NCBI GenBank assembly: GCA_026395055.1
Contig: JAPLZK010000004.1
Coordinates: forward strand, 273,891 to 337,890
Direction: 5' to 3'
Length of the DNA: 64,000 nt
From: Candidatus Uhrbacteria bacterium
GTDB lineage: Bacteria; Patescibacteriota; Patescibacteriia; UBA9934; GWF2-40-263
The translations under genes and the position numbers were made by a program. This document shows positions 1 to 64,000 of this stretch, one piece after another. The notes under the pieces are model-generated. The model made no database searches. It worked only from the letters and a program-made list of their open reading frames with translations, and had not been told where the DNA came from. The number at the start of each line of letters is the position of its first letter. The first letter of the stretch is position 1.

Positions 1-536
1 ATCAATCGTTGATTCCTGTTGTGGTGGCGGTCGGACATGAACGCGACGAGTCGCTCGCCGATTACGTCGCAGACATTCGTGCGAGTACGCCCTCAAACGC
101 GGCAGAGCGTGTGGTGCCGTCACGAGCAGATGTAAAATACGAACTCGACATGATGATGCGACATCAAGAACAGCAATTGCAATTTGTCATGGATGAATAT
201 CGCACCGCAGCGGATCGTATGGCAACAAAAGTTGGACATATCCTCGAACGCGAACGTGATCGTTTGCTCATGATGCAAACACGACTGCAAGATCGTGCAC
301 AGAGTTGGTTGCCTGCGCTTCGAGATGTAATCGAGTCGAGCGCACGTTTGTTGCGCCAAGTAGATCCAACAAGAATTCTTGCGCGAGGATACGCGATTGT
401 CCGTGTTGGGGGAGCCGTTGTGCGTGACGCGTCTGAGCTTGCGGTCGGAAGAGAACTCGCGATACAATTGGGCACAGGTTCGCTTGACGCAGAGGTTTTA
501 CGCATAAATGGGAAAGGGAAGCAAAAGTTGGTGTAG
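1..536 (+). CDS. xseA: Exodeoxyribonuclease VII large subunit, C-terminal part (5' end lies outside the window)
   Basis: The ORF frame is open to the window edge. It carries the [14 protein letters not shown] motif typical of XseA and ends just upstream of the xseB-like gene. Confidence 0.75.
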
Positions 537-572
537 TGTGTCATTGCGAGCGGAGCGAAGCAATCTTCGTGT

Positions 573-860
573 ATGATGAAAACGTACTACGTCTACATCC
601 TGACAAACTGGAATAATGAAGTTTTGTATATCGGTGTAACAAATAATATTGCAAGACGCGTCTTCGAACATAAAGAGAAGCTTGTAGATGGATTTACAAA
701 AAAGTACAACGTGAACAAGTTGGTTTACGTTGAGTCTTGTGAAGATGTTCGAGATGCTATCGCACGAGAGAAACAGTTAAAAGGAGGATCACGTAAAAAG
801 AAGATTGATTTAATCGTAGCAGACAATCCTGAGTGGAACGATTTGGCGGATACGCTTTAG
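573..860 (+). CDS. GIY-YIG nuclease superfamily protein (UPF0213/YhbQ-like), 95 aa
   Basis: The N-terminal YYVYILTN...LYIGVTNN...R...H motif series is characteristic of small GIY-YIG proteins. The gene sits between xseA and xseB. Confidence 0.8.
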   Translation: MMKTYYVYILTNWNNEVLYIGVTNNIARRVFEHKEKLVDGFTKKYNVNKLVYVESCEDVRDAIAREKQLKGGSRKKKIDLIVADNPEWNDLADTL

Positions 861-904
861 ACGAAAAGATTGCTTCGTCGTCGAACTCCTCGCAATGACA
901 CATT

Positions 905-1114
905 ATGAAAAAACCAATAACGGTTGACTTCGCAAAATCTTTTGAAGAACTCGAAAAAATCACGCAGTGGTTTGATTCAGAAGAGCATTTGGATCTCGAC
1001 AAAGGTCTGAAGCAATTTGAACGAGGACTTGAGCTCGCTTCACTTCTTAAGCAAAAATTGTCCGAGGTAGAAAATAAAGTTACAGAAATTAAGAAAAAAT
1101 TTGAATCCGAATAA
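905..1114 (+). CDS. xseB: Exodeoxyribonuclease VII small subunit
   Basis: A 69-aa helical, acidic protein with the FEE/LE..LE..V..LE XseB-like pattern, adjacent to xseA. Confidence 0.75.
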   Translation: MKKPITVDFAKSFEELEKITQWFDSEEHLDLDKGLKQFERGLELASLLKQKLSEVENKVTEIKKKFESE

Positions 1115-1115
1115 T

Positions 1116-1466
1116 ATGGCTCAATTACTTGTACGTTGGCTGTTGAATGCACTTGCGCTCATTGCGGTTGCAAACATTGTTCCAGGAATTCACGTCGATA
1201 GTTTTTTTCATGCGCTTATTGCCGCACTTATTCTTGGACTTGCAAACGCGCTCGTGCGTCCAATTTTAATCGTGCTTACGTTGCCAGTCACCATTCTCAC
1301 ACTCGGATTATTTGTCCTTGTGATTAACGCGCTCATGATTTTGCTTGCCTCCACGATTGTAAAAGGATTTTCTGTGGATGGATTCGCTCCGGCGTTTCTT
1401 GCAGCCATTGCCCTTTGGTTTATGAGCATGGTGACAAACTGGTTTATTCAATCAACTGAAACATAA
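1116..1466 (+). CDS. Small membrane protein, phage holin family 4-like (4 TM)
   Basis: ATG at 1116 directly after the xseB stop. The hydrophobic 4-TM profile includes GLANALVRPIL...LTLPVTILTLGLF, typical of PF04020-like proteins. Confidence 0.55.
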   Translation: MAQLLVRWLLNALALIAVANIVPGIHVDSFFHALIAALILGLANALVRPILIVLTLPVTILTLGLFVLVINALMILLASTIVKGFSVDGFAPAFLAAIALWFMSMVTNWFIQSTET

Positions 1467-1494
1467 AACGCCTCTTCGGCGTTTTTTTCTTGTC
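1467..1494 (+). terminator. Rho-independent terminator (AACGCC tcttc GGCGTT followed by a T-run)
   Basis: GC hairpin followed by TTTTTTT, seen directly in the sequence. Confidence 0.6.
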
Positions 1495-1504
1495 TGTTTT
1501 TCCT

Positions 1505-2203
1505 ATGATGAAACACGAAAATATTTTTATCCTTTCGGTGGGAGGCTCACTTGTTGTTCCAAAAACGGGCATTGATACAACATTCCTTCAGGAGTTTAAA
1601 AAGCTGATTGTGAAACATGCAAAACTCGGAAAACGATTTGTGATTGTGGTTGGTGGGGGAACAACGGCGCGGAATTACCAAGATGCCGCTCGACGCGTAG
1701 GAAAGTTAACGCTTGATGACATTGATTGGCTCGGAATTCACGCAACACGTTTGAATGGACATCTCATGCGAACGGTTCTTCGAGATGTTGCGCATCCAAT
1801 CATGATCAAAGATCCAACACGCCCCATTGGGAAATGGACAGAACCTGTCTTGGTCGCTGCCGGATGGAAACCTGGCTGGTCTACCGATTATGTTGCAACA
1901 CGCCTTGCAAAGAAGGTTGGAGCGACGACGATCGCAAACCTTTCAAACATTGATTACGTTTACACAAAAGATCCAAACAAATTTAAAGACGCAAAAAAGA
2001 TCGAGCAAATCTCCTGGAAGGATTTTCGTAAAATGGTTGGGAACGTTTGGGATCCTGGAATGAACGTGCCATTTGATCCAATCGCTTCCAAGCTTGGTGA
2101 GCAATGCAAAATGCATGTAGCGATTGTGAATGGAACGAACATCAAGAATCTGGATCAATTATTATCGGGAAAAATCTTTGAAGGAACGAGGATCGAGGGA
2201 TAG
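1505..2203 (+). CDS. Amino-acid-kinase family protein, probable UMP kinase (archaeal-type PyrH)
   Basis: VGGG..ARNYQDAAR and AAGWKPGWSTDYVA motifs typical of the uridylate kinase / AA_kinase fold. Start chosen at ATG 1505, in frame with the ORF at 1490. Confidence 0.55.
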   Translation: MMKHENIFILSVGGSLVVPKTGIDTTFLQEFKKLIVKHAKLGKRFVIVVGGGTTARNYQDAARRVGKLTLDDIDWLGIHATRLNGHLMRTVLRDVAHPIMIKDPTRPIGKWTEPVLVAAGWKPGWSTDYVATRLAKKVGATTIANLSNIDYVYTKDPNKFKDAKKIEQISWKDFRKMVGNVWDPGMNVPFDPIASKLGEQCKMHVAIVNGTNIKNLDQLLSGKIFEGTRIEG

Positions 2204-2340
2204 TCAGGAATTCCGATTTCGTAAGAAGTCGGTTTTTTTGTCTCCAAACCCTTTACAATTTTGGGAAAATATGTTACTTTATTCGCCTCTCTGCTTTGAG
2301 AGATGCTCGAAAAATCAACTTCGGTCGTGGAGGTAGAGGT

Positions 2341-3192
2341 ATGGCCATTGAACACGCGATCGTGGCGGCCGCAAAGAAGCGGGGTACGATCTCGGAGGAT
2401 GCGTATGCGGTTGCACACACGTCTGGTGAACCATTTGTCGCTTCTGTCGTTGATGGGCGCGGATTTCACGCTCGACGACACGAAGTCGCAGATCTCGCCC
2501 AATTCATTGCTTCTGAACTCGTTTGCGATTTGCAGCAAGATGCGAATCCCGACATGCTTCCGAAGTGGTTCGATGAGGTTCAGGATGCTGTTGAGCATCG
2601 GTTCCCAAACATCCCGATGGGTGCTTCGGCCGCATGTCTCATTGTGGATCGATCGCGCGTTTTGCGCCTCGCACACGTTGGCAATTGCCGTTTGTTCCGA
2701 TACGCCCCAGAACATTTTGAAGGCGCTGAACGATTGACAAAAGACCATACGCCCGGCCTTGAGAAGGAAAAGCGGCGTCTGGAAGGATTTTGTCAGACGG
2801 GAAATTTTCGCGTCATTCGACATGGCCAAGACATCCCTCTGATTGATGTTGCGGAAGACCGACTGCACTTTTTGGAACAGTGCGTTGGGTATTCGCGGGA
2901 TTCGCTTTCGTACACGCGAGGATTCGGTCATGCACGTTTTCGCCCTGCGCTTACGCATGAGCCGGAAATCTGCACCTTCGAACTCCCGCAAGACACAGTC
3001 AATATTTTCGCGCTTTGCTCTCATGGGGGAAGCAGGATTGTACGTCACGTGTTTCGGCGCCTTCAACAGATGGAGTTGGATGCGACCGTGACTCTCGAGA
3101 TGCTTTCTCAGATGGCGAAAGACCGGATTGACGAAAAGCCAAAAGGCCCAAGAGACGACACAACCATCATCTTTTTCAAGGTTTTACCTTGA
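2341..3192 (+). CDS. PP2C-family Ser/Thr protein phosphatase-like protein
   Basis: The motif order VDGRG...GASAACLIV...VGNCRLF...LTKDHTP...DDTTIIFF mirrors the PP2C motifs DGxGG / GSTA / GDSR / LTxDH / DDxT. Local GC is about 57%, above the window background. Confidence 0.6.
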   Translation: MAIEHAIVAAAKKRGTISEDAYAVAHTSGEPFVASVVDGRGFHARRHEVADLAQFIASELVCDLQQDANPDMLPKWFDEVQDAVEHRFPNIPMGASAACLIVDRSRVLRLAHVGNCRLFRYAPEHFEGAERLTKDHTPGLEKEKRRLEGFCQTGNFRVIRHGQDIPLIDVAEDRLHFLEQCVGYSRDSLSYTRGFGHARFRPALTHEPEICTFELPQDTVNIFALCSHGGSRIVRHVFRRLQQMELDATVTLEMLSQMAKDRIDEKPKGPRDDTTIIFFKVLP

Positions 3193-3198
3193 TTCTGC

Positions 3199-3232
3199 CA
3201 CCCTTCGACAAGCTCGGGGTGGTTTTTTCTTT
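3199..3232 (+). terminator. Putative terminator hairpin (CCACCC...GGGGTGG plus T-run)
   Basis: Inverted repeat followed by TTTTTTCTTT after the PP2C gene stop. Confidence 0.45.
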
Positions 3233-3342
3233 GAAAAAGACGGGTTCTTGACGAATCCTTGCTTTTCCCTTATCCTAAGCACAAATCCAATCGCCCAAGA
3301 CAGCAGGTGCCCTAAAAGCATAAGTCCTGCCGAGGTGAATAA

Positions 3343-3377
3343 GACCCCTCCCAACCTCCCCTTATAAAGGGGAGGGG
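3343..3377. repeat. G/C-rich palindromic element, copy A (CCTCCCC ttataaa GGGGAGG), flanked by 15-nt direct repeats CATAAGTCCTG(C/G)CGA
   Basis: Perfect 7-bp stem with a 7-nt loop. Belongs to the family seen at 15831, 17747 and 23117. Lies in the rplJ leader region. Confidence 0.6.
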
Positions 3378-3461
3378 AATGCGGTCCATTCATAAGTCCT
3401 GGCGAAAAGCCCGGATTTTTTATTAAAGGTCGAAGAAACAAGTAACATACACGTCTCGATT

Positions 3462-3983
3462 ATGCCAAAAACCAGAAAACAGAAGGCAGAGATCAAGAGC
3501 GAACTTGCGGATAAATTTGGAAAAATGAAATCCGTTGTGTTTACCTCCGTCTCTGGTTTCACCATGAAAGACGCAGATGCGCTTCGTGCAAAAGGAAAAG
3601 CAGAAGGTGTTGATTTCTTGGTTACCAAGAAAACTATCCTTGTACGCGCCTTAGAAGAAAAAGGAATTACCTTGTCGAAAGATTTGGTTTCCGGAAGTCT
3701 TCTCACAGCCATCAGCTACACAGATGAAGTTGCTCCCGCTAAAATCATTGCAGACTTTTCAAAGGGTCGCGAAGGATTCAAAATGGTCGGAGGAATTTTA
3801 GAAGGATCGTTTGTGGATTCACGAGCGGTTATCATGCTTTCAACACTTCCTTCTAAGCAAGAATTGCTCGCGAAGTTGGTTGGTACATTGAATGCTCCGG
3901 TTTCAGGATTTGTAAACACTCTTGCCGCGAACGTTCGTGGTCTCGTTGTTACATTGAATGCCATCGCAGAACAAAAATCTTAA
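3462..3983 (+). CDS. rplJ: 50S ribosomal protein L10
   Basis: 173-aa protein with a typical L10 N-terminus (KQKAEIKSELADKF) and C-terminal L12-binding helix. Followed by rplL. Confidence 0.9.
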   Translation: MPKTRKQKAEIKSELADKFGKMKSVVFTSVSGFTMKDADALRAKGKAEGVDFLVTKKTILVRALEEKGITLSKDLVSGSLLTAISYTDEVAPAKIIADFSKGREGFKMVGGILEGSFVDSRAVIMLSTLPSKQELLAKLVGTLNAPVSGFVNTLAANVRGLVVTLNAIAEQKS

Positions 3984-4004
3984 TCTATCCTTATTACACA
4001 TCTT

Positions 4005-4406
4005 ATGGAAATGGAAAATGTAGAAGTTCCAGCTAAGTTCAAGACACTCGTTGAGTCTATTGAAACAATGTCTGTTCTCGATCTTGCAGAACTCGTAAAA
4101 CTTTTGGAAAAGAAATTTGGCGTAAGTGCCGCTGCTCCCGCTATGATGATGGCAGCAGGTGGTGCAGCAGCAGGAGCTCCAGCTGCAGAAGAGAAAACAT
4201 CTTTCGATGTTGAACTCACCGCGTGTGGAGACAACAAGATCGGCGTGATCAAGGTTGTACGTGAAATCACAGGTCTCGGACTTAAAGAAGCAAAAGACGT
4301 TGTAGACGGAGCACCAAAGAACGTTAAGGAAGGTGTTTCAAAAGACCAAGCAGAAGAAATCAAAAAGAAATTGGTTGAAGCAGGTGGAACAGCCGTCATT
4401 AAGTAA
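4005..4406 (+). CDS. rplL: 50S ribosomal protein L7/L12
   Basis: Ala/Gly-rich hinge after the N-terminal dimerisation domain, and a C-terminal [23 protein letters not shown] motif. Confidence 0.9.
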
Positions 4407-4410
4407 TGAC

Positions 4411-4445
4411 AAAAAACCCTCGATGAAATATCGAGGGTTTTTTTA
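4411..4445. terminator. Bidirectional rho-independent terminator (AAAAACCCTCGAT gaaat ATCGAGGGTTTTTTT)
   Basis: Perfect 11-bp stem with A-run and T-run on both sides, between convergent genes. Confidence 0.75.
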
Positions 4446-4450
4446 TTTCT

Positions 4451-4846
4451 TTATTTTTGTCTGTAGAGTTTCATGCCATCAATCATGATGGTGTCTTTGT
4501 CGACCTTCGAGATGTAGATGTCGTAGGTTTTTTTGAAGGGAATAGATGTTTTACGCATTTGGACAGACACGTTGTCTTCAAAGCGTTTTACGATTTCATA
4601 CGTTCCGTTGTCTTTGAAGGCAGATTCTGTCTTCATGTCATACGTTCCGTTTTTAAACGTATAGACAACAAACCATTTGTATCCATCTTTTGTCACGGAG
4701 TCTGTACGCCATGCTCCGGTAAACTCGTCTTTAGATTCTTGGACAAGAGGTGTATGTGTTTTTTGGATGAGAACAAATCCGCCCACACCAAGAATGACCG
4801 CCGCAAGAATAAGGAAACCGACCAGGGAGAGTTGTTTTTTGTTCAT
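4451..4846 (-). CDS. Hypothetical membrane-anchored protein (N-terminal TM), 131 aa
   Basis: ORF with an N-terminal hydrophobic helix; no recognisable family. Confidence 0.45.
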   Translation of the reverse strand: MNKKQLSLVGFLILAAVILGVGGFVLIQKTHTPLVQESKDEFTGAWRTDSVTKDGYKWFVVYTFKNGTYDMKTESAFKDNGTYEIVKRFEDNVSVQMRKTSIPFKKTYDIYISKVDKDTIMIDGMKLYRQK

Positions 4847-4852
4847 AGAAGA

Positions 4853-7063
4853 TTAACTTTTCAAATGTCCCGCCGTTATCGTATAAATATTTGCTCCGGA
4901 CAAAATATACACAGCTTGGGCTTTTTCATCAACAAGGAAGTCGGAAAGATCAGCAAATGCATCGGAAGTATATTGTGTCACGAATGCGCCCGTATCTTTT
5001 TTATAGACGATGAGTCGTTTCGTTTTTGGCTCGAGCGCGTAGAGGAATTTACTGTTTCCATCTGTCCAAATGCGAGTTATATCTGTCGCAGGTGGTTCAA
5101 TCGCACCAAGTTGCCATCCAACTTCTGCACCGTTTTGAAATCGTGCAACAAGTCCGGTGCCATGGAGAATGTAGAGAGAACCATCGATCGTGAGCGCATG
5201 TGGGCTTGCGAGTGCTTCTGTTTTTGAGGAGATCCAAGACGTTCCCGTTCCGTAGCCGGATCCTCCCTTACTGAACTTCAGAAGTTCTGCGTCATTCGTG
5301 TTTGCTGTTAAGAGATACATGCGATGTGCATAGGCAAGCAAGGAGACGGCGGATCCGTTTGATGGATTTGAGATAGGAACAGGAGAAATGGTTCCGGCTT
5401 TAACATCGATGTCAAAGAGCTGATTGGTTGAATTCAGGGCGAAGATATGACCATCTTCCTCAGATGCGTCAACAATTGGCGAAGAAGATATTTGTGAAGG
5501 GGAGAGCGCTTTGACTTGTTTGGTTACGGGATCAACTTGCCAGATCATTTGATTCGCATCGATCACGTACAGTTGAGAACCAGAACGAATGATACGCACC
5601 CCTTTTTGTTCTCCCGTTGCACTCACCTCGATCTTTGCCAGAAGAGCTGGGTTTGGAATCGTGACAACGTGACGTAGTTCATTCATGGCCGTGTCGACGT
5701 CCTTTGAGAGTTTCGAGGCTGTTTCTTTGTAAGCGGGTTTATCTGTTGGCAATTGCTGGATGAGTGTGGTTGCTTGTTGGTAAAGGGATCGTGCTTGATT
5801 TTCATCTTTATAAATCATGGCGCCACCTGCGCGATCAATAACATCTTGAATGGTGGAGACACGCGTTTCAAATTGTTTTTGCGCTTCTGAGGTGGAGTGA
5901 AAATGAGAAAGAAGCGTGAGTCCAATAATGAGGAGTACGACGAGTCCGATGAGCATTTGTGCAAAGCGTCTGGTGCGCACCGGCAACGATCGAACTTTTT
6001 GCATTTGAACGAGCCAAGCATTTTTCCACGCAATTTTACGTGTTGGAATGGATTGCACGAACGCAGTTCTGCGTTCTTTACTTGTAAGAGCCATGATGCC
6101 AAAACTTATTCCTTTGCATGTGCGTCGAACAGCCTTCCAGATGTTGTGACTCACCGATGTGAGAAGTTTGAGAAGGATCTTGAGGCGTGGTTCTCCTCTA
6201 CGGAGGTCTGTGAGAATACGAGAACGCTCCGTAAGTTTCTTATAAAAGAATGTAATGCGAGTTTTCAGAAATCCAATAAGATCTGGTTTTTGGTCTTCAA
6301 GGAGTTTCGTGGTTTCGTCCTGTCCGCGAACAAAGGAGTCGATGGAAACATCGGAAAGAGGTTTCGCGTACGATTCTGGAATGGAAGACGCGGAAGATTC
6401 TGCTTTGATGATGAGAAGTAAAAGTCCGTCATTTGCGGCAAAGTACTGTCTAATTTTTTCTGTTGCACTTTTGGGAGGGAGCGCGGTCAGAATAGAATTC
6501 AAATCATCTTGGGAGATGCTGTGTTGAATATCTTTTTGAGAAACGCAAAAGACATCACCGTCTTCTAAGTCGCCGTCCAAAACGACCGCGAATGGTTTTT
6601 CCCAGGTCGGGAGTGCTTGTTCTGTTTGAATTCCACGAAACAAATTGAAGACTTGATACCGTTGTGACGGTTTGCGATGCAAAAAAAGAGCGGACAGCTC
6701 ACCGGTTCCAGAAAGAAACATGCGATCTTCTGAGATAATTCCGACAGCCGCATGAAAATTTTGAATGGGAATATAAAATCTTCCGTCACGAACGGTTTGA
6801 GAAACGGTTTCATTCAATGCGCCCAAGAACTGTTCGAAACGATGTTGTGCATTTGCGTCTTTCCCAAACGAATTTGCAAGTCTGTGGACGTGATCACTCA
6901 GGAGTTGCAGTAAAACATCGTTGTCTGGATTTTTTTTGCTTAAATACGCAAGGACGAAGACATATCCACTTCTGCCCTCAAGGGGGAGAATAACCGAAAG
7001 CCCCTCCACGTGCTCATTTGGGGATTTAGGCTCATATTGTGCCGCTTTCAGATAGGGGCTCAT
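4853..7063 (-). CDS. Membrane protein: N-terminal cytoplasmic PP2C/SpoIIE-like domain, one TM, C-terminal extracytoplasmic beta-propeller-like repeats
   Basis: Start taken at MSPYLK (ATG at 7063). The N-terminal domain shows a PP2C-like motif order (AVGIIS...FLSGTGELSALFL...VVLDGDLEDGDVF). TM is LIGLVVLLIIGLTLL. The C-terminus has repeated LYVID / IFALN / LYILHG / FLYALE blade-like motifs. Confidence 0.55.
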   Translation of the reverse strand: MSPYLKAAQYEPKSPNEHVEGLSVILPLEGRSGYVFVLAYLSKKNPDNDVLLQLLSDHVHRLANSFGKDANAQHRFEQFLGALNETVSQTVRDGRFYIPIQNFHAAVGIISEDRMFLSGTGELSALFLHRKPSQRYQVFNLFRGIQTEQALPTWEKPFAVVLDGDLEDGDVFCVSQKDIQHSISQDDLNSILTALPPKSATEKIRQYFAANDGLLLLIIKAESSASSIPESYAKPLSDVSIDSFVRGQDETTKLLEDQKPDLIGFLKTRITFFYKKLTERSRILTDLRRGEPRLKILLKLLTSVSHNIWKAVRRTCKGISFGIMALTSKERRTAFVQSIPTRKIAWKNAWLVQMQKVRSLPVRTRRFAQMLIGLVVLLIIGLTLLSHFHSTSEAQKQFETRVSTIQDVIDRAGGAMIYKDENQARSLYQQATTLIQQLPTDKPAYKETASKLSKDVDTAMNELRHVVTIPNPALLAKIEVSATGEQKGVRIIRSGSQLYVIDANQMIWQVDPVTKQVKALSPSQISSSPIVDASEEDGHIFALNSTNQLFDIDVKAGTISPVPISNPSNGSAVSLLAYAHRMYLLTANTNDAELLKFSKGGSGYGTGTSWISSKTEALASPHALTIDGSLYILHGTGLVARFQNGAEVGWQLGAIEPPATDITRIWTDGNSKFLYALEPKTKRLIVYKKDTGAFVTQYTSDAFADLSDFLVDEKAQAVYILSGANIYTITAGHLKS

Positions 7064-7160
7064 AGCGAAGTTGCTCAAGATCAAGCGTTTGTGTACATTA
7101 TACCTGTATAAAAGGAGGGCGCAATGGAGACAACATGCAAAAGTTGTCTTGAATCTGATT

Positions 7161-7763
7161 ATGAACAAGCACACCTTCAATCTCGAACACATGTTTGGTT
7201 CAAAGACTCGAGCTCGTTTAATGAGCTTGTTTTTGCAACAACCAAAAGAATTATTTTTCGTGAGAGAACTGACGCGTCGTATTGGCGCTCAGCTCAACTC
7301 CGTTCGACGCGAATTAAAAAATTTAATCGACATGGGGCTCATTTTGGAAAAACAATCAGAGCACGCACGACTTTCTGGAACTCTCGCAGAAAAGAAAAAG
7401 TTTTACACCGTCAACACAGATTACATTCTGTATGAAGATCTGCGTTCTTTGTTTCAAAAGGTTTCTATTTTATTGAAACAAAATTTGGTTCAAGAGATTG
7501 ATCAAAAAGGATCCATTGCGTATTTTGCGTTTACCGGACGTTTCGTAGATGCAAAAGATATTTCTACAGACCTGTTGATTGTGGGAGATATCAAGCAAGA
7601 GCTTCTAGAAGAAGTGATCAAAAAGTTCGAGGCAGAAATTCCATACGAAATTAACTACACCCTCATGCCAAAAGATGAGTTTCGTGATCGCCGACAAGTT
7701 GCAGACAGATTCTTGTCCAGTATTTTGAATGCAGAGAAAGTTGTCATGATTGATCGCATTTAA
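7161..7763 (+). CDS. Winged-helix (ArsR/MarR-like) transcriptional regulator with an uncharacterised C-terminal domain
   Basis: N-terminal motif FGSKTRARLMSLFL...ELTRRIGAQLNSVRRELKNLIDMGLI. Start chosen at ATG 7161, so it does not overlap the divergent gene. Confidence 0.5.
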   Translation: MNKHTFNLEHMFGSKTRARLMSLFLQQPKELFFVRELTRRIGAQLNSVRRELKNLIDMGLILEKQSEHARLSGTLAEKKKFYTVNTDYILYEDLRSLFQKVSILLKQNLVQEIDQKGSIAYFAFTGRFVDAKDISTDLLIVGDIKQELLEEVIKKFEAEIPYEINYTLMPKDEFRDRRQVADRFLSSILNAEKVVMIDRI

Positions 7764-7765
7764 GT

Positions 7766-8143
7766 ATGGACCTGTTCATCTGCGCCCAAGATATTCAATT
7801 CATTACGTTTGGTCTCGTGAAAGATCGAACGTTGTTTTGTGAAAAGGCTTTTGAGGTTCCTCCAGAAAAGTATCTTTTCTCGCTCGACGTGTTTCTTTCT
7901 GAGCAACATGTGGCGCCTGTGGACGTGTCTCGCATCCTGATTGTGAATGGTCCGGGTTCTTTTACGGCGAGTCGTGTGAGTGTGGTGATGGCAAATTCAT
8001 TCGCGTTTGTGCAACAAATCCCCATGTGTTCTATAGAGAATCCTGAGCGAAGATCGCTTGCGGAACTGCTGCCCATTCTTGAAAGACGCCCAGATCAGGC
8101 ATTTGTTGTTCCAGCATATGACAGGCCACCGAATATCACCTAA
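7766..8143 (+). CDS. TsaB/YeaZ-like (inactive Kae1 homolog) N-terminal-domain protein, truncated length
   Basis: ILIVNGPGSFTASRVSVVMANSFA matches the TsaB GPGSFTG.R.G motif. At 125 aa it is about half the usual TsaB length. Confidence 0.5.
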   Translation: MDLFICAQDIQFITFGLVKDRTLFCEKAFEVPPEKYLFSLDVFLSEQHVAPVDVSRILIVNGPGSFTASRVSVVMANSFAFVQQIPMCSIENPERRSLAELLPILERRPDQAFVVPAYDRPPNIT

Positions 8144-8183
8144 AATAGAGAGAGCGCGTTTATAAATCACTCCTATTCGCCAT

Positions 8184-8864
8184 ATGTCATTTGATACAAA
8201 CCTTCTTCAGGTTCCGCTTCTTGAACTCTGGAATACAATGGTTTCGTTTTTACCTAATGTGATTGGTGCGGTGATCGTGTTTGTGATCGGTATTTTGATT
8301 GCGGTTGTTTTGTGCCAGGTTGTTGTGCGCATTGTTGCACTTTTGCGTATTGACGAACTTGCAGAGAAACTCGATATTAAAAAGCAATTTGAACGTATGG
8401 GAATTCGTTTGCATATTGGTTCCTTGCTTGGATGGATTGTAAAATGGTTTTTCATTATTGTGTCCCTTATTGCCGCAACAGATATTTTGGGATGGAAAGA
8501 AGTGACGGATTATTTAAAACAAGTGGTTCTCTTTGTTCCAAACGTCATCATTGCCGTCATCATTCTGCTTGCAGGAATTTTGCTTGGGAATTTTGTGCAG
8601 AATGTTGTCCGGTCTGCCGTTGAGGCGGCACAACTTGCTTCTTCACAATTTCTTTCTGCCCTTGCAAAGTGGGCAATCCTGATTTTCAGTTTTATGGCCG
8701 CTCTTGTGCAATTGCAAATTGCCCCAGATCTTATTCGAACACTTTTTACCGGTCTTGTGTTCATGCTCGCCCTTGCGGGTGGTCTTGCGTTTGGACTTGG
8801 TGGAAAAGAACACGCCTCTGAGTTTTTAACACGTCTTAAAAAAGAGATCTCCTCTGAAAAATAA
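8184..8864 (+). CDS. Integral membrane protein with repeated conserved-TM-helix motifs (MscS-associated type)
   Basis: Several TM segments with the repeated pattern LPNVIGAVIVFVIGILIA / VPNVIIAVIILLAGILLG. Confidence 0.5.
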   Translation: MSFDTNLLQVPLLELWNTMVSFLPNVIGAVIVFVIGILIAVVLCQVVVRIVALLRIDELAEKLDIKKQFERMGIRLHIGSLLGWIVKWFFIIVSLIAATDILGWKEVTDYLKQVVLFVPNVIIAVIILLAGILLGNFVQNVVRSAVEAAQLASSQFLSALAKWAILIFSFMAALVQLQIAPDLIRTLFTGLVFMLALAGGLAFGLGGKEHASEFLTRLKKEISSEK

Positions 8865-8865
8865 C

Positions 8866-10350
8866 ATGGAACGGTATCATTACGGACAATTGCGATTTTG
8901 GGAGATGCTCCCCGGCCTTGTGGTCTGGGGAACATTTATTTTGTCACTCACGCTTTCCTTTATTGAACCGCTTTGGGTGATTGTCTTTATTATCGTCTTT
9001 GATCTGCTTTGGTTGTATCGCATTATCTATTTCAATTTGTTTGTGGTGATTGCGTGGGCAACGTATCGCAAGACCATTAAAATCGATTGGAAACAAAAAC
9101 TTGTTGGGGTTTCCGATGCGGATTCAAAGATCCATCTCATTTTTCTTCCGACCTACAAAGAAGAATATGAAATTATTGAAACAACGCTTACATCGCTTCA
9201 ACACAATTCTTTTCCTTCCGATCGCATGATGATTGTGCTTGGTGGGGAAGAAGGAGATCGTGTGCACTTTGAGGGAGTTGCGGCGCGCGCACAAGAAAAA
9301 TTTGGATCCGTTTTTAAAAAGTTGATCATCACGCTACATCCAAAAGGATTGCCAAATGAAATGTCTGGCAAAGGATCAAACTTGAATTGGATGGGGCATC
9401 GTGTAGAAGAAGTGCTTCAGGAAGAATTTCCCGCGTTGAAAGATGAAGACATGATTGTTTCTGCCTTTGACGTTGATACCATTGCACACGAGCACTATTT
9501 TTCGTACCTGACGTATTTGTATTGCACGGTAAAAGATCCAACACACAGCTCCTATCAACCAATCGCTCTGTTCTCGAATAACATTTGGACCGCGTCTGCT
9601 CCTGTGCGTATTGGAGCGTTCGGAACCACCTTCTGGTTGTTTGGAGAACTCGCACGCTCAGAGCGTTTGTGGACATTCTCTTCACATTCCATGTCCTGGA
9701 AGATGTTGCGCGATGTTCGATTTTGGCAAAAAGATATTGTGAGTGAAGATTCGCGTATCTTTATGCAAGCCTTTTTACATTATCATGGGGATTATCGCGT
9801 GACCCCTATGTTCCTTCCTGTGTCTATGGATGCTGTGACCGGAAAGACCTATGTTGAATCCCTGGTCGCGCTTTATAAACAAATGCGACGTTGGGCATGG
9901 GGTGTGGAACACTTGCCGTATTTGATTGATGGATTCAGACGCGATCCTTCTATTCCACGATTCAAAAAATTTCAATATATTTTCAATCATTTGGAAGGAA
10001 TGTTCACGTGGGCAACAGCACCGATCATTATGTTCTTGCTAGGTTGGCTTCCGCTTTGGGTTGCAAAAGGACAAACGAACGCCATCATTCAAGCGGCACC
10101 ATTCACGCTTGAACAATTGATGCGACTCGCCATGATTGGAATCGTGCTTTCTGCGAGCATGTCGCTTACCTTGTTACCACGAAGACCAGGAACGGTTCGA
10201 CCTTACGCATGGATTATTATGCTTTTACAATGGGCATTGCTGCCTATCACCTTTATTGTCTTTGGATCCTTACCAGCGGTGGACGCGCAAACACGTCTCA
10301 TGATTGGAAAGTATTTAGGATTTGAAGTGACAAAAAAACAACGAAAATAA
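8866..10350 (+). CDS. Processive family-2 membrane glycosyltransferase (cellulose/chitin/hyaluronan-synthase-like)
   Basis: N-terminal TM helices, D,D-type motifs, an ED motif (VSEDSR) and a QxxRW motif (YKQMRRWAWG), then C-terminal TM helices. Confidence 0.65.
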   Translation: MERYHYGQLRFWEMLPGLVVWGTFILSLTLSFIEPLWVIVFIIVFDLLWLYRIIYFNLFVVIAWATYRKTIKIDWKQKLVGVSDADSKIHLIFLPTYKEEYEIIETTLTSLQHNSFPSDRMMIVLGGEEGDRVHFEGVAARAQEKFGSVFKKLIITLHPKGLPNEMSGKGSNLNWMGHRVEEVLQEEFPALKDEDMIVSAFDVDTIAHEHYFSYLTYLYCTVKDPTHSSYQPIALFSNNIWTASAPVRIGAFGTTFWLFGELARSERLWTFSSHSMSWKMLRDVRFWQKDIVSEDSRIFMQAFLHYHGDYRVTPMFLPVSMDAVTGKTYVESLVALYKQMRRWAWGVEHLPYLIDGFRRDPSIPRFKKFQYIFNHLEGMFTWATAPIIMFLLGWLPLWVAKGQTNAIIQAAPFTLEQLMRLAMIGIVLSASMSLTLLPRRPGTVRPYAWIIMLLQWALLPITFIVFGSLPAVDAQTRLMIGKYLGFEVTKKQRK

Positions 10351-10352
10351 GT

Positions 10353-11405
10353 ATGTACCCAAAGATCTCCATCAACATTGTCTCATGGAACTCCATGCAA
10401 TTCATTCCGGATTTGCTTGCGTCCATTGAAAAGCAAACCATGCAGGATTTTCAGGTTCTTATTGTTGATAATGGATCAAGTGACGGTATTGAATCTTTTT
10501 TGCAAGAAAAATATCCGCACGTACGCTTTATTCGTAATGCGCGTAATTTAGGTTTTTCTGGTGCGCACAACCAAGGGGTCCGTTATGCATTGGAGCACTG
10601 GGGAGACGCAGAGCTTGATGATAAATTTATTTTGATTACAAATCCAGATATTATTTTTACCCCCACGTATCTTGAGGAGTTGCTTCAAGCAACACAGGGA
10701 AAAGATGCGTACGGAGCGTTCGGTGGAAAATTGTTGCGCGCATACGGAGAAGGTCTCACAGACGAAGTGTTGCGTGAAACAGTCCGTTCGGATCGTTTGG
10801 ATTCAACCGGACTTCGGTTTCACAAAAATTATACGTTTACGGATCGTGGGGCAGGAGAATTAGACGAGGGACAGTATGACCAGGCAGAAGAAGTGTTTGG
10901 GTTGTCCGGCGCGCTTGTGTTGTATCGAGCACGCGCTCTTCAGTCTGTTCGCTATAACGATGAATTTTTTGATCACGATTTTTTTGCGTATAAAGAAGAT
11001 GTCGACATGGCGTTTCGTATGCAATATGCCGGATGGTCTGCTTGGTATGCGCCACGCGCCGTTGCGTATCATTATCGCGGCATGTACGGGCAAGAGAAGA
11101 TGGGCTTCTTTGCGCGCATCAAAAATCGTAAAAACAAATCGTTGCATCGCAGTTATTTTTCCACGCGTAACCACTGGCTCCTTTTACTAAAAGATCTCGA
11201 TGCTGTTTCTGCTCTCGTCCTTTTCCCACGACTCTTCCTTGCGGAAGTTGCGCGACTTGGTTACATTCTCACGCTCGAGATGAAAAATGTGAAAGCGATT
11301 TTCGACGCTCTAAAATTGGTTCCGCGCATTTGGACGAAGCGTCGTGTAACCATGCGCACAAAAGTTGTTCCCGGTCGGATGATTCGTAAAAAATTTGCGG
11401 AATAA
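10353..11405 (+). CDS. Glycosyltransferase family 2
   Basis: N-terminal ISINIVSWNS...LIVDNGSSDG...NLGFSGAHNQG matches GT-A/GT2 signatures. Confidence 0.75.
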   Translation: MYPKISINIVSWNSMQFIPDLLASIEKQTMQDFQVLIVDNGSSDGIESFLQEKYPHVRFIRNARNLGFSGAHNQGVRYALEHWGDAELDDKFILITNPDIIFTPTYLEELLQATQGKDAYGAFGGKLLRAYGEGLTDEVLRETVRSDRLDSTGLRFHKNYTFTDRGAGELDEGQYDQAEEVFGLSGALVLYRARALQSVRYNDEFFDHDFFAYKEDVDMAFRMQYAGWSAWYAPRAVAYHYRGMYGQEKMGFFARIKNRKNKSLHRSYFSTRNHWLLLLKDLDAVSALVLFPRLFLAEVARLGYILTLEMKNVKAIFDALKLVPRIWTKRRVTMRTKVVPGRMIRKKFAE

Positions 11406-11410
11406 TTTGT

Positions 11411-12223
11411 ATGAAAAAAGATGTCTCCATTCTCATCGTGCACTACAATACGCCAAAGTTGTTGCGCCAGACACTCAAAGGAATTTTCGCGATGAAGTCC
11501 GCAGCTTCATTTGAAGTGATTGTTGTTGATAATAATCCAAACATCCGAGTGGATGAAATGATTCGTAGTGAATTTCCAGAGGTGAAGTTGCTTCTGTCTG
11601 ATCACAACATCGGATTCGGAAATGGGATGAATCTTGCGATGGTGAATGCCGTTGGTCGCTATTTGTTTATTTTCAATCCAGATATTGCCATTAATGATCA
11701 CGCGCTTGATGATCTCATCAAATACATGGACGCGCATACAGATGTTGGAATGGTGTCTCCTCGTTTATCGAATCCAGATGGAAGTTTGCAGTCGAGTTGT
11801 TATCGATTCATGGGGCCGGAGATTATTTTATATCGACGTCTCCCAATTCTTGCGAAATTACCGTTCGCAAAGAAAGCGGTTGATCATTATCTCATGAAAG
11901 ATTGGGATCATGCAGAAACACGTGATGTGGATTACGTTTTGGGTGCGGCCATGTTTGTGCGTCGTGAGGCGTATGAAGTGGTTGGTGGGTTTGATCCGAA
12001 TTATTTTATTTATTTTGAAGATCAAGACTGGTGCCGACGTTTCTGGAAAGCGGGATTTCGCGTTGTATACCATCCAGAAGCAAACTTTGTGCATTATCAC
12101 CGTCGCGAAACCGCAGAAGGCGGATTTCTGGGTCAAATCTTGAACCCGCTTACACGCAAACAAATGAAAAGTGCGATATACTACTACCGTAAATATCGTG
12201 GAGAAAAACATCCACGCGTGTAA
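11411..12223 (+). CDS. Glycosyltransferase family 2
   Basis: SILIVHYN...VIVVDNNP...NIGFGNGMN GT2 signatures; ED...W at the C-terminus. Confidence 0.75.
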   Translation: MKKDVSILIVHYNTPKLLRQTLKGIFAMKSAASFEVIVVDNNPNIRVDEMIRSEFPEVKLLLSDHNIGFGNGMNLAMVNAVGRYLFIFNPDIAINDHALDDLIKYMDAHTDVGMVSPRLSNPDGSLQSSCYRFMGPEIILYRRLPILAKLPFAKKAVDHYLMKDWDHAETRDVDYVLGAAMFVRREAYEVVGGFDPNYFIYFEDQDWCRRFWKAGFRVVYHPEANFVHYHRRETAEGGFLGQILNPLTRKQMKSAIYYYRKYRGEKHPRV

Positions 12224-12227
12224 TGTC

Positions 12228-14273
12228 ATGACTCATACTCCTTCGTTCCTCGAACATGCTTCGGGCACGTCTCATAAAGCGCATCGCAGAAATTTGCTTC
12301 CGCGAAAAATTTTGTTTTGGTCGTTGATTGTGTTCATTGTGTACGTGTGTGTTCTTGCGTTTGCCGCCGTTGAAGTTTATACACACACAAATGATGCGGT
12401 TGCTGCGTTGAAGCAGGCAAAAGCAGAAGGAACCGCGTTGCATTTTGAAAGTGCACAACAATCGTTGTCGGACGCACAAGCCGCGTTTACACAAGCAAAG
12501 CGTTTTTCTCCCATCTTAAAAACGGCCGTCATTATTCCGTTCGTTGGATCTTCCGTCGCACAGTCAGATGCGTTGATTACCGCAGGACAGGATGTTGTTT
12601 CGTCTTTGCAATCTGTTTCAGATATTGGACAAAGTGTTTTGCAATTATCTGGATTGAATGAAAAATATTTTCAAGAGGTCAAAAGCGGAACACGTCCACG
12701 CGTTTCTTTTTCCGATTTATCGCCTCAAACAAAACAATTAGTGCTTGCAAGACTTTCTGCGTCTTCCAATCAATTCTCTGTGTTGTCGAGTCGTCTTCAG
12801 CTTGTGCAAGACGAGCTTGGAGATCTTTCCAATAAAACATCCATTGGAGCATTTGCGAGCATGATCACGTCCGCACAAGAAGATCTTTCACAAACACAAA
12901 ATACCTTACAACGCGTCAGTTTGTTTACAGATCTTGTTCCGGCCTTTTCAGGAGTTGGAAAAACCGCACATCATCTTATTTTATTTTTAAATAATACAGA
13001 GTTGCGTCCCGCAGGAGGGTTTGTAGGAAATTATGGAATTGCAACCGTTACAAATGGTTCTGTGGATTCCGTAAAGACATCGGACGTTTACGCCCTTGAT
13101 CGTTTGGCAGAAGCACAAAAAAGTACGCCACTCACTCCAAAAGAAGCAGCTCCGTTTGCGCTTCAGCAATATAACGCAACACCGGATTGGTATTTCCGAG
13201 ATGCAAACTGGTCCCCAGATTTTTCTGTGAGCGCACAGAAACTTATTTCAAAATACACAGAAGAAACGGCTGTCATGCCGGTTGCCTTACGCGCAACCAT
13301 TCCTTACGCAGATTCAATTGATGGAGTGATTGCGTTTACTCCAACGTTTGCGGCGCGCATATTGAATCTTGTGGGTCCTGTCACAGTTGGTGGACAGACG
13401 TTTACCGCAGAAAATATTGCCGACAAACTTGAATATCAGGTTGAGTACGCGTATGCCAAACAAGGGATTCCAGAAGCACAACGCAAAGAGGTGATTGGAC
13501 AGCTCATGGATGCCGTTGTGAAAAAAATGACAGACATGCCACTTGCAGATTGGATGAGTGTGCTTACGCTCATGAATGATGCGTTCGCAACAAAACAGCT
13601 TTTTGTGTACCACACAAAACCGGATGTTGAAAAAGTCCTTGTGCATGCAGGATGGTCTGGAAACATTGTTGCACCACCCGCTGTATCAGATGTTCAGTTG
13701 GTTGTAGACGCAAACCTTGCAAGTTTAAAATCCGATCCTGTTGTGGAGAGGACGATTCACTACGAAATCACAAAAGATGCAAACGGAAATCGTATTGGAA
13801 GAACATCCATCACCTATCATCACACCGGAACATTTGATTGGAAGACAACGCGCTACAGAACGTATACGCGATTGTACGTTCCTCTTGGTTCTGAGTTGAT
13901 TCGTGTGACCGGAGCGCTTAAAAATGATCGCACACAAAACCCAATGGGGGCAGCAGGTGCGCCAGATATTTCTTCTGAGCTTGGGATGACCGTGTTTGGG
14001 GCGTTTATTGCGATTGAACCTGGAGCAACAGGAACGCTTACCTTTGAGTACAAACTAGCAGACACAGTACGCGCGGCAATTGCAAGCGGAACATACACAC
14101 TCCACGCGCTTAAACAAGATGGTGCAGGAAATCATGCGTTGACGCTCGACCTTGATTTTGGTAAGAATGTGCTGCATGCCGTGCCCGCAGAGGATGCAAA
14201 AGAATGGGGAGATGCACACTATAAAGCAAAAACGATTTTGGATCAGGATAAAGTATTTCAGATTGGACTGTAA
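12228..14273 (+). CDS. DUF4012-like membrane-anchored protein
   Basis: N-terminal TM, then the motif NNTELRPAGGFVGNYG characteristic of DUF4012 proteins found next to cell-wall glycopolymer genes. Start taken at ATG 12228, right after the previous stop. Confidence 0.55.
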   Translation: MTHTPSFLEHASGTSHKAHRRNLLPRKILFWSLIVFIVYVCVLAFAAVEVYTHTNDAVAALKQAKAEGTALHFESAQQSLSDAQAAFTQAKRFSPILKTAVIIPFVGSSVAQSDALITAGQDVVSSLQSVSDIGQSVLQLSGLNEKYFQEVKSGTRPRVSFSDLSPQTKQLVLARLSASSNQFSVLSSRLQLVQDELGDLSNKTSIGAFASMITSAQEDLSQTQNTLQRVSLFTDLVPAFSGVGKTAHHLILFLNNTELRPAGGFVGNYGIATVTNGSVDSVKTSDVYALDRLAEAQKSTPLTPKEAAPFALQQYNATPDWYFRDANWSPDFSVSAQKLISKYTEETAVMPVALRATIPYADSIDGVIAFTPTFAARILNLVGPVTVGGQTFTAENIADKLEYQVEYAYAKQGIPEAQRKEVIGQLMDAVVKKMTDMPLADWMSVLTLMNDAFATKQLFVYHTKPDVEKVLVHAGWSGNIVAPPAVSDVQLVVDANLASLKSDPVVERTIHYEITKDANGNRIGRTSITYHHTGTFDWKTTRYRTYTRLYVPLGSELIRVTGALKNDRTQNPMGAAGAPDISSELGMTVFGAFIAIEPGATGTLTFEYKLADTVRAAIASGTYTLHALKQDGAGNHALTLDLDFGKNVLHAVPAEDAKEWGDAHYKAKTILDQDKVFQIGL

Positions 14274-14287
14274 TAGATTGTTTCCGT

Positions 14288-15292
14288 ATGTTCGCAAAAA
14301 AAATCGGTATCGACCTTGGAACAACCACTGTTCTCGTTTATGTCCCTAAGCGCGGAATTATTATTCACGAACCTTCTGTCGTGGCGGTTTCGTATACAGA
14401 CAAAAAAGTGTTGGCCGTGGGAAAAGAAGCAAAAGACATGTTGGGCCGAACGCCAGATACGATTGTTGCGCGTCGACCATTGAAAGATGGTGTGATTGCG
14501 GATTATAGAACAACAGAAGCCATGCTTCGTTATTTTATTAATAAAGCCCTCGGAGGATTTCGATTGTTTCGCCCAGAAGTGATGGTTGCGGTTCCAGGCG
14601 GAATCACTTCCACGGAACGACGTGCAGTTATTGATGCAACACTCGCGGCGGGAGCAAAAGCTGCCTATATTATTAAAGAACCGATCGTAGCAGCTATTGG
14701 GGCAAATATTCCGATTGGAAGTCCAAGTGGTCACATGATTATTGATATTGGGGGAGGAACGTCTGAGATGGCCGTCATTTCTCTTGGGGGAATTGTGGCA
14801 TCTGAATCTGTTCGCATTGGTGGCGTGAAGTTCGATTTGGCGATTTCAGAATATATCCGTCGCAAATACGGACTCGCGATTGGAGAACGAACATCAGAAG
14901 ATATTAAAATTCAAATTGGCGCGGCCATGTATCTTCCCGACAAACTTACGATGGAAGTGAAAGGACGCGACATGATTACCGGACTTCCAAAGTTGATCGA
15001 AGTCACATCTGACGACGTGACGGCAGCCATTCAAAATGAACTAGAGGGAATTATTGCAACCGTAAAAGAAGTGTTGCACAAAACGCCACCAGAACTTTCG
15101 GCCGACGTCATGGACAGAGGAATCGTTCTCTCTGGCGGATCCTCACAATTACGAAGTCTCGACACATTGATTGCGGAGGCAACAGGTGTTCCAACATTTC
15201 TTGCAGAAGACCCGCAACAGTGTGTGGCAAAGGGAACCGGAATCGCGCTTGAAAACTTAGAAGCTTATAAGAGAAGTATTTTTACGAGCTAA
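14288..15292 (+). CDS. mreB: Rod-shape-determining protein MreB
   Basis: IGIDLGTTTV...VVAVGKEAK...RPLKDGVIAD...IDIGGGTSE...LSGGSS actin-fold motifs; 334 aa. Confidence 0.9.
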   Translation: MFAKKIGIDLGTTTVLVYVPKRGIIIHEPSVVAVSYTDKKVLAVGKEAKDMLGRTPDTIVARRPLKDGVIADYRTTEAMLRYFINKALGGFRLFRPEVMVAVPGGITSTERRAVIDATLAAGAKAAYIIKEPIVAAIGANIPIGSPSGHMIIDIGGGTSEMAVISLGGIVASESVRIGGVKFDLAISEYIRRKYGLAIGERTSEDIKIQIGAAMYLPDKLTMEVKGRDMITGLPKLIEVTSDDVTAAIQNELEGIIATVKEVLHKTPPELSADVMDRGIVLSGGSSQLRSLDTLIAEATGVPTFLAEDPQQCVAKGTGIALENLEAYKRSIFTS

Positions 15293-15295
15293 AAT

Positions 15296-16510
15296 ATGGA
15301 GGTCAATTTGCTTAACAACTCTGCAAAATCGGTCGTCTATGCGATTGATGCCTGGTCCGCGAATCAAAAAAAGAAGACCGGTGTGGAGATGTATGCGTTT
15401 CAATTGATTCAGGCAATGAAAAAACACGCGCTCGCAGAAAACGAGCGTGTGGTTTTGTATTCGCCAACGAAGCTTGAGGGGGCGCTTGCAGAATTACCGA
15501 ACGGATGGGAAGAAAAGATTGTTGCATGGCCAACGAAATCAAGTTGGTTTCCTGTTGGGTGGATGCAAGCCCGCATGAGCTTCGAGCTGTTTCAACATCC
15601 ACCATCCGTTTTATTCGTTCCGTCCCAAGGACTTCCTCGACAATTTCCGGGAGTGTCTTATCCGATTCTCACAACAGTGCACGATCTTGGATTTTTGCGT
15701 GCGCCGAATTTATATGACTCCGCATCACGGAAACGTTTGTCGAAATTGACGAAGCGCTCCGTAAAAAATGCGTCTCACCTCATAACCGTGTCCGAATTCT
15801 CGAAGTCCGAGATTGTTTCGCTTTACTCGCAGTCCCTCCCCCCTGCCAAGGGGGGAGTTGGAGGGGGGTCTCGGATCTCGACCACATATCTTGCGGCAGA
15901 TACATCCATCTACAAACGGTTATCTCGAGAAGAGATTGAACCTGTTTTGCAACGTCATCGCATCGGGAAACATTTTTTTCTGTATGTGGGGAGACTCGAT
16001 CAAAAGAAAAATGTGGAAACCCTTATTCGTGCGTTTGACCAGTTCAAACTTGATCGCGGTGTTGGAGATCCGTACGAGCTTGTCCTTGTTGGTGAGCCTG
16101 GATTTGGTTTTGCAAGCATGAAGAATTGGATCGACCACTCAACGGCGAAAGATCAAATTCACACGCTCGGATATCTTGAAGACGCAGACGTGGCAGCACT
16201 CATGAACGCCGCAACCGCATTTGTTTTTCCATCGTGGTACGAAGGATTTGGAATTCCCAATGTAGAAGCGATGTCTTCGGGAACTCCACTTCTTGTTTCT
16301 GATATTCCTGTTCATCGAGAAATCTTAGGTGATGCTGCAATGTTTGTTACGCCTTCTGAACCTGAGCCTTGGGTGCATGCCATGAAACAACTTGCCGAAG
16401 ATGCGTTGCTTCGTGAGCAGTTGATCACCAAAGGGTCTATTCGATCGAATCTGTTTGACTGGAATAAAACCGCGATGCAGACATGGGAAGTTTTGCGCAG
16501 TCTGATATAA
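15296..16510 (+). CDS. Glycosyltransferase family 4 (GT-B, GT1-like)
   Basis: FLYVGRLDQKKN...EGFGIPNVEAMSSGTPLLVSDIP...E(X7)E signature. Contains an in-frame G/C palindromic insertion (see repeat 15831..15873). Confidence 0.75.
   Translation: MEVNLLNNSAKSVVYAIDAWSANQKKKTGVEMYAFQLIQAMKKHALAENERVVLYSPTKLEGALAELPNGWEEKIVAWPTKSSWFPVGWMQARMSFELFQHPPSVLFVPSQGLPRQFPGVSYPILTTVHDLGFLRAPNLYDSASRKRLSKLTKRSVKNASHLITVSEFSKSEIVSLYSQSLPPAKGGVGGGSRISTTYLAADTSIYKRLSREEIEPVLQRHRIGKHFFLYVGRLDQKKNVETLIRAFDQFKLDRGVGDPYELVLVGEPGFGFASMKNWIDHSTAKDQIHTLGYLEDADVAALMNAATAFVFPSWYEGFGIPNVEAMSSGTPLLVSDIPVHREILGDAAMFVTPSEPEPWVHAMKQLAEDALLREQLITKGSIRSNLFDWNKTAMQTWEVLRSLI
15831..15873. repeat. G/C-rich palindromic element, copy B (CTCCCCCC tgccaa GGGGGGAG plus a second GGAGGGGGG), in-frame inside the GT4 CDS (encodes LPPAKGGVGGG)
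   Basis: Perfect 8-bp stem. Same family as 3343, 17747 and 23117. Confidence 0.6.
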
Positions 16511-16519
16511 TCGAACAAT

Positions 16520-17290
16520 ATGGATCAACTCCTCACAGAATTAAAACATCTTGGTCTCTCCGAAAAAGAGGCGCAGGTTTATCTTTCCTCTCTTGAACTT
16601 GGACCCGCACCGGTTCAAGATATTTCGCATAAGGCAAAAGTGAATCGTGCCACAACATACGTGATGATCGAAGCGCTTTCTTCTCGTGGACTCATGTCTA
16701 CGTTTGTGAAAGGGAAGAAACGTTATTATGTTCCGGAGAGTCCAGATCGATTGCTTTCGATCTTGCGGATCCAACAAAAAGAGTTGGAAGAAAAACAAAA
16801 TGAATTTCAAAAGACCTTGCCAATGTTGCTTGCTCTCTTTAATGCGGAAGGGGCAAAGCCACAGATTCGGTATCTGGAAGGGCTTGAGGGTTTGAAGACG
16901 CTTCGTGAAACATTTGAAAAAATGGAAGGAGAGTTTGTACAGATTGTTCCGTACGACGATGTGTTGGTTGCACAAGAAATTTTGCAAGATTTAGAACGTC
17001 ATGCGAGTGAACTGCATGCCGCAAAGACGCCGCACCGTGTGCTCGCTGTCATGTCGAATCCAGAGAACGCGTCAAAAATTCCTCATGTTGGCGACGGGGA
17101 AGTTCGTGTTGTTTCATCAAAAGATTTTCCCATGCACGGAGAAATTACGGTTCGCGGAAATCATGTCTTTTTGTTTTCGTATAAATCCGCCATGCTCGCC
17201 GTTGTCATCATCAGCAAAGAAATTGCAGATGCCATGCGCGGGTTGTTTAATCTGGCTTGGAAAGGTGCGGAAGAATATTCTCCAAAATAA
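16520..17290 (+). CDS. TrmB-family transcriptional regulator
   Basis: N-terminal LGLSEKEAQVYLSSLELGPAPVQDIS wHTH typical of TrmB; about 250 aa. Confidence 0.7.
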   Translation: MDQLLTELKHLGLSEKEAQVYLSSLELGPAPVQDISHKAKVNRATTYVMIEALSSRGLMSTFVKGKKRYYVPESPDRLLSILRIQQKELEEKQNEFQKTLPMLLALFNAEGAKPQIRYLEGLEGLKTLRETFEKMEGEFVQIVPYDDVLVAQEILQDLERHASELHAAKTPHRVLAVMSNPENASKIPHVGDGEVRVVSSKDFPMHGEITVRGNHVFLFSYKSAMLAVVIISKEIADAMRGLFNLAWKGAEEYSPK

Positions 17291-17292
17291 AA

Positions 17293-17320
17293 AAAGAGAT
17301 CATCAAGGTTTGATGATCGC
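17293..17320 (-). terminator. Hairpin GATCATCA-agg/ttt-TGATGATC with the T-run on the minus strand
   Basis: Perfect 8-bp stem. The poly-T follows the hairpin only when read on the minus strand, which suggests a minus-strand unit ends here. Confidence 0.4.
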
Positions 17321-17385
17321 GTAGGACAGGAAGAGGCTGCTCACCAAAAGAGGGAGCGGATGAGTGAGACATTCAAAGAGCTGTC

Positions 17386-17760
17386 GGGGAGTGAGATAAG
17401 GAGTTCGACGGGCGTGTCCAGGGAAAAGAAGTCAGCTACCAGTGCCGCAGTGCATGTGGGGCCGTAAGGATATTGGGTCCGCAAGGAGCGGGTTCCTTGC
17501 GTCGGCATACATGCGTAGGGCACACTTTGTAGCTTCGTTCAGTTCGCGCTCAATCATGGTCATGACACGGTCTCCAGGAGGGGAGCAGTCATGGACGGAT
17601 TTTGGATACGGGTTACGGAACTCATACTGACCTCATTCGACAAGACCCTGTGTCTCATCTATCGCCTCTTCCTCTCGTTTGGAAGAGAAGATAAATCTAT
17701 CATGTTTTCTTGAAAATGTCAATGTGGGGCGGCAGACCCCATGTGACCACCCCCTAACCC
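17386..17760 (+). ncRNA. tmRNA (ssrA)-like 5' segment; 3' tRNA-like half not identified
   Basis: GGGGAGUGAGAUAAGGAGUUCGACGGGCGUG closely matches the conserved tmRNA 5' end GGGGnuGAuucuGGAUUCGACGGG. Hairpins follow downstream. No canonical tag ORF or GGUUCGAnUCC T-arm was found. Confidence 0.2.
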
Positions 17761-17782
17761 CCTCCTTGTGAAGGAGGGGGGA
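17747..17782. repeat. G/C-rich palindromic element, copy C (GACCACCCCCTAACCCCCTCCTT gtg AAGGAGGGGGG)
   Basis: Perfect 10-bp stem. Nearly identical to copy D at 23117, including the GACCACCCCC prefix. Confidence 0.65.
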
Positions 17783-17794
17783 AATAGAAACAAA

Positions 17795-17820
17795 AAATAC
17801 CCTTATGGGTATTTTTTCTC
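17795..17820. terminator. Symmetric terminator hairpin AAAAAATACCC tta TGGGTATTTTTT
   Basis: Perfect stem with an A-run on one side and a T-run on the other, at the left edge of the high-GC island. Confidence 0.6.
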
Positions 17821-17973
17821 GTTTTGAGGGAGAGATGGTCTTGCGACCTATTCACATCACGAGAGAACATGAGGTGGATAGGTCGAGAGATTGTTTTTAG
17901 GTACGATGATTCTAGACTATTGCCTGTCATTGCGAGAAGTTCGACGACGCGGCAATCTTTTTGTCCAAGAATT

Positions 17974-18040
17974 CAGATGTCACAAGTTGAAACTTATGAT
18001 CTCTGAAAGCTGCGCGACGGGACTGTGGGGAAAGAGGGAT
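17974..18040. repeat. Island repeat family 1, copy 1 (..GATCTCTGAAAGCTGCGCGACGGGACTGTGGGGAAAGAGGGA)
   Basis: About 65 nt, aligns with copies at 20097 and 21715 (AGATGCCGCGAGTnTTnACTCACGAnCTCT...CGACGG). Confidence 0.6.
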
Positions 18041-19354
18041 AGCTAATCCGTTTCCACACAGCCCGCCACGCGAGGTTCAACAAGCTTATCGCAGACCGCG
18101 CCAAATTGGCGTTGCATAGTGCGTCCTAAGGATCCGGTATCCTCGGGATGTCGTTGATTCAGCAAGAGGGTCCCTTTCGAGGTTACCCACAGAATTTTTG
18201 AGCGCGTGTCGCTCTAGACGATGTTGTTGACCATCGTCATCTCTGTTTTCAGTAGTGCTCCGAAATTGCTCTAGGAGCGCGCATACAAACGATTTTCACT
18301 TCTCGTTCGTGTACGTTCAGCTACGATAACCGGTCTTCGTACTGCGCGAAGACGGATCTCCTTGGATGTCTTTCGACATGCTTACACCAACAGCTGAACG
18401 TTGGTGCTGCTCAGGGAAAAGAAGGGGTACATGGATCTCCTTGTTCCAGGCGGTGTTGCGTGCCCATGATCCCAATCGACGGGGTGAGCAGCGGGTTGTG
18501 GCGAAAGCGCATGAGTGACCGATGCCCGGACCCGCGGCTGCCTTGGTGGCTGCGGCGGTAACAGTGGGCGATCGCGTCGCGAGTTTCCGTACAAGAATGC
18601 GCATCTTGCAGGCCAACACCGTGTTGCATAAGACTTTGGGTTTGGGGCGTGTAACCTATCTATCAAATGCCCCGTACAAGGTTCTTGTTGGAAGAACCAG
18701 GAATCCCTTCACTTCACGCCGACCGCCTTATGCGGAAACCTTCAATCGGCGTTGCCTATTCACAATTTCAGATGCATGGATCCTCCTTGATCCTTCGTCA
18801 TGCCCGCTTCCAGTCGATGGAGAGCGAACGGGTTGCGCCAAAAGCACACTCAAATGCGACCGGTGCCAACATGGCCGACCGAGCCGCGGACCGCCAGGCG
18901 TGTGCCAAACCTGGGGTAAACATGTCCGACCATTGGCCGAACCGAGGTTACAACGCGCGGGTGCGTTGCAAGCTCGGAAAGCCGGACGATGTTTCGTGGA
19001 GAGACCACTAACATCGTCCAAGTTTTCCAATTCGCTAGACTTGAGATCTTCACCGGCTAATGGAGAGCCAGGGTCTCTTTTGCTTCATGCTTCGATCGCC
19101 TAATCATCGAGCATTGCTTTCCTGACGGATGTCGCTTATCTCACGGGTGACTCCTTAAGGGGTCGTTGTGGGTTGGGGCGAGAGGCCTAGTTGCCGAAGA
19201 GGCTCGCGACGATGCCGAAGAGGCAAACGGCGCCAAACAACTTCCAGCACCAGGACGCGAGAAACGGGTTACCAGCGTGGCGCGGATCGATTCCGGCCTC
19301 GATGCATTCTTCACGGTTCATGATCATCCTCCGGATCGTCGCGCTGCGAGCGAT

Positions 19355-19729
19355 CTAGTTGAAGTTTTGGATCCGCGCTCGTTCTTCGAGCATCGGAAGC
19401 ATGTCGATCACTTCGACGGACGTCAGGTGGATCATCCACTCGACGGTGTCGAGGCAAAGTTGCCGGCCGAGCTCGAACGCCCGGATCAGGTTAAGGACGC
19501 CGTTGCGGCCGATGAACGGTCCGCGGTCGCCGATGACCCAAGCAGGCGTTGCACCGAAGTGCGTCACAAGCTCGGTTTCGGAGACGCGATCGATTTCGCG
19601 CACAGCGAGTTCGATTTCGGCTTCGCACTTGAACAGGTTCAGGTCGAAGCCGGCTTCGATGAGCGCACGACGCGCACCACGGAATTCGACTCGGCCAGAA
19701 AGGGAAACGGGTTGATGCAAATGTTGCAT
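19355..19729 (-). CDS. Hypothetical protein (island gene W), 124 aa
   Basis: Normal amino-acid composition; the plus-strand partner is D/E/R-rich shadow. A family-2 repeat with a UUCG-tetraloop hairpin lies about 100 nt upstream. Confidence 0.5.
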   Translation of the reverse strand: MQHLHQPVSLSGRVEFRGARRALIEAGFDLNLFKCEAEIELAVREIDRVSETELVTHFGATPAWVIGDRGPFIGRNGVLNLIRAFELGRQLCLDTVEWMIHLTSVEVIDMLPMLEERARIQNFN

Positions 19730-19824
19730 CGGACTCCTTCATGCTCTTCGATTTCTCGAAGGCTGTTTGAACTGTTGAGAAACCAGGTACCAATTAGATC
19801 CAGAAAACTGGAGGCAAGGGATCC

Positions 19825-19915
19825 AGTGACCTCCCGAAGGCGGTGTAGACCATGAATATCTTGCGTATGAAATGAGTAAGCTTTCGCCTAGTCAAGCCAT
19901 TTGATATTCGCTAGA
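19825..19915. repeat. Island repeat family 2, copy a (AGTGACCtCCCGAAGGCGGTGTAGACCATGAATATCtTGCGTATGaAaTGAGT...CCATTTGATA)
   Basis: About 90 nt, aligns with 22381..22470. On the minus strand it carries a TTGACT/-10-like promoter and a conserved GCC-UUCG-GGC tetraloop hairpin. Confidence 0.6.
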
Positions 19916-20096
19916 TGTCCTTTCGGGATTATCTAGTTGCTCTCTCCTCCATTTCTCTAGATCGAAACTGTTTTGAAGTTGTAAAGTCATGGAATAAAAG
20001 TGGTTTTCTGTTTGATGATTGTTTTAAGGAACAATCAAACAAAACCTTCCTTCACTCCATAACTTCACGACTCCATCGTGTTGTATTTTTTCTCTG

Positions 20097-20160
20097 CAAG
20101 ATGCCGCGAGTGTTGACTCACGAACTCTTGGGAGACGACCGATGAATGAAAAGCGAGGTA
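20097..20160. repeat. Island repeat family 1, copy 2
   Basis: ATGCCGCGAGTGTTGACTCACGAACTCTTGGGAGACGACCG, preceded by an AT-rich ttccttcact stretch like copy 3. Confidence 0.6.
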
Positions 20161-20245
20161 GGGCTAATCATTCATCGGTCGTAAGGTCTTTGTTTATGAA
20201 GTCGTTAGACTCGACTTTGGAGCGGAAGCTTCAGGACGATTGCGA

Positions 20246-21451
20246 CTAGCGCATGTCGTCGATCAACTCCTCGCTCGCGCGGCGGCTCTGGTCGCCACGG
20301 CTGCCGCGTTCGCGACGGGCACCGGTCCAGGCATCCTGGTTTTTCCGGTACTCGTCGAGACCGGCCAGTTCGTCCGCCTTGGACATCTGCTGGCCGCGGT
20401 TGCTGCCGACCTGCTGCTTGGCCAGACGGTCGCGCTTCATTTCCGCCGACTTGCGCTGCGCCGCCTCTTCTGCCTCGGCCACCTTGATGCACGCCACCAA
20501 CTCCTCGAACGAGAGGGAGTTGTCGACGGTCATGCCCCACTCCTGCTGCTTGCGCGGGCCGCAGGTGAAGCGGGTCGCGGCGGCGTCGGGGGTGGGCGTG
20601 ATGCCGTTGCGGGTATTGTCCTTGATGACGGACAGCGCCGGGAAACGGGCGTCGCAGGCCTTGAAGACCGTGTTGTAGTACGAGCACCTCCGGAACAGGG
20701 TCCCGTTGTACTCGCCGACCTCACCGTACTTCAAGCCCTTGCAGAAGCTGGCCCAATTGGCCTTCTGCGCTTCGGCTTCGGCGTGCTTGGCTTGGCCGGC
20801 ACGGATGGTGCTGAGGCCGTTCGCCAGGCTGTTTCGCTCATCCTTCCACTGCGTGAACAGCGGGAGGTAGGCGTTGTCGATCAAGTTCTGCTCCGTCAGC
20901 AGATCCTGGCCGAGCTTGGCCTTGAGCACGTGCAGCGGGGCGATGCGCAACTGCTGGGCGGTGGCCTTGCGACCGCTACCCGCACAGGTGTACATCTGCT
21001 CCGGCTCCGCCTTGACCACGACCTTGACCACGGGGGCCTCGGGCGCGGCTTCGGCGACGACGGTATCGGCCACGACTTCGACTTCGGCCACGGGGGCTTC
21101 GGTCTCGGCCACGACTTCCACCGTCGGCTTCAGCGACGCGAGCTGCACTTCGTTCAGGCCGGCGAGGATTTCGCTCGGGCTGAACTGCTGCAACGCGGTG
21201 ACGCTGGCGCCGTTCTCGATCAGATCGGCGACCTTCGCCATCGTATCGAGACCCAGCAACTTGCCGTCCGGGCACAGGTACTCGGCCGTGATGCCCGCTT
21301 CGACCAACTTGGCCGCAGCGTCCACTGCCGGCTTGCCGCCGTTCGCAACCACGTTCTTCCGCTTCGCATCGATCACCTGATTCTTGGTCAGGCCGTCGAG
21401 GACGAGGTTGGCGTGGAGGATGGTGACGACGTTCGTGTAGAACTGGCTCAT
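20246..21451 (-). CDS. Hypothetical protein (island gene Z), 401 aa, with an internal Ala/Glu/Val/Pro-rich linker and a charged C-terminus
   Basis: Balanced composition, whereas the overlapping plus-strand 410-aa ORF is Ala/Leu/Arg/Gly-rich antisense shadow. No recognisable family. Confidence 0.55.
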   Translation of the reverse strand: MSQFYTNVVTILHANLVLDGLTKNQVIDAKRKNVVANGGKPAVDAAAKLVEAGITAEYLCPDGKLLGLDTMAKVADLIENGASVTALQQFSPSEILAGLNEVQLASLKPTVEVVAETEAPVAEVEVVADTVVAEAAPEAPVVKVVVKAEPEQMYTCAGSGRKATAQQLRIAPLHVLKAKLGQDLLTEQNLIDNAYLPLFTQWKDERNSLANGLSTIRAGQAKHAEAEAQKANWASFCKGLKYGEVGEYNGTLFRRCSYYNTVFKACDARFPALSVIKDNTRNGITPTPDAAATRFTCGPRKQQEWGMTVDNSLSFEELVACIKVAEAEEAAQRKSAEMKRDRLAKQQVGSNRGQQMSKADELAGLDEYRKNQDAWTGARRERGSRGDQSRRASEELIDDMR

Positions 21452-21714
21452 GGAAAACTCCTGATTGCGTGAGTCATACGTGATGCTCGACGCTCTTGAT
21501 TGCTAGGACACCTGCTTATAACAGCAGGATCTGCGCTGCCGGGATCCACATGGACCCGATCAGTTTCTGTAGCGGACAGTTCCGCTCCATAAATCCGATC
21601 GTGTCGGGGAAGGAAAGTCAAAGAGTCGAAGAGTCTCGGAGGGGGAACTATTTTTTTAAAATAGAAACTTCCTTCACTTTTTGACTCTTTAACTTTTTGA
21701 CTTGTTTTTGAATT

Positions 21715-21780
21715 CAGATGCCGCGAGTTTTCACTCACGATCTCTGAAAGCTAGGCGACGGGCTGTGTTGAAAGGGAGTG
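21715..21780. repeat. Island repeat family 1, copy 3
   Basis: CAGATGCCGCGAGTTTTCACTCACGATCTCTGAAAGCTAGGCGACGGGCTGTGTTGAAAGGGAGTG. Confidence 0.6.
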
Positions 21781-21965
21781 CCTTCCTTCACAGCCGCGTC
21801 GCCAGATCTCGAGAAGAAGACTTGTGCCACTCAATGCTCGAGACATTGAGTCCACTGTATGTAATCCGCACCCGACCGCCTTACGTCAGATGTTTCCAGG
21901 TACAAACTTGCATTGTTCTAACCATTCCTTTGCTCTGTAAACCTGAGCGAGGTTGAAATGATCGG

Positions 21966-22100
21966 CTAGTTGCCGTTCATGGCGCGTTCACGATCGCGGA
22001 TCCGTTTGGCGAGGGCCAGCAGGTTGCGGGTCGAGTAGCGCCGGGGGTTGATGCAGCGGGCTTCCAACGTGTGGATTGCCGCGAGGATGTTTGCAGACAT
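21966..22100 (-). CDS. Small basic protein (island gene Y), 44 aa: MSANILAAIHTLEARCINPRRYSTRNLLALAKRIRDRERAMNGN
   Basis: ATG preceded by AGGAG at the correct spacing. Lies in the high-GC island and is below the ORF-track size cutoff. Confidence 0.35.
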   Translation of the reverse strand: MSANILAAIHTLEARCINPRRYSTRNLLALAKRIRDRERAMNGN

Positions 22101-22132
22101 GGAACTCCTGTCGGAACTTGTTGAAGTGGGGA

Positions 22133-22285
22133 CTACTTGTGCACGAGCATCGGGATGACGATCGAGCTGACGCCGAGGAGCAGAAGCACCAACGGGTTGG
22201 TGACGACGCTGACGCCGAACTCGACGATGTCTTTGGCCGAGGTGCTGCGGACGCTGAACTTGATGTTCGAGAGGACGGTATTCAC
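22133..22285 (-). CDS. Small single-TM protein (island gene X), 50 aa: VNTVLSNIKFSVRSTSAKDIVEFGVSVVTNPLVLLLLGVSSIVIPMLVHK (GTG start)
   Basis: CAGGAG SD 5 nt upstream of GTG. Amphipathic N-terminus, hydrophobic core and basic C-terminus, resembling inovirus major coat proteins. A family-2 repeat lies about 90 nt upstream. Confidence 0.4.
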   Translation of the reverse strand: MNTVLSNIKFSVRSTSAKDIVEFGVSVVTNPLVLLLLGVSSIVIPMLVHK

Positions 22286-22380
22286 AGGGGCTCCTGATGC
22301 AAGCACTATCTAGTAGGCTCGCGCTGTAGTTTTCCCTTTGCCAATTCGTTCGGCGCAGGAATCCGGGAGTAGGTCGACTC

Positions 22381-22470
22381 AGTGACCGCCCGAAGGCAGG
22401 TGTGAATCATGAGTATCGTGCGTATGGAGTGAGTGAGGGTGAACCCAGTCAAACCATTTGATACTCACCG
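22381..22470. repeat. Island repeat family 2, copy b
   Basis: AGTGACCGCCCGAAGGCAGGTGTGAATCATGAGTATCGTGCGTATGGAGTGAGT...CCATTTGATA, aligning with 19825..19915. Confidence 0.6.
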
Positions 22471-22821
22471 CTTTCATTCACCGAAGTGTTTTGAAAGACG
22501 GTTTGCTCTCTCCCCCCGAATTTCTGCGTCGAGGTATATAAAAAGATCCATTGCTGCACGTATCCCTGCCTGCCGGCAGGCAAGCAAGCTTTGAGAGATA
22601 CGTAAAACAATAGATCTTCTTTGCTATTACCTAATGGGACCGATAGCTCGGCTCTCTCCCCGTTTGAGTTGTAAGGTTTGAAGTCTTTCTTCTTGCCTCA
22701 CTGCATCTTCGTGAACATACTATACCACTTTTTGTCAGTTTTGTCAAGACTCCAACCTAACAAACTAAGCTAATTATGCTAAATTTAGCTAAATCAATAT
22801 GTCAGGAAAGTCTGGAATAAA

Positions 22822-22920
22822 AAGAGGGGTAAGGGATTAGGGGCTAGGGACAAGAGGTGAAGGGCGAGGGATTAGGGATTAGTTAAGCAAATTGGCTACT
22901 AGTCCCTAATCCCTCGCCCC
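22822..22920. repeat. G-tract array (GGGGTAAGGGATTAGGGGCTAGGG...GGGCGAGGGATTAGGGATTAG) followed by an ~18-bp inverted repeat (AGGGCGAGGGATTAGGGA ... TCCCTAATCCCTCGCCCCT)
   Basis: Seven or more G3-4 tracts containing TTAGGG-like units form a potential G-quadruplex. The inverted arms flank a 24-nt loop. Located 35 nt upstream of the holB start. Confidence 0.6.
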
Positions 22921-22952
22921 TCGTCCCTCCTCATGCTATAATTCCAATACTT

Positions 22953-23948
22953 ATGCCCTCATCTCCCTTTCACAACCTTATTGGGCATGAACGCGTTCAG
23001 GATGTTTTGGGTCGCATGATTACCCACGATCGTTTACCACATGCATTCCTGTTTGTGGGGCCGCATCACCTCGGAAAAACGTATGTGGCAAAGCAGTTAA
23101 TCCGTTTCTTAAGCGACCACCCCCAGCCCCTCCTTGTAAAGGAGGGGGGCTCGAGTGTTTCAATGGACGTTATTGAACTTGGGTGTCTCACAGATGAAAA
23201 GACGGGAAAGAAAAAAACACAGATTTCTGTGGAACAAGTTCGAGAAGTTTGTGAGCGACTTGCGATGAGTGCCATGAATGGTGGTTGGAAGATTGCCTTC
23301 ATTAAAGATGCAAATGTCCTTTCGAACGCAGCCGCGAATGCCTTGTTGAAAACACTTGAAGAGCCAAAAGGAAAAACATTGTTCATTCTGCGCGCACCAT
23401 CTGTTGAATCGGTTCTTCCAACGGTCGCATCGCGTTGTCAGGTCATGCGCTTTCATCCGGTTTCAAGAAGCACACTCGCGACAGCTCTTGTAAAAAAGGG
23501 TCATGCAAAACCAGACGCAGAACTCGCGGCGGCAATTTCGCTCGGTCGTCCTGGTCGAGCGTTGCGATATCTCACAAAGAGCGAAGACAGATCGCAAACA
23601 GATATTGGTGTTGAACAAGCAATCGAACTGTTCTCTTCTACACACGCAAAACAAATTCGTTTGACCTCGACGCTGCTTCCAAAAGAAGATGTGAACAAGC
23701 GTACGGCGGCTGACCAAACGGTTCGGTTGTGGCAGAGAGTCTTACGAGATGATCTGTTGCGACAGGTTGGATGCGAAGAATTGGTTGTCTATAAGGGGCA
23801 AGGGGTTCGGGGCAAGGGGTTAGAGGGAAAACATCCGAATCTGGTTCAGCTGATTCAAACATTGAAAAAAACAGAAGAGGGAAGAAGCGCGATTGCGCAT
23901 AATACCAATCCACAATTAACGTTAGAGCACATTTTATTTTCTCTATGA
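22953..23948 (+). CDS. holB: DNA polymerase III delta-prime subunit (HolB), with two in-frame low-complexity insertions
   Basis: FLFVGPHHLGKTYVAKQL Walker-A-like motif and the ...PTVASRCQVMRF SRC motif. Insertions are at 23117..23150 (palindromic element) and 23790..23830 (G-tract repeat encoding KGQGVRGKGLEGK). Confidence 0.7.
   Translation: MPSSPFHNLIGHERVQDVLGRMITHDRLPHAFLFVGPHHLGKTYVAKQLIRFLSDHPQPLLVKEGGSSVSMDVIELGCLTDEKTGKKKTQISVEQVREVCERLAMSAMNGGWKIAFIKDANVLSNAAANALLKTLEEPKGKTLFILRAPSVESVLPTVASRCQVMRFHPVSRSTLATALVKKGHAKPDAELAAAISLGRPGRALRYLTKSEDRSQTDIGVEQAIELFSSTHAKQIRLTSTLLPKEDVNKRTAADQTVRLWQRVLRDDLLRQVGCEELVVYKGQGVRGKGLEGKHPNLVQLIQTLKKTEEGRSAIAHNTNPQLTLEHILFSL
23117..23150. repeat. 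G/C-rich palindromic element, copy D (GACCACCCCCAGCCCCTCCTT gta AAGGAGGGGGG), in-frame inside holB (encodes DHPQPLLVKEGGS)
   Basis: Perfect 9-bp stem, near-identical to intergenic copy C at 17747. Confidence 0.65.
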
Positions 23949-24991
23949 AAAAATTTCTTCCTCTTCTTGTCCTTCTCGTGCTTGCGGGTGCGGGTTGTTC
24001 AACAGCCGTCCCAACCGCCAATAAAGCAGACGGTGGTATTTTAAAAACCGTTGATGCCGGAAAAGTTTGGGTTCAAAGTTCTTTGGTTCCAACCGCAAAA
24101 GGAATCGGAACGCTTGCAACCGCAAACATTGTGACCATGGAAATGGATGCACAAGATAAAAATGTTTTATACGTTGGGACACGTGAAGACGGATTTCTTT
24201 ATTCTGACGATGCAGGTGCTTCTTGGCATCAACCAAGAGACAAAGCGTTATCAACAGGATTTATTCCGTCGCTCAAAGTCGATCCAAAAAATGTGTGTAC
24301 GGTTTATGTTGCAAAGGGGCAACGTTTGTACAAGTCTGTAGACTGTATGCGCACCTTCCAAAATGATGCGTACATTGAAAGCCGAGACAAAGTAAATGTC
24401 GTAAAGGTTGCGGTTGATTGGTTTGATCCACAAATTATCTGGATTGGACTTTCAAACGGAGATGTTCAAAAAAGTTTAGATGGTGGAAAGACTTGGAGTA
24501 ATTCGCTTCATGTGAAAGATATCATTACAGATATCCTCATCAACCAATCGGATAGTCGCATGGTGCTTGTTTCTACTTCCTTGAAAGGAATGATGAAAAC
24601 GGGTGATGGTGGTGCAACATGGGCCGCAGCAAATGTTCAAGGCATGAATGGAGCGTTAACGGTTTATGACATGATCCAGTCAAGTAATTCCGCAGTCGTG
24701 ATTGCAACAACAAAATACGGTTTGATTCGCTCAGGAGATTTTGGAGCAACGTGGAGCCCAATCAAACTTGTAAGCGCTCCAGGACAAGTAAACATCCAAG
24801 CGATTGGAATGGACGCCTCAAATCCGGATGTTCTGTATTACGCAACAACTGCTACGTTTTATAAGTCGCAAGACGGCGGAGCAACATGGCAAACGGGAAA
24901 ACTCCCCTCAAATCGCTTACCTCGCGCGATTTTGGTTGACCCAAGTGTGAATACCCTGTTATATATTGGAGTTGCCACGGAAGTGAAATAG
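23945..24991 (+). CDS. Lipoprotein with BNR/Asp-box repeats (Ycf48/sialidase-like beta-propeller)
   Basis: Signal peptide with lipobox LAGAGC. Five S-x-D-G-G-x-T-W Asp-box motifs are present. Confidence 0.7.
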   Translation: MKKFLPLLVLLVLAGAGCSTAVPTANKADGGILKTVDAGKVWVQSSLVPTAKGIGTLATANIVTMEMDAQDKNVLYVGTREDGFLYSDDAGASWHQPRDKALSTGFIPSLKVDPKNVCTVYVAKGQRLYKSVDCMRTFQNDAYIESRDKVNVVKVAVDWFDPQIIWIGLSNGDVQKSLDGGKTWSNSLHVKDIITDILINQSDSRMVLVSTSLKGMMKTGDGGATWAAANVQGMNGALTVYDMIQSSNSAVVIATTKYGLIRSGDFGATWSPIKLVSAPGQVNIQAIGMDASNPDVLYYATTATFYKSQDGGATWQTGKLPSNRLPRAILVDPSVNTLLYIGVATEVK

Positions 24992-25019
24992 GGAGTTCAT
25001 CATATTATTTTTTCTTGTT

Positions 25020-25574
25020 ATGCATATATTTCTGTCAGCCAATAAACCCCAGTTCGATACCGTATTAGATCACCTGCACAAAGAGTTGAATACGCTCCGT
25101 ACCGGACGTGCAACACCACAGCTTGTGGAAGATATTCGTGTAAATGCCTATGACTCCATCATGGAGTTGAAAGGTCTTGCTTCTATTTCTGTTCAAGATG
25201 CAAAAACAATCGTGATTGATCCATGGGACAAAGGACTTACACAAGCCATTGAAAAAGCGATTCGTGATTCTGGGACAGGACTTTCTCCTGCGGCAGACGG
25301 CGGAGTGATTCGCATCATGTTACCTTCCATGACAGAAGAGAATCGATTGAAGCTTGTGAAACTCATGAAAGAAAAGATTGAGGATTCTCGTATTGCACTG
25401 CGTGGTGTACGCGAAGGTGTGCGTGACGAAATTCTTGAAAAAGAAAAAAATAAAGACATGAGTGAAGACGAAAAGTTTAAGTTGCTCGATGAACTCGAGA
25501 AACTCACAAAAGATTTTAATGAACAGATTTCTGCCATGGCAGAAAAGAAGGAAGATGAAATCATGACTGTGTAA
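25020..25574 (+). CDS. frr: Ribosome recycling factor
   Basis: LRTGRATPQLVEDIRV...IDPWDK...IRIMLP...RNIRR-like motifs; 184 aa. Confidence 0.85.
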   Translation: MHIFLSANKPQFDTVLDHLHKELNTLRTGRATPQLVEDIRVNAYDSIMELKGLASISVQDAKTIVIDPWDKGLTQAIEKAIRDSGTGLSPAADGGVIRIMLPSMTEENRLKLVKLMKEKIEDSRIALRGVREGVRDEILEKEKNKDMSEDEKFKLLDELEKLTKDFNEQISAMAEKKEDEIMTV

Positions 25575-25576
25575 TT

Positions 25577-26902
25577 ATGGATGCAAAAAACATCACCATG
25601 GAAAAAATTGTTTCCCTCGCGAAAACGCGCGGGTTTGTTTTTCCTGGTTCCGATATTTACGGCGGACTCGCAAACTCCTGGGACTACGGTCCTCTTGGAG
25701 TTGAGCTCAAAAATAACATTAAACAAACGTGGTGGAAGATGTTTGTGCAAGAACGTCTCGACATGGTCGGAATCGACGCTGCACTCATCATGAATCCAAA
25801 AGTATGGGAAGCGTCTGGGCACGTGGCTACGTTTTCTGATCCTCTTGTTGAATGTAAAACCTGTCACGAGCGTTATCGCGCGGATCAAATCGATCTTGCG
25901 GCACCTTGTGCGAAATGTGGAAACAAAGGAACATTTACGGAACCCGCATCATTTAACTTGATGATGAAAACCTGGCTTGGTCCAAAAGAAGACGCGTCTG
26001 CTGTTGCGTACTTCCGACCAGAAACCGCACAGGCAATGTTTGTAGATTTTCCAAACGTGCTGACATCCAGCCGTAAGCGTGTTCCATTTGGAATGGCACA
26101 AATTGGAAAAGCGTTTCGTAATGAAATTACTCCAGGAAACTTTATTTTCCGTACACGCGAATTCGAACAAATGGAAATCGAGTACTTCGTGCATCCATCG
26201 GATTGGGAGAAATACTTCGAGGATTGGCTCGCAAACATGTACAAGTTTATGGATCGCGTTGGAATTGATGCATCTCGTTCACACAATCTCGAAGTTGAGA
26301 AGGATGAGCTCGCTCATTACTCGAAACGTACAGTGGACATTGAATTTGATTATCCGTTCGGACGAAAGGAATTGTATGGACTCGCGTACCGCACAGACTT
26401 CGATCTGACAACGCACGCAAAGCACTCGGGTTCGAATATCGTTTATACAGATCCAATCACAAACGAAAAATATGTTCCACACGTAATCGAGCCATCCTTT
26501 GGTGTAGATCGAACCGTTCTTGCCGTGTTGCTCTCTGCATACGACGAGGAAACGGTCGCATCTGAAGAAGGGGACGGTGATACGCGTGTTGTACTTCGAT
26601 TCAAAAAAGAAATTGCTCCCATCAAGATTGCTATTCTTCCACTCTCAAAGAAAGAAGAGCTTTCAAATGTTGCGCGCCCAATTGCAGAAGGTCTCGCAAA
26701 GCACTGGCGTGTTGATTACGATGAGACTCAGTCGATCGGAAAGCGTTACCGCCGCCAAGACGAAATTGGAACGCCTTACTGTGTGACTGTGGACTTTGAT
26801 TCTCTTGAGGATAAAGCCGTCACTATTCGCGATCGCGACACCATGAAACAAGAGCGTGTGCCAATTGCAGAGCTCGAAGCATGGTTCAAGAAACAATTCT
26901 AA
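25577..26902 (+). CDS. glyQS: Glycine-tRNA ligase (dimeric class II, archaeal/eukaryotic type)
   Basis: RGFVFPGSDIYGGLANSWDYGPLG...FRNEITPGNFIFRTREFEQMEIEYF class II motifs; 441 aa. Confidence 0.9.
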   Translation: MDAKNITMEKIVSLAKTRGFVFPGSDIYGGLANSWDYGPLGVELKNNIKQTWWKMFVQERLDMVGIDAALIMNPKVWEASGHVATFSDPLVECKTCHERYRADQIDLAAPCAKCGNKGTFTEPASFNLMMKTWLGPKEDASAVAYFRPETAQAMFVDFPNVLTSSRKRVPFGMAQIGKAFRNEITPGNFIFRTREFEQMEIEYFVHPSDWEKYFEDWLANMYKFMDRVGIDASRSHNLEVEKDELAHYSKRTVDIEFDYPFGRKELYGLAYRTDFDLTTHAKHSGSNIVYTDPITNEKYVPHVIEPSFGVDRTVLAVLLSAYDEETVASEEGDGDTRVVLRFKKEIAPIKIAILPLSKKEELSNVARPIAEGLAKHWRVDYDETQSIGKRYRRQDEIGTPYCVTVDFDSLEDKAVTIRDRDTMKQERVPIAELEAWFKKQF

Positions 26903-26922
26903 AAATACTTTGCGATTCTCTT

Positions 26923-28191
26923 ATGCCTCATCAACACTTCACATTAAAAAACGGCATGCGTGTGCATTTGGTTCCGGTGGGTGGAACGCAAGCCGTGACC
27001 GTTCTTGTTCTCACAAAAGTCGGTTCTCGCTATGAGACACCGTCCTTGAGCGGAGCATCACACTTTATTGAACATTTGATGTTTAAGGGAACAAAGCGTC
27101 GCCCAACAACGCTCGACATTTCACGTGCACTCGACTCGGTCGGAGCACAATTTAATGCGTATACCAATAAACACGAGACAGGGTATTACATTAAGATTGA
27201 TGCAAAGCACACAAACCTTGCGGTCGACATGTTGCATGACATGGTGTTTCATTCGAAGTTCGATCAAAAAGAATTAGATCGTGAGCGTGGAGTGATTATT
27301 GAAGAAATTAACATGTATCAAGACAGTCCCATGAGACACGTCGAGGATTTGCTCGAGAGCACGGTGTTTGATGGGAATACACTCGGATGGGAAATTGCGG
27401 GAACACACAAAACCATGAAAGCCATGAAGCGTGATGAAATCATTGCGTTTCGTGATGCGCATTATATTCCGGCACGTATGGTTGTGTCTGTTGCGGGAAA
27501 CATTCCAAAAGATATTCGTAAAACGCTTGAGAAAACTTTTGGAAGTGTGAAAGCCTCAAAGGCGGAACATCCGTCATTTGAACCATTCACCCTTGGAACG
27601 AGTAAACAGAAAGTGAATGTTCAATTTAAAAAGACGGAACAAATTCATCTCATGTTTGGATTTCCTTCCTTTGGGATTGGAGATGATCGCAATGAAGCGC
27701 TCACAATCCTTTCGTGTATCCTTGGTGGAACCATGAGCTCACGTTTGTTTATCTCTGTCAGAGAACGAAGAGGTCTTGCGTACATGATTCGATCAGGCAA
27801 CATGGCGTATGACGACGCAGGTGTCTTCTCAGTCCAAGCAGGGCTTGATAAATCTCGTGTGCCGCTCGCACATAAGACCATTATGCAAGAATTGCGTAAG
27901 GTGAAGAAAACAGGCGTGACTGCAAAAGAAGTGAAAGAAGCCATCGATCACATTCGTGGAAGTATGTTACTTGCCATGGAGAGCTCTTCGTTTCAAGCGG
28001 AGTGGTATGGAGATGATGAGTTGTTTCTCGATAAGGTGAAAACACCAGAACAATACATGGCGAAACTTTCAAAAATTACTGCCGCAGATGTAAAAGCAAT
28101 TGCAAACGAAGTATTGAATGAAAAGAAAATGAAAATGGCGGTCATTGGTCCGTATAAAAATGAAGAGGCATTTCTGAAATCGTTATCGTAA
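26923..28191 (+). CDS. M16-family zinc peptidase (insulinase-like)
   Basis: HxxEH zinc motif (HFIEHLMFKGT) near the N-terminus. Start chosen at MPHQHF to avoid overlap with the glyQS end. Confidence 0.75.
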   Translation: MPHQHFTLKNGMRVHLVPVGGTQAVTVLVLTKVGSRYETPSLSGASHFIEHLMFKGTKRRPTTLDISRALDSVGAQFNAYTNKHETGYYIKIDAKHTNLAVDMLHDMVFHSKFDQKELDRERGVIIEEINMYQDSPMRHVEDLLESTVFDGNTLGWEIAGTHKTMKAMKRDEIIAFRDAHYIPARMVVSVAGNIPKDIRKTLEKTFGSVKASKAEHPSFEPFTLGTSKQKVNVQFKKTEQIHLMFGFPSFGIGDDRNEALTILSCILGGTMSSRLFISVRERRGLAYMIRSGNMAYDDAGVFSVQAGLDKSRVPLAHKTIMQELRKVKKTGVTAKEVKEAIDHIRGSMLLAMESSSFQAEWYGDDELFLDKVKTPEQYMAKLSKITAADVKAIANEVLNEKKMKMAVIGPYKNEEAFLKSLS

Positions 28192-28192
28192 T

Positions 28193-28966
28193 ATGAAAAC
28201 CATCATCGGCAACTGGAAAATGAATTTAGGAGTTCGAGAAAGCGTCGCGCTTGCGCGTGCGTCCTTGTTGCTCCTTCGCGGAAAAAAAGTTGCCCCACAC
28301 ATGGTCATTTGTCCTTCCACCATCGCCCTTTCTGAGGTGCGTAAAGTTGTTGCGCGCAGTGGATGTGGTCTTGGTGCACAAAACGTATCGAGCGAAGAGC
28401 AAGGGGCCTTCACGGGTGAAACATCTGCTCGCATGCTTTTTGAGGTGGGAGCAACACATGTAATCATTGGACACAGCGAACGTCGTCACGTGTTCGGTGA
28501 AACAGACGAGATAGTGAATGCGAAACTCTCGAAAGCCCTCGAGCATAATTTGATTCCGATTGTGTGCGTGGGAGAAACAAAAGAAGAACGCGATGCGGGA
28601 CATGTGAAAAAAGTCATCCTGCATCAATTAGCAATCGCATGTAAGAATGTCCGTCCGAAATTCTCAGAGACTCTGTACGTTGCTTATGAACCTGTCTGGG
28701 CGATTGGAACAGGTGAGACACCAACGTCATCTGAGATTATCGAGGTGCATGCGCATATTCGTGAAGTGCTTGGGGAACTTTTTCCCACGGCACCCGCGAC
28801 TGCATTTGCGGTGTTGTATGGGGGAAGCGTGAATCCAGAAAATGCGTATACGTTTTTGCGTGAAAAAGAAATTGACGGCCTTCTTGTTGGGGGTGCAAGT
28901 ATTAAAATTCATCAGCTCAAAGAAATTGTGGACGCAGCGTGCCAGGTTTTAATTGCGCAATCGTAA
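28193..28966 (+). CDS. tpiA: Triosephosphate isomerase
   Basis: IIGNWKMN...AYEPVWAIGTG...YGGSV TIM signatures. Confidence 0.9.
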   Translation: MKTIIGNWKMNLGVRESVALARASLLLLRGKKVAPHMVICPSTIALSEVRKVVARSGCGLGAQNVSSEEQGAFTGETSARMLFEVGATHVIIGHSERRHVFGETDEIVNAKLSKALEHNLIPIVCVGETKEERDAGHVKKVILHQLAIACKNVRPKFSETLYVAYEPVWAIGTGETPTSSEIIEVHAHIREVLGELFPTAPATAFAVLYGGSVNPENAYTFLREKEIDGLLVGGASIKIHQLKEIVDAACQVLIAQS

Positions 28967-28970
28967 GCAT

Positions 28971-29810
28971 ATGATTTGGATCATTCCTCTTGTATTGATC
29001 GTCGTCGGAATCATTTCCGTGGTTTCGCTTTTGATTCGCAAGATGCCTCAACTGCGTGTTATTAACGTAGACTCCATTCCAAAAGAACGAACACGTAAAA
29101 TCAAAGAGCAAATCATTTTGCAAAAGTTTCAGCGTGCGAGTGGTGATAAAATGAAAGGGGTTACTTCACTTGCGCTCATGATTGGACGTACGTTTTCTCG
29201 TACGGGACGTCGCATTGTTCAACGCTTGTATACGCTTGAGCAGTATTATCAAAAGTTGAAACGTTCTGCGTCGGAAGGACAGCATGCGTATGATGCGGAG
29301 ACGATTCATCGTCTCATTGAAGAAGCAGAAACATTGCGTCAGAAAGATGAATTGATTCCGGCAGAAAAAATGTACATAGACATCATCAGCCACAATCCAA
29401 AGAGTGTGGATGCATATGAGGGCCTTGGAAATCTTTATCTCGCGAACAATCAGTTTGATCAAGCGCGCGAAACGTTGCAGTTTAGTCTTCGATTGTCCCC
29501 AAATGATGCGAGTGTTCTTGTGTCTCTTGCTCAGCTCGAAATGAAACTCGATCAACCAAAGTCTTCGCTTGTTCATTTGAAAAAGGCGATCCAGAAGCGT
29601 CCAAAGAATCCAAAGTATTTGGATTTGTATATTGAGGTTTCTCTGAAGGCGGGCTCTCTCAAAGACGCCCAGGAGGGGATCAAGCGTCTGAAAGAAGTAA
29701 ATCCAGAGAATCAAAAGATCCAAGATTTTGAGACACGATTTTCAGAACAAAAAGCCTCATATATCACAAAATCCCATTCATCCACCGATGACGCTTCACA
29801 AACGGAATGA
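28971..29810 (+). CDS. TPR-repeat protein with N-terminal TM anchor
   Basis: TM segment IWIIPLVLIVVGIISVVSLL, then TPR-like helices (AYEGLGNLYLANNQFDQARETLQFSLRLSPND). Confidence 0.55.
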   Translation: MIWIIPLVLIVVGIISVVSLLIRKMPQLRVINVDSIPKERTRKIKEQIILQKFQRASGDKMKGVTSLALMIGRTFSRTGRRIVQRLYTLEQYYQKLKRSASEGQHAYDAETIHRLIEEAETLRQKDELIPAEKMYIDIISHNPKSVDAYEGLGNLYLANNQFDQARETLQFSLRLSPNDASVLVSLAQLEMKLDQPKSSLVHLKKAIQKRPKNPKYLDLYIEVSLKAGSLKDAQEGIKRLKEVNPENQKIQDFETRFSEQKASYITKSHSSTDDASQTE

Positions 29811-29841
29811 AGTTTGTTATGATTCCGCCCGCAAAGACAGT

Positions 29842-29917
29842 GCCGTTGTAGCTCAGTTGGTAGAGCACATCCATGGTAAGGATGAGGTCATCGGTTCAAT
29901 CCCGATCAACGGCTCCA
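29842..29917 (+). tRNA. tRNA-Thr (anticodon GGT), CCA encoded
   Basis: Manual cloverleaf: acceptor GCCGTTG/CAACGGC, D-arm GCTC...GAGC, anticodon stem CATCC/GGATG with loop ATGGTAA, T-arm ATCGG TTCAATC CCGAT, discriminator U then CCA. Confidence 0.85.
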
Positions 29918-30014
29918 TTCGACTATCGTTAGTTTGCCATGAAGATAGTCGAATGTCCTGAGCTTGTCGAAGGGCCCAATGTACCCTGACAACCATCGCT
30001 CATGGTCTGCGACC
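29918..30014 (+). repeat. tRNA-trailing structured direct repeat, copy 1 (about 97 nt; hairpins CGACTATC...GATAGTCG, GCCC...GGGC, TGGTC-tgc-GACCA)
   Basis: About 90% identical to 30120..30218. Begins immediately after the tRNA CCA. Confidence 0.7.
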
Positions 30015-30033
30015 ACACAAGCAATTCACATAT

Positions 30034-30119
30034 GGGTAGATACTCAAGCGGTCAACGAGGGGAGACTGTAAATCTCCTGGCTCACGCCTTCGAAGGTTCG
30101 AATCCTTCTCTGCCCACCA
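30034..30119 (+). tRNA. tRNA-Tyr (anticodon GTA), long variable arm, CCA encoded
   Basis: Acceptor GGGTAGA/TCTGCCC (with one G-U pair), anticodon stem GGAGA/TCTCC with loop CTGTAAA, long variable arm, T-arm AAGG TTCGAAT CCTT; 86 nt. Confidence 0.8.
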
Positions 30120-30218
30120 TTCGACTATCGCTATCTTGCTATTTAGATAGTCGAATGCCCTGAGCCTGTCGAAGGGCCCAAAGCACTCTGACAACCACCG
30201 CTCATGGTCTTCGACCAG
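30120..30218 (+). repeat. tRNA-trailing structured direct repeat, copy 2
   Basis: Same start (TTCGACTATCG) and same hairpin series as copy 1. A third partial copy (30245..30276) forms the 5' coding end of the GIY-YIG gene. Confidence 0.7.
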
Positions 30219-30232
30219 TCATCTGAGAGAAT

Positions 30233-30532
30233 ATGTTTAACAATGTCGCAATCGAATGCCCTGAGCCTGTCGATGGACAATGTTGTGTATACATTCTTGA
30301 ATGTATTGATCACTCTTATTACGTTGGATTTACAACCAACATAAAAGAACGATTGATGAGACATGAAGGAAAAGATGCCTCACTCTGGACAACGGTCCGC
30401 GCGCCAGTCGCTCTCGTCTATGTAGAAGTACACACTTCATTCATTGAGGCACGTCGTCGAGAATCTCAGTTAAAGAAATGGACAAGAGTAAAAAAAGAAC
30501 GGCTTATTTCAGGAGAATGGCAAAAGCAGTAG
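30233..30532 (+). CDS. GIY-YIG nuclease superfamily protein (second copy), 99 aa, whose N-terminal 14 codons are encoded by a copy of the tRNA-trailing repeat
   Basis: CVYILECIDHSYYVGFTTNIKERLMRHEG...RRESQLKKW GIY-YIG motifs. Only one in-frame start codon is available (30233). Confidence 0.7.
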   Translation: MFNNVAIECPEPVDGQCCVYILECIDHSYYVGFTTNIKERLMRHEGKDASLWTTVRAPVALVYVEVHTSFIEARRRESQLKKWTRVKKERLISGEWQKQ

Positions 30533-30537
30533 TTTTT

Positions 30538-30613
30538 GCCGAAGTAGCTCAGTTGGTAGAGCAACGGTTTTGTAAACCGTAGGTCACGGGTTCGAGTCCC
30601 GTCTTCGGCTCCA
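30538..30613 (+). tRNA. tRNA-Thr (anticodon TGT), CCA encoded
   Basis: Acceptor GCCGAAG/CTTCGGC, anticodon stem ACGGT/ACCGT with loop TTTGTAA, T-arm ACGGG TTCGAGT CCCGT. Confidence 0.85.
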
Positions 30614-30740
30614 GCCTTTATTTCATCAGGATTTGTCTTGTTGAGGTGAAGTGTGGATACGGGTTGTTCCCCATGAGCTTTGGGCCGTAACCTTGACACA
30701 ATCACAGATTCAGGATAACCTTCGCCCATAAATTGAATAT

Positions 30741-30896
30741 ATGTCACAAGAAAACATCATCAAACTCGAGTGCAAAGATTGCAAGCGCGCTGGCTATAAC
30801 AGCCACAAGAACAAGAAAACCTTGAAAGAGCGCTTGGAACTCAGCAAATTCTGCAAGTGGTGCAACAAGCACGTCATGCATAAAGAGACGAAATAA
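30741..30896 (+). CDS. rpmG: 50S ribosomal protein L33 (zinc-ribbon type), 51 aa
   Basis: MSQENIIKLECKDCKRAGYNSHKNKKT...KFCKWCNKHVMHKETK has the four-Cys zinc ribbon and KNK pattern typical of L33. Below the ORF-track cutoff. Confidence 0.8.
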   Translation: MSQENIIKLECKDCKRAGYNSHKNKKTLKERLELSKFCKWCNKHVMHKETK

Positions 30897-30899
30897 GAA

Positions 30900-30930
30900 C
30901 ATCCGCCCTTGTGGCGGGTGTTTTTTGTTT
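30900..30930 (+). terminator. Rho-independent terminator (CCGCCC ttgt GGCGGG TGTTTTTTGTTT)
   Basis: Hairpin plus T-run immediately after the rpmG stop. Confidence 0.7.
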
Positions 30931-30975
30931 CATCGTTGCGAAGTCTTTCGCAATCTCGCATGGTATAATCAATGC

Positions 30976-32310
30976 ATGTCTTTCAAACGATCCCTTATCG
31001 CTCTGGTTTTTGTTCTTGTTCTCCTGCTTGGGTTCACGAGCCGTTTTGTCTTTGCGGATGATTCTATGCAGGCGGTTGAGGCGGAAAAGTCGCAATTACA
31101 ATCCGAGCTTGATCAGATTGAAGCGCAGATCGCACAGTTCCAAAAAGAACTCGTGAATATTAAGGGGGAGAAGAATACACTTACAAATAAAATTAAACAG
31201 TTGAAAGCGCAGCAGGCAACACTCGCTCTTCGGATCAAAGAAACAGCTCTCGAAGTTCAGGATATGGATCATCAGATCACGGCAACGAAATCGCTCATTG
31301 ATAAAAATCAGGTACGAACAGAAGCGTTAAAAGCAGAAGTGGCAGAGTCTTTGCGTCAAATGAATACGAACGATCATCGCACTTTTTTATTTGTCTTTTT
31401 CTCAGAGCACACACTTTTCGATGCACTCTCGGAAGTTCAACAGTTTACGCAAGTAACATCTGGTCTTGATGTGTTACTCGATCAACTGCACAAAACGCGA
31501 GAAGATTTATCTGCACAGAAGACACGTCTCGACGCAGAACAAGATCACGTAGAGAATTTACTCGCGGTTCAAACACTGCAACAACAAGCATTGACCGGAT
31601 CTGTGAAAGATCAAGCAACGTTGCTTACACAAACAAAAGGAAAAGAAAAAAATTATCAGGCGTCGCTTACAGATTCGCAAAAGCAGGCTGCGCAAATTCG
31701 CACACGACTGTATCAACTTCTTGATGTTGGAAAACAAATTACCTTTGGTCAAGCGGTTGATATTGCGACATGGGTTTCAAAGCAAACAGGTGTACGCGCT
31801 TCGTTCTTGCTCGCGATTCTCACACAAGAATCGAGTCTTGGAAAAAATGTGGGGACGTGTAACCGCCCAGGGGATCCTGTTTCAAAGAGCTGGAAGACCA
31901 TCATGAAACCAGAACGAGACCAAGAGCCATTTAAAACAATCACAGCGGAACTTGGCATGGATCCAGATACAACGGCCGTTTCTTGTCCGATGCATGACAA
32001 GAAGGGAAACCAGATTGGTTGGGGAGGTGCCATGGGTCCTGCGCAGTTCATTCCATCCACTTGGATGGGTTACAGAGCAAAGGTAACAAATATTACAGGG
32101 AAGGTTGCAAACCCGTGGGACATCCGAGATGCATTTATTGCGTCGGCAATTAAACTTGGAGCAGATGGCGCAACAACAAAAGACGGAGAGTGGGCAGCGG
32201 CAATGCGTTACTTCTCCGGCTCCACAAACGTCCGCTTCCGATTTTATGGTGATCAGGTGGTTGCGCAGGCAGAGGCGTATCAGAAAGACATGGAAGCACT
32301 GGGAAAATAA
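30976..32310 (+). CDS. Lytic transglycosylase (SLT domain) with N-terminal signal/TM and long coiled-coil region
   Basis: Signal-anchor LIALVFVLVLLLGF. Heptad-rich Q/E/L segment. C-terminal SLT motifs LAILTQESSLG (catalytic ES), GPAQFIPSTW and AMRYFSG. Confidence 0.7.
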   Translation: MSFKRSLIALVFVLVLLLGFTSRFVFADDSMQAVEAEKSQLQSELDQIEAQIAQFQKELVNIKGEKNTLTNKIKQLKAQQATLALRIKETALEVQDMDHQITATKSLIDKNQVRTEALKAEVAESLRQMNTNDHRTFLFVFFSEHTLFDALSEVQQFTQVTSGLDVLLDQLHKTREDLSAQKTRLDAEQDHVENLLAVQTLQQQALTGSVKDQATLLTQTKGKEKNYQASLTDSQKQAAQIRTRLYQLLDVGKQITFGQAVDIATWVSKQTGVRASFLLAILTQESSLGKNVGTCNRPGDPVSKSWKTIMKPERDQEPFKTITAELGMDPDTTAVSCPMHDKKGNQIGWGGAMGPAQFIPSTWMGYRAKVTNITGKVANPWDIRDAFIASAIKLGADGATTKDGEWAAAMRYFSGSTNVRFRFYGDQVVAQAEAYQKDMEALGK

Positions 32311-32311
32311 A

Positions 32312-32342
32312 AACACTCGCTTTGACGCGAGTGTTTTACTTG
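32312..32342. terminator. Bidirectional terminator (AAACACTCGC tttga GCGAGTGTTTTAC) between convergent genes
   Basis: Perfect 10-bp stem with flanking A- and T-runs. Confidence 0.7.
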
Positions 32343-33331
32343 TAATAGGCTTTTCGAACCTCGAGGGCATCGAGACAGGCTTGTTGATTCTCTTTGTTCA
32401 AGAGTGTACAGAATGTTTCTGTGTGTGGGATGGAGTTGTATTCGACGAGATCGTAAGACACAAGACCGTCGAGACAGGCATTCTTTGTACGTTCGTCTTT
32501 TTCTGTTTCACAAATTGCTTCTGCTTTTTTTGGATCGTTTAAATGCGTTGCCATAAGACGCGCACCCATTCCACTCACACACTTTGTGTAGTAGCTTGAT
32601 TCGGCTGCATCACAGAGAGAAAACATGTTCTCGTCCGATGTACGATGTTCTGCGAGATAGACACCCGTATAGTGATAACATCCGGGCTTGAAATACGGTT
32701 CTTCACGACAAAGTCTGAGAGGGTCGTCTTTGTAAACATACGGTGTAGCGAAATCTTGATCATCTTCAAAGTTTTGCATATAGACCCCTTCGGAACAACG
32801 TGCATCGTGTCCGAGCGGTAATTTTTTGCAATACGCGAGGGAACGCGGAACATCGTTCTCGGTAAAAAACATGAGACCGTGTCCAATGCCATGATAACAA
32901 TATCCATCTTGTCCTTCGCAAATGGTTTTGATGATTGTGTCTGGATCTTTTGTGTCTTGGAGTGCGTGCACAATGAGACTGTGAATGTATCCGGATCCAC
33001 AAAGATCGTTTGTGTATTTGATCGCCTCGGTAAAATTTCCGTATTTTTGATATGCTGCGTCTCCAATTGCATGTGTGAGGTCGTGACAACGATTTATCAG
33101 TTTTGGATTTTGGGCAATGAATGTTTGTAACGACGCAAACGCAATTGTTGGACTTTGATCCTGCACGATGGTTTTTAATGTGATGGACATGGCATCCACT
33201 TTTTTCTTGTCTGGAGAAATAGGGAGATGCGCAACTACGGATTGTTGAACGACTGGTTTCACGTTTGCCGTGCGTTTCGAGATCATCCATCCAATCGCAA
33301 TACAAATAACCATCAAGACAATGATTGACAT
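32336..33331 (-). CDS. Cys-rich exported/membrane-anchored hypothetical protein (paralog of 38041..39285)
   Basis: N-terminal TM (start taken at MSIIVLMV). More than 20 Cys residues. Shares CH-x-(T/G)H, C-x-HG(I/V)GH and ICLDAL motifs with the paralog. Confidence 0.55.
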   Translation of the reverse strand: MSIIVLMVICIAIGWMISKRTANVKPVVQQSVVAHLPISPDKKKVDAMSITLKTIVQDQSPTIAFASLQTFIAQNPKLINRCHDLTHAIGDAAYQKYGNFTEAIKYTNDLCGSGYIHSLIVHALQDTKDPDTIIKTICEGQDGYCYHGIGHGLMFFTENDVPRSLAYCKKLPLGHDARCSEGVYMQNFEDDQDFATPYVYKDDPLRLCREEPYFKPGCYHYTGVYLAEHRTSDENMFSLCDAAESSYYTKCVSGMGARLMATHLNDPKKAEAICETEKDERTKNACLDGLVSYDLVEYNSIPHTETFCTLLNKENQQACLDALEVRKAYYK

Positions 33332-33501
33332 GATGGTGTATCTGCGAGCAGTTGTCGTTTTTGTTTCCGAACGCATAATTTGTCCGGAGGATACGATAAA
33401 ATGGAGGAAAAGTCAAGGGATAGCAAGGTCTTTCTTATACCTATTTCGATGGTTCATTGGTCGGAAAACAAAAAAATCCTCGGCAAAGCCGTGGATATTT
33501 T

Positions 33502-33575
33502 TGGCAGGGGCGGCGAGAATCGAACTCACGTCAAAGGTTTTGGAAACCTTCGTCCTACCATTGAACGACGCCCCT
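33502..33575 (-). tRNA. tRNA-Trp (anticodon CCA), CCA encoded
   Basis: Minus-strand cloverleaf: acceptor AGGGGCG/CGCCCCT, anticodon stem AAGGT/ACCTT with loop TTCCAAA, T-arm GTGAG TTCGATT CTCGC. An extended -10 TGTATAAT lies 12 nt upstream. Confidence 0.8.
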
Positions 33576-34017
33576 ATGGTAGCTCGAGGATTATACAAGA
33601 ATGAGAAAAAAAGGGAAGGCTCTTTCTTGTCATATTGGTATTTCTTGTGAGTATAAACAGGGGTTTATGCTTGACAAAAGTGCTTTTTTAGCGCATCTTC
33701 CTTTGAAGATGAGATTCGGTTGGATGTTCAAAAGGGAGGTGTCTCAAGTTCTTTGATCTCAATGAAGAGGGCGACTGGCTGCAGATGCTTAGCGACGAAA
33801 GAGATCTTCGATGCAGTCCCAATTGGGCTCTCGTTCTTCTTCTCGTGTGCTATCTCACATGGCCACTCATCATCTTCGGCCGAAAGATCAGTCTTTCGAG
33901 ATCCTTCTTCCATCTGCAGTGGCGGTATGGTCGAGGATAAGCGTTATGGAACTCTTGTAAAGTCCGTTGGGTGTATCGCAGGCACGTTGCTGCTTCTACA
34001 CTCGGCGGGCTATTTTT

Positions 34018-34050
34018 GTTGAATAAAAAAACCCACAGATGTGTTTCTGT
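34018..34050 (-). terminator. Rho-independent terminator on the minus strand (CCCACAG aaacacat CTGTGGG TTTTTTT)
   Basis: Hairpin plus T-run downstream of the gmhB-like gene. Confidence 0.65.
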
Positions 34051-34059
34051 GGGGAGAGC

Positions 34060-34611
34060 TTATGGCAGCAACCGTGCGGCTTGCATGATGTCGAGCACGC
34101 GATGATCGGCACTTGTTTCTGTTCCTTCGTCGCACACGCGGATGGTTTTTGTGTGAGCGGCTTTGCCTGCCTGAACATCCGTTTCGAGGTCTCCAATCAT
34201 GTACGAGCGCGACAGATCGATTCTGTGCGCGTCTCGTGCATGCAAGAGCATTCCTGGTGCGGGTTTTCGGCAAGAGCATTTGTCTTTCGGACGATGCATG
34301 CATGCGTAGAGCGCGTCGAGCGGGAGCGCGCGGAAGACATCCATCATACGTTCGAATTCCTGGGGATCGATGTGTCCTGTTGCGACGTCTGGTTGGTTCG
34401 TCACCAAAATGCAGAGATATCCTTTTTGTCGAATGAGCTCGAGAGCTTCTTCAACATTGGGCTTGAGCCGAAGTTCCTGCATGGTAAATGGTGCGGTGTA
34501 CCGAAATGGTTTGCCGCCAAGAAGGAATCCTTCGCCACGATCCACAAGATGGTTGAGAACGCCATCGCGATCAAGGAACACGGCATCAACAAGAGATTGA
34601 GAATGAGTCAT
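34060..34611 (-). CDS. gmhB: HAD-IIIA phosphatase, D,D-heptose 1,7-bisphosphate phosphatase / histidinol-phosphatase-like
   Basis: HAD motif I AVFLDRDGVLN, motif II ILVTNQ, and C-terminal GDxxxD (MIGDLETDVQAG). Start at MTHSQS. Confidence 0.65.
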   Translation of the reverse strand: MTHSQSLVDAVFLDRDGVLNHLVDRGEGFLLGGKPFRYTAPFTMQELRLKPNVEEALELIRQKGYLCILVTNQPDVATGHIDPQEFERMMDVFRALPLDALYACMHRPKDKCSCRKPAPGMLLHARDAHRIDLSRSYMIGDLETDVQAGKAAHTKTIRVCDEGTETSADHRVLDIMQAARLLP

Positions 34612-34691
34612 GGGAAACCTCCAGAAGCAGATTGAGAATATGCCTGAAAATCCCTCGTTTGTCAACGGGTGATTTGTTATACTGTTTATCT

Positions 34692-35105
34692 ATGAACCAC
34701 TGGCTTCTCAAAACAGAACCTTCCACGTTTTCTTGGTCTGACCTTGTGCGCGATAAAATCGGTCACTGGGATGGGGTTCGGAATTATCAGGCGCGGAATA
34801 ATCTTCGTGCGATGAAGAAGGGAGATTTGGTTTTCATCTACCATTCTATCGAAGGGAAATGCCTTATTGGTATTGCGAAGGTAGTGCGAGAGGCATATCA
34901 AGATGTATCGGCAAAAGAAGGAGATTGGAGCATGGTGGATATTGAGCCTGTTGAGAAGATGGCTCGAGAAATCACACTTCATGAGATTAAAACGAATCCA
35001 GATCTCCGAGCTATGGTACTCGTCAATAATTCACGATTATCCGTTCAACCAGTAACTGATCAAGCATGGAAAATTTGTTTGAAGATGGCAAAGACTGCTT
35101 TGTGA
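34692..35105 (+). CDS. EVE (PUA-like) domain protein
   Basis: MNHWLLKTEP...W..VRNYQARNNLR.MKKGDLVFIYHS pattern is diagnostic of EVE domains. Confidence 0.7.
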   Translation: MNHWLLKTEPSTFSWSDLVRDKIGHWDGVRNYQARNNLRAMKKGDLVFIYHSIEGKCLIGIAKVVREAYQDVSAKEGDWSMVDIEPVEKMAREITLHEIKTNPDLRAMVLVNNSRLSVQPVTDQAWKICLKMAKTAL

Positions 35106-35138
35106 TATGATAAAAGAAATCCTTTAGTCTTTTTTTGT

Positions 35139-37142
35139 ATGACCCTCCCTTCTTTTCAGCAGAGACGTATCGGAACATTCCTTCTTACAATACTTTGTGT
35201 TGTAGCTAGTCTTTTGGTTTCCATACAATACGCACACGCAACGCCCGTGTCGGTTTTCAGCGACACACTTCCCACAAGTGGCTCATCTGTGAACGGGAGT
35301 CTGTCCGTCTCTTATACGCTTTCGATGGGAATTGCGGGCGGTAGTATTACGTTTATGGGGACAGACGGAACGTCAGATCGCGGAGGGCACGTATATAATT
35401 TGAGTCGCGATGACGAAACGGTTGGAACACACACCTTTACGCGTCGAACACTCGAGGCGGGATTTGTAGACCCTCTTGTGGACGGAGCAATTTATACGAT
35501 TACTTTTTCCGGAACGGATGCGTTTGGGAATCCCGCAATAGTTTCAAATACATCTGTTTTGTATGATGTAACACCACCGGCTGATCCGGTTAATTTCCAT
35601 ATTTTTTCAACGAACAACGTATCAACCCTTGCGAAGGTTGGAGATACGGTTGTTGTCACGGCTGCCGTCGAAACGGGAGTACGTGTCAGTGGAACGATTG
35701 GTGGAAAAATAGCGGACGGAGCGGAGAATAGGGGAACAGGAACGCTGACACGTGTTTTGGATGGAACGGAGACGGAAGGATCGGGTTTGAATTTTACGTT
35801 CATCACCTCAGATGGAGCAGCAAATGCAAGTTCTGTGAAAACAAAAACAAGCATCGCGGATGAATCTTCTGTGCAAACAGATTTTACACCTCCCGTGTTG
35901 CCAATCGCGACGCCTGCGGCAGGTTCGTTTTCTGCAACGCAAAGTGTCTCGCTTTCTTCATCTGGATCCACGACCATCTTGTTCACAACAGACGGAACTG
36001 TGCCCACATGTACGCTCGGAACAGCTTATTCTCACACGCTTTCCATTTCTTCAACAACAACCGTTAAAGCAATAGGATGCGACGCCGCAGGAAACGGATC
36101 TGCCGTTCAGACATTCGTTTATACCATTGGCAGTGGAAGCGGCGGAGGTGGCGGAAGTTCTGGTGGAAGTGGAATAACAATCGTCATTCCGTATTCACCG
36201 ACCGTCACTCCTTCCGCAGGGGCATATACAGGAACACAATCTGTTTCACTTGCATCGATGGGTTCAACAAGTATTCGTTACACTATTGATGGCACAACCC
36301 CATCCTGCACAACAGGATCTGTCTATGCAACCCCAATTTCAATTTCGGCAACCAAAACAATCAAGGTAAGAGGATGTAACTCTGCAGGAAGTTCTCCGAT
36401 TGGAACATTTGTGTTTACGATTAAGTCTGCTCCACCTTCCGGTGCTTCCGGTTCTGGTGGTTCTACTGGTACGATCACACTTCCTGCAAATCCAGTTTCC
36501 ATTCTTCCTCTTACGGCGGTTCCAAATACAAATACAGGTTCTACACCAACAGTCACAGCTCCCGTTGCCTCCGCCGCGGTGTTTATTCATGATCCTGCTC
36601 AGTATCAAACGGTGTTAACGGATTTTGGACTGCAGAGCGATCCAAAAAACTTTGGGATCAATCAATCGTTGGTACAAGCGGACGCAAAGACATTCGGTGT
36701 GCCTATATCAGCAGAACAAGTTCGATTTATCGCAAACTTTATTACATACGGAGCATCAACAGAAACGATTCAGCTCGGAATGGGTGAGCGTCATGCGGTC
36801 ATTCGTGATTATCTTCAAACGGTCGGTCGTGCGGATGTTGCGTGGGATGATGTTCAGCGCATGACGATTGGTCAAAAACCAGTGAAACGTAATCTGGCTA
36901 AAGAGCAAGCGCAGGTTCCGGTCGCTCTTGCGGCGTTTGTGCGCATGACGGGGCATTCGCCAAACTTTCAGGACGCATCGGAAGATCTGGCTTGGAATAC
37001 GCTTATGTACCGTATTCGATTTCCACGTAATCTCGGAAAAGAACATGAGGGTATCCTTGCATTTGAAAAGATTTTGAAGCGCGTGCCCATATCTCCATTT
37101 GATTGGGCAGAAGTGCGAGCGCTTGGATATGTTCTGCCATAA
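35139..37142 (+). CDS. Secreted repeat protein with chitobiase/hexosaminidase-C-like (FTTDGT.P.C) Ig-fold repeats and Gly/Ser linkers
   Basis: N-terminal signal/TM. Repeated ...ILFTTDGTVPTC... / ...IRYTIDGTTPSC... modules. Confidence 0.55.
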   Translation: MTLPSFQQRRIGTFLLTILCVVASLLVSIQYAHATPVSVFSDTLPTSGSSVNGSLSVSYTLSMGIAGGSITFMGTDGTSDRGGHVYNLSRDDETVGTHTFTRRTLEAGFVDPLVDGAIYTITFSGTDAFGNPAIVSNTSVLYDVTPPADPVNFHIFSTNNVSTLAKVGDTVVVTAAVETGVRVSGTIGGKIADGAENRGTGTLTRVLDGTETEGSGLNFTFITSDGAANASSVKTKTSIADESSVQTDFTPPVLPIATPAAGSFSATQSVSLSSSGSTTILFTTDGTVPTCTLGTAYSHTLSISSTTTVKAIGCDAAGNGSAVQTFVYTIGSGSGGGGGSSGGSGITIVIPYSPTVTPSAGAYTGTQSVSLASMGSTSIRYTIDGTTPSCTTGSVYATPISISATKTIKVRGCNSAGSSPIGTFVFTIKSAPPSGASGSGGSTGTITLPANPVSILPLTAVPNTNTGSTPTVTAPVASAAVFIHDPAQYQTVLTDFGLQSDPKNFGINQSLVQADAKTFGVPISAEQVRFIANFITYGASTETIQLGMGERHAVIRDYLQTVGRADVAWDDVQRMTIGQKPVKRNLAKEQAQVPVALAAFVRMTGHSPNFQDASEDLAWNTLMYRIRFPRNLGKEHEGILAFEKILKRVPISPFDWAEVRALGYVLP

Positions 37143-37149
37143 ACCGATC

Positions 37150-37185
37150 AAAAACACGCGTATAAAAAAATACGCGTGTTTTTCT
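37150..37185. terminator. Bidirectional terminator (AAAAACACGCGTAT aaaaaa ATACGCGTGTTTTTC)
   Basis: Perfect 14-bp palindrome with an A/T-run. Confidence 0.7.
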
Positions 37186-37374
37186 ATCCCTAGACAGATT
37201 TCGATTTCGATGGTATATTCATTGTCGCTGACTTGTCTCAAAATAAATTTTCATTCGGATTTGGGGATCTGATCCTCAAATCCATTTCTTGAATGGAACG
37301 AACATTTTGGGATAAGAACGCAAAGATTTATTCTTAGCTTTCTGGGCCCAATTTTTTGTTGCCCAAAATCCCTT

Positions 37375-37962
37375 ATGGAGTTACTTCCTATTATTTCGGA
37401 ATTCACCGGTGAACCAACGGGTGAAATGATCCCTCGCGCAGAAGCGATCGCGCGCGGCATCTGGTGTCAGACCACAAACATTTACGTGCTCAATTCAAAA
37501 GGCGAAGTGCTTTGTCACCAACGCTCTCTTGAGAAAGAACGTCTTGCAGGTGTTTGGATGACACACCTTGGTGGACATGTTGGACATGATGAATCGTATG
37601 AAGAGAACGCACATCGTGAACTCTTTGAGGAATCTGGAATCAAGATGGATGCATCCTCGCTCATTCACTGGCGCACAACAAAACTTGATCGTGCACGCAT
37701 TTGGATTCGTGAGTTTGTGGTCCTGACAGATATTCCGGTACACAAACTCGTTCCACAAAAAGGCGAGGTCGAACAATTTGCGTGGCTCAGTATTGAAGAA
37801 CTCAATGCGCGTAATGCAGCTGAGCCGCACAATTGGTGTGTTGGTACGCATGACTTCTCCATCGAATATCCTTGTCTTCGCGCCGTACTTACGGCTGCAG
37901 AGCAGCATGGAACGATTGAGCCCACACAACCTATTCATACGTGGATGCCGTGCATTGCATAA
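37375..37962 (+). CDS. NUDIX hydrolase
   Basis: Nudix box GGHVGHDESYEENAHRELFEESGI (GX5EX7REUXEEXGU). Confidence 0.7.
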   Translation: MELLPIISEFTGEPTGEMIPRAEAIARGIWCQTTNIYVLNSKGEVLCHQRSLEKERLAGVWMTHLGGHVGHDESYEENAHRELFEESGIKMDASSLIHWRTTKLDRARIWIREFVVLTDIPVHKLVPQKGEVEQFAWLSIEELNARNAAEPHNWCVGTHDFSIEYPCLRAVLTAAEQHGTIEPTQPIHTWMPCIA

Positions 37963-38040
37963 AACTCCCGAAACGGGAGTTTTTGATTTCGTCAGACGAA
38001 ATCATCCTCCGTAGCTCGTATCGGGCGAAGGACGGGTGGT

Positions 38041-39285
38041 TTGTGGATAGAGCGACTTGTGAGGATGCACTTCCTCGCGTATGCTTTTTGCATTATGTGC
38101 ATATCGAGGATTCAGTGGATCATCTATCTCTTGCTTCTTGCCGGAATCGGCTTTGTCGCCTGGATGTTTTTGTTGCATACGTCTACCGTGACAGCACCGT
38201 CCACCAGCGAAGTCTCCATAAACGATCGTCATGAGTTGGAATTGCAAGTGCCGCTTGAGAAAACAGTTGATCTACGAAAAGCATTCGCCACAGAAGTGCA
38301 AACACATATCGCATCAAAAAAAGATTTTGATTTGCGATCGATTTACGAATCGTATATCGACAAGATCGGCGCAAACGGAATGATTACGGAAATTCAACGT
38401 ATGGATCCTGTGTGTCACTTTGAAGGGCATGATCTTGGAAAAGTCATCTTTGAAAAGATTGGAACGATCGGTGAGTCGCTCACCATTTGTCAGGATGCGT
38501 GCTACTCGGGTTGCATGCACGGTGTGTTCATGGAAGCATTTAAAAAGAAACAAGAAGAATATTTAAAAACACATCCAGCAAAGCCCGGTGAGGATCCGGA
38601 AGATCGTGAACATATCAACATGGATGTGGTGAAGGAAAGTATTCCGAGTATTTGTGAGGATCCGAGCGTTTCATCATCGTATCGACCAGGAGATTGCGCA
38701 CATGGAGTTGGTCACGCCGTAACATATCTCGCAAATGACGATTGGAAAAAAGCGATCGAGACATGCAATCTCTTCACCAATAAAAAACTCGCATACTATT
38801 GTGCGAGCGGTGCGTACATGGAATACGTGACCATCAAGGGTGCATCAGATATCGTGGATCCAACAAAGAGTTTGTTTTATCCGTGTGACCAAGGCGAATA
38901 TCCGGCGGCGTGTTTCTTTAGTAAAGTTGGCGATGCTATTCGTGCGACGCAGGCGAAAGGGGGAAAATCATCCGATGTGATTCGTGCGTGTTTGAAACTT
39001 CCGGGATTGTATCAGCTTGGATGTTTCCACGGATTCGGCAATGCGTACATTGGACCGTTGCAAGAAGATAAGCTCTCGATCAAGGATTTATGCGCGAATG
39101 GATCTCTCGAAGATCGACAGATGTGCATTGAAGGGGCGATGATGCGTATTGGAAAATATGCTTACGAGAAAGGACAAACGATTTGTTCTACGCAACTCGA
39201 GGGAGTCGATCAAAAAATTTGTCTTGATGCGCTTAGTCAACGCATGTACGGACTTGATCGGCCGTTCGAAAGATATTTGAACTAA
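38041..39285 (+). CDS. Cys-rich exported hypothetical protein (paralog of 32336..33331); start codon uncertain, possibly about 38110
   Basis: TM IYLLLLAGIGFVAWMFLL. Many Cys residues. Shares CHFEGH, CAHGVGH and ICLDAL motifs with the paralog. Confidence 0.55.
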   Translation: MWIERLVRMHFLAYAFCIMCISRIQWIIYLLLLAGIGFVAWMFLLHTSTVTAPSTSEVSINDRHELELQVPLEKTVDLRKAFATEVQTHIASKKDFDLRSIYESYIDKIGANGMITEIQRMDPVCHFEGHDLGKVIFEKIGTIGESLTICQDACYSGCMHGVFMEAFKKKQEEYLKTHPAKPGEDPEDREHINMDVVKESIPSICEDPSVSSSYRPGDCAHGVGHAVTYLANDDWKKAIETCNLFTNKKLAYYCASGAYMEYVTIKGASDIVDPTKSLFYPCDQGEYPAACFFSKVGDAIRATQAKGGKSSDVIRACLKLPGLYQLGCFHGFGNAYIGPLQEDKLSIKDLCANGSLEDRQMCIEGAMMRIGKYAYEKGQTICSTQLEGVDQKICLDALSQRMYGLDRPFERYLN

Positions 39286-39435
39286 TGTGATTACACTCTC
39301 GATTTATCAACCACCAAAATCTGGACCCTAAACAGGGTTGATTTATTGCAGATAGGACAGGTCGCGACCTGTCCCTACAAAATATTTAAATCCTGTTTTC
39401 AAAACCGTTTGCTATCGCAAGCGGTTTTCTATTCT

Positions 39436-40506
39436 ATGCAACAATGGCAAATTGAATTACAAAATTGTGTGCGCACGGTAGATGAGCTCGAACAGTATCT
39501 TTCCATCGAAAATAAAGATCGTGTGCGTGAGGTGCTCGCGAACATGCGACTCTCGATTACGCCGCATACCTTAAATCTGATCGATTTCAAAAATCCAAAC
39601 GATCCGATTCTTCTCATGTGTGTTCCGTCTGATAAAGAATTGCGATTCTCACCCGAAGAACGTGTTGACCCGATCGGCGACGAAGCAAAATCACCGATTC
39701 CATTTCTCACACATCGCTATCCAGATCGTGTGCTCGTCTACGCAACATTTTTCTGTTCGCTCTTTTGTCGATTTTGTTTTCGTCGAACAAAGACAGGTGA
39801 GGCAACTCCGGGGCCGTCTGTCGAGGATCGCGATCGTATCGTTCAGTACCTCGAAAAACATCCGGAGGTCGACGAAGTTATTTTGACGGGCGGAGATCCG
39901 CTTACGCTTCTCGATGATCAACTCGAGGATTGGTTTTCTCGATTGCGATCCGTGCCGACTGTTTCTCGAATACGCGTTCATACACGCGTCCCTGTGAATC
40001 TTCCGTCGCGCATCACGAATTCGCTTATCGAGATGTTTCGAAGATACTCGGACGCAACACATCCAATCTACATCGTCACGCACTTTAATCACCCGCGGGA
40101 GATTGCGGCGGAGAATATTGAGGCGATTGCAAAACTTGTCGATGCCGGAATTGTTGTGCGCAATCAAGGTCCGTTGCTTCGCGGAGTGAATGATGATCCT
40201 GTGATTCTCGAGATGCTGTTCAAGAAGCTCGCGAACATTCGCGTCGTTCCGTATTACTTACATCAACTCGATCTCGCGAAGGGGACAAATCATTTTCGTG
40301 TGCCAATCGAGCGTGGAATCGAGATCATGCGCGAACTGCAAGGTCAAGTGACGGGAATTGCGTTGCCGCGATACGTTGTCGATCTACCAGGCGGAAAAGG
40401 GAAGGTTCCGCTTATGCATCGATATACACAAAAACAAACGGACTCGAATTATACGATCGAGAGTCCGTTTGGAGAATGTGTTGAATATCATGAGCCGAAT
40501 GATTGA
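39436..40506 (+). CDS. KamA-family radical SAM enzyme (lysine 2,3-aminomutase / EpmB-like)
   Basis: CSLFCRFCFRR (CxxxCxxC) cluster, LTGGDPL, and C-terminal Zn-site residues. Start at MQQWQIEL. Confidence 0.75.
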   Translation: MQQWQIELQNCVRTVDELEQYLSIENKDRVREVLANMRLSITPHTLNLIDFKNPNDPILLMCVPSDKELRFSPEERVDPIGDEAKSPIPFLTHRYPDRVLVYATFFCSLFCRFCFRRTKTGEATPGPSVEDRDRIVQYLEKHPEVDEVILTGGDPLTLLDDQLEDWFSRLRSVPTVSRIRVHTRVPVNLPSRITNSLIEMFRRYSDATHPIYIVTHFNHPREIAAENIEAIAKLVDAGIVVRNQGPLLRGVNDDPVILEMLFKKLANIRVVPYYLHQLDLAKGTNHFRVPIERGIEIMRELQGQVTGIALPRYVVDLPGGKGKVPLMHRYTQKQTDSNYTIESPFGECVEYHEPND

Positions 40507-40519
40507 CAATTCGGCTATT

Positions 40520-40604
40520 TCTGTTACCCTTCGTCCAGTTCTTTACGAGTGTTCACTTCGACAAGCTCAGTATCTACGGCGCTTAGCGCCTTTGAGGGGG
40601 AATC
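40520..40604 (+). promoter_or_regulatory. Promoter (TTGACA-16-TACCCT) plus conserved 60-nt leader with GGCGC-tta-GCGCC hairpin and GAGGGGGAA SD, copy 1
   Basis: Nearly identical to 41581..41687 (about 93% over the leader), although the downstream CDSs are only distantly similar. Confidence 0.55.
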
Positions 40605-41522
40605 ATGTTGCCAGCATTGCGTCGTGTGTCTGATCGGCTTTCTACGGAGATGAATGCTTGGCTCGGGGTTCGCGAGAATCTTGGTTTCAAAGTCATCTCC
40701 TACATGAAACCAGAAACGCTTGAAGTGCATTTTGGAACAGACGCGAGTGTGACACAGGTTGCACCGCGGGGAATTTCAGAAAAGATTCTTGAAGCGATTC
40801 AGAAGCATCGAAACATTTCGACAATCTTTGTCAGAGATCCAAAGGTTTCGGAGCATGTTGCGTACGTGATCACGATCGATCTGGATCGTGGGCGCGTGGA
40901 TCGCGAACGATCTTCGTGGCAGTTGCTCGAGGATCGATGGGGATGGCGACGTGGTTTGCCGCAAAAGGAAGATGTGCCGACGTACGAAGGTCGGGATTAT
41001 CACGTAAGCCTTTTCGATTTTCTGCACGCGTTTGCCATGCTTGCCGTGGATCCGTTGCAGCAACAGTATCGCCGCGCGTTCCTTACGCGACAAGCAAGGA
41101 TCACGAAAGGATTCGGTCATAGTCAACGATTCGAATCGCTCATCTCGTGTCTTGCCTCGCAACTGGATCCGGAAACGTGTGTCTTGTTCATGCGTGCCAT
41201 GCACGAGCTTTGGAAGCATGAAGAGCACATGAATCGTTCTGTGAGTTTTGAGGAAGCACAAGAGGTTCTCTCTTCTGCGCGAATTGAAGCGCAAGAATAC
41301 GATCACAACAATCAGTTTTGGGAGATGCATGACTTTGGCCCTGAGGTAGCGGGCCGATCTTGGTTCAATGATATGGGGGATCGTATTGCCTCTGCGACTG
41401 TTTACGGAGACGGAGCGAATCCCGCATCCGGAAAAACGGAAATACGCGTTTGGGTGTACCGTTCGTTGTTCGTTCAAGAACAGGCACGTGTACTCATGAA
41501 GTGTTTTGCGTCGAAGAAGTAA
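40605..41522 (+). CDS. Hypothetical protein, tandem paralog 1 (305 aa)
   Basis: Shares the N-terminal ML..LRR.SDR..SE..AWLG motif and a central SQLDPETC.LF.RA motif with the next gene. No known family recognised. Confidence 0.55.
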   Translation: MLPALRRVSDRLSTEMNAWLGVRENLGFKVISYMKPETLEVHFGTDASVTQVAPRGISEKILEAIQKHRNISTIFVRDPKVSEHVAYVITIDLDRGRVDRERSSWQLLEDRWGWRRGLPQKEDVPTYEGRDYHVSLFDFLHAFAMLAVDPLQQQYRRAFLTRQARITKGFGHSQRFESLISCLASQLDPETCVLFMRAMHELWKHEEHMNRSVSFEEAQEVLSSARIEAQEYDHNNQFWEMHDFGPEVAGRSWFNDMGDRIASATVYGDGANPASGKTEIRVWVYRSLFVQEQARVLMKCFASKK

Positions 41523-41580
41523 AATCTTGCCATCTTATGCGAACGCACTGGATGGTTTTTTGTTTACAAGCCTTCTCGCG

Positions 41581-41687
41581 AATATTGACAGGACAGGTAT
41601 TTCTGATACGCTGCGCGCAGTTCTTTTGCGAGTGCTCACTTCGACAGGCTCAGTATCTACGGCGCTTAGCGCCTTCGAGGAGGAATC
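41581..41687 (+). promoter_or_regulatory. Promoter plus conserved leader, copy 2
   Basis: TTGACAGGACAGGTATTTCTGATACGCT...GAGTGCTCACTTCGACAGGCTCAGTATCTACGGCGCTTAGCGCCTTCGAGGAGGAATC ATG. Confidence 0.55.
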
Positions 41688-42653
41688 ATGTTGTCATCAT
41701 TGCGTCGTATTTCTGATCGATTTGTGTCCGAGGCCTCGGCCTGGCTCGGCGCGCATGAGAGGCTCACGTTTGAAGTGGTGCGTTGTGTGAAGGGGGATGA
41801 TCTCGAAAGGTATTTTGCCAATTTTCCAGATCCGCACGTCATGCTTCGTCGCGTTTTGCCAAACGGCATCTCTCAGCAATTGATCAGGGCGGGACAGAAG
41901 GGTCGAAAGATTCTCTGTATGTTCATGATTGATTTGAAAGGTGCGATTGGTGATGAATACGTGATCACGATCGACATGGACCGCCGGCGTGTTGATCGCA
42001 AATTGTCCTCGCCTGAGTTGCTCTTGGATCCGTGGTTCAAACCGCGTGATGAGCCATGGTTTGGCGAGCTGGTCTATTCTGCGGATGTACGCCACTCGGA
42101 ACTGATAGATCTGCTCGACATACCTTTTGTGGGTCTTGGTGGTCGGCCGTTTCGTAGCCACTACGAACATCGGTTTTTCAAACGACAAAATCAGATCAGT
42201 GAATCATTTGGCTACAGTCGTCGGTTCGCTTCGCTCTTTTCGCGCCTGGCACCGCAACTGGATCCAGAAACGTGTTTACTTTTTCGCCGCGCCCTTGGAA
42301 ATCTTTGGACACACGAACAATGGATGCGTCGCAAGGTTGATCTCGTGGACGCGGAACGTGCGTTGTCCGAAGCACACCTCGATGTGACGTTTGTTTGTCT
42401 GAAAGATCATGGTTACTTTCAGGACGAAATGCTTACGCAAGTGTGTATCTGGACGGATGCCGATGAAAACGTGATTGCACAAGCGGAAGTCAGCTGCAAC
42501 GATTACGGTGTTGATCGAAAGCCGTACGCCTCCGTATATGTCTTTGGAAGTTCATTTGGTCGCGAGGACGGAATTCGTTTACTAAATTGTTTCAAGGACA
42601 AAACGGAAACCAATCTGCGCAATGAAACAAATCCTGTGTTGAAGTGGAAATAA
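41688..42653 (+). CDS. Hypothetical protein, tandem paralog 2 (321 aa)
   Basis: As above; a similar CCATC...GGATGG-TTTTTTGTTT terminator follows both genes. Confidence 0.55.
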   Translation: MLSSLRRISDRFVSEASAWLGAHERLTFEVVRCVKGDDLERYFANFPDPHVMLRRVLPNGISQQLIRAGQKGRKILCMFMIDLKGAIGDEYVITIDMDRRRVDRKLSSPELLLDPWFKPRDEPWFGELVYSADVRHSELIDLLDIPFVGLGGRPFRSHYEHRFFKRQNQISESFGYSRRFASLFSRLAPQLDPETCLLFRRALGNLWTHEQWMRRKVDLVDAERALSEAHLDVTFVCLKDHGYFQDEMLTQVCIWTDADENVIAQAEVSCNDYGVDRKPYASVYVFGSSFGREDGIRLLNCFKDKTETNLRNETNPVLKWK

Positions 42654-42656
42654 AAA

Positions 42657-42700
42657 GCTCGCCATCCTGAATTGAAGGATGGTTTTTTGTTTCTTACAAA
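42657..42700 (+). terminator. Terminator (CGCCATCCT gaattga AGGATGG TTTTTTG), followed by a minus-strand terminator hairpin (CCGCACAGC...GCTGCGCGG) for the convergent gene
   Basis: Hairpin plus T-run, seen directly in the sequence. Confidence 0.6.
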
Positions 42701-42746
42701 ATAAAATACCGCGCAGCAAAGTTGCTGTGCGGCAAGAGAATGGGAA

Positions 42747-43367
42747 TCACTTGACGATCGGTTCGCCGGGGTGAGTCCAGTCGAAGAAGACAGCTTCGGT
42801 CGCAGGAATACTGCGCGGGGAGTGACGCCAGCCCATCGGGACGTTTTCGCCTGGGTAGATGGTTTGCACTTTCACGAGCCACTTGTCTTTGCCTTCCGGA
42901 TCCGAGAACCCGAGAGCAAAGGTGATTTGCTTCGTCGGCTTCGCGAGAACGGCTTTGTCCGTGACCTTGTAGGCCTCGGTGTAGTCGTTCGGCGCGAAGA
43001 ACGCTACTTCCGTGCCTTCGGGCAGTTCCGAAATCGGACACGTCGAGCTCCAGCCGATGAGGTGGGTGTGATCGATTGTGATGCGATGATTCGGATTCTG
43101 TTTGCCTTCGGCCTTGAGTTCCGTGATCATTTCGAGGATCTCGCCGAAGAGCTGTTCGCGAACGAGCGTGTCCGCGAGCAAATTTTTGAGTGACTCCCAC
43201 AAGTGGAAGTTGCCGGAAAGGGGCTTGCCGCGTCCACGGAAGCATGTCGTATTCAGACGTCCTTCCTGCTTTTGCGGCAGGACGATCGTGAACGGCATGA
43301 GCGGAATGCTGGCTTTGAGGATAGGTTTCGCTTTGGTGACGTCATCGAGGGAAATGCGCAAGTCCAT
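42747..43367 (-). CDS. Hypothetical protein (206 aa), divergently arranged with rtcB
   Basis: Start at ATG 43367 with an AAGAGG SD. About 57% GC. No family recognised. Confidence 0.5.
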   Translation of the reverse strand: MDLRISLDDVTKAKPILKASIPLMPFTIVLPQKQEGRLNTTCFRGRGKPLSGNFHLWESLKNLLADTLVREQLFGEILEMITELKAEGKQNPNHRITIDHTHLIGWSSTCPISELPEGTEVAFFAPNDYTEAYKVTDKAVLAKPTKQITFALGFSDPEGKDKWLVKVQTIYPGENVPMGWRHSPRSIPATEAVFFDWTHPGEPIVK

Positions 43368-43462
43368 GCTGCCTCTTTTTGGTGTCCGTAAGGACGTTGT
43401 AGGGAATCGGAACGAACCAGTTTCATACTTTGAAACGCCGAAGAATATCACAAAATGACGAT

Positions 43463-43535
43463 TTTGTCAATCCTTGATTCTTTGTTTTGACCGGGAATCA
43501 TTGACAAAATCGTATTTTTGTGGTATTCTCCCGCC
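43463..43535 (+). promoter_or_regulatory. rtcB promoter (ATTGACAAAATCG-17-TATTCT) with a 14-bp perfect inverted repeat operator (ACGATTTTGTCAAT ... ATTGACAAAATCGT)
   Basis: -35/-10 hexamers at 17-bp spacing. The palindrome overlaps the -35. A near-identical promoter occurs at 48385..48420 on the minus strand. Confidence 0.55.
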
Positions 43536-43584
43536 TCATCACTGTGATGGGAAAGGCTCGAAACAACAGAGGAGGAGGTAAGTC

Positions 43585-44775
43585 ATGCCGTGCTGTGAAT
43601 TGAAGACGAATGGAATTCCCGTGAAGCTGTGGGTCCCGAACTTGGGCGATGTCGAATCGGTTGCGCTTGATCAGTTGCGCAACATTGCTCGGTTGCCGTG
43701 GGCTGTTCATCACGTTGCGGTCATGCCGGACGTGCATTTTGGAAAGGGTGCGACCGTTGGTTCGGTCGTTGCCATGCGCGGGGCGGTTTCGCCTGCGGCG
43801 GTCGGTGTAGACATTGGTTGCGGGATGGGGGCGGTGAAGACCAATCTCAATGCACGCGATTTGCCGATGTCGCTTCGCGAGATTCGTCTTGCGATCGAGG
43901 CGGATATTCCGGTCGGCATGACGGCCAATGAGCGTCCGATTTTTTCGGAGGGCAGCGCGGAAACGCGTAAGCAGTCGCTCTTGCTTCTGGATCGCTTCGG
44001 CGATTTGGATCCGCGTCACGGCGCAAAGCGTGATCGTGTTGCGTGCCAACTGGGTACGCTCGGTGGCGGTAACCACTTTATCGAGCTCTGTCTCGACACC
44101 GATGAGAACGTGTGGCTCATGTTGCACTCTGGAAGCCGCAATATTGGAAAGGTCCTTGCGGAAATTCACATTACGACGGCAAAGACGCTCGCTCACAACG
44201 AGCATCTGCCGGATCCGGATTTGGCGGTGTTCCTCTCGGGGACGCCGGAGATGGCGGCTTACCGTCACGATCTGTTCTGGGCACAGACCTACGCGATGTT
44301 GAATCGTACGGTCATGCTCGAGCGGTATCAAAACATCATGCGGCGATTTTTCCCGCATGTTCAATTCGAAATGGCGGTGCTCTGTCACCACAACTACGTT
44401 TCGGAGGAAATGCACTTCGGCGAAGAGCTGGTCGTTACTCGAAAGGGAGCGATTCGCGCGGGCCTGGGTGAACTCGGGATCATTCCCAGCTCGATGGGAA
44501 CGAAGAGTTACATTGTGCGCGGACTTGGTAATCCGGAATCCTATTGTTCTGCTTCTCACGGCGCTGGTCGTCGATTGAGCCGCGGAGCTGCAAAGCGTCA
44601 GTTCACCCTGCAGGATCTGGTTCGTCAGACGGAAGGGGTGGAATGCCGTAAGGATGTGAGCGTGATTGATGAAATCCCGGGCGCGTACAAGAAGATTGAT
44701 GAAGTCATGGCAAATCAAGCGGACCTCGTCGAAATCGTTGCGGAACTGAAGCAAGTTCTTTGTGTGAAGGGTTAG
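43585..44775 (+). CDS. rtcB: RNA-splicing ligase RtcB
   Basis: VMPDVHFGKGATVGSV...GGGNHFIEL...HSGSRNIGK...cysteine/histidine metal-site motifs; 396 aa. Confidence 0.85.
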   Translation: MPCCELKTNGIPVKLWVPNLGDVESVALDQLRNIARLPWAVHHVAVMPDVHFGKGATVGSVVAMRGAVSPAAVGVDIGCGMGAVKTNLNARDLPMSLREIRLAIEADIPVGMTANERPIFSEGSAETRKQSLLLLDRFGDLDPRHGAKRDRVACQLGTLGGGNHFIELCLDTDENVWLMLHSGSRNIGKVLAEIHITTAKTLAHNEHLPDPDLAVFLSGTPEMAAYRHDLFWAQTYAMLNRTVMLERYQNIMRRFFPHVQFEMAVLCHHNYVSEEMHFGEELVVTRKGAIRAGLGELGIIPSSMGTKSYIVRGLGNPESYCSASHGAGRRLSRGAAKRQFTLQDLVRQTEGVECRKDVSVIDEIPGAYKKIDEVMANQADLVEIVAELKQVLCVKG

Positions 44776-44813
44776 TAGTTCTCGCCCCGGCAATTCATTG
44801 CCGGGGTTTTTCT

Positions 44814-46967
44814 TTACAAAAATAATCGTGCAATCCGTAGTTCCTCGTATGTGTACTTCTCTTTGAGAATATTAAATACAGCCGTTAACAATTTTGTGGG
44901 CGATGCTTGAAAAGCTTTTTCGATTTCGTCGAATTGTTTTGCGGGCGGTTTTAAGTGCATGACATCTAAGTCTGGATCTTCTTCGACGAGCTTCAAGATA
45001 TGTTGTACGACCGTGCTCTTATTCAACATGCGTTCCTTTGCGATTTGTTCGATGGTCATTTTTTTTTCGAGGAGCTCGCGTGTTTTTTGAAACGTAGAAC
45101 TATCGCGCGTTACACTCGACGCACGTACAGGCGGAGCATCAACATCCGTGTCTTGTGTGCGCTCTGCAAGGTTGTGCGCCTTGGCATACACTTGTACGAG
45201 CAACAAGAATTGTGCGCCGAATTGTTTCAGCTTGCGCTCACCAACTCCAAAGATCTTGCCGAAGCTTTGGAGAGTTTGTGGAAGATAATACGCGATCTCT
45301 TGAAGGGTTTTGTCACCAAAGATAACAAATGGTGGAACGTTTTGTTCTTCCGCGATGGATCTTCGAAGTGCGCGTAGCTGCTCGAACAAAGCGTTTTCAT
45401 ATGGTAATGCATTCTCATTCACACCTTTTTTCGGCGCAACGGATACGGCAAACGTTTTTGGTTTTGGAAGAAGAATGACTTCGCGATCTCGAAGTGCCGC
45501 TTTTCCCATAGGGCTCACGCCGATGGTGGGGAACTCACCCATTTGTTTTATGAGATATTTTTTGAGTAACAATAAATCCATGTACTCACGCAGTTGTTGA
45601 AGCGGAATATTTTTTGCCACGCCGTAGACAGAAAGATTCTCGTGATTGTTTTCAAGAATCTTTTTTTGTTTGGAACCTCTGAGGATATCGCAAATGTATG
45701 CGAGTCCAAAGCGTTCGCCAGTTCGGAGAACAGCAGAAAGAATTTTTTGTGAGACCTCGGTGGCATCATGAATCTCTGCTGGTTCATTCGAGCAGTTATC
45801 ACATGTTCCACAGTTTTCTTTTTCGACGGGTTCGCCGAAATATTCGAGAAGGAATTTTCTTCGGCATGATCTTAATTCGCCGTACTCGATGACCTGAGAA
45901 AGTTTTTTCTCGGCGAGTGCACGTTCGCGAGCGTCATCAATCTGCTGAATAAAGAAATCCTGTTTGCGCTTATCTCCATATGAGTAGAACAAAACACAAT
46001 CGCTTGGAAGACTGTCGCGACCTGCACGTCCGGTTTCTTGGTAGTAGCCTTCTACGGTCTTTGGAAGATCCATGTGAACAACTAATCGGACATCTGGTTT
46101 GTCAATTCCCATTCCAAAGGCGATTGTTGCAACAATGATGGAGACTTGGTCGCGAATGAATCGTTCTTGGGTTTTTGACCGGACATCCGCCGAGAGTCCG
46201 GCGTGATATGCCGCGGATTTAAATCCGGCTTTATTCAGATCATCTGCGAGAGACTCTGTGTCTTTTCTGGAAAAACAATAAATAATAATGGATTCACCTT
46301 TGCGTTCTTTTAAAAGCGCGACGAGTTGTGCGAAGGATTGGAGTTTTGGTTTGACGGTGTAGTGAAGATTTGGACGGTTGTGGCTCGACAAGAATACAAA
46401 TGCGTCTGGCATGTCCAGCTCGGCGAGAATATCTGTACGAACGCGCATGGTGGCAGTTGCGGTGAGTGCAACAACGGGAACATTTGGAAATGAGCGTTTT
46501 AATTCTTTGAGGTTGCGGTACTCTGGGCGAAAGTCGTGGCCCCATTCGGAAATACAGTGAGCTTCATCAATGGCGAGAAGACTGACGCGAAGTGATCGCA
46601 AAAATAATTGAAACTCTACGCGAGCCAAACGCTCTGGGGCGATGTATAAGATTTTCAATGCACCTGAACGTGCTTCTGCCTGAATGTCTTCAATCTCTTC
46701 TGAATCAAGAGAGCTATTTAAATACGCTGCGTTGATTCCGTTTGCACGTAACGTGTCTACCTGGTCTTTCATGAGGGCAATAAGAGGGGAGATCACAATG
46801 GTGATTCCTTCAAACATTAAAGCAGGTAATTGGAAACACAAAGATTTTCCTCCGCCGGTTGGCATAAGGACAAGCGTGTTCTTTTTTTCAAGGATATTCA
46901 AAATGATTTCTTCCTGTAGGGGACGGAAGGCATCGTATCCAAAATAAGTCTTGAGGGTATTGTGCAT
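44814..46967 (-). CDS. recQ: ATP-dependent DNA helicase RecQ
   Basis: FRPLQEEII...[19 protein letters not shown]...[17 protein letters not shown]...RQ-Zn-Cys cluster, with C-terminal HRDC-like region; 717 aa. Confidence 0.85.
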
Positions 46968-47113
46968 AAAAAATACGCCTGCGTTGCCGCATGGCGTTTT
47001 GAAAACTCTTTTATAGATTGAGTTTAGAAAAAAAAATGGGTTTTGTCAAACGTGTTGTGGAAAACTATTTTTTGTTTGCGTGATCCGTGTATCTGGCCTA
47101 AAATAGACATAAT

Positions 47114-47413
47114 ATGTACCAACTTATTTCAAAAGAAACATTAAAAGAATGGATTGCATCGCACGAACAATTCGTCTTATTGGATGTTCGGGGAGAGGAC
47201 GAATGGAAAGCAGGACACATCGGAGGATCTGTCTTGATGCCACATTGGTTTGTTGCCTTAAAAATTGGAGATCTCGTTCCAGATAAAAACACAAAGATCG
47301 TTACGTATTGTCTGAGCGGAGGAAGATCTTCTCTTGCGGCAAAAACACTTACAGATATGGGGTACGCAAATGTCTGGAATTTAGATGGAGGATACAGTGC
47401 ATTTTTAGGATAA
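47114..47413 (+). CDS. Rhodanese-domain sulfurtransferase (single domain)
   Basis: Active-site loop YCLSGGRS with conserved upstream DVRGEDEW. Confidence 0.75.
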   Translation: MYQLISKETLKEWIASHEQFVLLDVRGEDEWKAGHIGGSVLMPHWFVALKIGDLVPDKNTKIVTYCLSGGRSSLAAKTLTDMGYANVWNLDGGYSAFLG

Positions 47414-47417
47414 AACA

Positions 47418-47455
47418 AAAACACGCCAGGTAAACTGGTGTGTTTTTGTTTTTTG
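47418..47455 (+). terminator. Rho-independent terminator (ACACGCCAG gtaaa CTGGTGTGT TTTTGTTTTTT)
   Basis: Hairpin with one mismatch, plus T-run. Confidence 0.6.
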
Positions 47456-47675
47456 ATCCGAAGATCAATTACGCTGCAACTTCTTCAACAACTTCTTCTG
47501 CTTCTGGAGCTGTTTCTTCTGTTGTAGCTTCTTCTGTCGTTTCTTCTGCGTCTGCAACAACCACGTCTTCTGTTGTTTCGTCTTGCATAATGTTTCGATG
47601 CATGAATGAGGGTGCAAGTGTGTCACGGATGAGAGGATGTGTCAATGAAAAAGCCTCGCGTCGAGTGACGAGAGG

Positions 47676-48329
47676 CTAGGGGAGATTGATCGGAGTGGCT
47701 GAGGTGCTCGGCGGCAGGTTGAACTCGCGGAGGAAATCCGCAAATGTGCCGGTGCCGCATTCGACCCAGAGATCGTTTGCGGTCGCGACATGAATCCACC
47801 AACCCGGTGCACGTTTCATCTGGAAGAAATGGAACGCATCCAGATTCAATCCGTAATGCTCCATGCAACGCTTGTCTGCTTCAGTCGCATGGTGATTGCT
47901 GACCGCACGGAAGAGGACGAATTGCGGGAGGTGCGAGCGAATGGGATTCATGAGCATGCCCGCGTACGTGATTGCGAGCACACCGTGTCGGATTTTGTCG
48001 TTGTGCGGGAGGAACCAGTACAGGTACTCCACGAGCACTGCCATGGTTTCGGCGTTGCCTTCGAACGTGGTCGTGATCGTTTTGGTGTTGTGCCACCCTT
48101 GTTTTCCGTTGTGGGTGGCAAAGAACGAAGTGCTCGAATGTGCCGGTTGCGTGTGGGTGATGATGATCTTCGTGTCCGTGACGAGATCGACCACACACGT
48201 ATGCCATGCCAGCAGATAGTGCAGGTGATCGAATGCGTCTTGAATCGAAAAGGTCCGTTCGTCTCGTTGATGGACGGTTCCTTCGAAATGGAATCCTTCC
48301 TGGGTACGAACCGTGCGATCTTTGAACAT
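47676..48329 (-). CDS. Hypothetical protein (217 aa; start at MFKDRT); higher-GC patch
   Basis: Preceded on the minus strand by the promoter ATTGACAAAATCC-17-TATTCT, near-identical to the rtcB promoter. A GCCTC...GAGGC-TTTTT terminator on the minus strand follows the stop. Confidence 0.5.
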   Translation of the reverse strand: MFKDRTVRTQEGFHFEGTVHQRDERTFSIQDAFDHLHYLLAWHTCVVDLVTDTKIIITHTQPAHSSTSFFATHNGKQGWHNTKTITTTFEGNAETMAVLVEYLYWFLPHNDKIRHGVLAITYAGMLMNPIRSHLPQFVLFRAVSNHHATEADKRCMEHYGLNLDAFHFFQMKRAPGWWIHVATANDLWVECGTGTFADFLREFNLPPSTSATPINLP

Positions 48330-48384
48330 TTGTCTACTCCTCCTTGATTTTTGGGACAAAAGGACACTAGGAAACGGAGAAGAA

Positions 48385-48420
48385 TATCATTAAAATGGGA
48401 TTTTGTCAATGGATTGGCTT
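48385..48420 (-). promoter_or_regulatory. Promoter ATTGACAAAATCCCATTTTAATGATATTCT (minus strand), near-identical to the rtcB promoter
   Basis: 30 of 34 positions are identical to 43498..43531 when read on the minus strand. Confidence 0.5.
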
Positions 48421-48469
48421 TAAACTTGGCTGTTTATCGCAAAAAAACCTCACATCTTGCGATGTGAGG

Positions 48470-49804
48470 TTAGGGAATGGACTTCAGTGCCTGATCGAAG
48501 CGTTCGATCGCGGCAATCGTGATTGACGGGTCTTGGGCGTAGGAGAAGCGGATGAAGTTTGGCTGGAGGAACGGAGTGCCGTGTACGACCGCGACTCCGT
48601 GCTCGCAAGCAAGGAAACTGCCGAGGTCTTTGACGGTTTCAATGTGCGTGGTCGTGTGTGCGAGCGCGCCATTGAAGAATTGATCTGGACGCAGAGCGCG
48701 ACCGAGCCATTTGCTTACGTCGACAAAGGCGTAGTAGCCCTGGTCAGCGATGAAGCTGTAGTTGCACGCGGTCATTTCCGTGCGGAAAATCTTGCGACTT
48801 TCCGATGTTGGCTGGGTAATACGTTTCACCCAAGGGTGACTGCGCACGTCTGTGCTTGAGTACACGTAAAACGCACAGGCTTCCGCAAGGACATTGGGCA
48901 ACACGGTGTGTGAGGCAATCCCTTGAATGGATTTTGCGAACGCTTCCGTGCCACATGCAAGGTGTGCCATGCGAACATTGCTTGCGCCAACGGACTTTGT
49001 GAGTCCATCAAGGAGTGTCACACACGCACGATCCTCTTCAGAAAAGCACGACAGAATCTCCGCCCAGTCATAGAGCGGAACGGTATCGTCGATCACGAGT
49101 TGGTACATGAGGTCGATCAGAATGTGCTTGATGCCGTGAAATCGCGCCCGTTGAATGAGAGCTTTGATTTCCTCTGGCGTGTACCAGGTTCCGGTTGGGT
49201 TGTCTGGTGTGGTGATGATGATCGCGTCCGCTTGGCCGCAAAGGCCCATGGCTTCCGTGATGCCGTCAGGTGTCATGCGAAGATCCGTCTTGCTTTGCGC
49301 GGGAGCACAAAGGAGATTGAATCCGTTCACGTAACTACCATGCGCGTAAGAGATCCACGGCGCCGCAGAGGCGATGACTGTCAGACCAATCTTGCCCGTG
49401 CTCATGCAAATGGCCTGATACCATTTTTGAAGCGCATCACGTCCACCATCGCAGACGATGATCTGTTCGATCGAATGGCGAATCTTGTCGAGGTGCCAAT
49501 AGTTTTCGAGGAGAACACCACGAACACGCGGATCTCCATGAGGTTTTCCGTACGCGGTCGTTTGATGTTCGGGCAGAAACATGAGAAGCGCATTTGCAAG
49601 TTCGTCTCGCAAAACGCCGCCGAGCGTTGCTCCGCCGTCGCCTTGCGAGGCGTCAAAGATGCGTGTGCCCGGATGCTGACGCAAATAGACGTCGAGCTCT
49701 GCTTTGATGAGAAACATGTTGGAAGTCGGGATCTGCCGCAGAAAGGCTGTAGCAGATTTGATCCGAGCTTTTTCTGAATCGAACCAACGTGCGAGCTGTG
49801 ACAT
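48470..49804 (-). CDS. PLP-dependent aminotransferase (class I/II fold)
   Basis: About 440 aa, with LDGLTKSVGASNVRMAH matching the SKxxxxxGxR lysine-region pattern of class-I aminotransferases. About 56% GC. Confidence 0.65.
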   Translation of the reverse strand: MSQLARWFDSEKARIKSATAFLRQIPTSNMFLIKAELDVYLRQHPGTRIFDASQGDGGATLGGVLRDELANALLMFLPEHQTTAYGKPHGDPRVRGVLLENYWHLDKIRHSIEQIIVCDGGRDALQKWYQAICMSTGKIGLTVIASAAPWISYAHGSYVNGFNLLCAPAQSKTDLRMTPDGITEAMGLCGQADAIIITTPDNPTGTWYTPEEIKALIQRARFHGIKHILIDLMYQLVIDDTVPLYDWAEILSCFSEEDRACVTLLDGLTKSVGASNVRMAHLACGTEAFAKSIQGIASHTVLPNVLAEACAFYVYSSTDVRSHPWVKRITQPTSESRKIFRTEMTACNYSFIADQGYYAFVDVSKWLGRALRPDQFFNGALAHTTTHIETVKDLGSFLACEHGVAVVHGTPFLQPNFIRFSYAQDPSITIAAIERFDQALKSIP

Positions 49805-49945
49805 GAGAGATTCCTTTGTGTGCTTCGAGAGATGAAGCGCGACAACTATAATAAGGTTGTGAACATTTGTCCACAGGGATACCTCAACTCTTCTTCTTGC
49901 AAAAAAAGAGAGTATACTGTTGGTAACATTGATTTATATTGATAT

Positions 49946-50341
49946 ATGTTTGGAAAAAAGAATACGAAAAAAAAGAAACAGGCAAATATCATGATTGTAG
50001 AAGACGACGCTCTCTTATGTCGTGCTCTTGCGGCGGCCTTTTCCGGAGAAGGGTTTCAAACAGAATGTGTTGGAAATGGATTAGAAGTTGAAGAAGCAGT
50101 AAAAAAACAAGCACCAGATCTTATCTTGCTCGATCTTATTTTGCCGGGACTAGACGGTTTTGCTGTTTTGAAACAATTAAAGTCAGAAACAAAAACGGCT
50201 TCCATTCCTGTTGTGATTATTTCAAACCTAGGTTCCGCGGCAGACGTAAAGTCCGCAAAGTCTCTTGGAGCAGAAGCGTATTTCATTAAAGCCAATTCAG
50301 AAATTTCTCAAATCATTGATTACGTAAAAAACCTTCTTTAA
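49946..50341 (+). CDS. Stand-alone response-regulator receiver domain (CheY-like)
   Basis: IMIVEDD...DLILLDLILPGLDG...VVIISN...K receiver motifs (DD, phospho-acceptor D, T/S, K). Confidence 0.7.
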   Translation: MFGKKNTKKKKQANIMIVEDDALLCRALAAAFSGEGFQTECVGNGLEVEEAVKKQAPDLILLDLILPGLDGFAVLKQLKSETKTASIPVVIISNLGSAADVKSAKSLGAEAYFIKANSEISQIIDYVKNLL

Positions 50342-50347
50342 ACGTGT

Positions 50348-50725
50348 ATGGCAAAAAAAAAGAAACTTATTTTGATTGTCGAAGATGACGAAGTTATTTT
50401 GCGTGCCTTGTATTTAAGTTTTCATGAAGGGGATTTTACGATTGCGACCGCAACAGACGGAGCGTCTGCACTTACCATGACACAACGCATGAAACCAGAT
50501 TTGGTTCTCTTAGATCTTGTTCTGCCTAAAATGTCTGGTTTTGATTATTTGAAAGACATGAAAGCAGATCCTGCAACAAAAGCCATCCCCGTTATCGTTC
50601 TTTCAAATCTTGGTGTGCAAGACAATAAAGAAAAAGCGATGGGGTTGGGTGCAATAGATTATTTTGTGAAGTCAGATACAGATTTGTCTGCACTGGTGCA
50701 AAAAGCAAAAAATATCTTAGCTTGA
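50348..50725 (+). CDS. Stand-alone response-regulator receiver domain (second)
   Basis: LILIVEDDE...DLVLLDLVLPKMSG...VIVLSN...K receiver motifs. Confidence 0.75.
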   Translation: MAKKKKLILIVEDDEVILRALYLSFHEGDFTIATATDGASALTMTQRMKPDLVLLDLVLPKMSGFDYLKDMKADPATKAIPVIVLSNLGVQDNKEKAMGLGAIDYFVKSDTDLSALVQKAKNILA

Positions 50726-50742
50726 TTCATTAGCGTTTATTT

Positions 50743-51570
50743 GTGAGAACAGCTTGGCTCAATTTGATCTTGAGATTATCGAATCAGATTTTCCAGCGAA
50801 AGCAAGTATTGGTTGGACAGGAAGGATTACAGATTGTGGGAAACATTGTTTCCCTCATTGTGTTAGAAATGATTCTGGCAATTGTTTCGTTTCCACTGTA
50901 CCTGAGTGTGGCATCACAAAACGTAACGGCGTTTCTGGAAGAGCGGGGGGCTTATGCAAAAGTTTCGTTCGATTATAAGCTGCGTCGTATTTTGACGCTT
51001 ACAGGTGTTGCCATTATTGCAGCTGTTTGGGCATTGAAACTCGCATTAATTTTACTTGTTCCAACGGTTTTTGGCCCACTTCAGCTTTATCATGTCACAA
51101 ATTTGCGTCCACCAGATCTTTCTGCACAAGAACAACAGGTTATTTTAGAAGAAGCGGGTATTCAAAATGCACGTGCCGTACAAAGTTTGCAAAAGCCGTT
51201 GTTTGAAGGGGTAAAGCGAACATCCGGAAAAGATTTTGCCTTTTATGGAACGGGTGCGCCTAACACCACGCTCGTCTTGTTTTTAACAGATGCGCAAACC
51301 GCTCTATATACAGGAACGGTTGATGCAAAGGGGCAATGGAGTATTGCAAATGAGCAAAAGAAATTCGCTTTGAGTGAAGGGAATCACTCTCTCTCCGCCT
51401 TTAGCTACAACAAAGGAGACGGAACACGTAGTGATTTTGCGGATACACAATATTTCAAAGTTAAAACGACGTGGGCAGATATGCTTGTGAGAAACGTAGA
51501 TGTTCTTGCAAACTGGTCTGTGGTGATTTTGATTGTTCTTGGTGCGTTCTTGGTTTTTCTTACTATTTAG
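50743..51570 (+). CDS. Membrane protein, mini-paralog of the giant surface protein (shares its N-terminal signal/TM region and C-terminal Ig-like domain plus TM anchor)
   Basis: GTG start. The N-terminus MRTAWLNLILRLS..F..KQ resembles MNRSWLNFYLRCS..F..KQ of the giant gene. The C-terminus DAKGQWSIANEQKKFALSEGNHSLSAF resembles DVKGVWTLDHSQQRAELAEGDHSIYAV, followed by a hydrophobic tail. Confidence 0.5.
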   Translation: MRTAWLNLILRLSNQIFQRKQVLVGQEGLQIVGNIVSLIVLEMILAIVSFPLYLSVASQNVTAFLEERGAYAKVSFDYKLRRILTLTGVAIIAAVWALKLALILLVPTVFGPLQLYHVTNLRPPDLSAQEQQVILEEAGIQNARAVQSLQKPLFEGVKRTSGKDFAFYGTGAPNTTLVLFLTDAQTALYTGTVDAKGQWSIANEQKKFALSEGNHSLSAFSYNKGDGTRSDFADTQYFKVKTTWADMLVRNVDVLANWSVVILIVLGAFLVFLTI

Positions 51571-51654
51571 ACAATGATTTCTCATAAATATTTTACCCAT
51601 TTGAGGTGTATCGACATATAGCATTGCCGAAACAGTTCTCATATATCTTTATAT

Positions 51655-54600
51655 ATGAATCGTTCTTGGCTCAATTTTTATCTTCGATGTTCTGGTTTTG
51701 TTTTTAACTTGAAACAAAAAGTCGTCCAGTCAGAAAATTGGATCGTAATTTTACCGTCAGCGATTTTATTGATTGGATCTGAATGTGTTTTATCTCTAAC
51801 GTCATTGCCGCTTTTTTTGTTGGTTTCTCCAGACTCGGTGCAAGAGTCTGGTCTTTTTTTTCCAAAAAAATTGAAAGATAAAAGCGCGTACCAATCATTT
51901 ATGGTGCGACGCAAGATTAGTTTGTTTACGGCAGGTGGAGCGGGCGGAATTTATATCTTGAAGCTATTGATTGTTGGAATTGTCTCCGCCTATTTGTTGG
52001 GAGCAACACCACTTCTTGCCGCTATTCAAAACTGGGATCTCTCAACCGCAGGAAATTATACCTATGATTCTGCAAAGGTGGAGGTGACGGGGGGAGTTGC
52101 ACGGCTAAAAGATTTAGGAAGTTCTGCAAGTGGATCGACTGCAAATAGCAATTTTACTTCGAACTCGACGGGGTGGACGTATGTTCCAAACTGGATTCAT
52201 GGGGGAGGTGGATCAAATTCGGGAAATTATCATGCGGCGAGCGGAAATCCTGGTGGGTATATTGATCTTGATGAGGATGCGCAAAAAAGCAAAACAGAAG
52301 CGTCTTATTGGTATCAGTCATTTGCGACAACAGTAAACTCTCCAGACACAGCAACGATTAGTTTGGATTGGGCGAGCCTAACTGTTGGAACCCTTGCTTC
52401 AACGTATAAGATTTATGTTTTTATTGATACGACAAGTGGAAATCCAACCGTGGGTCAAGAAGTTTGGTCGAGTCCAGAAATTACAAGCACAACACCTTGG
52501 GCAAGTGTGGCACCAATCAGTATTACCGCAAAAGTTCCAACAGCTGGAATGTATTATCTGAAGATCGCTTCAAGAATTTCGCGTACAGCAAGCGGATCGC
52601 TTCGTGAGCATAACGTGACAGGTTGGGACAACGTGATTGTGAACTGGTCAAAGACCACACACAGTTATGATACAAGTTCGCCAACGATCACTCCAACAAC
52701 ATCCCTTACATTGACCGGGACAAAAAGTTGGAATCATTTCACGGAAACATCCACGTTGAATGGCGGATCCATCAATTATCAACTCTCGAGTGATGATGGT
52801 GTGACATGGCAGTATTGGAATGGATCGGCGTGGGCGACGGCAGGCGGTTCGAATGACAATGCCGCGACGGTTGTTGATGCACATATTGCAACGTTTACAA
52901 AAGCCACCAACAAAATAAAATGGAAAGCGTTTCTCACAAGCAGTGGAACACAGCAAGTGATTCTTGATAACGTTGCCGTTGATTACACCGACAACGCATT
53001 GCCGGTCATTTCGAGTGTTTCGCCTGCACAGAGTATAAGTACGGGGCGTGTAGTAATTCCGTACACGTTGACCGATGCGGATAGTGACCCTGCAACATTG
53101 TCGACGTATGAGTATTCACTTACAGGTGCATTCACAGGGGAACAAGTTACGATGACAGCGGCAACAGGGGATCCGTCACATAGCGGAATCTCAGGTCTTA
53201 CGTCATCGCCTGGCGGAACCGCACACACATTTGTTTGGGATGCATTTTCTCAACTCGGTGCGGTATACAACACAACGGTGTATGTCCGATTACGTGCGAA
53301 TGATGGCGTAGGAAATAGTTCTTATGCGGCATCAAGTGTATTCACAGTTGATTATGTGAATCCGGTTGTGTCGAGCGTAACAGCTGCGCAAACGCTTGGA
53401 TCCACAAACGTATCCATTACATATACATTGGCCGACAATACATCGGATAATCTTTTGGTTGAGGTGCAGGCTTCGAGTGATAATGGCGTGACGTGGACCG
53501 TTCCTATTACATCCGTCACGGGTGCTGTTGGTGCAGGACAGTCGACGGGCACAGGAAAAACCATCACGTGGAATGCGGGAACGGATTACACATCGCACGA
53601 ATTAAGCACGATGAAAATTCAGGTGCGTGCAAAAGATAAATACCAAAATCAGGGTTCCTACGTTGCAAGTTCTGCGTTCGCTCTTGATACGCGTGCTGCG
53701 GCTGTGTCAGCGCAGGTGAATCTTCAAGCACAACCAAACGCGGGAGACACTACAGCTCTTCTTGGGGGATCATTCACAGAGATCAATCCAAACACAAATG
53801 ATTTCTACGTTGCTATTGATGGTGGTGCGTACGGAACATCGACTGCGGGAACGGTGAATACCGCATCGCCCGCAAACCAAGCGACGGCTGTTGGTTCAAC
53901 ACTTAGTGGACATGATTACATTTCAAACGTAAAAATTATTCACACAGACGATTTTGGAAACGTGACGTCAAATGAAAATACGTTGCCATCCACTTTGTTT
54001 AAATATGTAAAACCGTACACGCCACTCGCGCCAACACTCTCAAGTCCTCTCACAACGCAATTGAATGTTGTTGTAAATCCAAATGCAAGTGAAGCGTCGG
54101 ATGTTGAGTATGCGATTAATGAAACGAGTACGGGAAAATTCGTCCAAGCAAATGGAACGCTCGGAGCAAGTGCTGTTTGGCAAACAACCGCCGTTTGGGG
54201 AACAAAAATTGTCACGGGACTTTCGTCACCCGTTGCGAATTACATTTTCAAAGTAAAATCACGAAATCCAAACGACGCAGGACATGCAGCTTCTTCTGAG
54301 TCTGCGTATTCGCCAACCGCTCAGATCTCGAACACAGCTCCATCGATTACGCTTGGTTCTATTTCACAAACAACGGATGGAACAAAATATGTCACCATTA
54401 ATTACACGGGAACGGATGTACAAGGAGATATAAACAGTTTGACGGTGTACGAATATTCTCGTGATAACGCAACATGGCACACCATGACAGAAAAGTCTGG
54501 TGTTGGCTCGGAAGGAACTTCGAATCTAACATTTCTTTCTGGAGGAAGTTCCCATAATTTTAAATGGGATATAGGAACAGATCTCGCGGGTGTTGAGGAT

Positions 54601-57600
54601 GCGACGGTGTATGTTCGATTGCGTTCCTCGGATACGCTCGCAACAAGCACATTCACGACTTCATCTGCATTCGAGATCGACACGACTCTTCCTGTTGTCT
54701 CGAGTGTTTCCGCTTCACAAAATTCCGGTGCGCGAATGGTGACGGTTACCTATACATTAACCGATGCGAATAATTCGCTCGTCGATATTGGTATATCAAA
54801 TGACGGCGGATCGACTTGGGCTGTTGCAACAACCACAGCGAGTGGTCACATTGGATCTGGTGTCACACCAGGATCAAAAACAATCACTTGGAATGCAGGA
54901 ACGGATTTTAATACGCAATACAACACAAGCATGCAAGTGCGCGTGCGCGCACGAGATACATTTGGCAATCAAGGAGTTTACGCCTCAACGAGCAGCTTTA
55001 CCGTCGACACACATGCTCCGTCTGTTGCAAACGTAACAGCGGTTCAAGATTCTGGCGCGGACACATTCACATTTCATTACGATGTAAGTGAAGATGCGGG
55101 AAACGTCATGGTTGGTCTTGAAGTCTCGAATGATGGTGGTTCAACATGGGCCACGCCCGTTACGAGTGCGGCGGGAGATATAGGAAGTGGCATCTCGAGC
55201 GGAACAGGAAAAACAATTACCTGGAATGCGGGAACAGATTATAATGGTCACGAAAAAACAACCATGAAGATTCGTGTGACCGCAACAGATGCGTATTCGA
55301 ACACCTCAAATACAAGCTCATCGAACTTCGATCTTGACTCACTTGCTCCACGCGTGACAAGTGTTGCGGCTGTACAAATACTGGGTACAACGAATGTTTC
55401 CATTACGTATACGCTCGCAGATCAAAATAGCTCCCTTGTCGAGATGGATATTTCGAATGACGCAGGTTCAACGTGGACCGTAACGAATACATCGGTCACG
55501 GGAGATATCGGAAGTAGTATTTCGAGTGGAAGTAAAACAATCACCTGGAACGCGGGAGCGGATTACGATGAGCATGCGCAAGCAAACATGCGTGTTCGCG
55601 TGCGTGCGAAAGATATCTTCAATCATCAAAGCGCAAACACGCAATCTGTCAATTACGCACTCGATACGTTGAATCCAGCAACAAATGTAATAGTGGATTT
55701 GCAAGCACAACCAAACGCGGGTGCAACAACTGTTTCCGTCGGCGGATCATTTACAGAAACAAATCCAAACACAAATGATTTTTATGTGGCGATCGACGGA
55801 GGAGATTATGGATCTGTATCTGCAGGAGATACGAATACGGCGTCCCCCTCCAATCATGCAACCTCTGTTGGGGGAACGCTCGACGGAAATGATTACATCT
55901 CAAAGGTGAAGATGGTACACGCGGATGATTATGGACAATCCGTAACAAACGAAAACACTTCGCCTTCTTTTCAATATGTAAAGCCATACACACCTGCAAC
56001 ACCAACCGTTTCTAATCCAACACACGGAACCGTTGATGTCACGGTCACAAAAAATGCGCTTGAAACAGATGGCCTTGAGTACGCAATTTTCGAGACGACA
56101 CAAAATACATATGTCCAAGCAGATGGATCTCTCGACGCAGGTGCGGTTTGGCGCACAACCACGGCATGGGGAACGGAAACGGTACATGGACTTACAAATG
56201 CTTCTTACACCTATCAATTCAAAGTAAAATCACGCAATACCTCTGACGGATTACACGCAGCCTCAAGCGAAAGTGCGCTTTCTGGTGGCGCGTCTTCCGC
56301 AAATCAATCGCCTTCCATTGCGTTGAATACGGTTGCCGAGACCATGGATGCAACAAAGTATGTCACGATCGCCTATACCGGTTCAGATCTCGAGAGTGAA
56401 TCTTCAGCTATTATCACGGCTCAATACTCTCGAGACAACGCGGCGTGGCACACGATGACAGAAAAGTCTGGAGTTGGATCAGATGGAACAACCGGACTCG
56501 CGTTTGCGTATATGGGAACGTCGCATCATTTCATGTGGGACGTTGGAACGGACCTTGCAAATACAGAGGACACAACAACGTATATTCGTCTGCAAGCAAA
56601 TGATGGAACATCAAGTGGATCTGTCGTGACATCGGATGCATTCACGATTGATACAAAGAATCCTGTTGTCTCGAGTGTGGCAGCTGTACAACAAGGCGGA
56701 TCAAACAATGTTATTTTCACCTACACATTAACCGATGCATCTTCAAGTTCGGTTGCACTTGATGTTTCAGATGATGCAGGACTCACGTGGGTGGTTGCAC
56801 AGACAACAACCACAGGGGATGTTGGAGCAAATATTTCCGCAGGCTCGGGAAAATCTATTACTTGGAATCCCGGTGTTGATTTCAGCGGACAAGAACAATC
56901 GGATTTGCGTGTGCGCATTCGGGCAACAGATGATTTTGGAAACGCGGGAGCAAATGCGTCATCTGCAAACTTTACGATCGACACAGAATCACCTCGTATT
57001 TCAAACGTAACAGCCTCACAAGATAGTGGATTAAATACTGTTACGATCCATTACGATATTGCGGATGCAAACACATCGGATGTTGCGATGGATATTTCGG
57101 AAGATAATGGATTAACATGGGGAGTTGCAAAGACGACACTTGCTGGCGCGATCGGCAGCGGCATCTCGACTGGCACAAACAAAACGGTTACATGGAATGC
57201 GGCCACGGATTTTCCAAATCGTGAACAATCCGGAATGATGATTCGTGTTCATGCAACAGATACACATAACAACTTGAGCGGAGACGTTTCTTCCTCTTCA
57301 TTTGGTGTCGACACGCTCGCGCCCGTTATCTCGAACGTTGTTGCTTCACAAACACTCGGATCAAACAATGTAGTCTTCACCTACGATCTATCGGATAGTG
57401 GATCGGTGAACGTTGCACTCGACATCTCGAGTAACAGCGGTTCAACATGGGTTGTGATAGATACATCTGTTACAGGAGCTGTTGGGGCAGGGCAGACAAC
57501 AGGTACATCAAAAACAATCACATGGAACGCAGGAACAGATGCATCAAACACAGATCTTTCCACCATGCGGGTTCGTGTTCGCGGAACAGACGGATTCAAT

Positions 57601-60600
57601 AATGCAAGTTCGAATGTTGAATCATCAGACTTTTTGCTCGATACAAAATCTCCTGTTGTGTTAACCGTGGCAGATTTGGTTTCACAGCCCGTTGCGGGAA
57701 GTTCTGCCGCAACCGTGATCGGATCATTTACAGAAACAAACCCAAACACAAATGATTTCTATGTTGCGATTGATGGCGGAGCCTATAGTCCTGTTTCTGG
57801 TGGAGATGTAAATACGGCATCACCTTCAGGTCACGTCACGCCAATAGGTGCAACGCTTGATGGAAATGATTACATCTCAAAAGTTAAGATTGTTCACACG
57901 GATGATTATGGTCATAGTGTGACAAGTGAGAATACAACGCCTTCCATATCATTTAAATACGTAAAGCCGTACACGCCACAAGCTCCAGGCGTCACGAATC
58001 CACACAACACGACTGTTGATCTCGTTTCCGTGCCAAATGCCGCAGAAACTTCCGGACTTGAGTACGCGATTTACGAAACATCTACATCCAAGTTCGTTCA
58101 AGCAGATGGATCTCTGAGTACGGGTGCTGTATGGCGTACATCCGTTGCATGGGGAACAACAACGGTAACAGGACTTTCCTCGCCCGTTGCGCACTATCAC
58201 TTTGAAGAAAAATCTCGTAACACATCTGATGCGGCACACGCCGTGTCGAGTGAAAGTGATCTGTCTGCCTCAGGATCAATCACAAACTCCGCACCGGTTG
58301 TTTCTATCACGAGTGCTTCACAACAAACTGCATCCAACTACGCATTGATTCAGTACACAGGAACAGATGCGCAGAATGATACAAACAGTCTGACAACATT
58401 TGAGTATTCCACAGACAATTCTGCGTGGCATACCATGACAGAAAAAGCAGGAGTGGGTTCTGATGGAACATCTGGTCTCATCTTTGCTTCTGCGGGAACG
58501 GCTTATACATTTGCTTGGGATATTGCGACAGATCTTCCAAACACAGGAGATCCAACGGTATACGTTCGATTGCAATCAAGTGACACGCTTGCAAGTAGTA
58601 ACATGGAAGCATCTTCTGCGTTTGCCATCGATACGCTCGGTCCGGTTATTTCAAACATTCTTACGAGCCAAATACCAGGAACAAATCTTCTCACGTTTAC
58701 GTACGATTTGGCTGACAGCACTGCGGCAAACAACACCGTTTCGTTGCTGATCTCCTCGGACAGCGGACTGACATGGTCTGTTCCAACAACAACCCTTGTG
58801 GGTGATGTTGGTTCCTCAGTCTCTGCAGGACTTTCTCGAACCGTCACATGGAATGCGGGAACAGATTTCAACAATCAGGAACATTCAACCATGCGTATTC
58901 AGATTCAGGGAACAGATGTGTATGGAAATGCAGGGTCTGCGGTAAGTTCATCAAATTTTACCGTGGATACAAAGGGAGCAGTTGTTTCTGGCGTGACCGC
59001 TGCGCAAGTTGATGGATCAAATACTATCCAAGTGGATTACACATTGAGCGATCTTTCTTCTGGTGGACTTCTTGTAGAGTTCAGTGCGTCGTCGGATAAC
59101 GGATCAACATGGACCGTTCCGGTAAACACGTACACAGGTGAAATGGGAGCCGGACAAACAACAGGAACAAAACAATTTATCTGGAACGCGGGAGTAGATT
59201 TTGCGAACGAAGCACATGCAAACATGAAGGTGCGCGTTCGTGCACTCGACTATTACGGCGATCAAGGTGGATTCACTTCTTCCTCCGCATTTGCTCTTGA
59301 TACAAAAGCTTCCGTTGTCTCGAATGTAACCGCTTCACAAAACAGTGGAGCGCGAACGGTCGCGATCTCGTACGATCTTGCGGATGACACATCTTCCAAT
59401 CTCACAACCGAATTACAAATTTCAGAAGACAACGGAATCAGTTGGACAGTCATTCAGAGTTCTGTAACCGGTGCTGTTGGATCTGGAATCTCAACCGGTT
59501 CTGGAAAAACTATCACATGGGACGCGGGAACAGATTTCAATGGTCAGTTCCAATCAGATATGAAGGTCAGAGTACGTGCGATGGATCGATTCATAAATCA
59601 AGGTGATTATGCCGCATCATCTGCATTCACGGTTGATACAGCGAATCCAGTTGTTTCGAACGTCACAGCTTCGCAAAATACAGGATCAGATCTCGTGACG
59701 ATGCACTATGATCTTGCAGATGGAAGCTCAACGAATCTTACGATAGCTCTTGAGATTTCCTCTGACGGCGGATCAACATGGATCGTCCCAACAACTTCGG
59801 CAACAGGTCATGTTGGATCTGGAATCTCGACCGGTACAGCAAAGACCATCACATGGAATGCGGGAACAGATTTCAATAATCAAGAAATTTCCAATCTGCG
59901 TGTTCAGGTGAAAGCAACTGATCGATTTACAAATGCAGGAAGCTTTGTAAGCTCATCAAATGTAGCGATCGATACAAAAGCTCCGATTACTCTCGCAACC
60001 ACAGATTTGAGTGCGCAACCAAATGCGGGTGATACATTCGTCCTTGTCAGTGGAAGTTTCACAGAATCGCATCCAGACACAAATGACGTCTCGGTTGCGA
60101 TTGATGGAGGAGCATATTACTTACCGTCTGGACTAGACGGAACAGCAAGCGTGACAAACCAAGGTGTTGGAACGGGCGCAACTCTTCGCGGAAACGATTA
60201 CATCTCCAAAGCAAAAATTGTTCACACAGATGTGTTTAATCATGGTGGAACAAATGAGAACACAGCGCTCTCTGCTGCGTTTAAATACGTGAAGCCATAT
60301 ACACCACAACCGTTAACTGTCGAGAATGCGACCGCAAACTCGGTTGATGTAACCGTGAATAAGAATCCGGCGGAAGTTTCCGGACTCGAGTATGCGATCT
60401 TTGAATCGACGACCTCGAAGTACGTCCAAGCAGATGGATCTCTTAATACGAGTGCCGTGTGGCAAACAGGAGCGGTCTGGTCAACGAAAACGGTGAGTGG
60501 ACTTAGTTCTCCGGTTTCAAATTACCTATTTAAGGCAAAATCACGTAATTCTGCGGATGCAGGTCATGCCATCTCGAGTGAAAGCGCTCTTTCATCTGGC

Positions 60601-63600
60601 GCATCTATTGCAGCAACAGCGCCAAGCATTGTGCTGAATTCGTACGGACAAAGTGCCGGAAATGATTACGTTCTCATCAACTACACAGGAATTGATGCGC
60701 AAAATGATATATCGCATCTTGCCACAATGGAGTTTTCTCCAAACAACACAAACTGGTTTCCGATGACAGAAAAAGCGGGAGTGGGAAGTAGTGGAACAAC
60801 CGGACTTGCATTTACTTCATCCGGAGCCGCCTTCGTCTTCGCTTGGGACGCAGCAACAGATCTTTCGCAAGTTGAAGGAGATGTGTATGTCCGACTTGTC
60901 GCAAATGACGGAGCACAAGATGGAGACATTGCCACAAGTTCATCGTTCCCCCTCGATTTGAAAGCTCCGGTCGTCTCGAATGTAAGCGCTTCTCAAAGTG
61001 GACACAACGTGACGGTCACGTATGACGTAGCAGACGTCACTTCAAGTATCGCGGTTGATTTAGAAGTATCTTCTGATAACGGATCAACGTGGACGGTATC
61101 GACTCCATCGGCAACAGGAGCTGTTGGAAGCGGTCAGACAACAGGGGTTGGAAAAACAATTGTCTGGAATGCGGATGTAGATTTTGATGGACAGTTCCAA
61201 TCTGATATGAAGATTCGTGTGCGTGCAACGGACAGCTTCCATCATGAAGGTTCGTTTGCAGAGTCATCTGCATTCACGCTCGACACTGCAAATCCAGTTG
61301 TCTCGAACGTCACGGCTTCACAGCTCCCTTCAAGCGACACTGTGTCCGTCACGTATGATCTTTCCGATGATACGGGAACAGGATTGAATGTCGTGTTCGA
61401 AGTATCGAGTGATAATGGATTAACCTGGACCGTTCCAACAACTTCCGCAACGGGCGCATTTGGATCCGGACAAACAGCGGAGGTTGCAAAAACCATTTCC
61501 TGGAATGCGGGAGCCGATTTCAATCATCACTATTCAACAGGAATGATGGTTCGCGTGCGTGCGACCGATTCGTTCGCGAATGAAGGATTGTACGGAGCAT
61601 CTTCTGCGTTCACCGTCGACACAAACACACCAAGTGTTTCAACTGTCACAGCTGTTCAAAATGCTGGTTCTACAAACGTAAACATTGCGTACGATGCATC
61701 AGATGACACTTCGAATGGACTTACAGTTGCTCTCGAAGTATCGGATGATAATGGATCAACTTGGACGGTGGGAACAACATCTGCAAGTGGATCGGTTGGA
61801 AACGGACAGTCTGTGGGGACAGGAAAAGCCATTGCATGGAACGCAAAACTCGACTTTACAGATCAGTTTAAGTCAGACATGAAGGCGCGTGTACGTGTGA
61901 CGGATGCGTATGGACATGTTCAAACATCGAGCGCATCTTCTGCATTCGGTCTTGATACAACAGATCCGGTCATCTCAAATCTCTCTGTTGCACAAACAGC
62001 AGGATCGAATAATGTAACAATCGGATATGATCTTTCCGATGATACGGCAACAAATCTAGCAATTGCCTTGCAAATCTCAAGTGATGGTGGTTCTACCTGG
62101 ACGGTCACTACAACTTCCGCGACAGGATCTGTCGGAAGTGGGTTCTCGAGTGGTGCAGGAAAAATCATTACATGGGATGCGGGAACAGATTTCGCAAATC
62201 AAGAAGTCTCAAATATGCGTGCACGACTTGTTGGAACGGATGCGTTCTCAAATACAAGTGTGAACACAGATTCAACAAATGTGCTTGTTGATACAAAAGA
62301 CCCTGTTGGTCTTTCAAGTCTGACAAACTTCCTCAACACAAGCACAGCAATTACACTTCACTGGAATTCCGCGAGTGATTTAACTTTTGATCATTACGAA
62401 CTCTGGTTTGGTGAAAATGAGATAGACGTGACGAATCGAACGGGTGCGGCACACAGCTGGGCCGTTTCAGATGATGCAATACTTGCAAACGCACTCACGT
62501 CGTCAACAACGATCGCAGGACTCACGATTACTTCGGATGTCTTTGTCAGAATCTTTGCGGTTGATGCGTATGGACATGTGGTGACAACAGGTGATGTACG
62601 CGTTTCACCTCCAGCCCCACCGGTTCCAATAACGATCGCGGGTGGAGGTGGTGGTAACGGTGGATGTTCTGGAGTTGGATGTGCGCCCGTCCTTCCAACA
62701 CTTCCAGACACGATTCCGCCGACAACTCCAATCGTTTCTACACTTCCATCAACAATGAACGATAAGGCCGTTCTTATAAGCGGACTCGCAGAACAGAGTT
62801 CCATAATTGATCTGTATGATCACGGAACATTGATTCGTCGATTGGCGAATAAAACAACGGCAGACGGGGTGTTTGCAGAAACAATCACGTTTGATGAGGG
62901 AGCGCACGTTCTAACGGTGAAAGCAACAGATGCAGTAGGGAATACGAGTGGATTCTCGGATGCTGTGGCATTTACCGTTGACTTAATGCCTCCTGTGAGT
63001 GTAACGACGCCTGTTATAACAACACCCACAGAAACAGTGGTCGTTTCTCCGCCCGTATCCATTCCGCCACCTGTTCTTGGGCCAACGCTCCTTCCGGCGA
63101 TAACGCCTTCCGCCGCAGCGATTCAGCAGGTTGTGGGTGCGGTCGAGCTTCCAGGACTTCAAGCGCCTGAAATTACGAACGCCGTTGCAACAACAGCCGT
63201 CGCCGTGCCTGCCGCCGGAGTTGCAAATGCTGTTACAGGAACAACGTTCCGATTCAGCGGAACAACCATTCCAAATGCACGCGTAGCCGTTTATCTTCAC
63301 AGTACACAAGCGCTTGTGTATCAAACAACGTCAGACGTAAAAGGTGTGTGGACTCTGGATCATTCACAACAACGTGCTGAGCTTGCAGAAGGGGATCACT
63401 CCATTTACGCCGTAACCATTGATCCAAACGCAAACGTAAAGAGTCACGCAAGTCCAATTCGTATGTTTACCGTGAAAAAGGATTGGCTTGCAGATTTATT
63501 CCAATATCTCAATTTACACACAACGCTTATTACGTTAGGAATATTAATGGTATCCGTTCTTTGGCTCTTTCGCTTAAAGAAAAAAGGGGTAGAACAGGTT

Positions 63601-63603
63601 TAA
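51655..63603 (+). CDS. Giant surface/adhesin-like protein (3982 aa) with hierarchical tandem repeats and C-terminal TM anchor
   Basis: Uninterrupted 11.9-kb ORF with an N-terminal signal-anchor. There are four super-repeats of about 660-775 aa (starting near 53685, 55665, 57645 and 59970). Each contains a QPNAGD...FYVAIDGG module, a SGLEYAI...FKVKSRN module, an EYS.DN..WH.MTEK.GVGS module and several ~100-aa Ig-like PVVSNVTASQ...TW.V...KTITWNAG.DF...MKVRVRA modules. A Pro-rich linker and C-terminal TM follow. Confidence 0.8.
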   Translation: MNRSWLNFYLRCSGFVFNLKQKVVQSENWIVILPSAILLIGSECVLSLTSLPLFLLVSPDSVQESGLFFPKKLKDKSAYQSFMVRRKISLFTAGGAGGIYILKLLIVGIVSAYLLGATPLLAAIQNWDLSTAGNYTYDSAKVEVTGGVARLKDLGSSASGSTANSNFTSNSTGWTYVPNWIHGGGGSNSGNYHAASGNPGGYIDLDEDAQKSKTEASYWYQSFATTVNSPDTATISLDWASLTVGTLASTYKIYVFIDTTSGNPTVGQEVWSSPEITSTTPWASVAPISITAKVPTAGMYYLKIASRISRTASGSLREHNVTGWDNVIVNWSKTTHSYDTSSPTITPTTSLTLTGTKSWNHFTETSTLNGGSINYQLSSDDGVTWQYWNGSAWATAGGSNDNAATVVDAHIATFTKATNKIKWKAFLTSSGTQQVILDNVAVDYTDNALPVISSVSPAQSISTGRVVIPYTLTDADSDPATLSTYEYSLTGAFTGEQVTMTAATGDPSHSGISGLTSSPGGTAHTFVWDAFSQLGAVYNTTVYVRLRANDGVGNSSYAASSVFTVDYVNPVVSSVTAAQTLGSTNVSITYTLADNTSDNLLVEVQASSDNGVTWTVPITSVTGAVGAGQSTGTGKTITWNAGTDYTSHELSTMKIQVRAKDKYQNQGSYVASSAFALDTRAAAVSAQVNLQAQPNAGDTTALLGGSFTEINPNTNDFYVAIDGGAYGTSTAGTVNTASPANQATAVGSTLSGHDYISNVKIIHTDDFGNVTSNENTLPSTLFKYVKPYTPLAPTLSSPLTTQLNVVVNPNASEASDVEYAINETSTGKFVQANGTLGASAVWQTTAVWGTKIVTGLSSPVANYIFKVKSRNPNDAGHAASSESAYSPTAQISNTAPSITLGSISQTTDGTKYVTINYTGTDVQGDINSLTVYEYSRDNATWHTMTEKSGVGSEGTSNLTFLSGGSSHNFKWDIGTDLAGVEDATVYVRLRSSDTLATSTFTTSSAFEIDTTLPVVSSVSASQNSGARMVTVTYTLTDANNSLVDIGISNDGGSTWAVATTTASGHIGSGVTPGSKTITWNAGTDFNTQYNTSMQVRVRARDTFGNQGVYASTSSFTVDTHAPSVANVTAVQDSGADTFTFHYDVSEDAGNVMVGLEVSNDGGSTWATPVTSAAGDIGSGISSGTGKTITWNAGTDYNGHEKTTMKIRVTATDAYSNTSNTSSSNFDLDSLAPRVTSVAAVQILGTTNVSITYTLADQNSSLVEMDISNDAGSTWTVTNTSVTGDIGSSISSGSKTITWNAGADYDEHAQANMRVRVRAKDIFNHQSANTQSVNYALDTLNPATNVIVDLQAQPNAGATTVSVGGSFTETNPNTNDFYVAIDGGDYGSVSAGDTNTASPSNHATSVGGTLDGNDYISKVKMVHADDYGQSVTNENTSPSFQYVKPYTPATPTVSNPTHGTVDVTVTKNALETDGLEYAIFETTQNTYVQADGSLDAGAVWRTTTAWGTETVHGLTNASYTYQFKVKSRNTSDGLHAASSESALSGGASSANQSPSIALNTVAETMDATKYVTIAYTGSDLESESSAIITAQYSRDNAAWHTMTEKSGVGSDGTTGLAFAYMGTSHHFMWDVGTDLANTEDTTTYIRLQANDGTSSGSVVTSDAFTIDTKNPVVSSVAAVQQGGSNNVIFTYTLTDASSSSVALDVSDDAGLTWVVAQTTTTGDVGANISAGSGKSITWNPGVDFSGQEQSDLRVRIRATDDFGNAGANASSANFTIDTESPRISNVTASQDSGLNTVTIHYDIADANTSDVAMDISEDNGLTWGVAKTTLAGAIGSGISTGTNKTVTWNAATDFPNREQSGMMIRVHATDTHNNLSGDVSSSSFGVDTLAPVISNVVASQTLGSNNVVFTYDLSDSGSVNVALDISSNSGSTWVVIDTSVTGAVGAGQTTGTSKTITWNAGTDASNTDLSTMRVRVRGTDGFNNASSNVESSDFLLDTKSPVVLTVADLVSQPVAGSSAATVIGSFTETNPNTNDFYVAIDGGAYSPVSGGDVNTASPSGHVTPIGATLDGNDYISKVKIVHTDDYGHSVTSENTTPSISFKYVKPYTPQAPGVTNPHNTTVDLVSVPNAAETSGLEYAIYETSTSKFVQADGSLSTGAVWRTSVAWGTTTVTGLSSPVAHYHFEEKSRNTSDAAHAVSSESDLSASGSITNSAPVVSITSASQQTASNYALIQYTGTDAQNDTNSLTTFEYSTDNSAWHTMTEKAGVGSDGTSGLIFASAGTAYTFAWDIATDLPNTGDPTVYVRLQSSDTLASSNMEASSAFAIDTLGPVISNILTSQIPGTNLLTFTYDLADSTAANNTVSLLISSDSGLTWSVPTTTLVGDVGSSVSAGLSRTVTWNAGTDFNNQEHSTMRIQIQGTDVYGNAGSAVSSSNFTVDTKGAVVSGVTAAQVDGSNTIQVDYTLSDLSSGGLLVEFSASSDNGSTWTVPVNTYTGEMGAGQTTGTKQFIWNAGVDFANEAHANMKVRVRALDYYGDQGGFTSSSAFALDTKASVVSNVTASQNSGARTVAISYDLADDTSSNLTTELQISEDNGISWTVIQSSVTGAVGSGISTGSGKTITWDAGTDFNGQFQSDMKVRVRAMDRFINQGDYAASSAFTVDTANPVVSNVTASQNTGSDLVTMHYDLADGSSTNLTIALEISSDGGSTWIVPTTSATGHVGSGISTGTAKTITWNAGTDFNNQEISNLRVQVKATDRFTNAGSFVSSSNVAIDTKAPITLATTDLSAQPNAGDTFVLVSGSFTESHPDTNDVSVAIDGGAYYLPSGLDGTASVTNQGVGTGATLRGNDYISKAKIVHTDVFNHGGTNENTALSAAFKYVKPYTPQPLTVENATANSVDVTVNKNPAEVSGLEYAIFESTTSKYVQADGSLNTSAVWQTGAVWSTKTVSGLSSPVSNYLFKAKSRNSADAGHAISSESALSSGASIAATAPSIVLNSYGQSAGNDYVLINYTGIDAQNDISHLATMEFSPNNTNWFPMTEKAGVGSSGTTGLAFTSSGAAFVFAWDAATDLSQVEGDVYVRLVANDGAQDGDIATSSSFPLDLKAPVVSNVSASQSGHNVTVTYDVADVTSSIAVDLEVSSDNGSTWTVSTPSATGAVGSGQTTGVGKTIVWNADVDFDGQFQSDMKIRVRATDSFHHEGSFAESSAFTLDTANPVVSNVTASQLPSSDTVSVTYDLSDDTGTGLNVVFEVSSDNGLTWTVPTTSATGAFGSGQTAEVAKTISWNAGADFNHHYSTGMMVRVRATDSFANEGLYGASSAFTVDTNTPSVSTVTAVQNAGSTNVNIAYDASDDTSNGLTVALEVSDDNGSTWTVGTTSASGSVGNGQSVGTGKAIAWNAKLDFTDQFKSDMKARVRVTDAYGHVQTSSASSAFGLDTTDPVISNLSVAQTAGSNNVTIGYDLSDDTATNLAIALQISSDGGSTWTVTTTSATGSVGSGFSSGAGKIITWDAGTDFANQEVSNMRARLVGTDAFSNTSVNTDSTNVLVDTKDPVGLSSLTNFLNTSTAITLHWNSASDLTFDHYELWFGENEIDVTNRTGAAHSWAVSDDAILANALTSSTTIAGLTITSDVFVRIFAVDAYGHVVTTGDVRVSPPAPPVPITIAGGGGGNGGCSGVGCAPVLPTLPDTIPPTTPIVSTLPSTMNDKAVLISGLAEQSSIIDLYDHGTLIRRLANKTTADGVFAETITFDEGAHVLTVKATDAVGNTSGFSDAVAFTVDLMPPVSVTTPVITTPTETVVVSPPVSIPPPVLGPTLLPAITPSAAAIQQVVGAVELPGLQAPEITNAVATTAVAVPAAGVANAVTGTTFRFSGTTIPNARVAVYLHSTQALVYQTTSDVKGVWTLDHSQQRAELAEGDHSIYAVTIDPNANVKSHASPIRMFTVKKDWLADLFQYLNLHTTLITLGILMVSVLWLFRLKKKGVEQV

Positions 63604-63605
63604 GA

Positions 63606-63640
63606 AAAAGATCACAAAAAACCCATTTAGGGTTTTTTGT
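63606..63640 (+). terminator. Rho-independent terminator (AAAAAACCC attta GGGTTTTTTG)
   Basis: Hairpin plus T-run after the giant gene stop. Confidence 0.7.
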
Positions 63641-63836
63641 TATCCACAGATCCTGACGTGTTCTTTTAACAAAAAAATGATATGATCGTTTCGTAATGAT
63701 TCAATTCTTTCTGTCGATGCAGAAAGACTTTATTTATATAATAAAAACTAAAAGAGTCCTTTAATTTGTATTTCATTGCAGGCGATTTTTGTACGAGTCG
63801 ATAACGTATAAGAAAAACGCGGTTATGGAGTAAAAA

Positions 63837-64000
63837 ATGCTTATGAATACCGTTCGATTAGGTTTAAAAAATTTCACCACCGCTCTATTGGCGGTTGCTG
63901 TTGTAGCAAGCATGCTTGTAATCATGCAACCTCAAGCAGCCAATGCAGCTTTGACACTCACGATTAATGTGGCGCCAGGTCCTGCTGTTCCTCGAATTGT
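63837..64000 (+). CDS. Secreted protein, N-terminal fragment (continues beyond the window)
   Basis: GGAG SD 8 nt upstream of the ATG. Signal peptide LLAVAVVASMLVIMQPQAANA. No stop before the window end. Confidence 0.4.
   Translation, partial: MLMNTVRLGLKNFTTALLAVAVVASMLVIMQPQAANAALTLTINVAPGPAVPRI

Follow-up and report, generated by a model that had tools for sequence, protein, structure and literature searches.

What could unite two single-domain response regulators with a repetitive surface protein of 3982 residues, and in which direction would information pass between them? The question is raised by a block of four genes in the 64-kb stretch of DNA analysed here (the window), in which ORFs of 131, 125, 275 and 3982 aa follow one another on the + strand, and which appears to be undescribed so far. 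The original prediction had placed four co-directional ORFs here, and all were recovered exactly, each on the + strand; it had also assumed a small-genome organism, in agreement with the source, a Patescibacterium: NTX72_06270 of a Candidatus Uhrbacteria MAG matches the gene for the 275-aa protein (mini) with 100% identity.

The locus

The block and its putative signals are arranged as follows.

49825..49852, + strand: sigma-70-like promoter candidate 5' of RR1, in the 141-bp divergent intergenic region
49946..50341, + strand: RR1, single-domain CheY-like receiver, 131 aa (PF00072 only, 75 bits)
50348..50725, + strand: RR2, single-domain CheY-like receiver, 125 aa (PF00072 only, 81.6 bits)
50743..51570, + strand: mini paralog, 275 aa, GTG start, with conserved N-terminal peptide, two hydrophobic segments, short linker, one Ig-like domain and C-terminal TM
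51655..63603, + strand: giant protein, 3982 aa, uninterrupted ORF, identical to MCX6715385.1 'hypothetical protein NTX72_06275'
63614..63640, no strand assigned: hairpin flanked by A/T runs, directly 3' of the giant stop codon, likely operon terminator

With tight intergenic gaps of 6, 17 and 84 bp, a promoter-like site at the 5' end and a hairpin terminator at the 3' end, the four genes behave, as far as can be judged from the sequence, as one operon. The promoter candidate has 10/12 consensus matches, which is not above shuffle expectation, and is a consensus match only. The terminator scan returned an 11-pair stem formally on the - strand, the hairpin being symmetric.

Architecture of the giant protein

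The giant can be divided into an anchor module at the N-terminus, a head, a long array of super-repeats, and a C-terminal region of FN3-like and Ig-like domains that ends in a second anchor.

51655..52029, + strand: N-anchor module (aa 1-125), conserved N-terminal peptide and two hydrophobic segments
52030..52659, + strand: N1 head domain (aa 126-335), CBM-like beta-jelly-roll
52660..52989, + strand: N2 domain (aa 336-445), beta-sandwich with Asp-box SSDDGVTW at aa 378
52975..53670, + strand: leader pair D0-A0 (aa 441-672; hmmsearch: D 441-561, E 1.5e-20; A 561-672, E 4.7e-49)
53671..55647, + strand: super-repeat 1 (aa 673-1331), B-C-D-A-A-A
55648..57624, + strand: super-repeat 2 (aa 1332-1990), B-C-D-A-A-A
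57625..59955, + strand: super-repeat 3 (aa 1991-2767), B-C-D-A-A-A-A
59956..62274, + strand: super-repeat 4 (aa 2768-3540), B-C-D-A-A-A-A
62275..62634, + strand: FN3-like domain (aa 3541-3660), then a Gly/Cys linker (weak Pfam fn3, E 0.04)
62722..63024, + strand: Ig-like domain (aa 3690-3790) of Big_6/Big_13 type (Pfam E 1.4e-5 and 4.2e-5, just below the cut-offs)
63235..63579, + strand: terminal Ig-like domain (Big_13, aa 3861-3949), TM anchor (aa 3951-3975) and KKKG tail

The modules follow the string DA-(BCDAAA)2-(BCDAAAA)2 and bring the giant to ~33 beta-sandwich domains in total, with an estimated contour length of roughly 115-150 nm; the D0-A0 leader pair occurs in all orthologs, including the forms without super-repeats. 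The ectodomain is acidic, rich in Thr, Ser, Ala, Val and Gly, and nearly free of cysteine, the four cysteines of the protein being located in the Gly/Cys linker (aa 3671 and 3676) and in the N-anchor (aa 12 and 44). Asp-boxes (S-x-D-x-G-x-T-W) number 16: every one of the 15 A modules contains one, and the remaining one is in N2. The Pfam model Reelin_subrepeat-B matched the whole giant with 31.9 bits (cut-off 27), BNR reached only 12.5 bits, and the terminal domain gave a borderline 27.2 bits with Big_13 (PF19077; cut-off 27). The B, C and D modules adopt an FN3-type beta-sandwich and resemble, at the level of the fold, the beads of titin tandems; the PF00041 sequence profile found no match in the C modules and only 14.6 bits (E 0.04) at aa 3541-3660.

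The head domain N1 is a jelly-roll superposable on characterised CBMs, with CBM4/11/16/22/27/61, the gingipain cleaved-adhesin domain, Streptococcus Epf, MAM and the reelin subrepeats as its relatives in fold only (8-15% identity). It matches no family of Pfam or CAZy type and falls outside any defined CBM sequence family, and the giant carries no glycoside hydrolase domain. The protein P0127 combines domains like N1 and N2 with a type IV pilin-like N-terminus in one chain, which is consistent with N1/N2 as an extracellular binding head.

The giant has three hydrophobic segments in addition to its KKKG C-tail. Since a net positive charge is found on the N-terminal peptide as well as on the TM1-TM2 loop, its topology is ambiguous: either the first hydrophobic segment is re-entrant or the N-terminus lies outside the cell. 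A sortase-type C-terminus is absent, the sole LPXTG-like string being internal (LPNTG, aa 2294), and Pfam searches with the whole giant and with its pieces gave no SLH or other recognised S-layer anchoring domain. Held in the membrane at both ends, as predicted, the giant would be expected to loop out over a long distance or to run parallel to the surface of the cell.

Divergence and age of the super-repeats

The super-repeats recur with periods of about 658, 659 and 775 aa, and each consists of the ordered series B-C-D-A-A-A(-A), i.e. six or seven sub-modules (module HMM E 1e-43 to 1e-61), in line with the expectation of four super-repeats with at least six ordered sub-modules each. Their nucleotide identity, put at 80-90% in the original prediction, is considerably lower: blastn gave 64-70%, corresponding to 54-58% in protein, any two A modules share at most 64.9% of their nucleotides, exact repeats within the gene do not exceed 28 nt, and Tandem Repeats Finder reported nothing. 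The picture of recent, collapse-prone repeats had to be abandoned as well. Super-repeats 1 to 4 are positionally orthologous across Uhr-, Magasanik- and Buchananbacteria, each position forming its own cross-species clade (super-repeat 4 of the giant groups with super-repeat 4 of loci L010 and L014), and the duplications must therefore be ancient. The same architecture was found in two independent assemblies of related species, L051 (JGI) and L052 (ENA), whose giants of 4058-4059 aa are collinear, with 73-76% identity over 3300 aa and an identical module string. Taken together, the low repeat identity, the short longest repeat and the agreement of two assemblies make repeat collapse very unlikely.

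The mini protein

Two modules of the mini protein correspond to the two ends of the giant.

50743..51096, + strand: N-anchor module (aa 1-118), paralogous to giant aa 1-112
51205..51567, + strand: Ig-like domain and C-terminal TM (aa 155-275), paralogous to the giant's last ~136 aa

The proposed paralogy proved significant at both ends on formal alignment: residues 1-106 of mini align with giant 1-110 (29% identity, E 7e-9) and residues 161-248 with giant 3861-3949 (33% identity, E 3e-11), with hhalign probabilities of 98.9% for the N-terminal and 99.1% for the C-terminal match. What differs is the stretch between the anchor modules, ~40 residues in mini versus ~3700 in the giant. The hydrophobic segments of mini lie at about aa 27-58, 82-116 and 251-275. 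Its Ig-like domain is a weak match to Big_13 (17.7 bits, below the cut-off), and the terminal Ig domain of both proteins has weak sequence similarity to MpAFP RII, the Bap Ig repeats and NCBIfam Ca_tandemer.

The GTG start is backed by full-length orthologs of 272-275 aa, and the family has ~36 invariant residues, among them W5, L6, N14, K20, E42, S49, P51, L52, Y53, D77, Y78, R81 and R82 of the N-anchor. Nearly all genomes examined encode mini together with the giant. The fixed length, the invariant residues and the co-occurrence speak against the earlier suggestion of a deletion product; as judged from its orthologs, mini is an old, fixed-length partner of the giant.

Receivers and kinase

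Each of the two regulators contains PF00072 only, well placed above the cut-off of 30.2 bits, and both are catalytically intact, as the original reading of two single-domain receiver genes implied. RR1, annotated at NCBI as 'response regulator' (MCX6715382.1), and RR2 share 39% identity; both contain the motifs EDD, LLD, SN and (I/V)K, which provide the acidic pair, the phospho-Asp, the Ser/Thr and the Lys, and these catalytic residues are kept in at least 95% of orthologs (RR1 n=43, RR2 n=45). From a reading of the sequence, the position of CheY Tyr106 is occupied by an aromatic residue in both. The receiver fills each protein, with no DNA-binding or enzymatic output domain found by Pfam or NCBIfam, the NCBIfam matches being confined to the receiver parts of larger regulators and far below the cut-offs. 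Since a DNA-binding domain is missing, control by phospho-relay cannot be direct transcriptional control, and RR1 and RR2 most likely act by protein-protein contact. In this respect they resemble CheY, DivK, PilH and CpdR, which likewise consist of a receiver only with an intact phosphorylation pocket, and whose output, as that of RR1 and RR2, must go via protein-protein contact or phosphorelay. Unlike CheY, they stand in a fixed tandem before two membrane proteins, RR1 always being the first and RR2 the second gene of the cassette across loci. They do not belong to a chemotaxis cluster, because no CheA, CheW or MCP genes are present.

A histidine kinase was sought with kinase HMMs (filters off), and none was found in the 64-kb window (best E 0.36), which reaches ~50 kb upstream of the cassette but ends as little as 397 bp beyond the giant gene. 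The earlier statement that no kinase lies near the receivers is accordingly correct for the window, in which no HisKA/HATPase_c gene of a classical two-component system is adjacent, but it does not extend to the relatives, many of which have such a neighbour. In most informative loci a soluble kinase of the 5-7xPAS-HisKA-HATPase_c type adjoins the cassette, either at most 12 bp downstream of the giant (L020, L023, L025, L036, L039, L040) or at most 1 kb upstream of RR1 (L017, L021, L033, L044, L045), and it is often followed by a third receiver. The regulators are therefore orphans only locally. Two loci are arranged differently: in L006 an MFS transporter gene instead of a kinase lies 3' of the giant, and the complete genome L046 has kept RR1-RR2-mini-kinase without an adjacent giant, which implies that the giant may not be the sole or essential output.

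Conservation across Patescibacteria

The survey of gene order covered 43 species-level genomes plus metagenome contigs, and the order RR1-RR2-mini-giant was present in essentially every locus with enough flank, amounting to ~40 species of Uhr-, Magasanik-, Buchanan- and Falkowbacteria. Synteny as strict as this lends strong support to a link between receivers and surface protein. Of the phospho-relay control of the surface protein that had been envisaged, the linkage thus stands, while direct transcriptional control falls with the missing DNA-binding domain. Variation in super-repeat number, proposed earlier as a check, was indeed found across species (0, 1, 3, 4 or 6). Among species with at least three super-repeats, cross-species identity is 60-74% for super-repeat 1, 50-77% for RR1 and 41-74% for mini; the ectodomain repeats match the cytoplasmic regulators in their degree of conservation, and comparison of the orthologs shows the cassette to be under strong purifying conservation. 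As to the suggested host-attachment locus, the CBM/adhesin-like jelly roll of the head makes a part in adhesion plausible, but repeats 60-74% identical across species are hard to reconcile with a typical variable, host-specific adhesin.

Possible functions

The explanation put forward here, with a rough probability of 0.45, is that the cassette is an envelope system of Patescibacteria in which RR1/RR2 signalling is linked to the double-anchored membrane proteins mini and giant; post-translational control of attachment or of an envelope tether is favoured. A cytoplasmic PAS kinase, encoded elsewhere in the genome or just past the window, would phosphorylate RR1 and RR2, which would then act by contact with other proteins, the most plausible targets being the highly conserved, positively charged N-terminal peptide and the first loop common to mini and giant. 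With such inside-out control, the state of the cell interior would decide on the conformation of the surface tether, on its assembly or on its exposure; the likely job of the tether would be to attach the cell to a partner cell or a substrate by way of glycans, or else to space or scaffold the envelope. The very strong conservation and the constant number of domains, however, would suit a structural ruler or an envelope function no less well than adhesion. The fully specified version, an inside-out machine of one Patescibacteria branch in which the PAS kinase makes RR1/RR2 dock on the mini/giant peptide and thereby switches a ~120-nm glycan-binding tether, is speculative and rather improbable. 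If true, it might set, for example, an attached versus a released state of the tether on a host cell, and would correspond in function to inside-out control of the integrin or LapD type, realised in a bacterium with wholly different components.

Alternatively, giant and mini co-anchor could be constitutive structural proteins, i.e. a ruler, spacer or S-layer-like scaffold in which the exact domain number sets an envelope dimension, the receivers being merely co-transcribed and serving as phosphate sinks or shuttles of the PAS kinase for another process. This is possible, if on the doubtful side. Ectodomain repeats conserved like cytoplasmic proteins, super-repeat positions kept individually over deep divergence as in the titin A-band, recurring discrete size classes (n=0, 1 or 3) and the acidic, nearly Cys-free composition would all suit such a role, as would anchoring at both ends for an element parallel to the surface. 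On the other hand, an invariant four-gene adjacency with few-bp gaps in ~40 species is unusual for functionally unrelated genes, the giant has no SLH or known S-layer anchoring domain, its CBM/adhesin-like head suggests ligand binding, and a range of 0-6 super-repeats between lineages weakens the idea of a universal ruler.

Many Patescibacteria are episymbionts, and a repetitive surface protein with an adhesin-like head in a member of this group may call to mind a fast-evolving host-attachment adhesin, in which recent gain and loss of repeats tunes reach or antigenicity, mini is a deletion derivative, and transcriptional control is exerted by orphan regulators. The number of A modules in super-repeat 3, four here and seven in the fairly close relative L010, would fit such a history. 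It is nevertheless very unlikely, and largely refuted by repeats only 64-70% identical in nucleotides, by their positional orthology across candidate phyla and by high cross-species conservation; moreover, mini belongs to an ancient family of fixed length that accompanies the giant, and the receivers lack a DNA-binding domain and have kinases next to them in relatives. Single-domain CheY-like regulators classically control motility organelles such as flagella and type IV pili by direct binding, and the giant, as a TM-anchored repetitive surface protein with input from a multi-PAS kinase, could be imagined as the anchored 'leg' or track adhesin of a CheY-switched motility or contractile surface machine (cf. 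Gli proteins, SprB). This proposal is more improbable still, the cassette having no motor, ATPase or CheA/CheW/MCP genes in the window or in the 50 loci compared, and Pfam, NCBIfam and PDB revealing no similarity to the Gli proteins of Mycoplasma mobile or SprB of Flavobacterium. That the 3982-codon ORF or its repeat number might be an artefact of mis-assembly or collapse of near-identical repeats, a general risk for repetitive genes in a short-read MAG such as this one, is scarcely credible in view of the divergent A modules, the 28-nt longest repeat, the uninterrupted ORF and the collinear assemblies L051 and L052.

Comparison with known systems

The closest counterparts in size and construction are MpIBP/MpAFP region II of Marinomonas, SiiE of Salmonella, LapA of Pseudomonas and staphylococcal Bap, which likewise extend over thousands of residues of tandem beta-sandwiches and have a ligand-binding module near one end in common with the giant (there putative and at fold level). 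Retention of LapA is controlled from the cell interior via LapD/LapG, a conceptual parallel to the inside-out control proposed for the giant. In contrast to the RTX/type I secreted adhesins LapA, SiiE and MpIBP, the giant has no RTX repeats (no GGxGxDxUx motif and no HemolysinCabind match), and among the surrounding genes examined no ABC, MFP or TolC genes for type I secretion flank the cassette. Whereas the adhesins are retained in an outer-membrane pore, the giant has hydrophobic anchor segments at either end; in place of near-identical tandems it carries an ordered series of unlike repeats that are ancient and highly conserved, and its control would run through CheY-like receivers and a PAS kinase where that of LapA depends on c-di-GMP. 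The conserved mini paralog as a partner further sets it apart from MpIBP, SiiE, LapA and Bap.

The likeness to the A-band super-repeats of eukaryotic titin (Ig/FnIII) is an analogy at fold level only, with 13-18% identity and no common ancestry implied; unlike titin, the giant is bacterial and extracellular, contains Asp-box sandwiches and has no kinase or myosin-binding role. In Mycoplasma mobile, a wall-less, reduced bacterium, Gli349 and Gli521 are very large TM-anchored surface proteins encoded by tandem genes, and here the resemblance is conceptual only, with no sequence or domain similarity to the giant and no motor genes at the locus.

Gene arrangement of the cassette

The original prediction described four co-directional open reading frames, and all of them were recovered at exactly the positions it had assigned, with a hairpin following the last:

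49946-50341, co-directional, RR1, CheY-like receiver, 131 aa (ORF call)
50348-50725, co-directional, RR2, CheY-like receiver, 125 aa (ORF call)
50743-51570, co-directional, mini, paralog of the giant protein, 275 aa, GTG start
51655-63603, co-directional, giant, surface protein, 3982 aa (ORF call)
63614-63640, hairpin with A/T runs on both sides, 3′ of giant

The intergenic gaps within this RR1-RR2-mini-giant cassette amount to 6, 17, and 84 bp, and on its 5′ side a promoter-like site lies in a divergent intergenic region of 141 bp. In RR1 and RR2 the PF00072 receiver is the sole domain (75 and 81.6 bits), as had been claimed, and both are bona fide PF00072 members of the single-domain class; they are 39% identical to each other, and the acidic pair, the phospho-acceptor Asp, the Ser/Thr, and the Lys are kept in at least 95% of 43 and 45 orthologs, respectively. 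In the public records RR1 and RR2 (MCX6715382.1 and MCX6715383.1) are both named 'response regulator'; mini (100% identical to NTX72_06270, on a 339-kb contig of a Candidatus Uhrbacteria MAG) and giant (identical to MCX6715385.1, 'hypothetical protein NTX72_06275') are listed as 'hypothetical'. A search of NCBIfam with all four cassette proteins gave no match above the cut-off, and the modules of the two membrane proteins belong to no described family, with the terminal Ig domains, which score at the Big_13 cut-off, as the exception.

Modular architecture of the giant protein

Self-comparison of the whole giant protein by BLASTP gave the self-match alone; chunked BLASTP and custom module HMMs were used instead. 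Four module types, A to D, were defined by eye, HMMs were built for them, and the protein was parsed as follows:

aa 1-125, N-anchor
aa ~126-335, head domain N1
aa ~336-445, head domain N2
aa 441-672, leader pair D0-A0 (module HMMs)
aa 673-1331, super-repeat SR1, B-C-D-A-A-A
aa 1332-1990, super-repeat SR2, B-C-D-A-A-A
aa 1991-2767, super-repeat SR3, B-C-D-A-A-A-A
aa 2768-3540, super-repeat SR4, B-C-D-A-A-A-A
C-terminal part, FN3-like domain, Gly/Cys linker, Ig (Big_6/Big_13), Pro-rich linker, terminal Big_13 Ig, TM segment, KKKG tail

The modules matched at E 1e-43 to 1e-61 throughout, with the exception of the divergent D0, and the parse bears out the proposal of four super-repeats that each contain six or more sub-modules in a set order. 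Chunked BLASTP of giant against itself gave long diagonals at offsets of ~658, 659, and 775 aa with 49-55% identity; protein identity is 54-58% among the B-C-D blocks and 38-60% among the A modules. The nucleotide identity between super-repeats, put at 80-90% in the original prediction, is in fact 64-70%; that of any two A modules is at most 64.9%, and exact repeats in the gene reach 28 nt at most. Tandem Repeats Finder reported no repeats in 49000-64000, where periods of more than 500 bp and the low identity put the repeats beyond its reach.

The ectodomain is acidic, rich in Thr, Ser, Ala, Val, and Gly, and nearly devoid of Cys. An Asp-box (S-x-D-x-G-x-T-W) occurs 16 times, in N2 and in each of the 15 A modules, which explains the Pfam match to Reelin_subrepeat-B. 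A sequence search of the PDB with giant returned no match, hence no solved relative by sequence, and the alignments behind the structure predictions for giant were shallow, comprising 10 and 12 sequences. When N1-N2 and B-C-D were used as queries in word-indexed protein searches, each yielded nine fragments, and giants appear to be under-represented in that index.

Age and conservation of the super-repeats

Orthologous giants parse as DA-(BCDAAA)n. Those with n = 0 (~1000-2400 aa) outnumber all other classes among the 50%-identity clusters, and those with n = 3 (~3000-3260 aa) are the commonest among genome loci; n = 1 proteins span ~1650-1980 aa, n = 4 is found in the window and its closest relatives, and n = 6 in a single protein of 5686 aa. 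In a neighbour-joining tree of B-C-D blocks the SR1s, SR2s, SR3s, and SR4s each group together across candidate phyla, and a B-C-D block is 61-76% identical to its ortholog in other species, compared with 54-58% for paralogous blocks within the window. The duplications are thus older than the split of these lineages, and each super-repeat position has been maintained separately since they diverged. The number of A modules per super-repeat changes between related lineages, while the super-repeat positions are ancient; SR3, for instance, holds seven A modules in the loci L010 and L004/L014 of relatives, where the window and L051/L052 have four.

The latter two loci, from JGI and ENA, are independent assemblies of related species. 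Their giants (4058-4059 aa) are collinear with that of the window at 73-76% identity over 3300 aa and, over the extent of the loci, match it in their module string. Together with the divergence of the repeats this effectively excludes an assembly artefact, and the positional clades across candidate phyla do the same for a recent repeat expansion.

When the window was compared with 14 other species, identity was 50-77% for RR1, 56-75% for RR2, 41-74% for mini, 31-72% for the N-anchor of giant, and 46-58% for N1-N2; SR1 was 60-74% identical in species with at least three super-repeats. The extracellular repeats are thus conserved like the cytoplasmic signalling proteins, a pattern that would not be expected of a variable, host-specific adhesin.

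The mini paralog and the distribution of the cassette

The similarity between mini and giant proved significant on formal alignment at both ends, in keeping with the paralogy proposed: BLASTP aligned mini 1-106 with giant 1-110 (E 7e-9) and mini 161-248 with giant 3861-3949 (E 3e-11), and profile-profile comparison of the two families gave 98.9% (E 2e-17) and 99.1% (E 6e-19) for the two ends. The length of mini is nearly fixed within its family (272-275 aa), and of its ~36 invariant residues many fall in the stretch from the N-terminal peptide through the first hydrophobic segment to the loop after it. Among 1.84 billion cluster representatives the mini profile matched 739 proteins at E ≤1e-3, 317 of them at E ≤1e-10; they comprise many mini-type proteins of 255-285 aa, giants of 909-5686 aa that match at both ends, and unrelated proteins that have the Ig repeat alone in common.

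With the same profile, 43 loci were recovered from species-representative genomes; they belong to Candidatus Uhr-, Magasanik-, Buchanan-, and Falkowbacteria and to unclassified Patescibacteria, and some lie in MAGs mislabelled as Gammaproteobacteria. The order RR1, RR2, mini, and a large protein with mini-like ends was found in essentially every locus with enough flank. In the 896-kb complete Patescibacteria chromosome OW818634.1 (L046, 10001-12117), RR1-RR2 are followed by a shortened mini of 227 aa, which a 478-aa histidine kinase abuts directly, and the giant gene is absent alongside, so that some lineages may do without giant or carry it at another site. In some MAGs mini (L037, 10001-10823) or giant (L024, 2625-12231; L043, 5234-10743; L018, 10833-21154) is split into two ORFs, which could reflect frameshifts, sequencing errors, or real pseudogenisation. 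A RecQ helicase gene (44814-46967, − strand) lies a few kb 5′ of the cassette, and likewise in the P0004 locus, the closest JGI relative of the window, so that synteny reaches beyond the cassette within this Uhrbacteria subclade; it does not extend to more distant lineages.

Linked kinases

The receivers had been described as having no kinase nearby. This holds for the 64-kb window, of which 397 bp are visible 3′ of giant and where a kinase HMM search with filters off gave a best E of 0.36, but not for the relatives, where HisKA-HATPase_c kinases adjoin the cassette; the receivers are orphan locally only. The position just 3′ of giant is occupied by a PAS kinase in most relatives. The kinase starts within ~12 bp of giant in L020, L023, L025, L036, L039, and L040, ~40 bp to 1 kb past it in L026 and L015, and also past it in L002; it is convergent to giant in L001, and located at most 1 kb upstream of RR1 in L017, L021, L033, L044, and L045. 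The linked kinases carry five to seven PAS domains from the N-terminus on and no further domain detected by Pfam, which gives them the appearance of soluble cytoplasmic sensors. A third single-domain receiver is often found 3′ of the linked kinase, and the conserved gene set of the cassette loci contains no DNA-binding regulator. In the window a new + strand ORF (63838-64000) starts 235 bp past giant and continues beyond the window, its start being signal-peptide- or TM-like (MLMNTVRLGLKNFTTALLAVAVVASMLVIMQPQAANA). An exact DNA scan of JGI metagenomes for the contig of the window returned nothing, and the mini sequence led to a single Logan contig of 1.2 kb.

Membrane topology and the head module

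Both mini and giant have three hydrophobic segments, at ~28-58, ~85-120, and the C-terminus. To judge from its KKKG tail and the extracellular type of its domains, most of giant lies outside the cell; the net positive charge of the N-terminal peptide (four Lys/Arg vs one Asp/Glu) and of the TM1-TM2 loop (5-7 Lys/Arg vs three Asp/Glu) suggests that both are probably cytoplasmic. In that case the first hydrophobic segment, which spans 31 residues and includes an invariant Glu and an invariant Pro, would be re-entrant.

Domains homologous to N1/N2 also occur in other contexts. A 499-aa protein on a Logan contig (P0127) joins them (37% identity, E 1e-23) to a type IV pilin-like leader (RGFGLIEIVV), in P0128 an N2-like domain is fused to PF09343, and P0129 carries Laminin_G_3. 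The head module of giant is thus reused in other surface structures, and the fusion to the pilin leader is consistent with an extracellular binding head.

Proposed mechanism and relation to known systems

In the conserved operon, two receivers that can be phosphorylated but have no output domain are joined to a pair of paralogous membrane proteins anchored at both ends; the usual neighbour of the operon is a cytoplasmic PAS kinase. It can be envisaged that the kinase would transfer phosphate to RR1 and RR2, which in the phosphorylated state would bind the conserved cytoplasmic peptide or loop common to mini and giant, and that this binding would control the conformation or assembly of a β-sandwich tether whose CBM-like head might bind a glycan on a partner cell, a substrate, or the cell's own envelope. 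If 3.5-4.5 nm are assumed per domain, as is usual for FN3 and Ig domains, the tether is estimated at ~115-150 nm. The statements on architecture and conservation can be made with very high confidence; the whole chain, from kinase to glycan head, remains tentative, with a probability of roughly 45%. The main rival reading, considered less likely, is a constitutive envelope ruler or scaffold with the receivers serving another pathway; the high degree of conservation and the occurrence of discrete size classes speak for it, the invariant synteny and the adhesin-like head against it.

In its working the cassette comes closest to those giant Ig-repeat adhesins that are displayed at the surface under control from within the cell, the paradigm being LapA/LapD/LapG, but the features that define this family (RTX repeats, type I secretion, c-di-GMP control) are all absent. 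Type I secretion was rejected for giant as RTX repeats are absent, sortase anchoring as there is no C-terminal LPXTG signal, and S-layer anchoring as there is no SLH domain; a chemotaxis cluster was likewise considered and rejected, as CheA, CheW, and MCP genes are absent. The domain hierarchy of giant most resembles the super-repeats of titin, by analogy only.

A full-text search of the literature found no paper describing the cassette, and the 'Giant genes' preprint mentions CPR in passing only; the locus is real and conserved, and undescribed as far as searched. It is unusual for a giant repetitive surface protein to be anchored at both ends and to be partnered by a conserved mini paralog; equally unusual are the ancient, positionally conserved super-repeats, a rare bacterial case of titin-like hierarchical architecture, and the hard-wired link with CheY-like regulators and a PAS kinase.

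A large part of bacterial diversity belongs to the Patescibacteria, the majority of which are believed to live attached to other cells. To our knowledge very little is known about how they attach, sense, and respond. The locus is a concrete, conserved, and bioinformatically well-defined candidate for these functions, its signal module (PAS kinase and two or three CheY-like proteins) being tied by synteny to giant and mini. If the regulator-to-anchor coupling is true, it would constitute a new output mode for two-component signalling, and antibodies, cryo-ET landmarks, and binding assays would offer a handle on the surface of uncultivated ultra-small bacteria.

Other features of the window

Three further protein genes may be listed, the last two predicted to encode surface or secreted proteins:

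12171-14273, DUF4012 protein
23945-24991, + strand, BNR/Asp-box Sortilin-Vps10/YCF48-like propeller protein, 348 aa
35139-37142, + strand, CHB_HEX_C_1 and Fn3_assoc repeat protein, 667 aa

A stretch of ~5.5 kb (17300-22900) has a GC content of 0.54-0.58, compared with ~0.45 elsewhere, and almost no convincing protein ORFs, the exception being 20246-21451 (− strand, 401 aa, without Pfam match). No rRNA or other Rfam family was detected in it beyond weak matches to miRNA-precursor models, which fall on long hairpins at ~19970-20078 and 22850-22931. The stretch may represent DNA of foreign or mobile origin, or else a large non-coding element.
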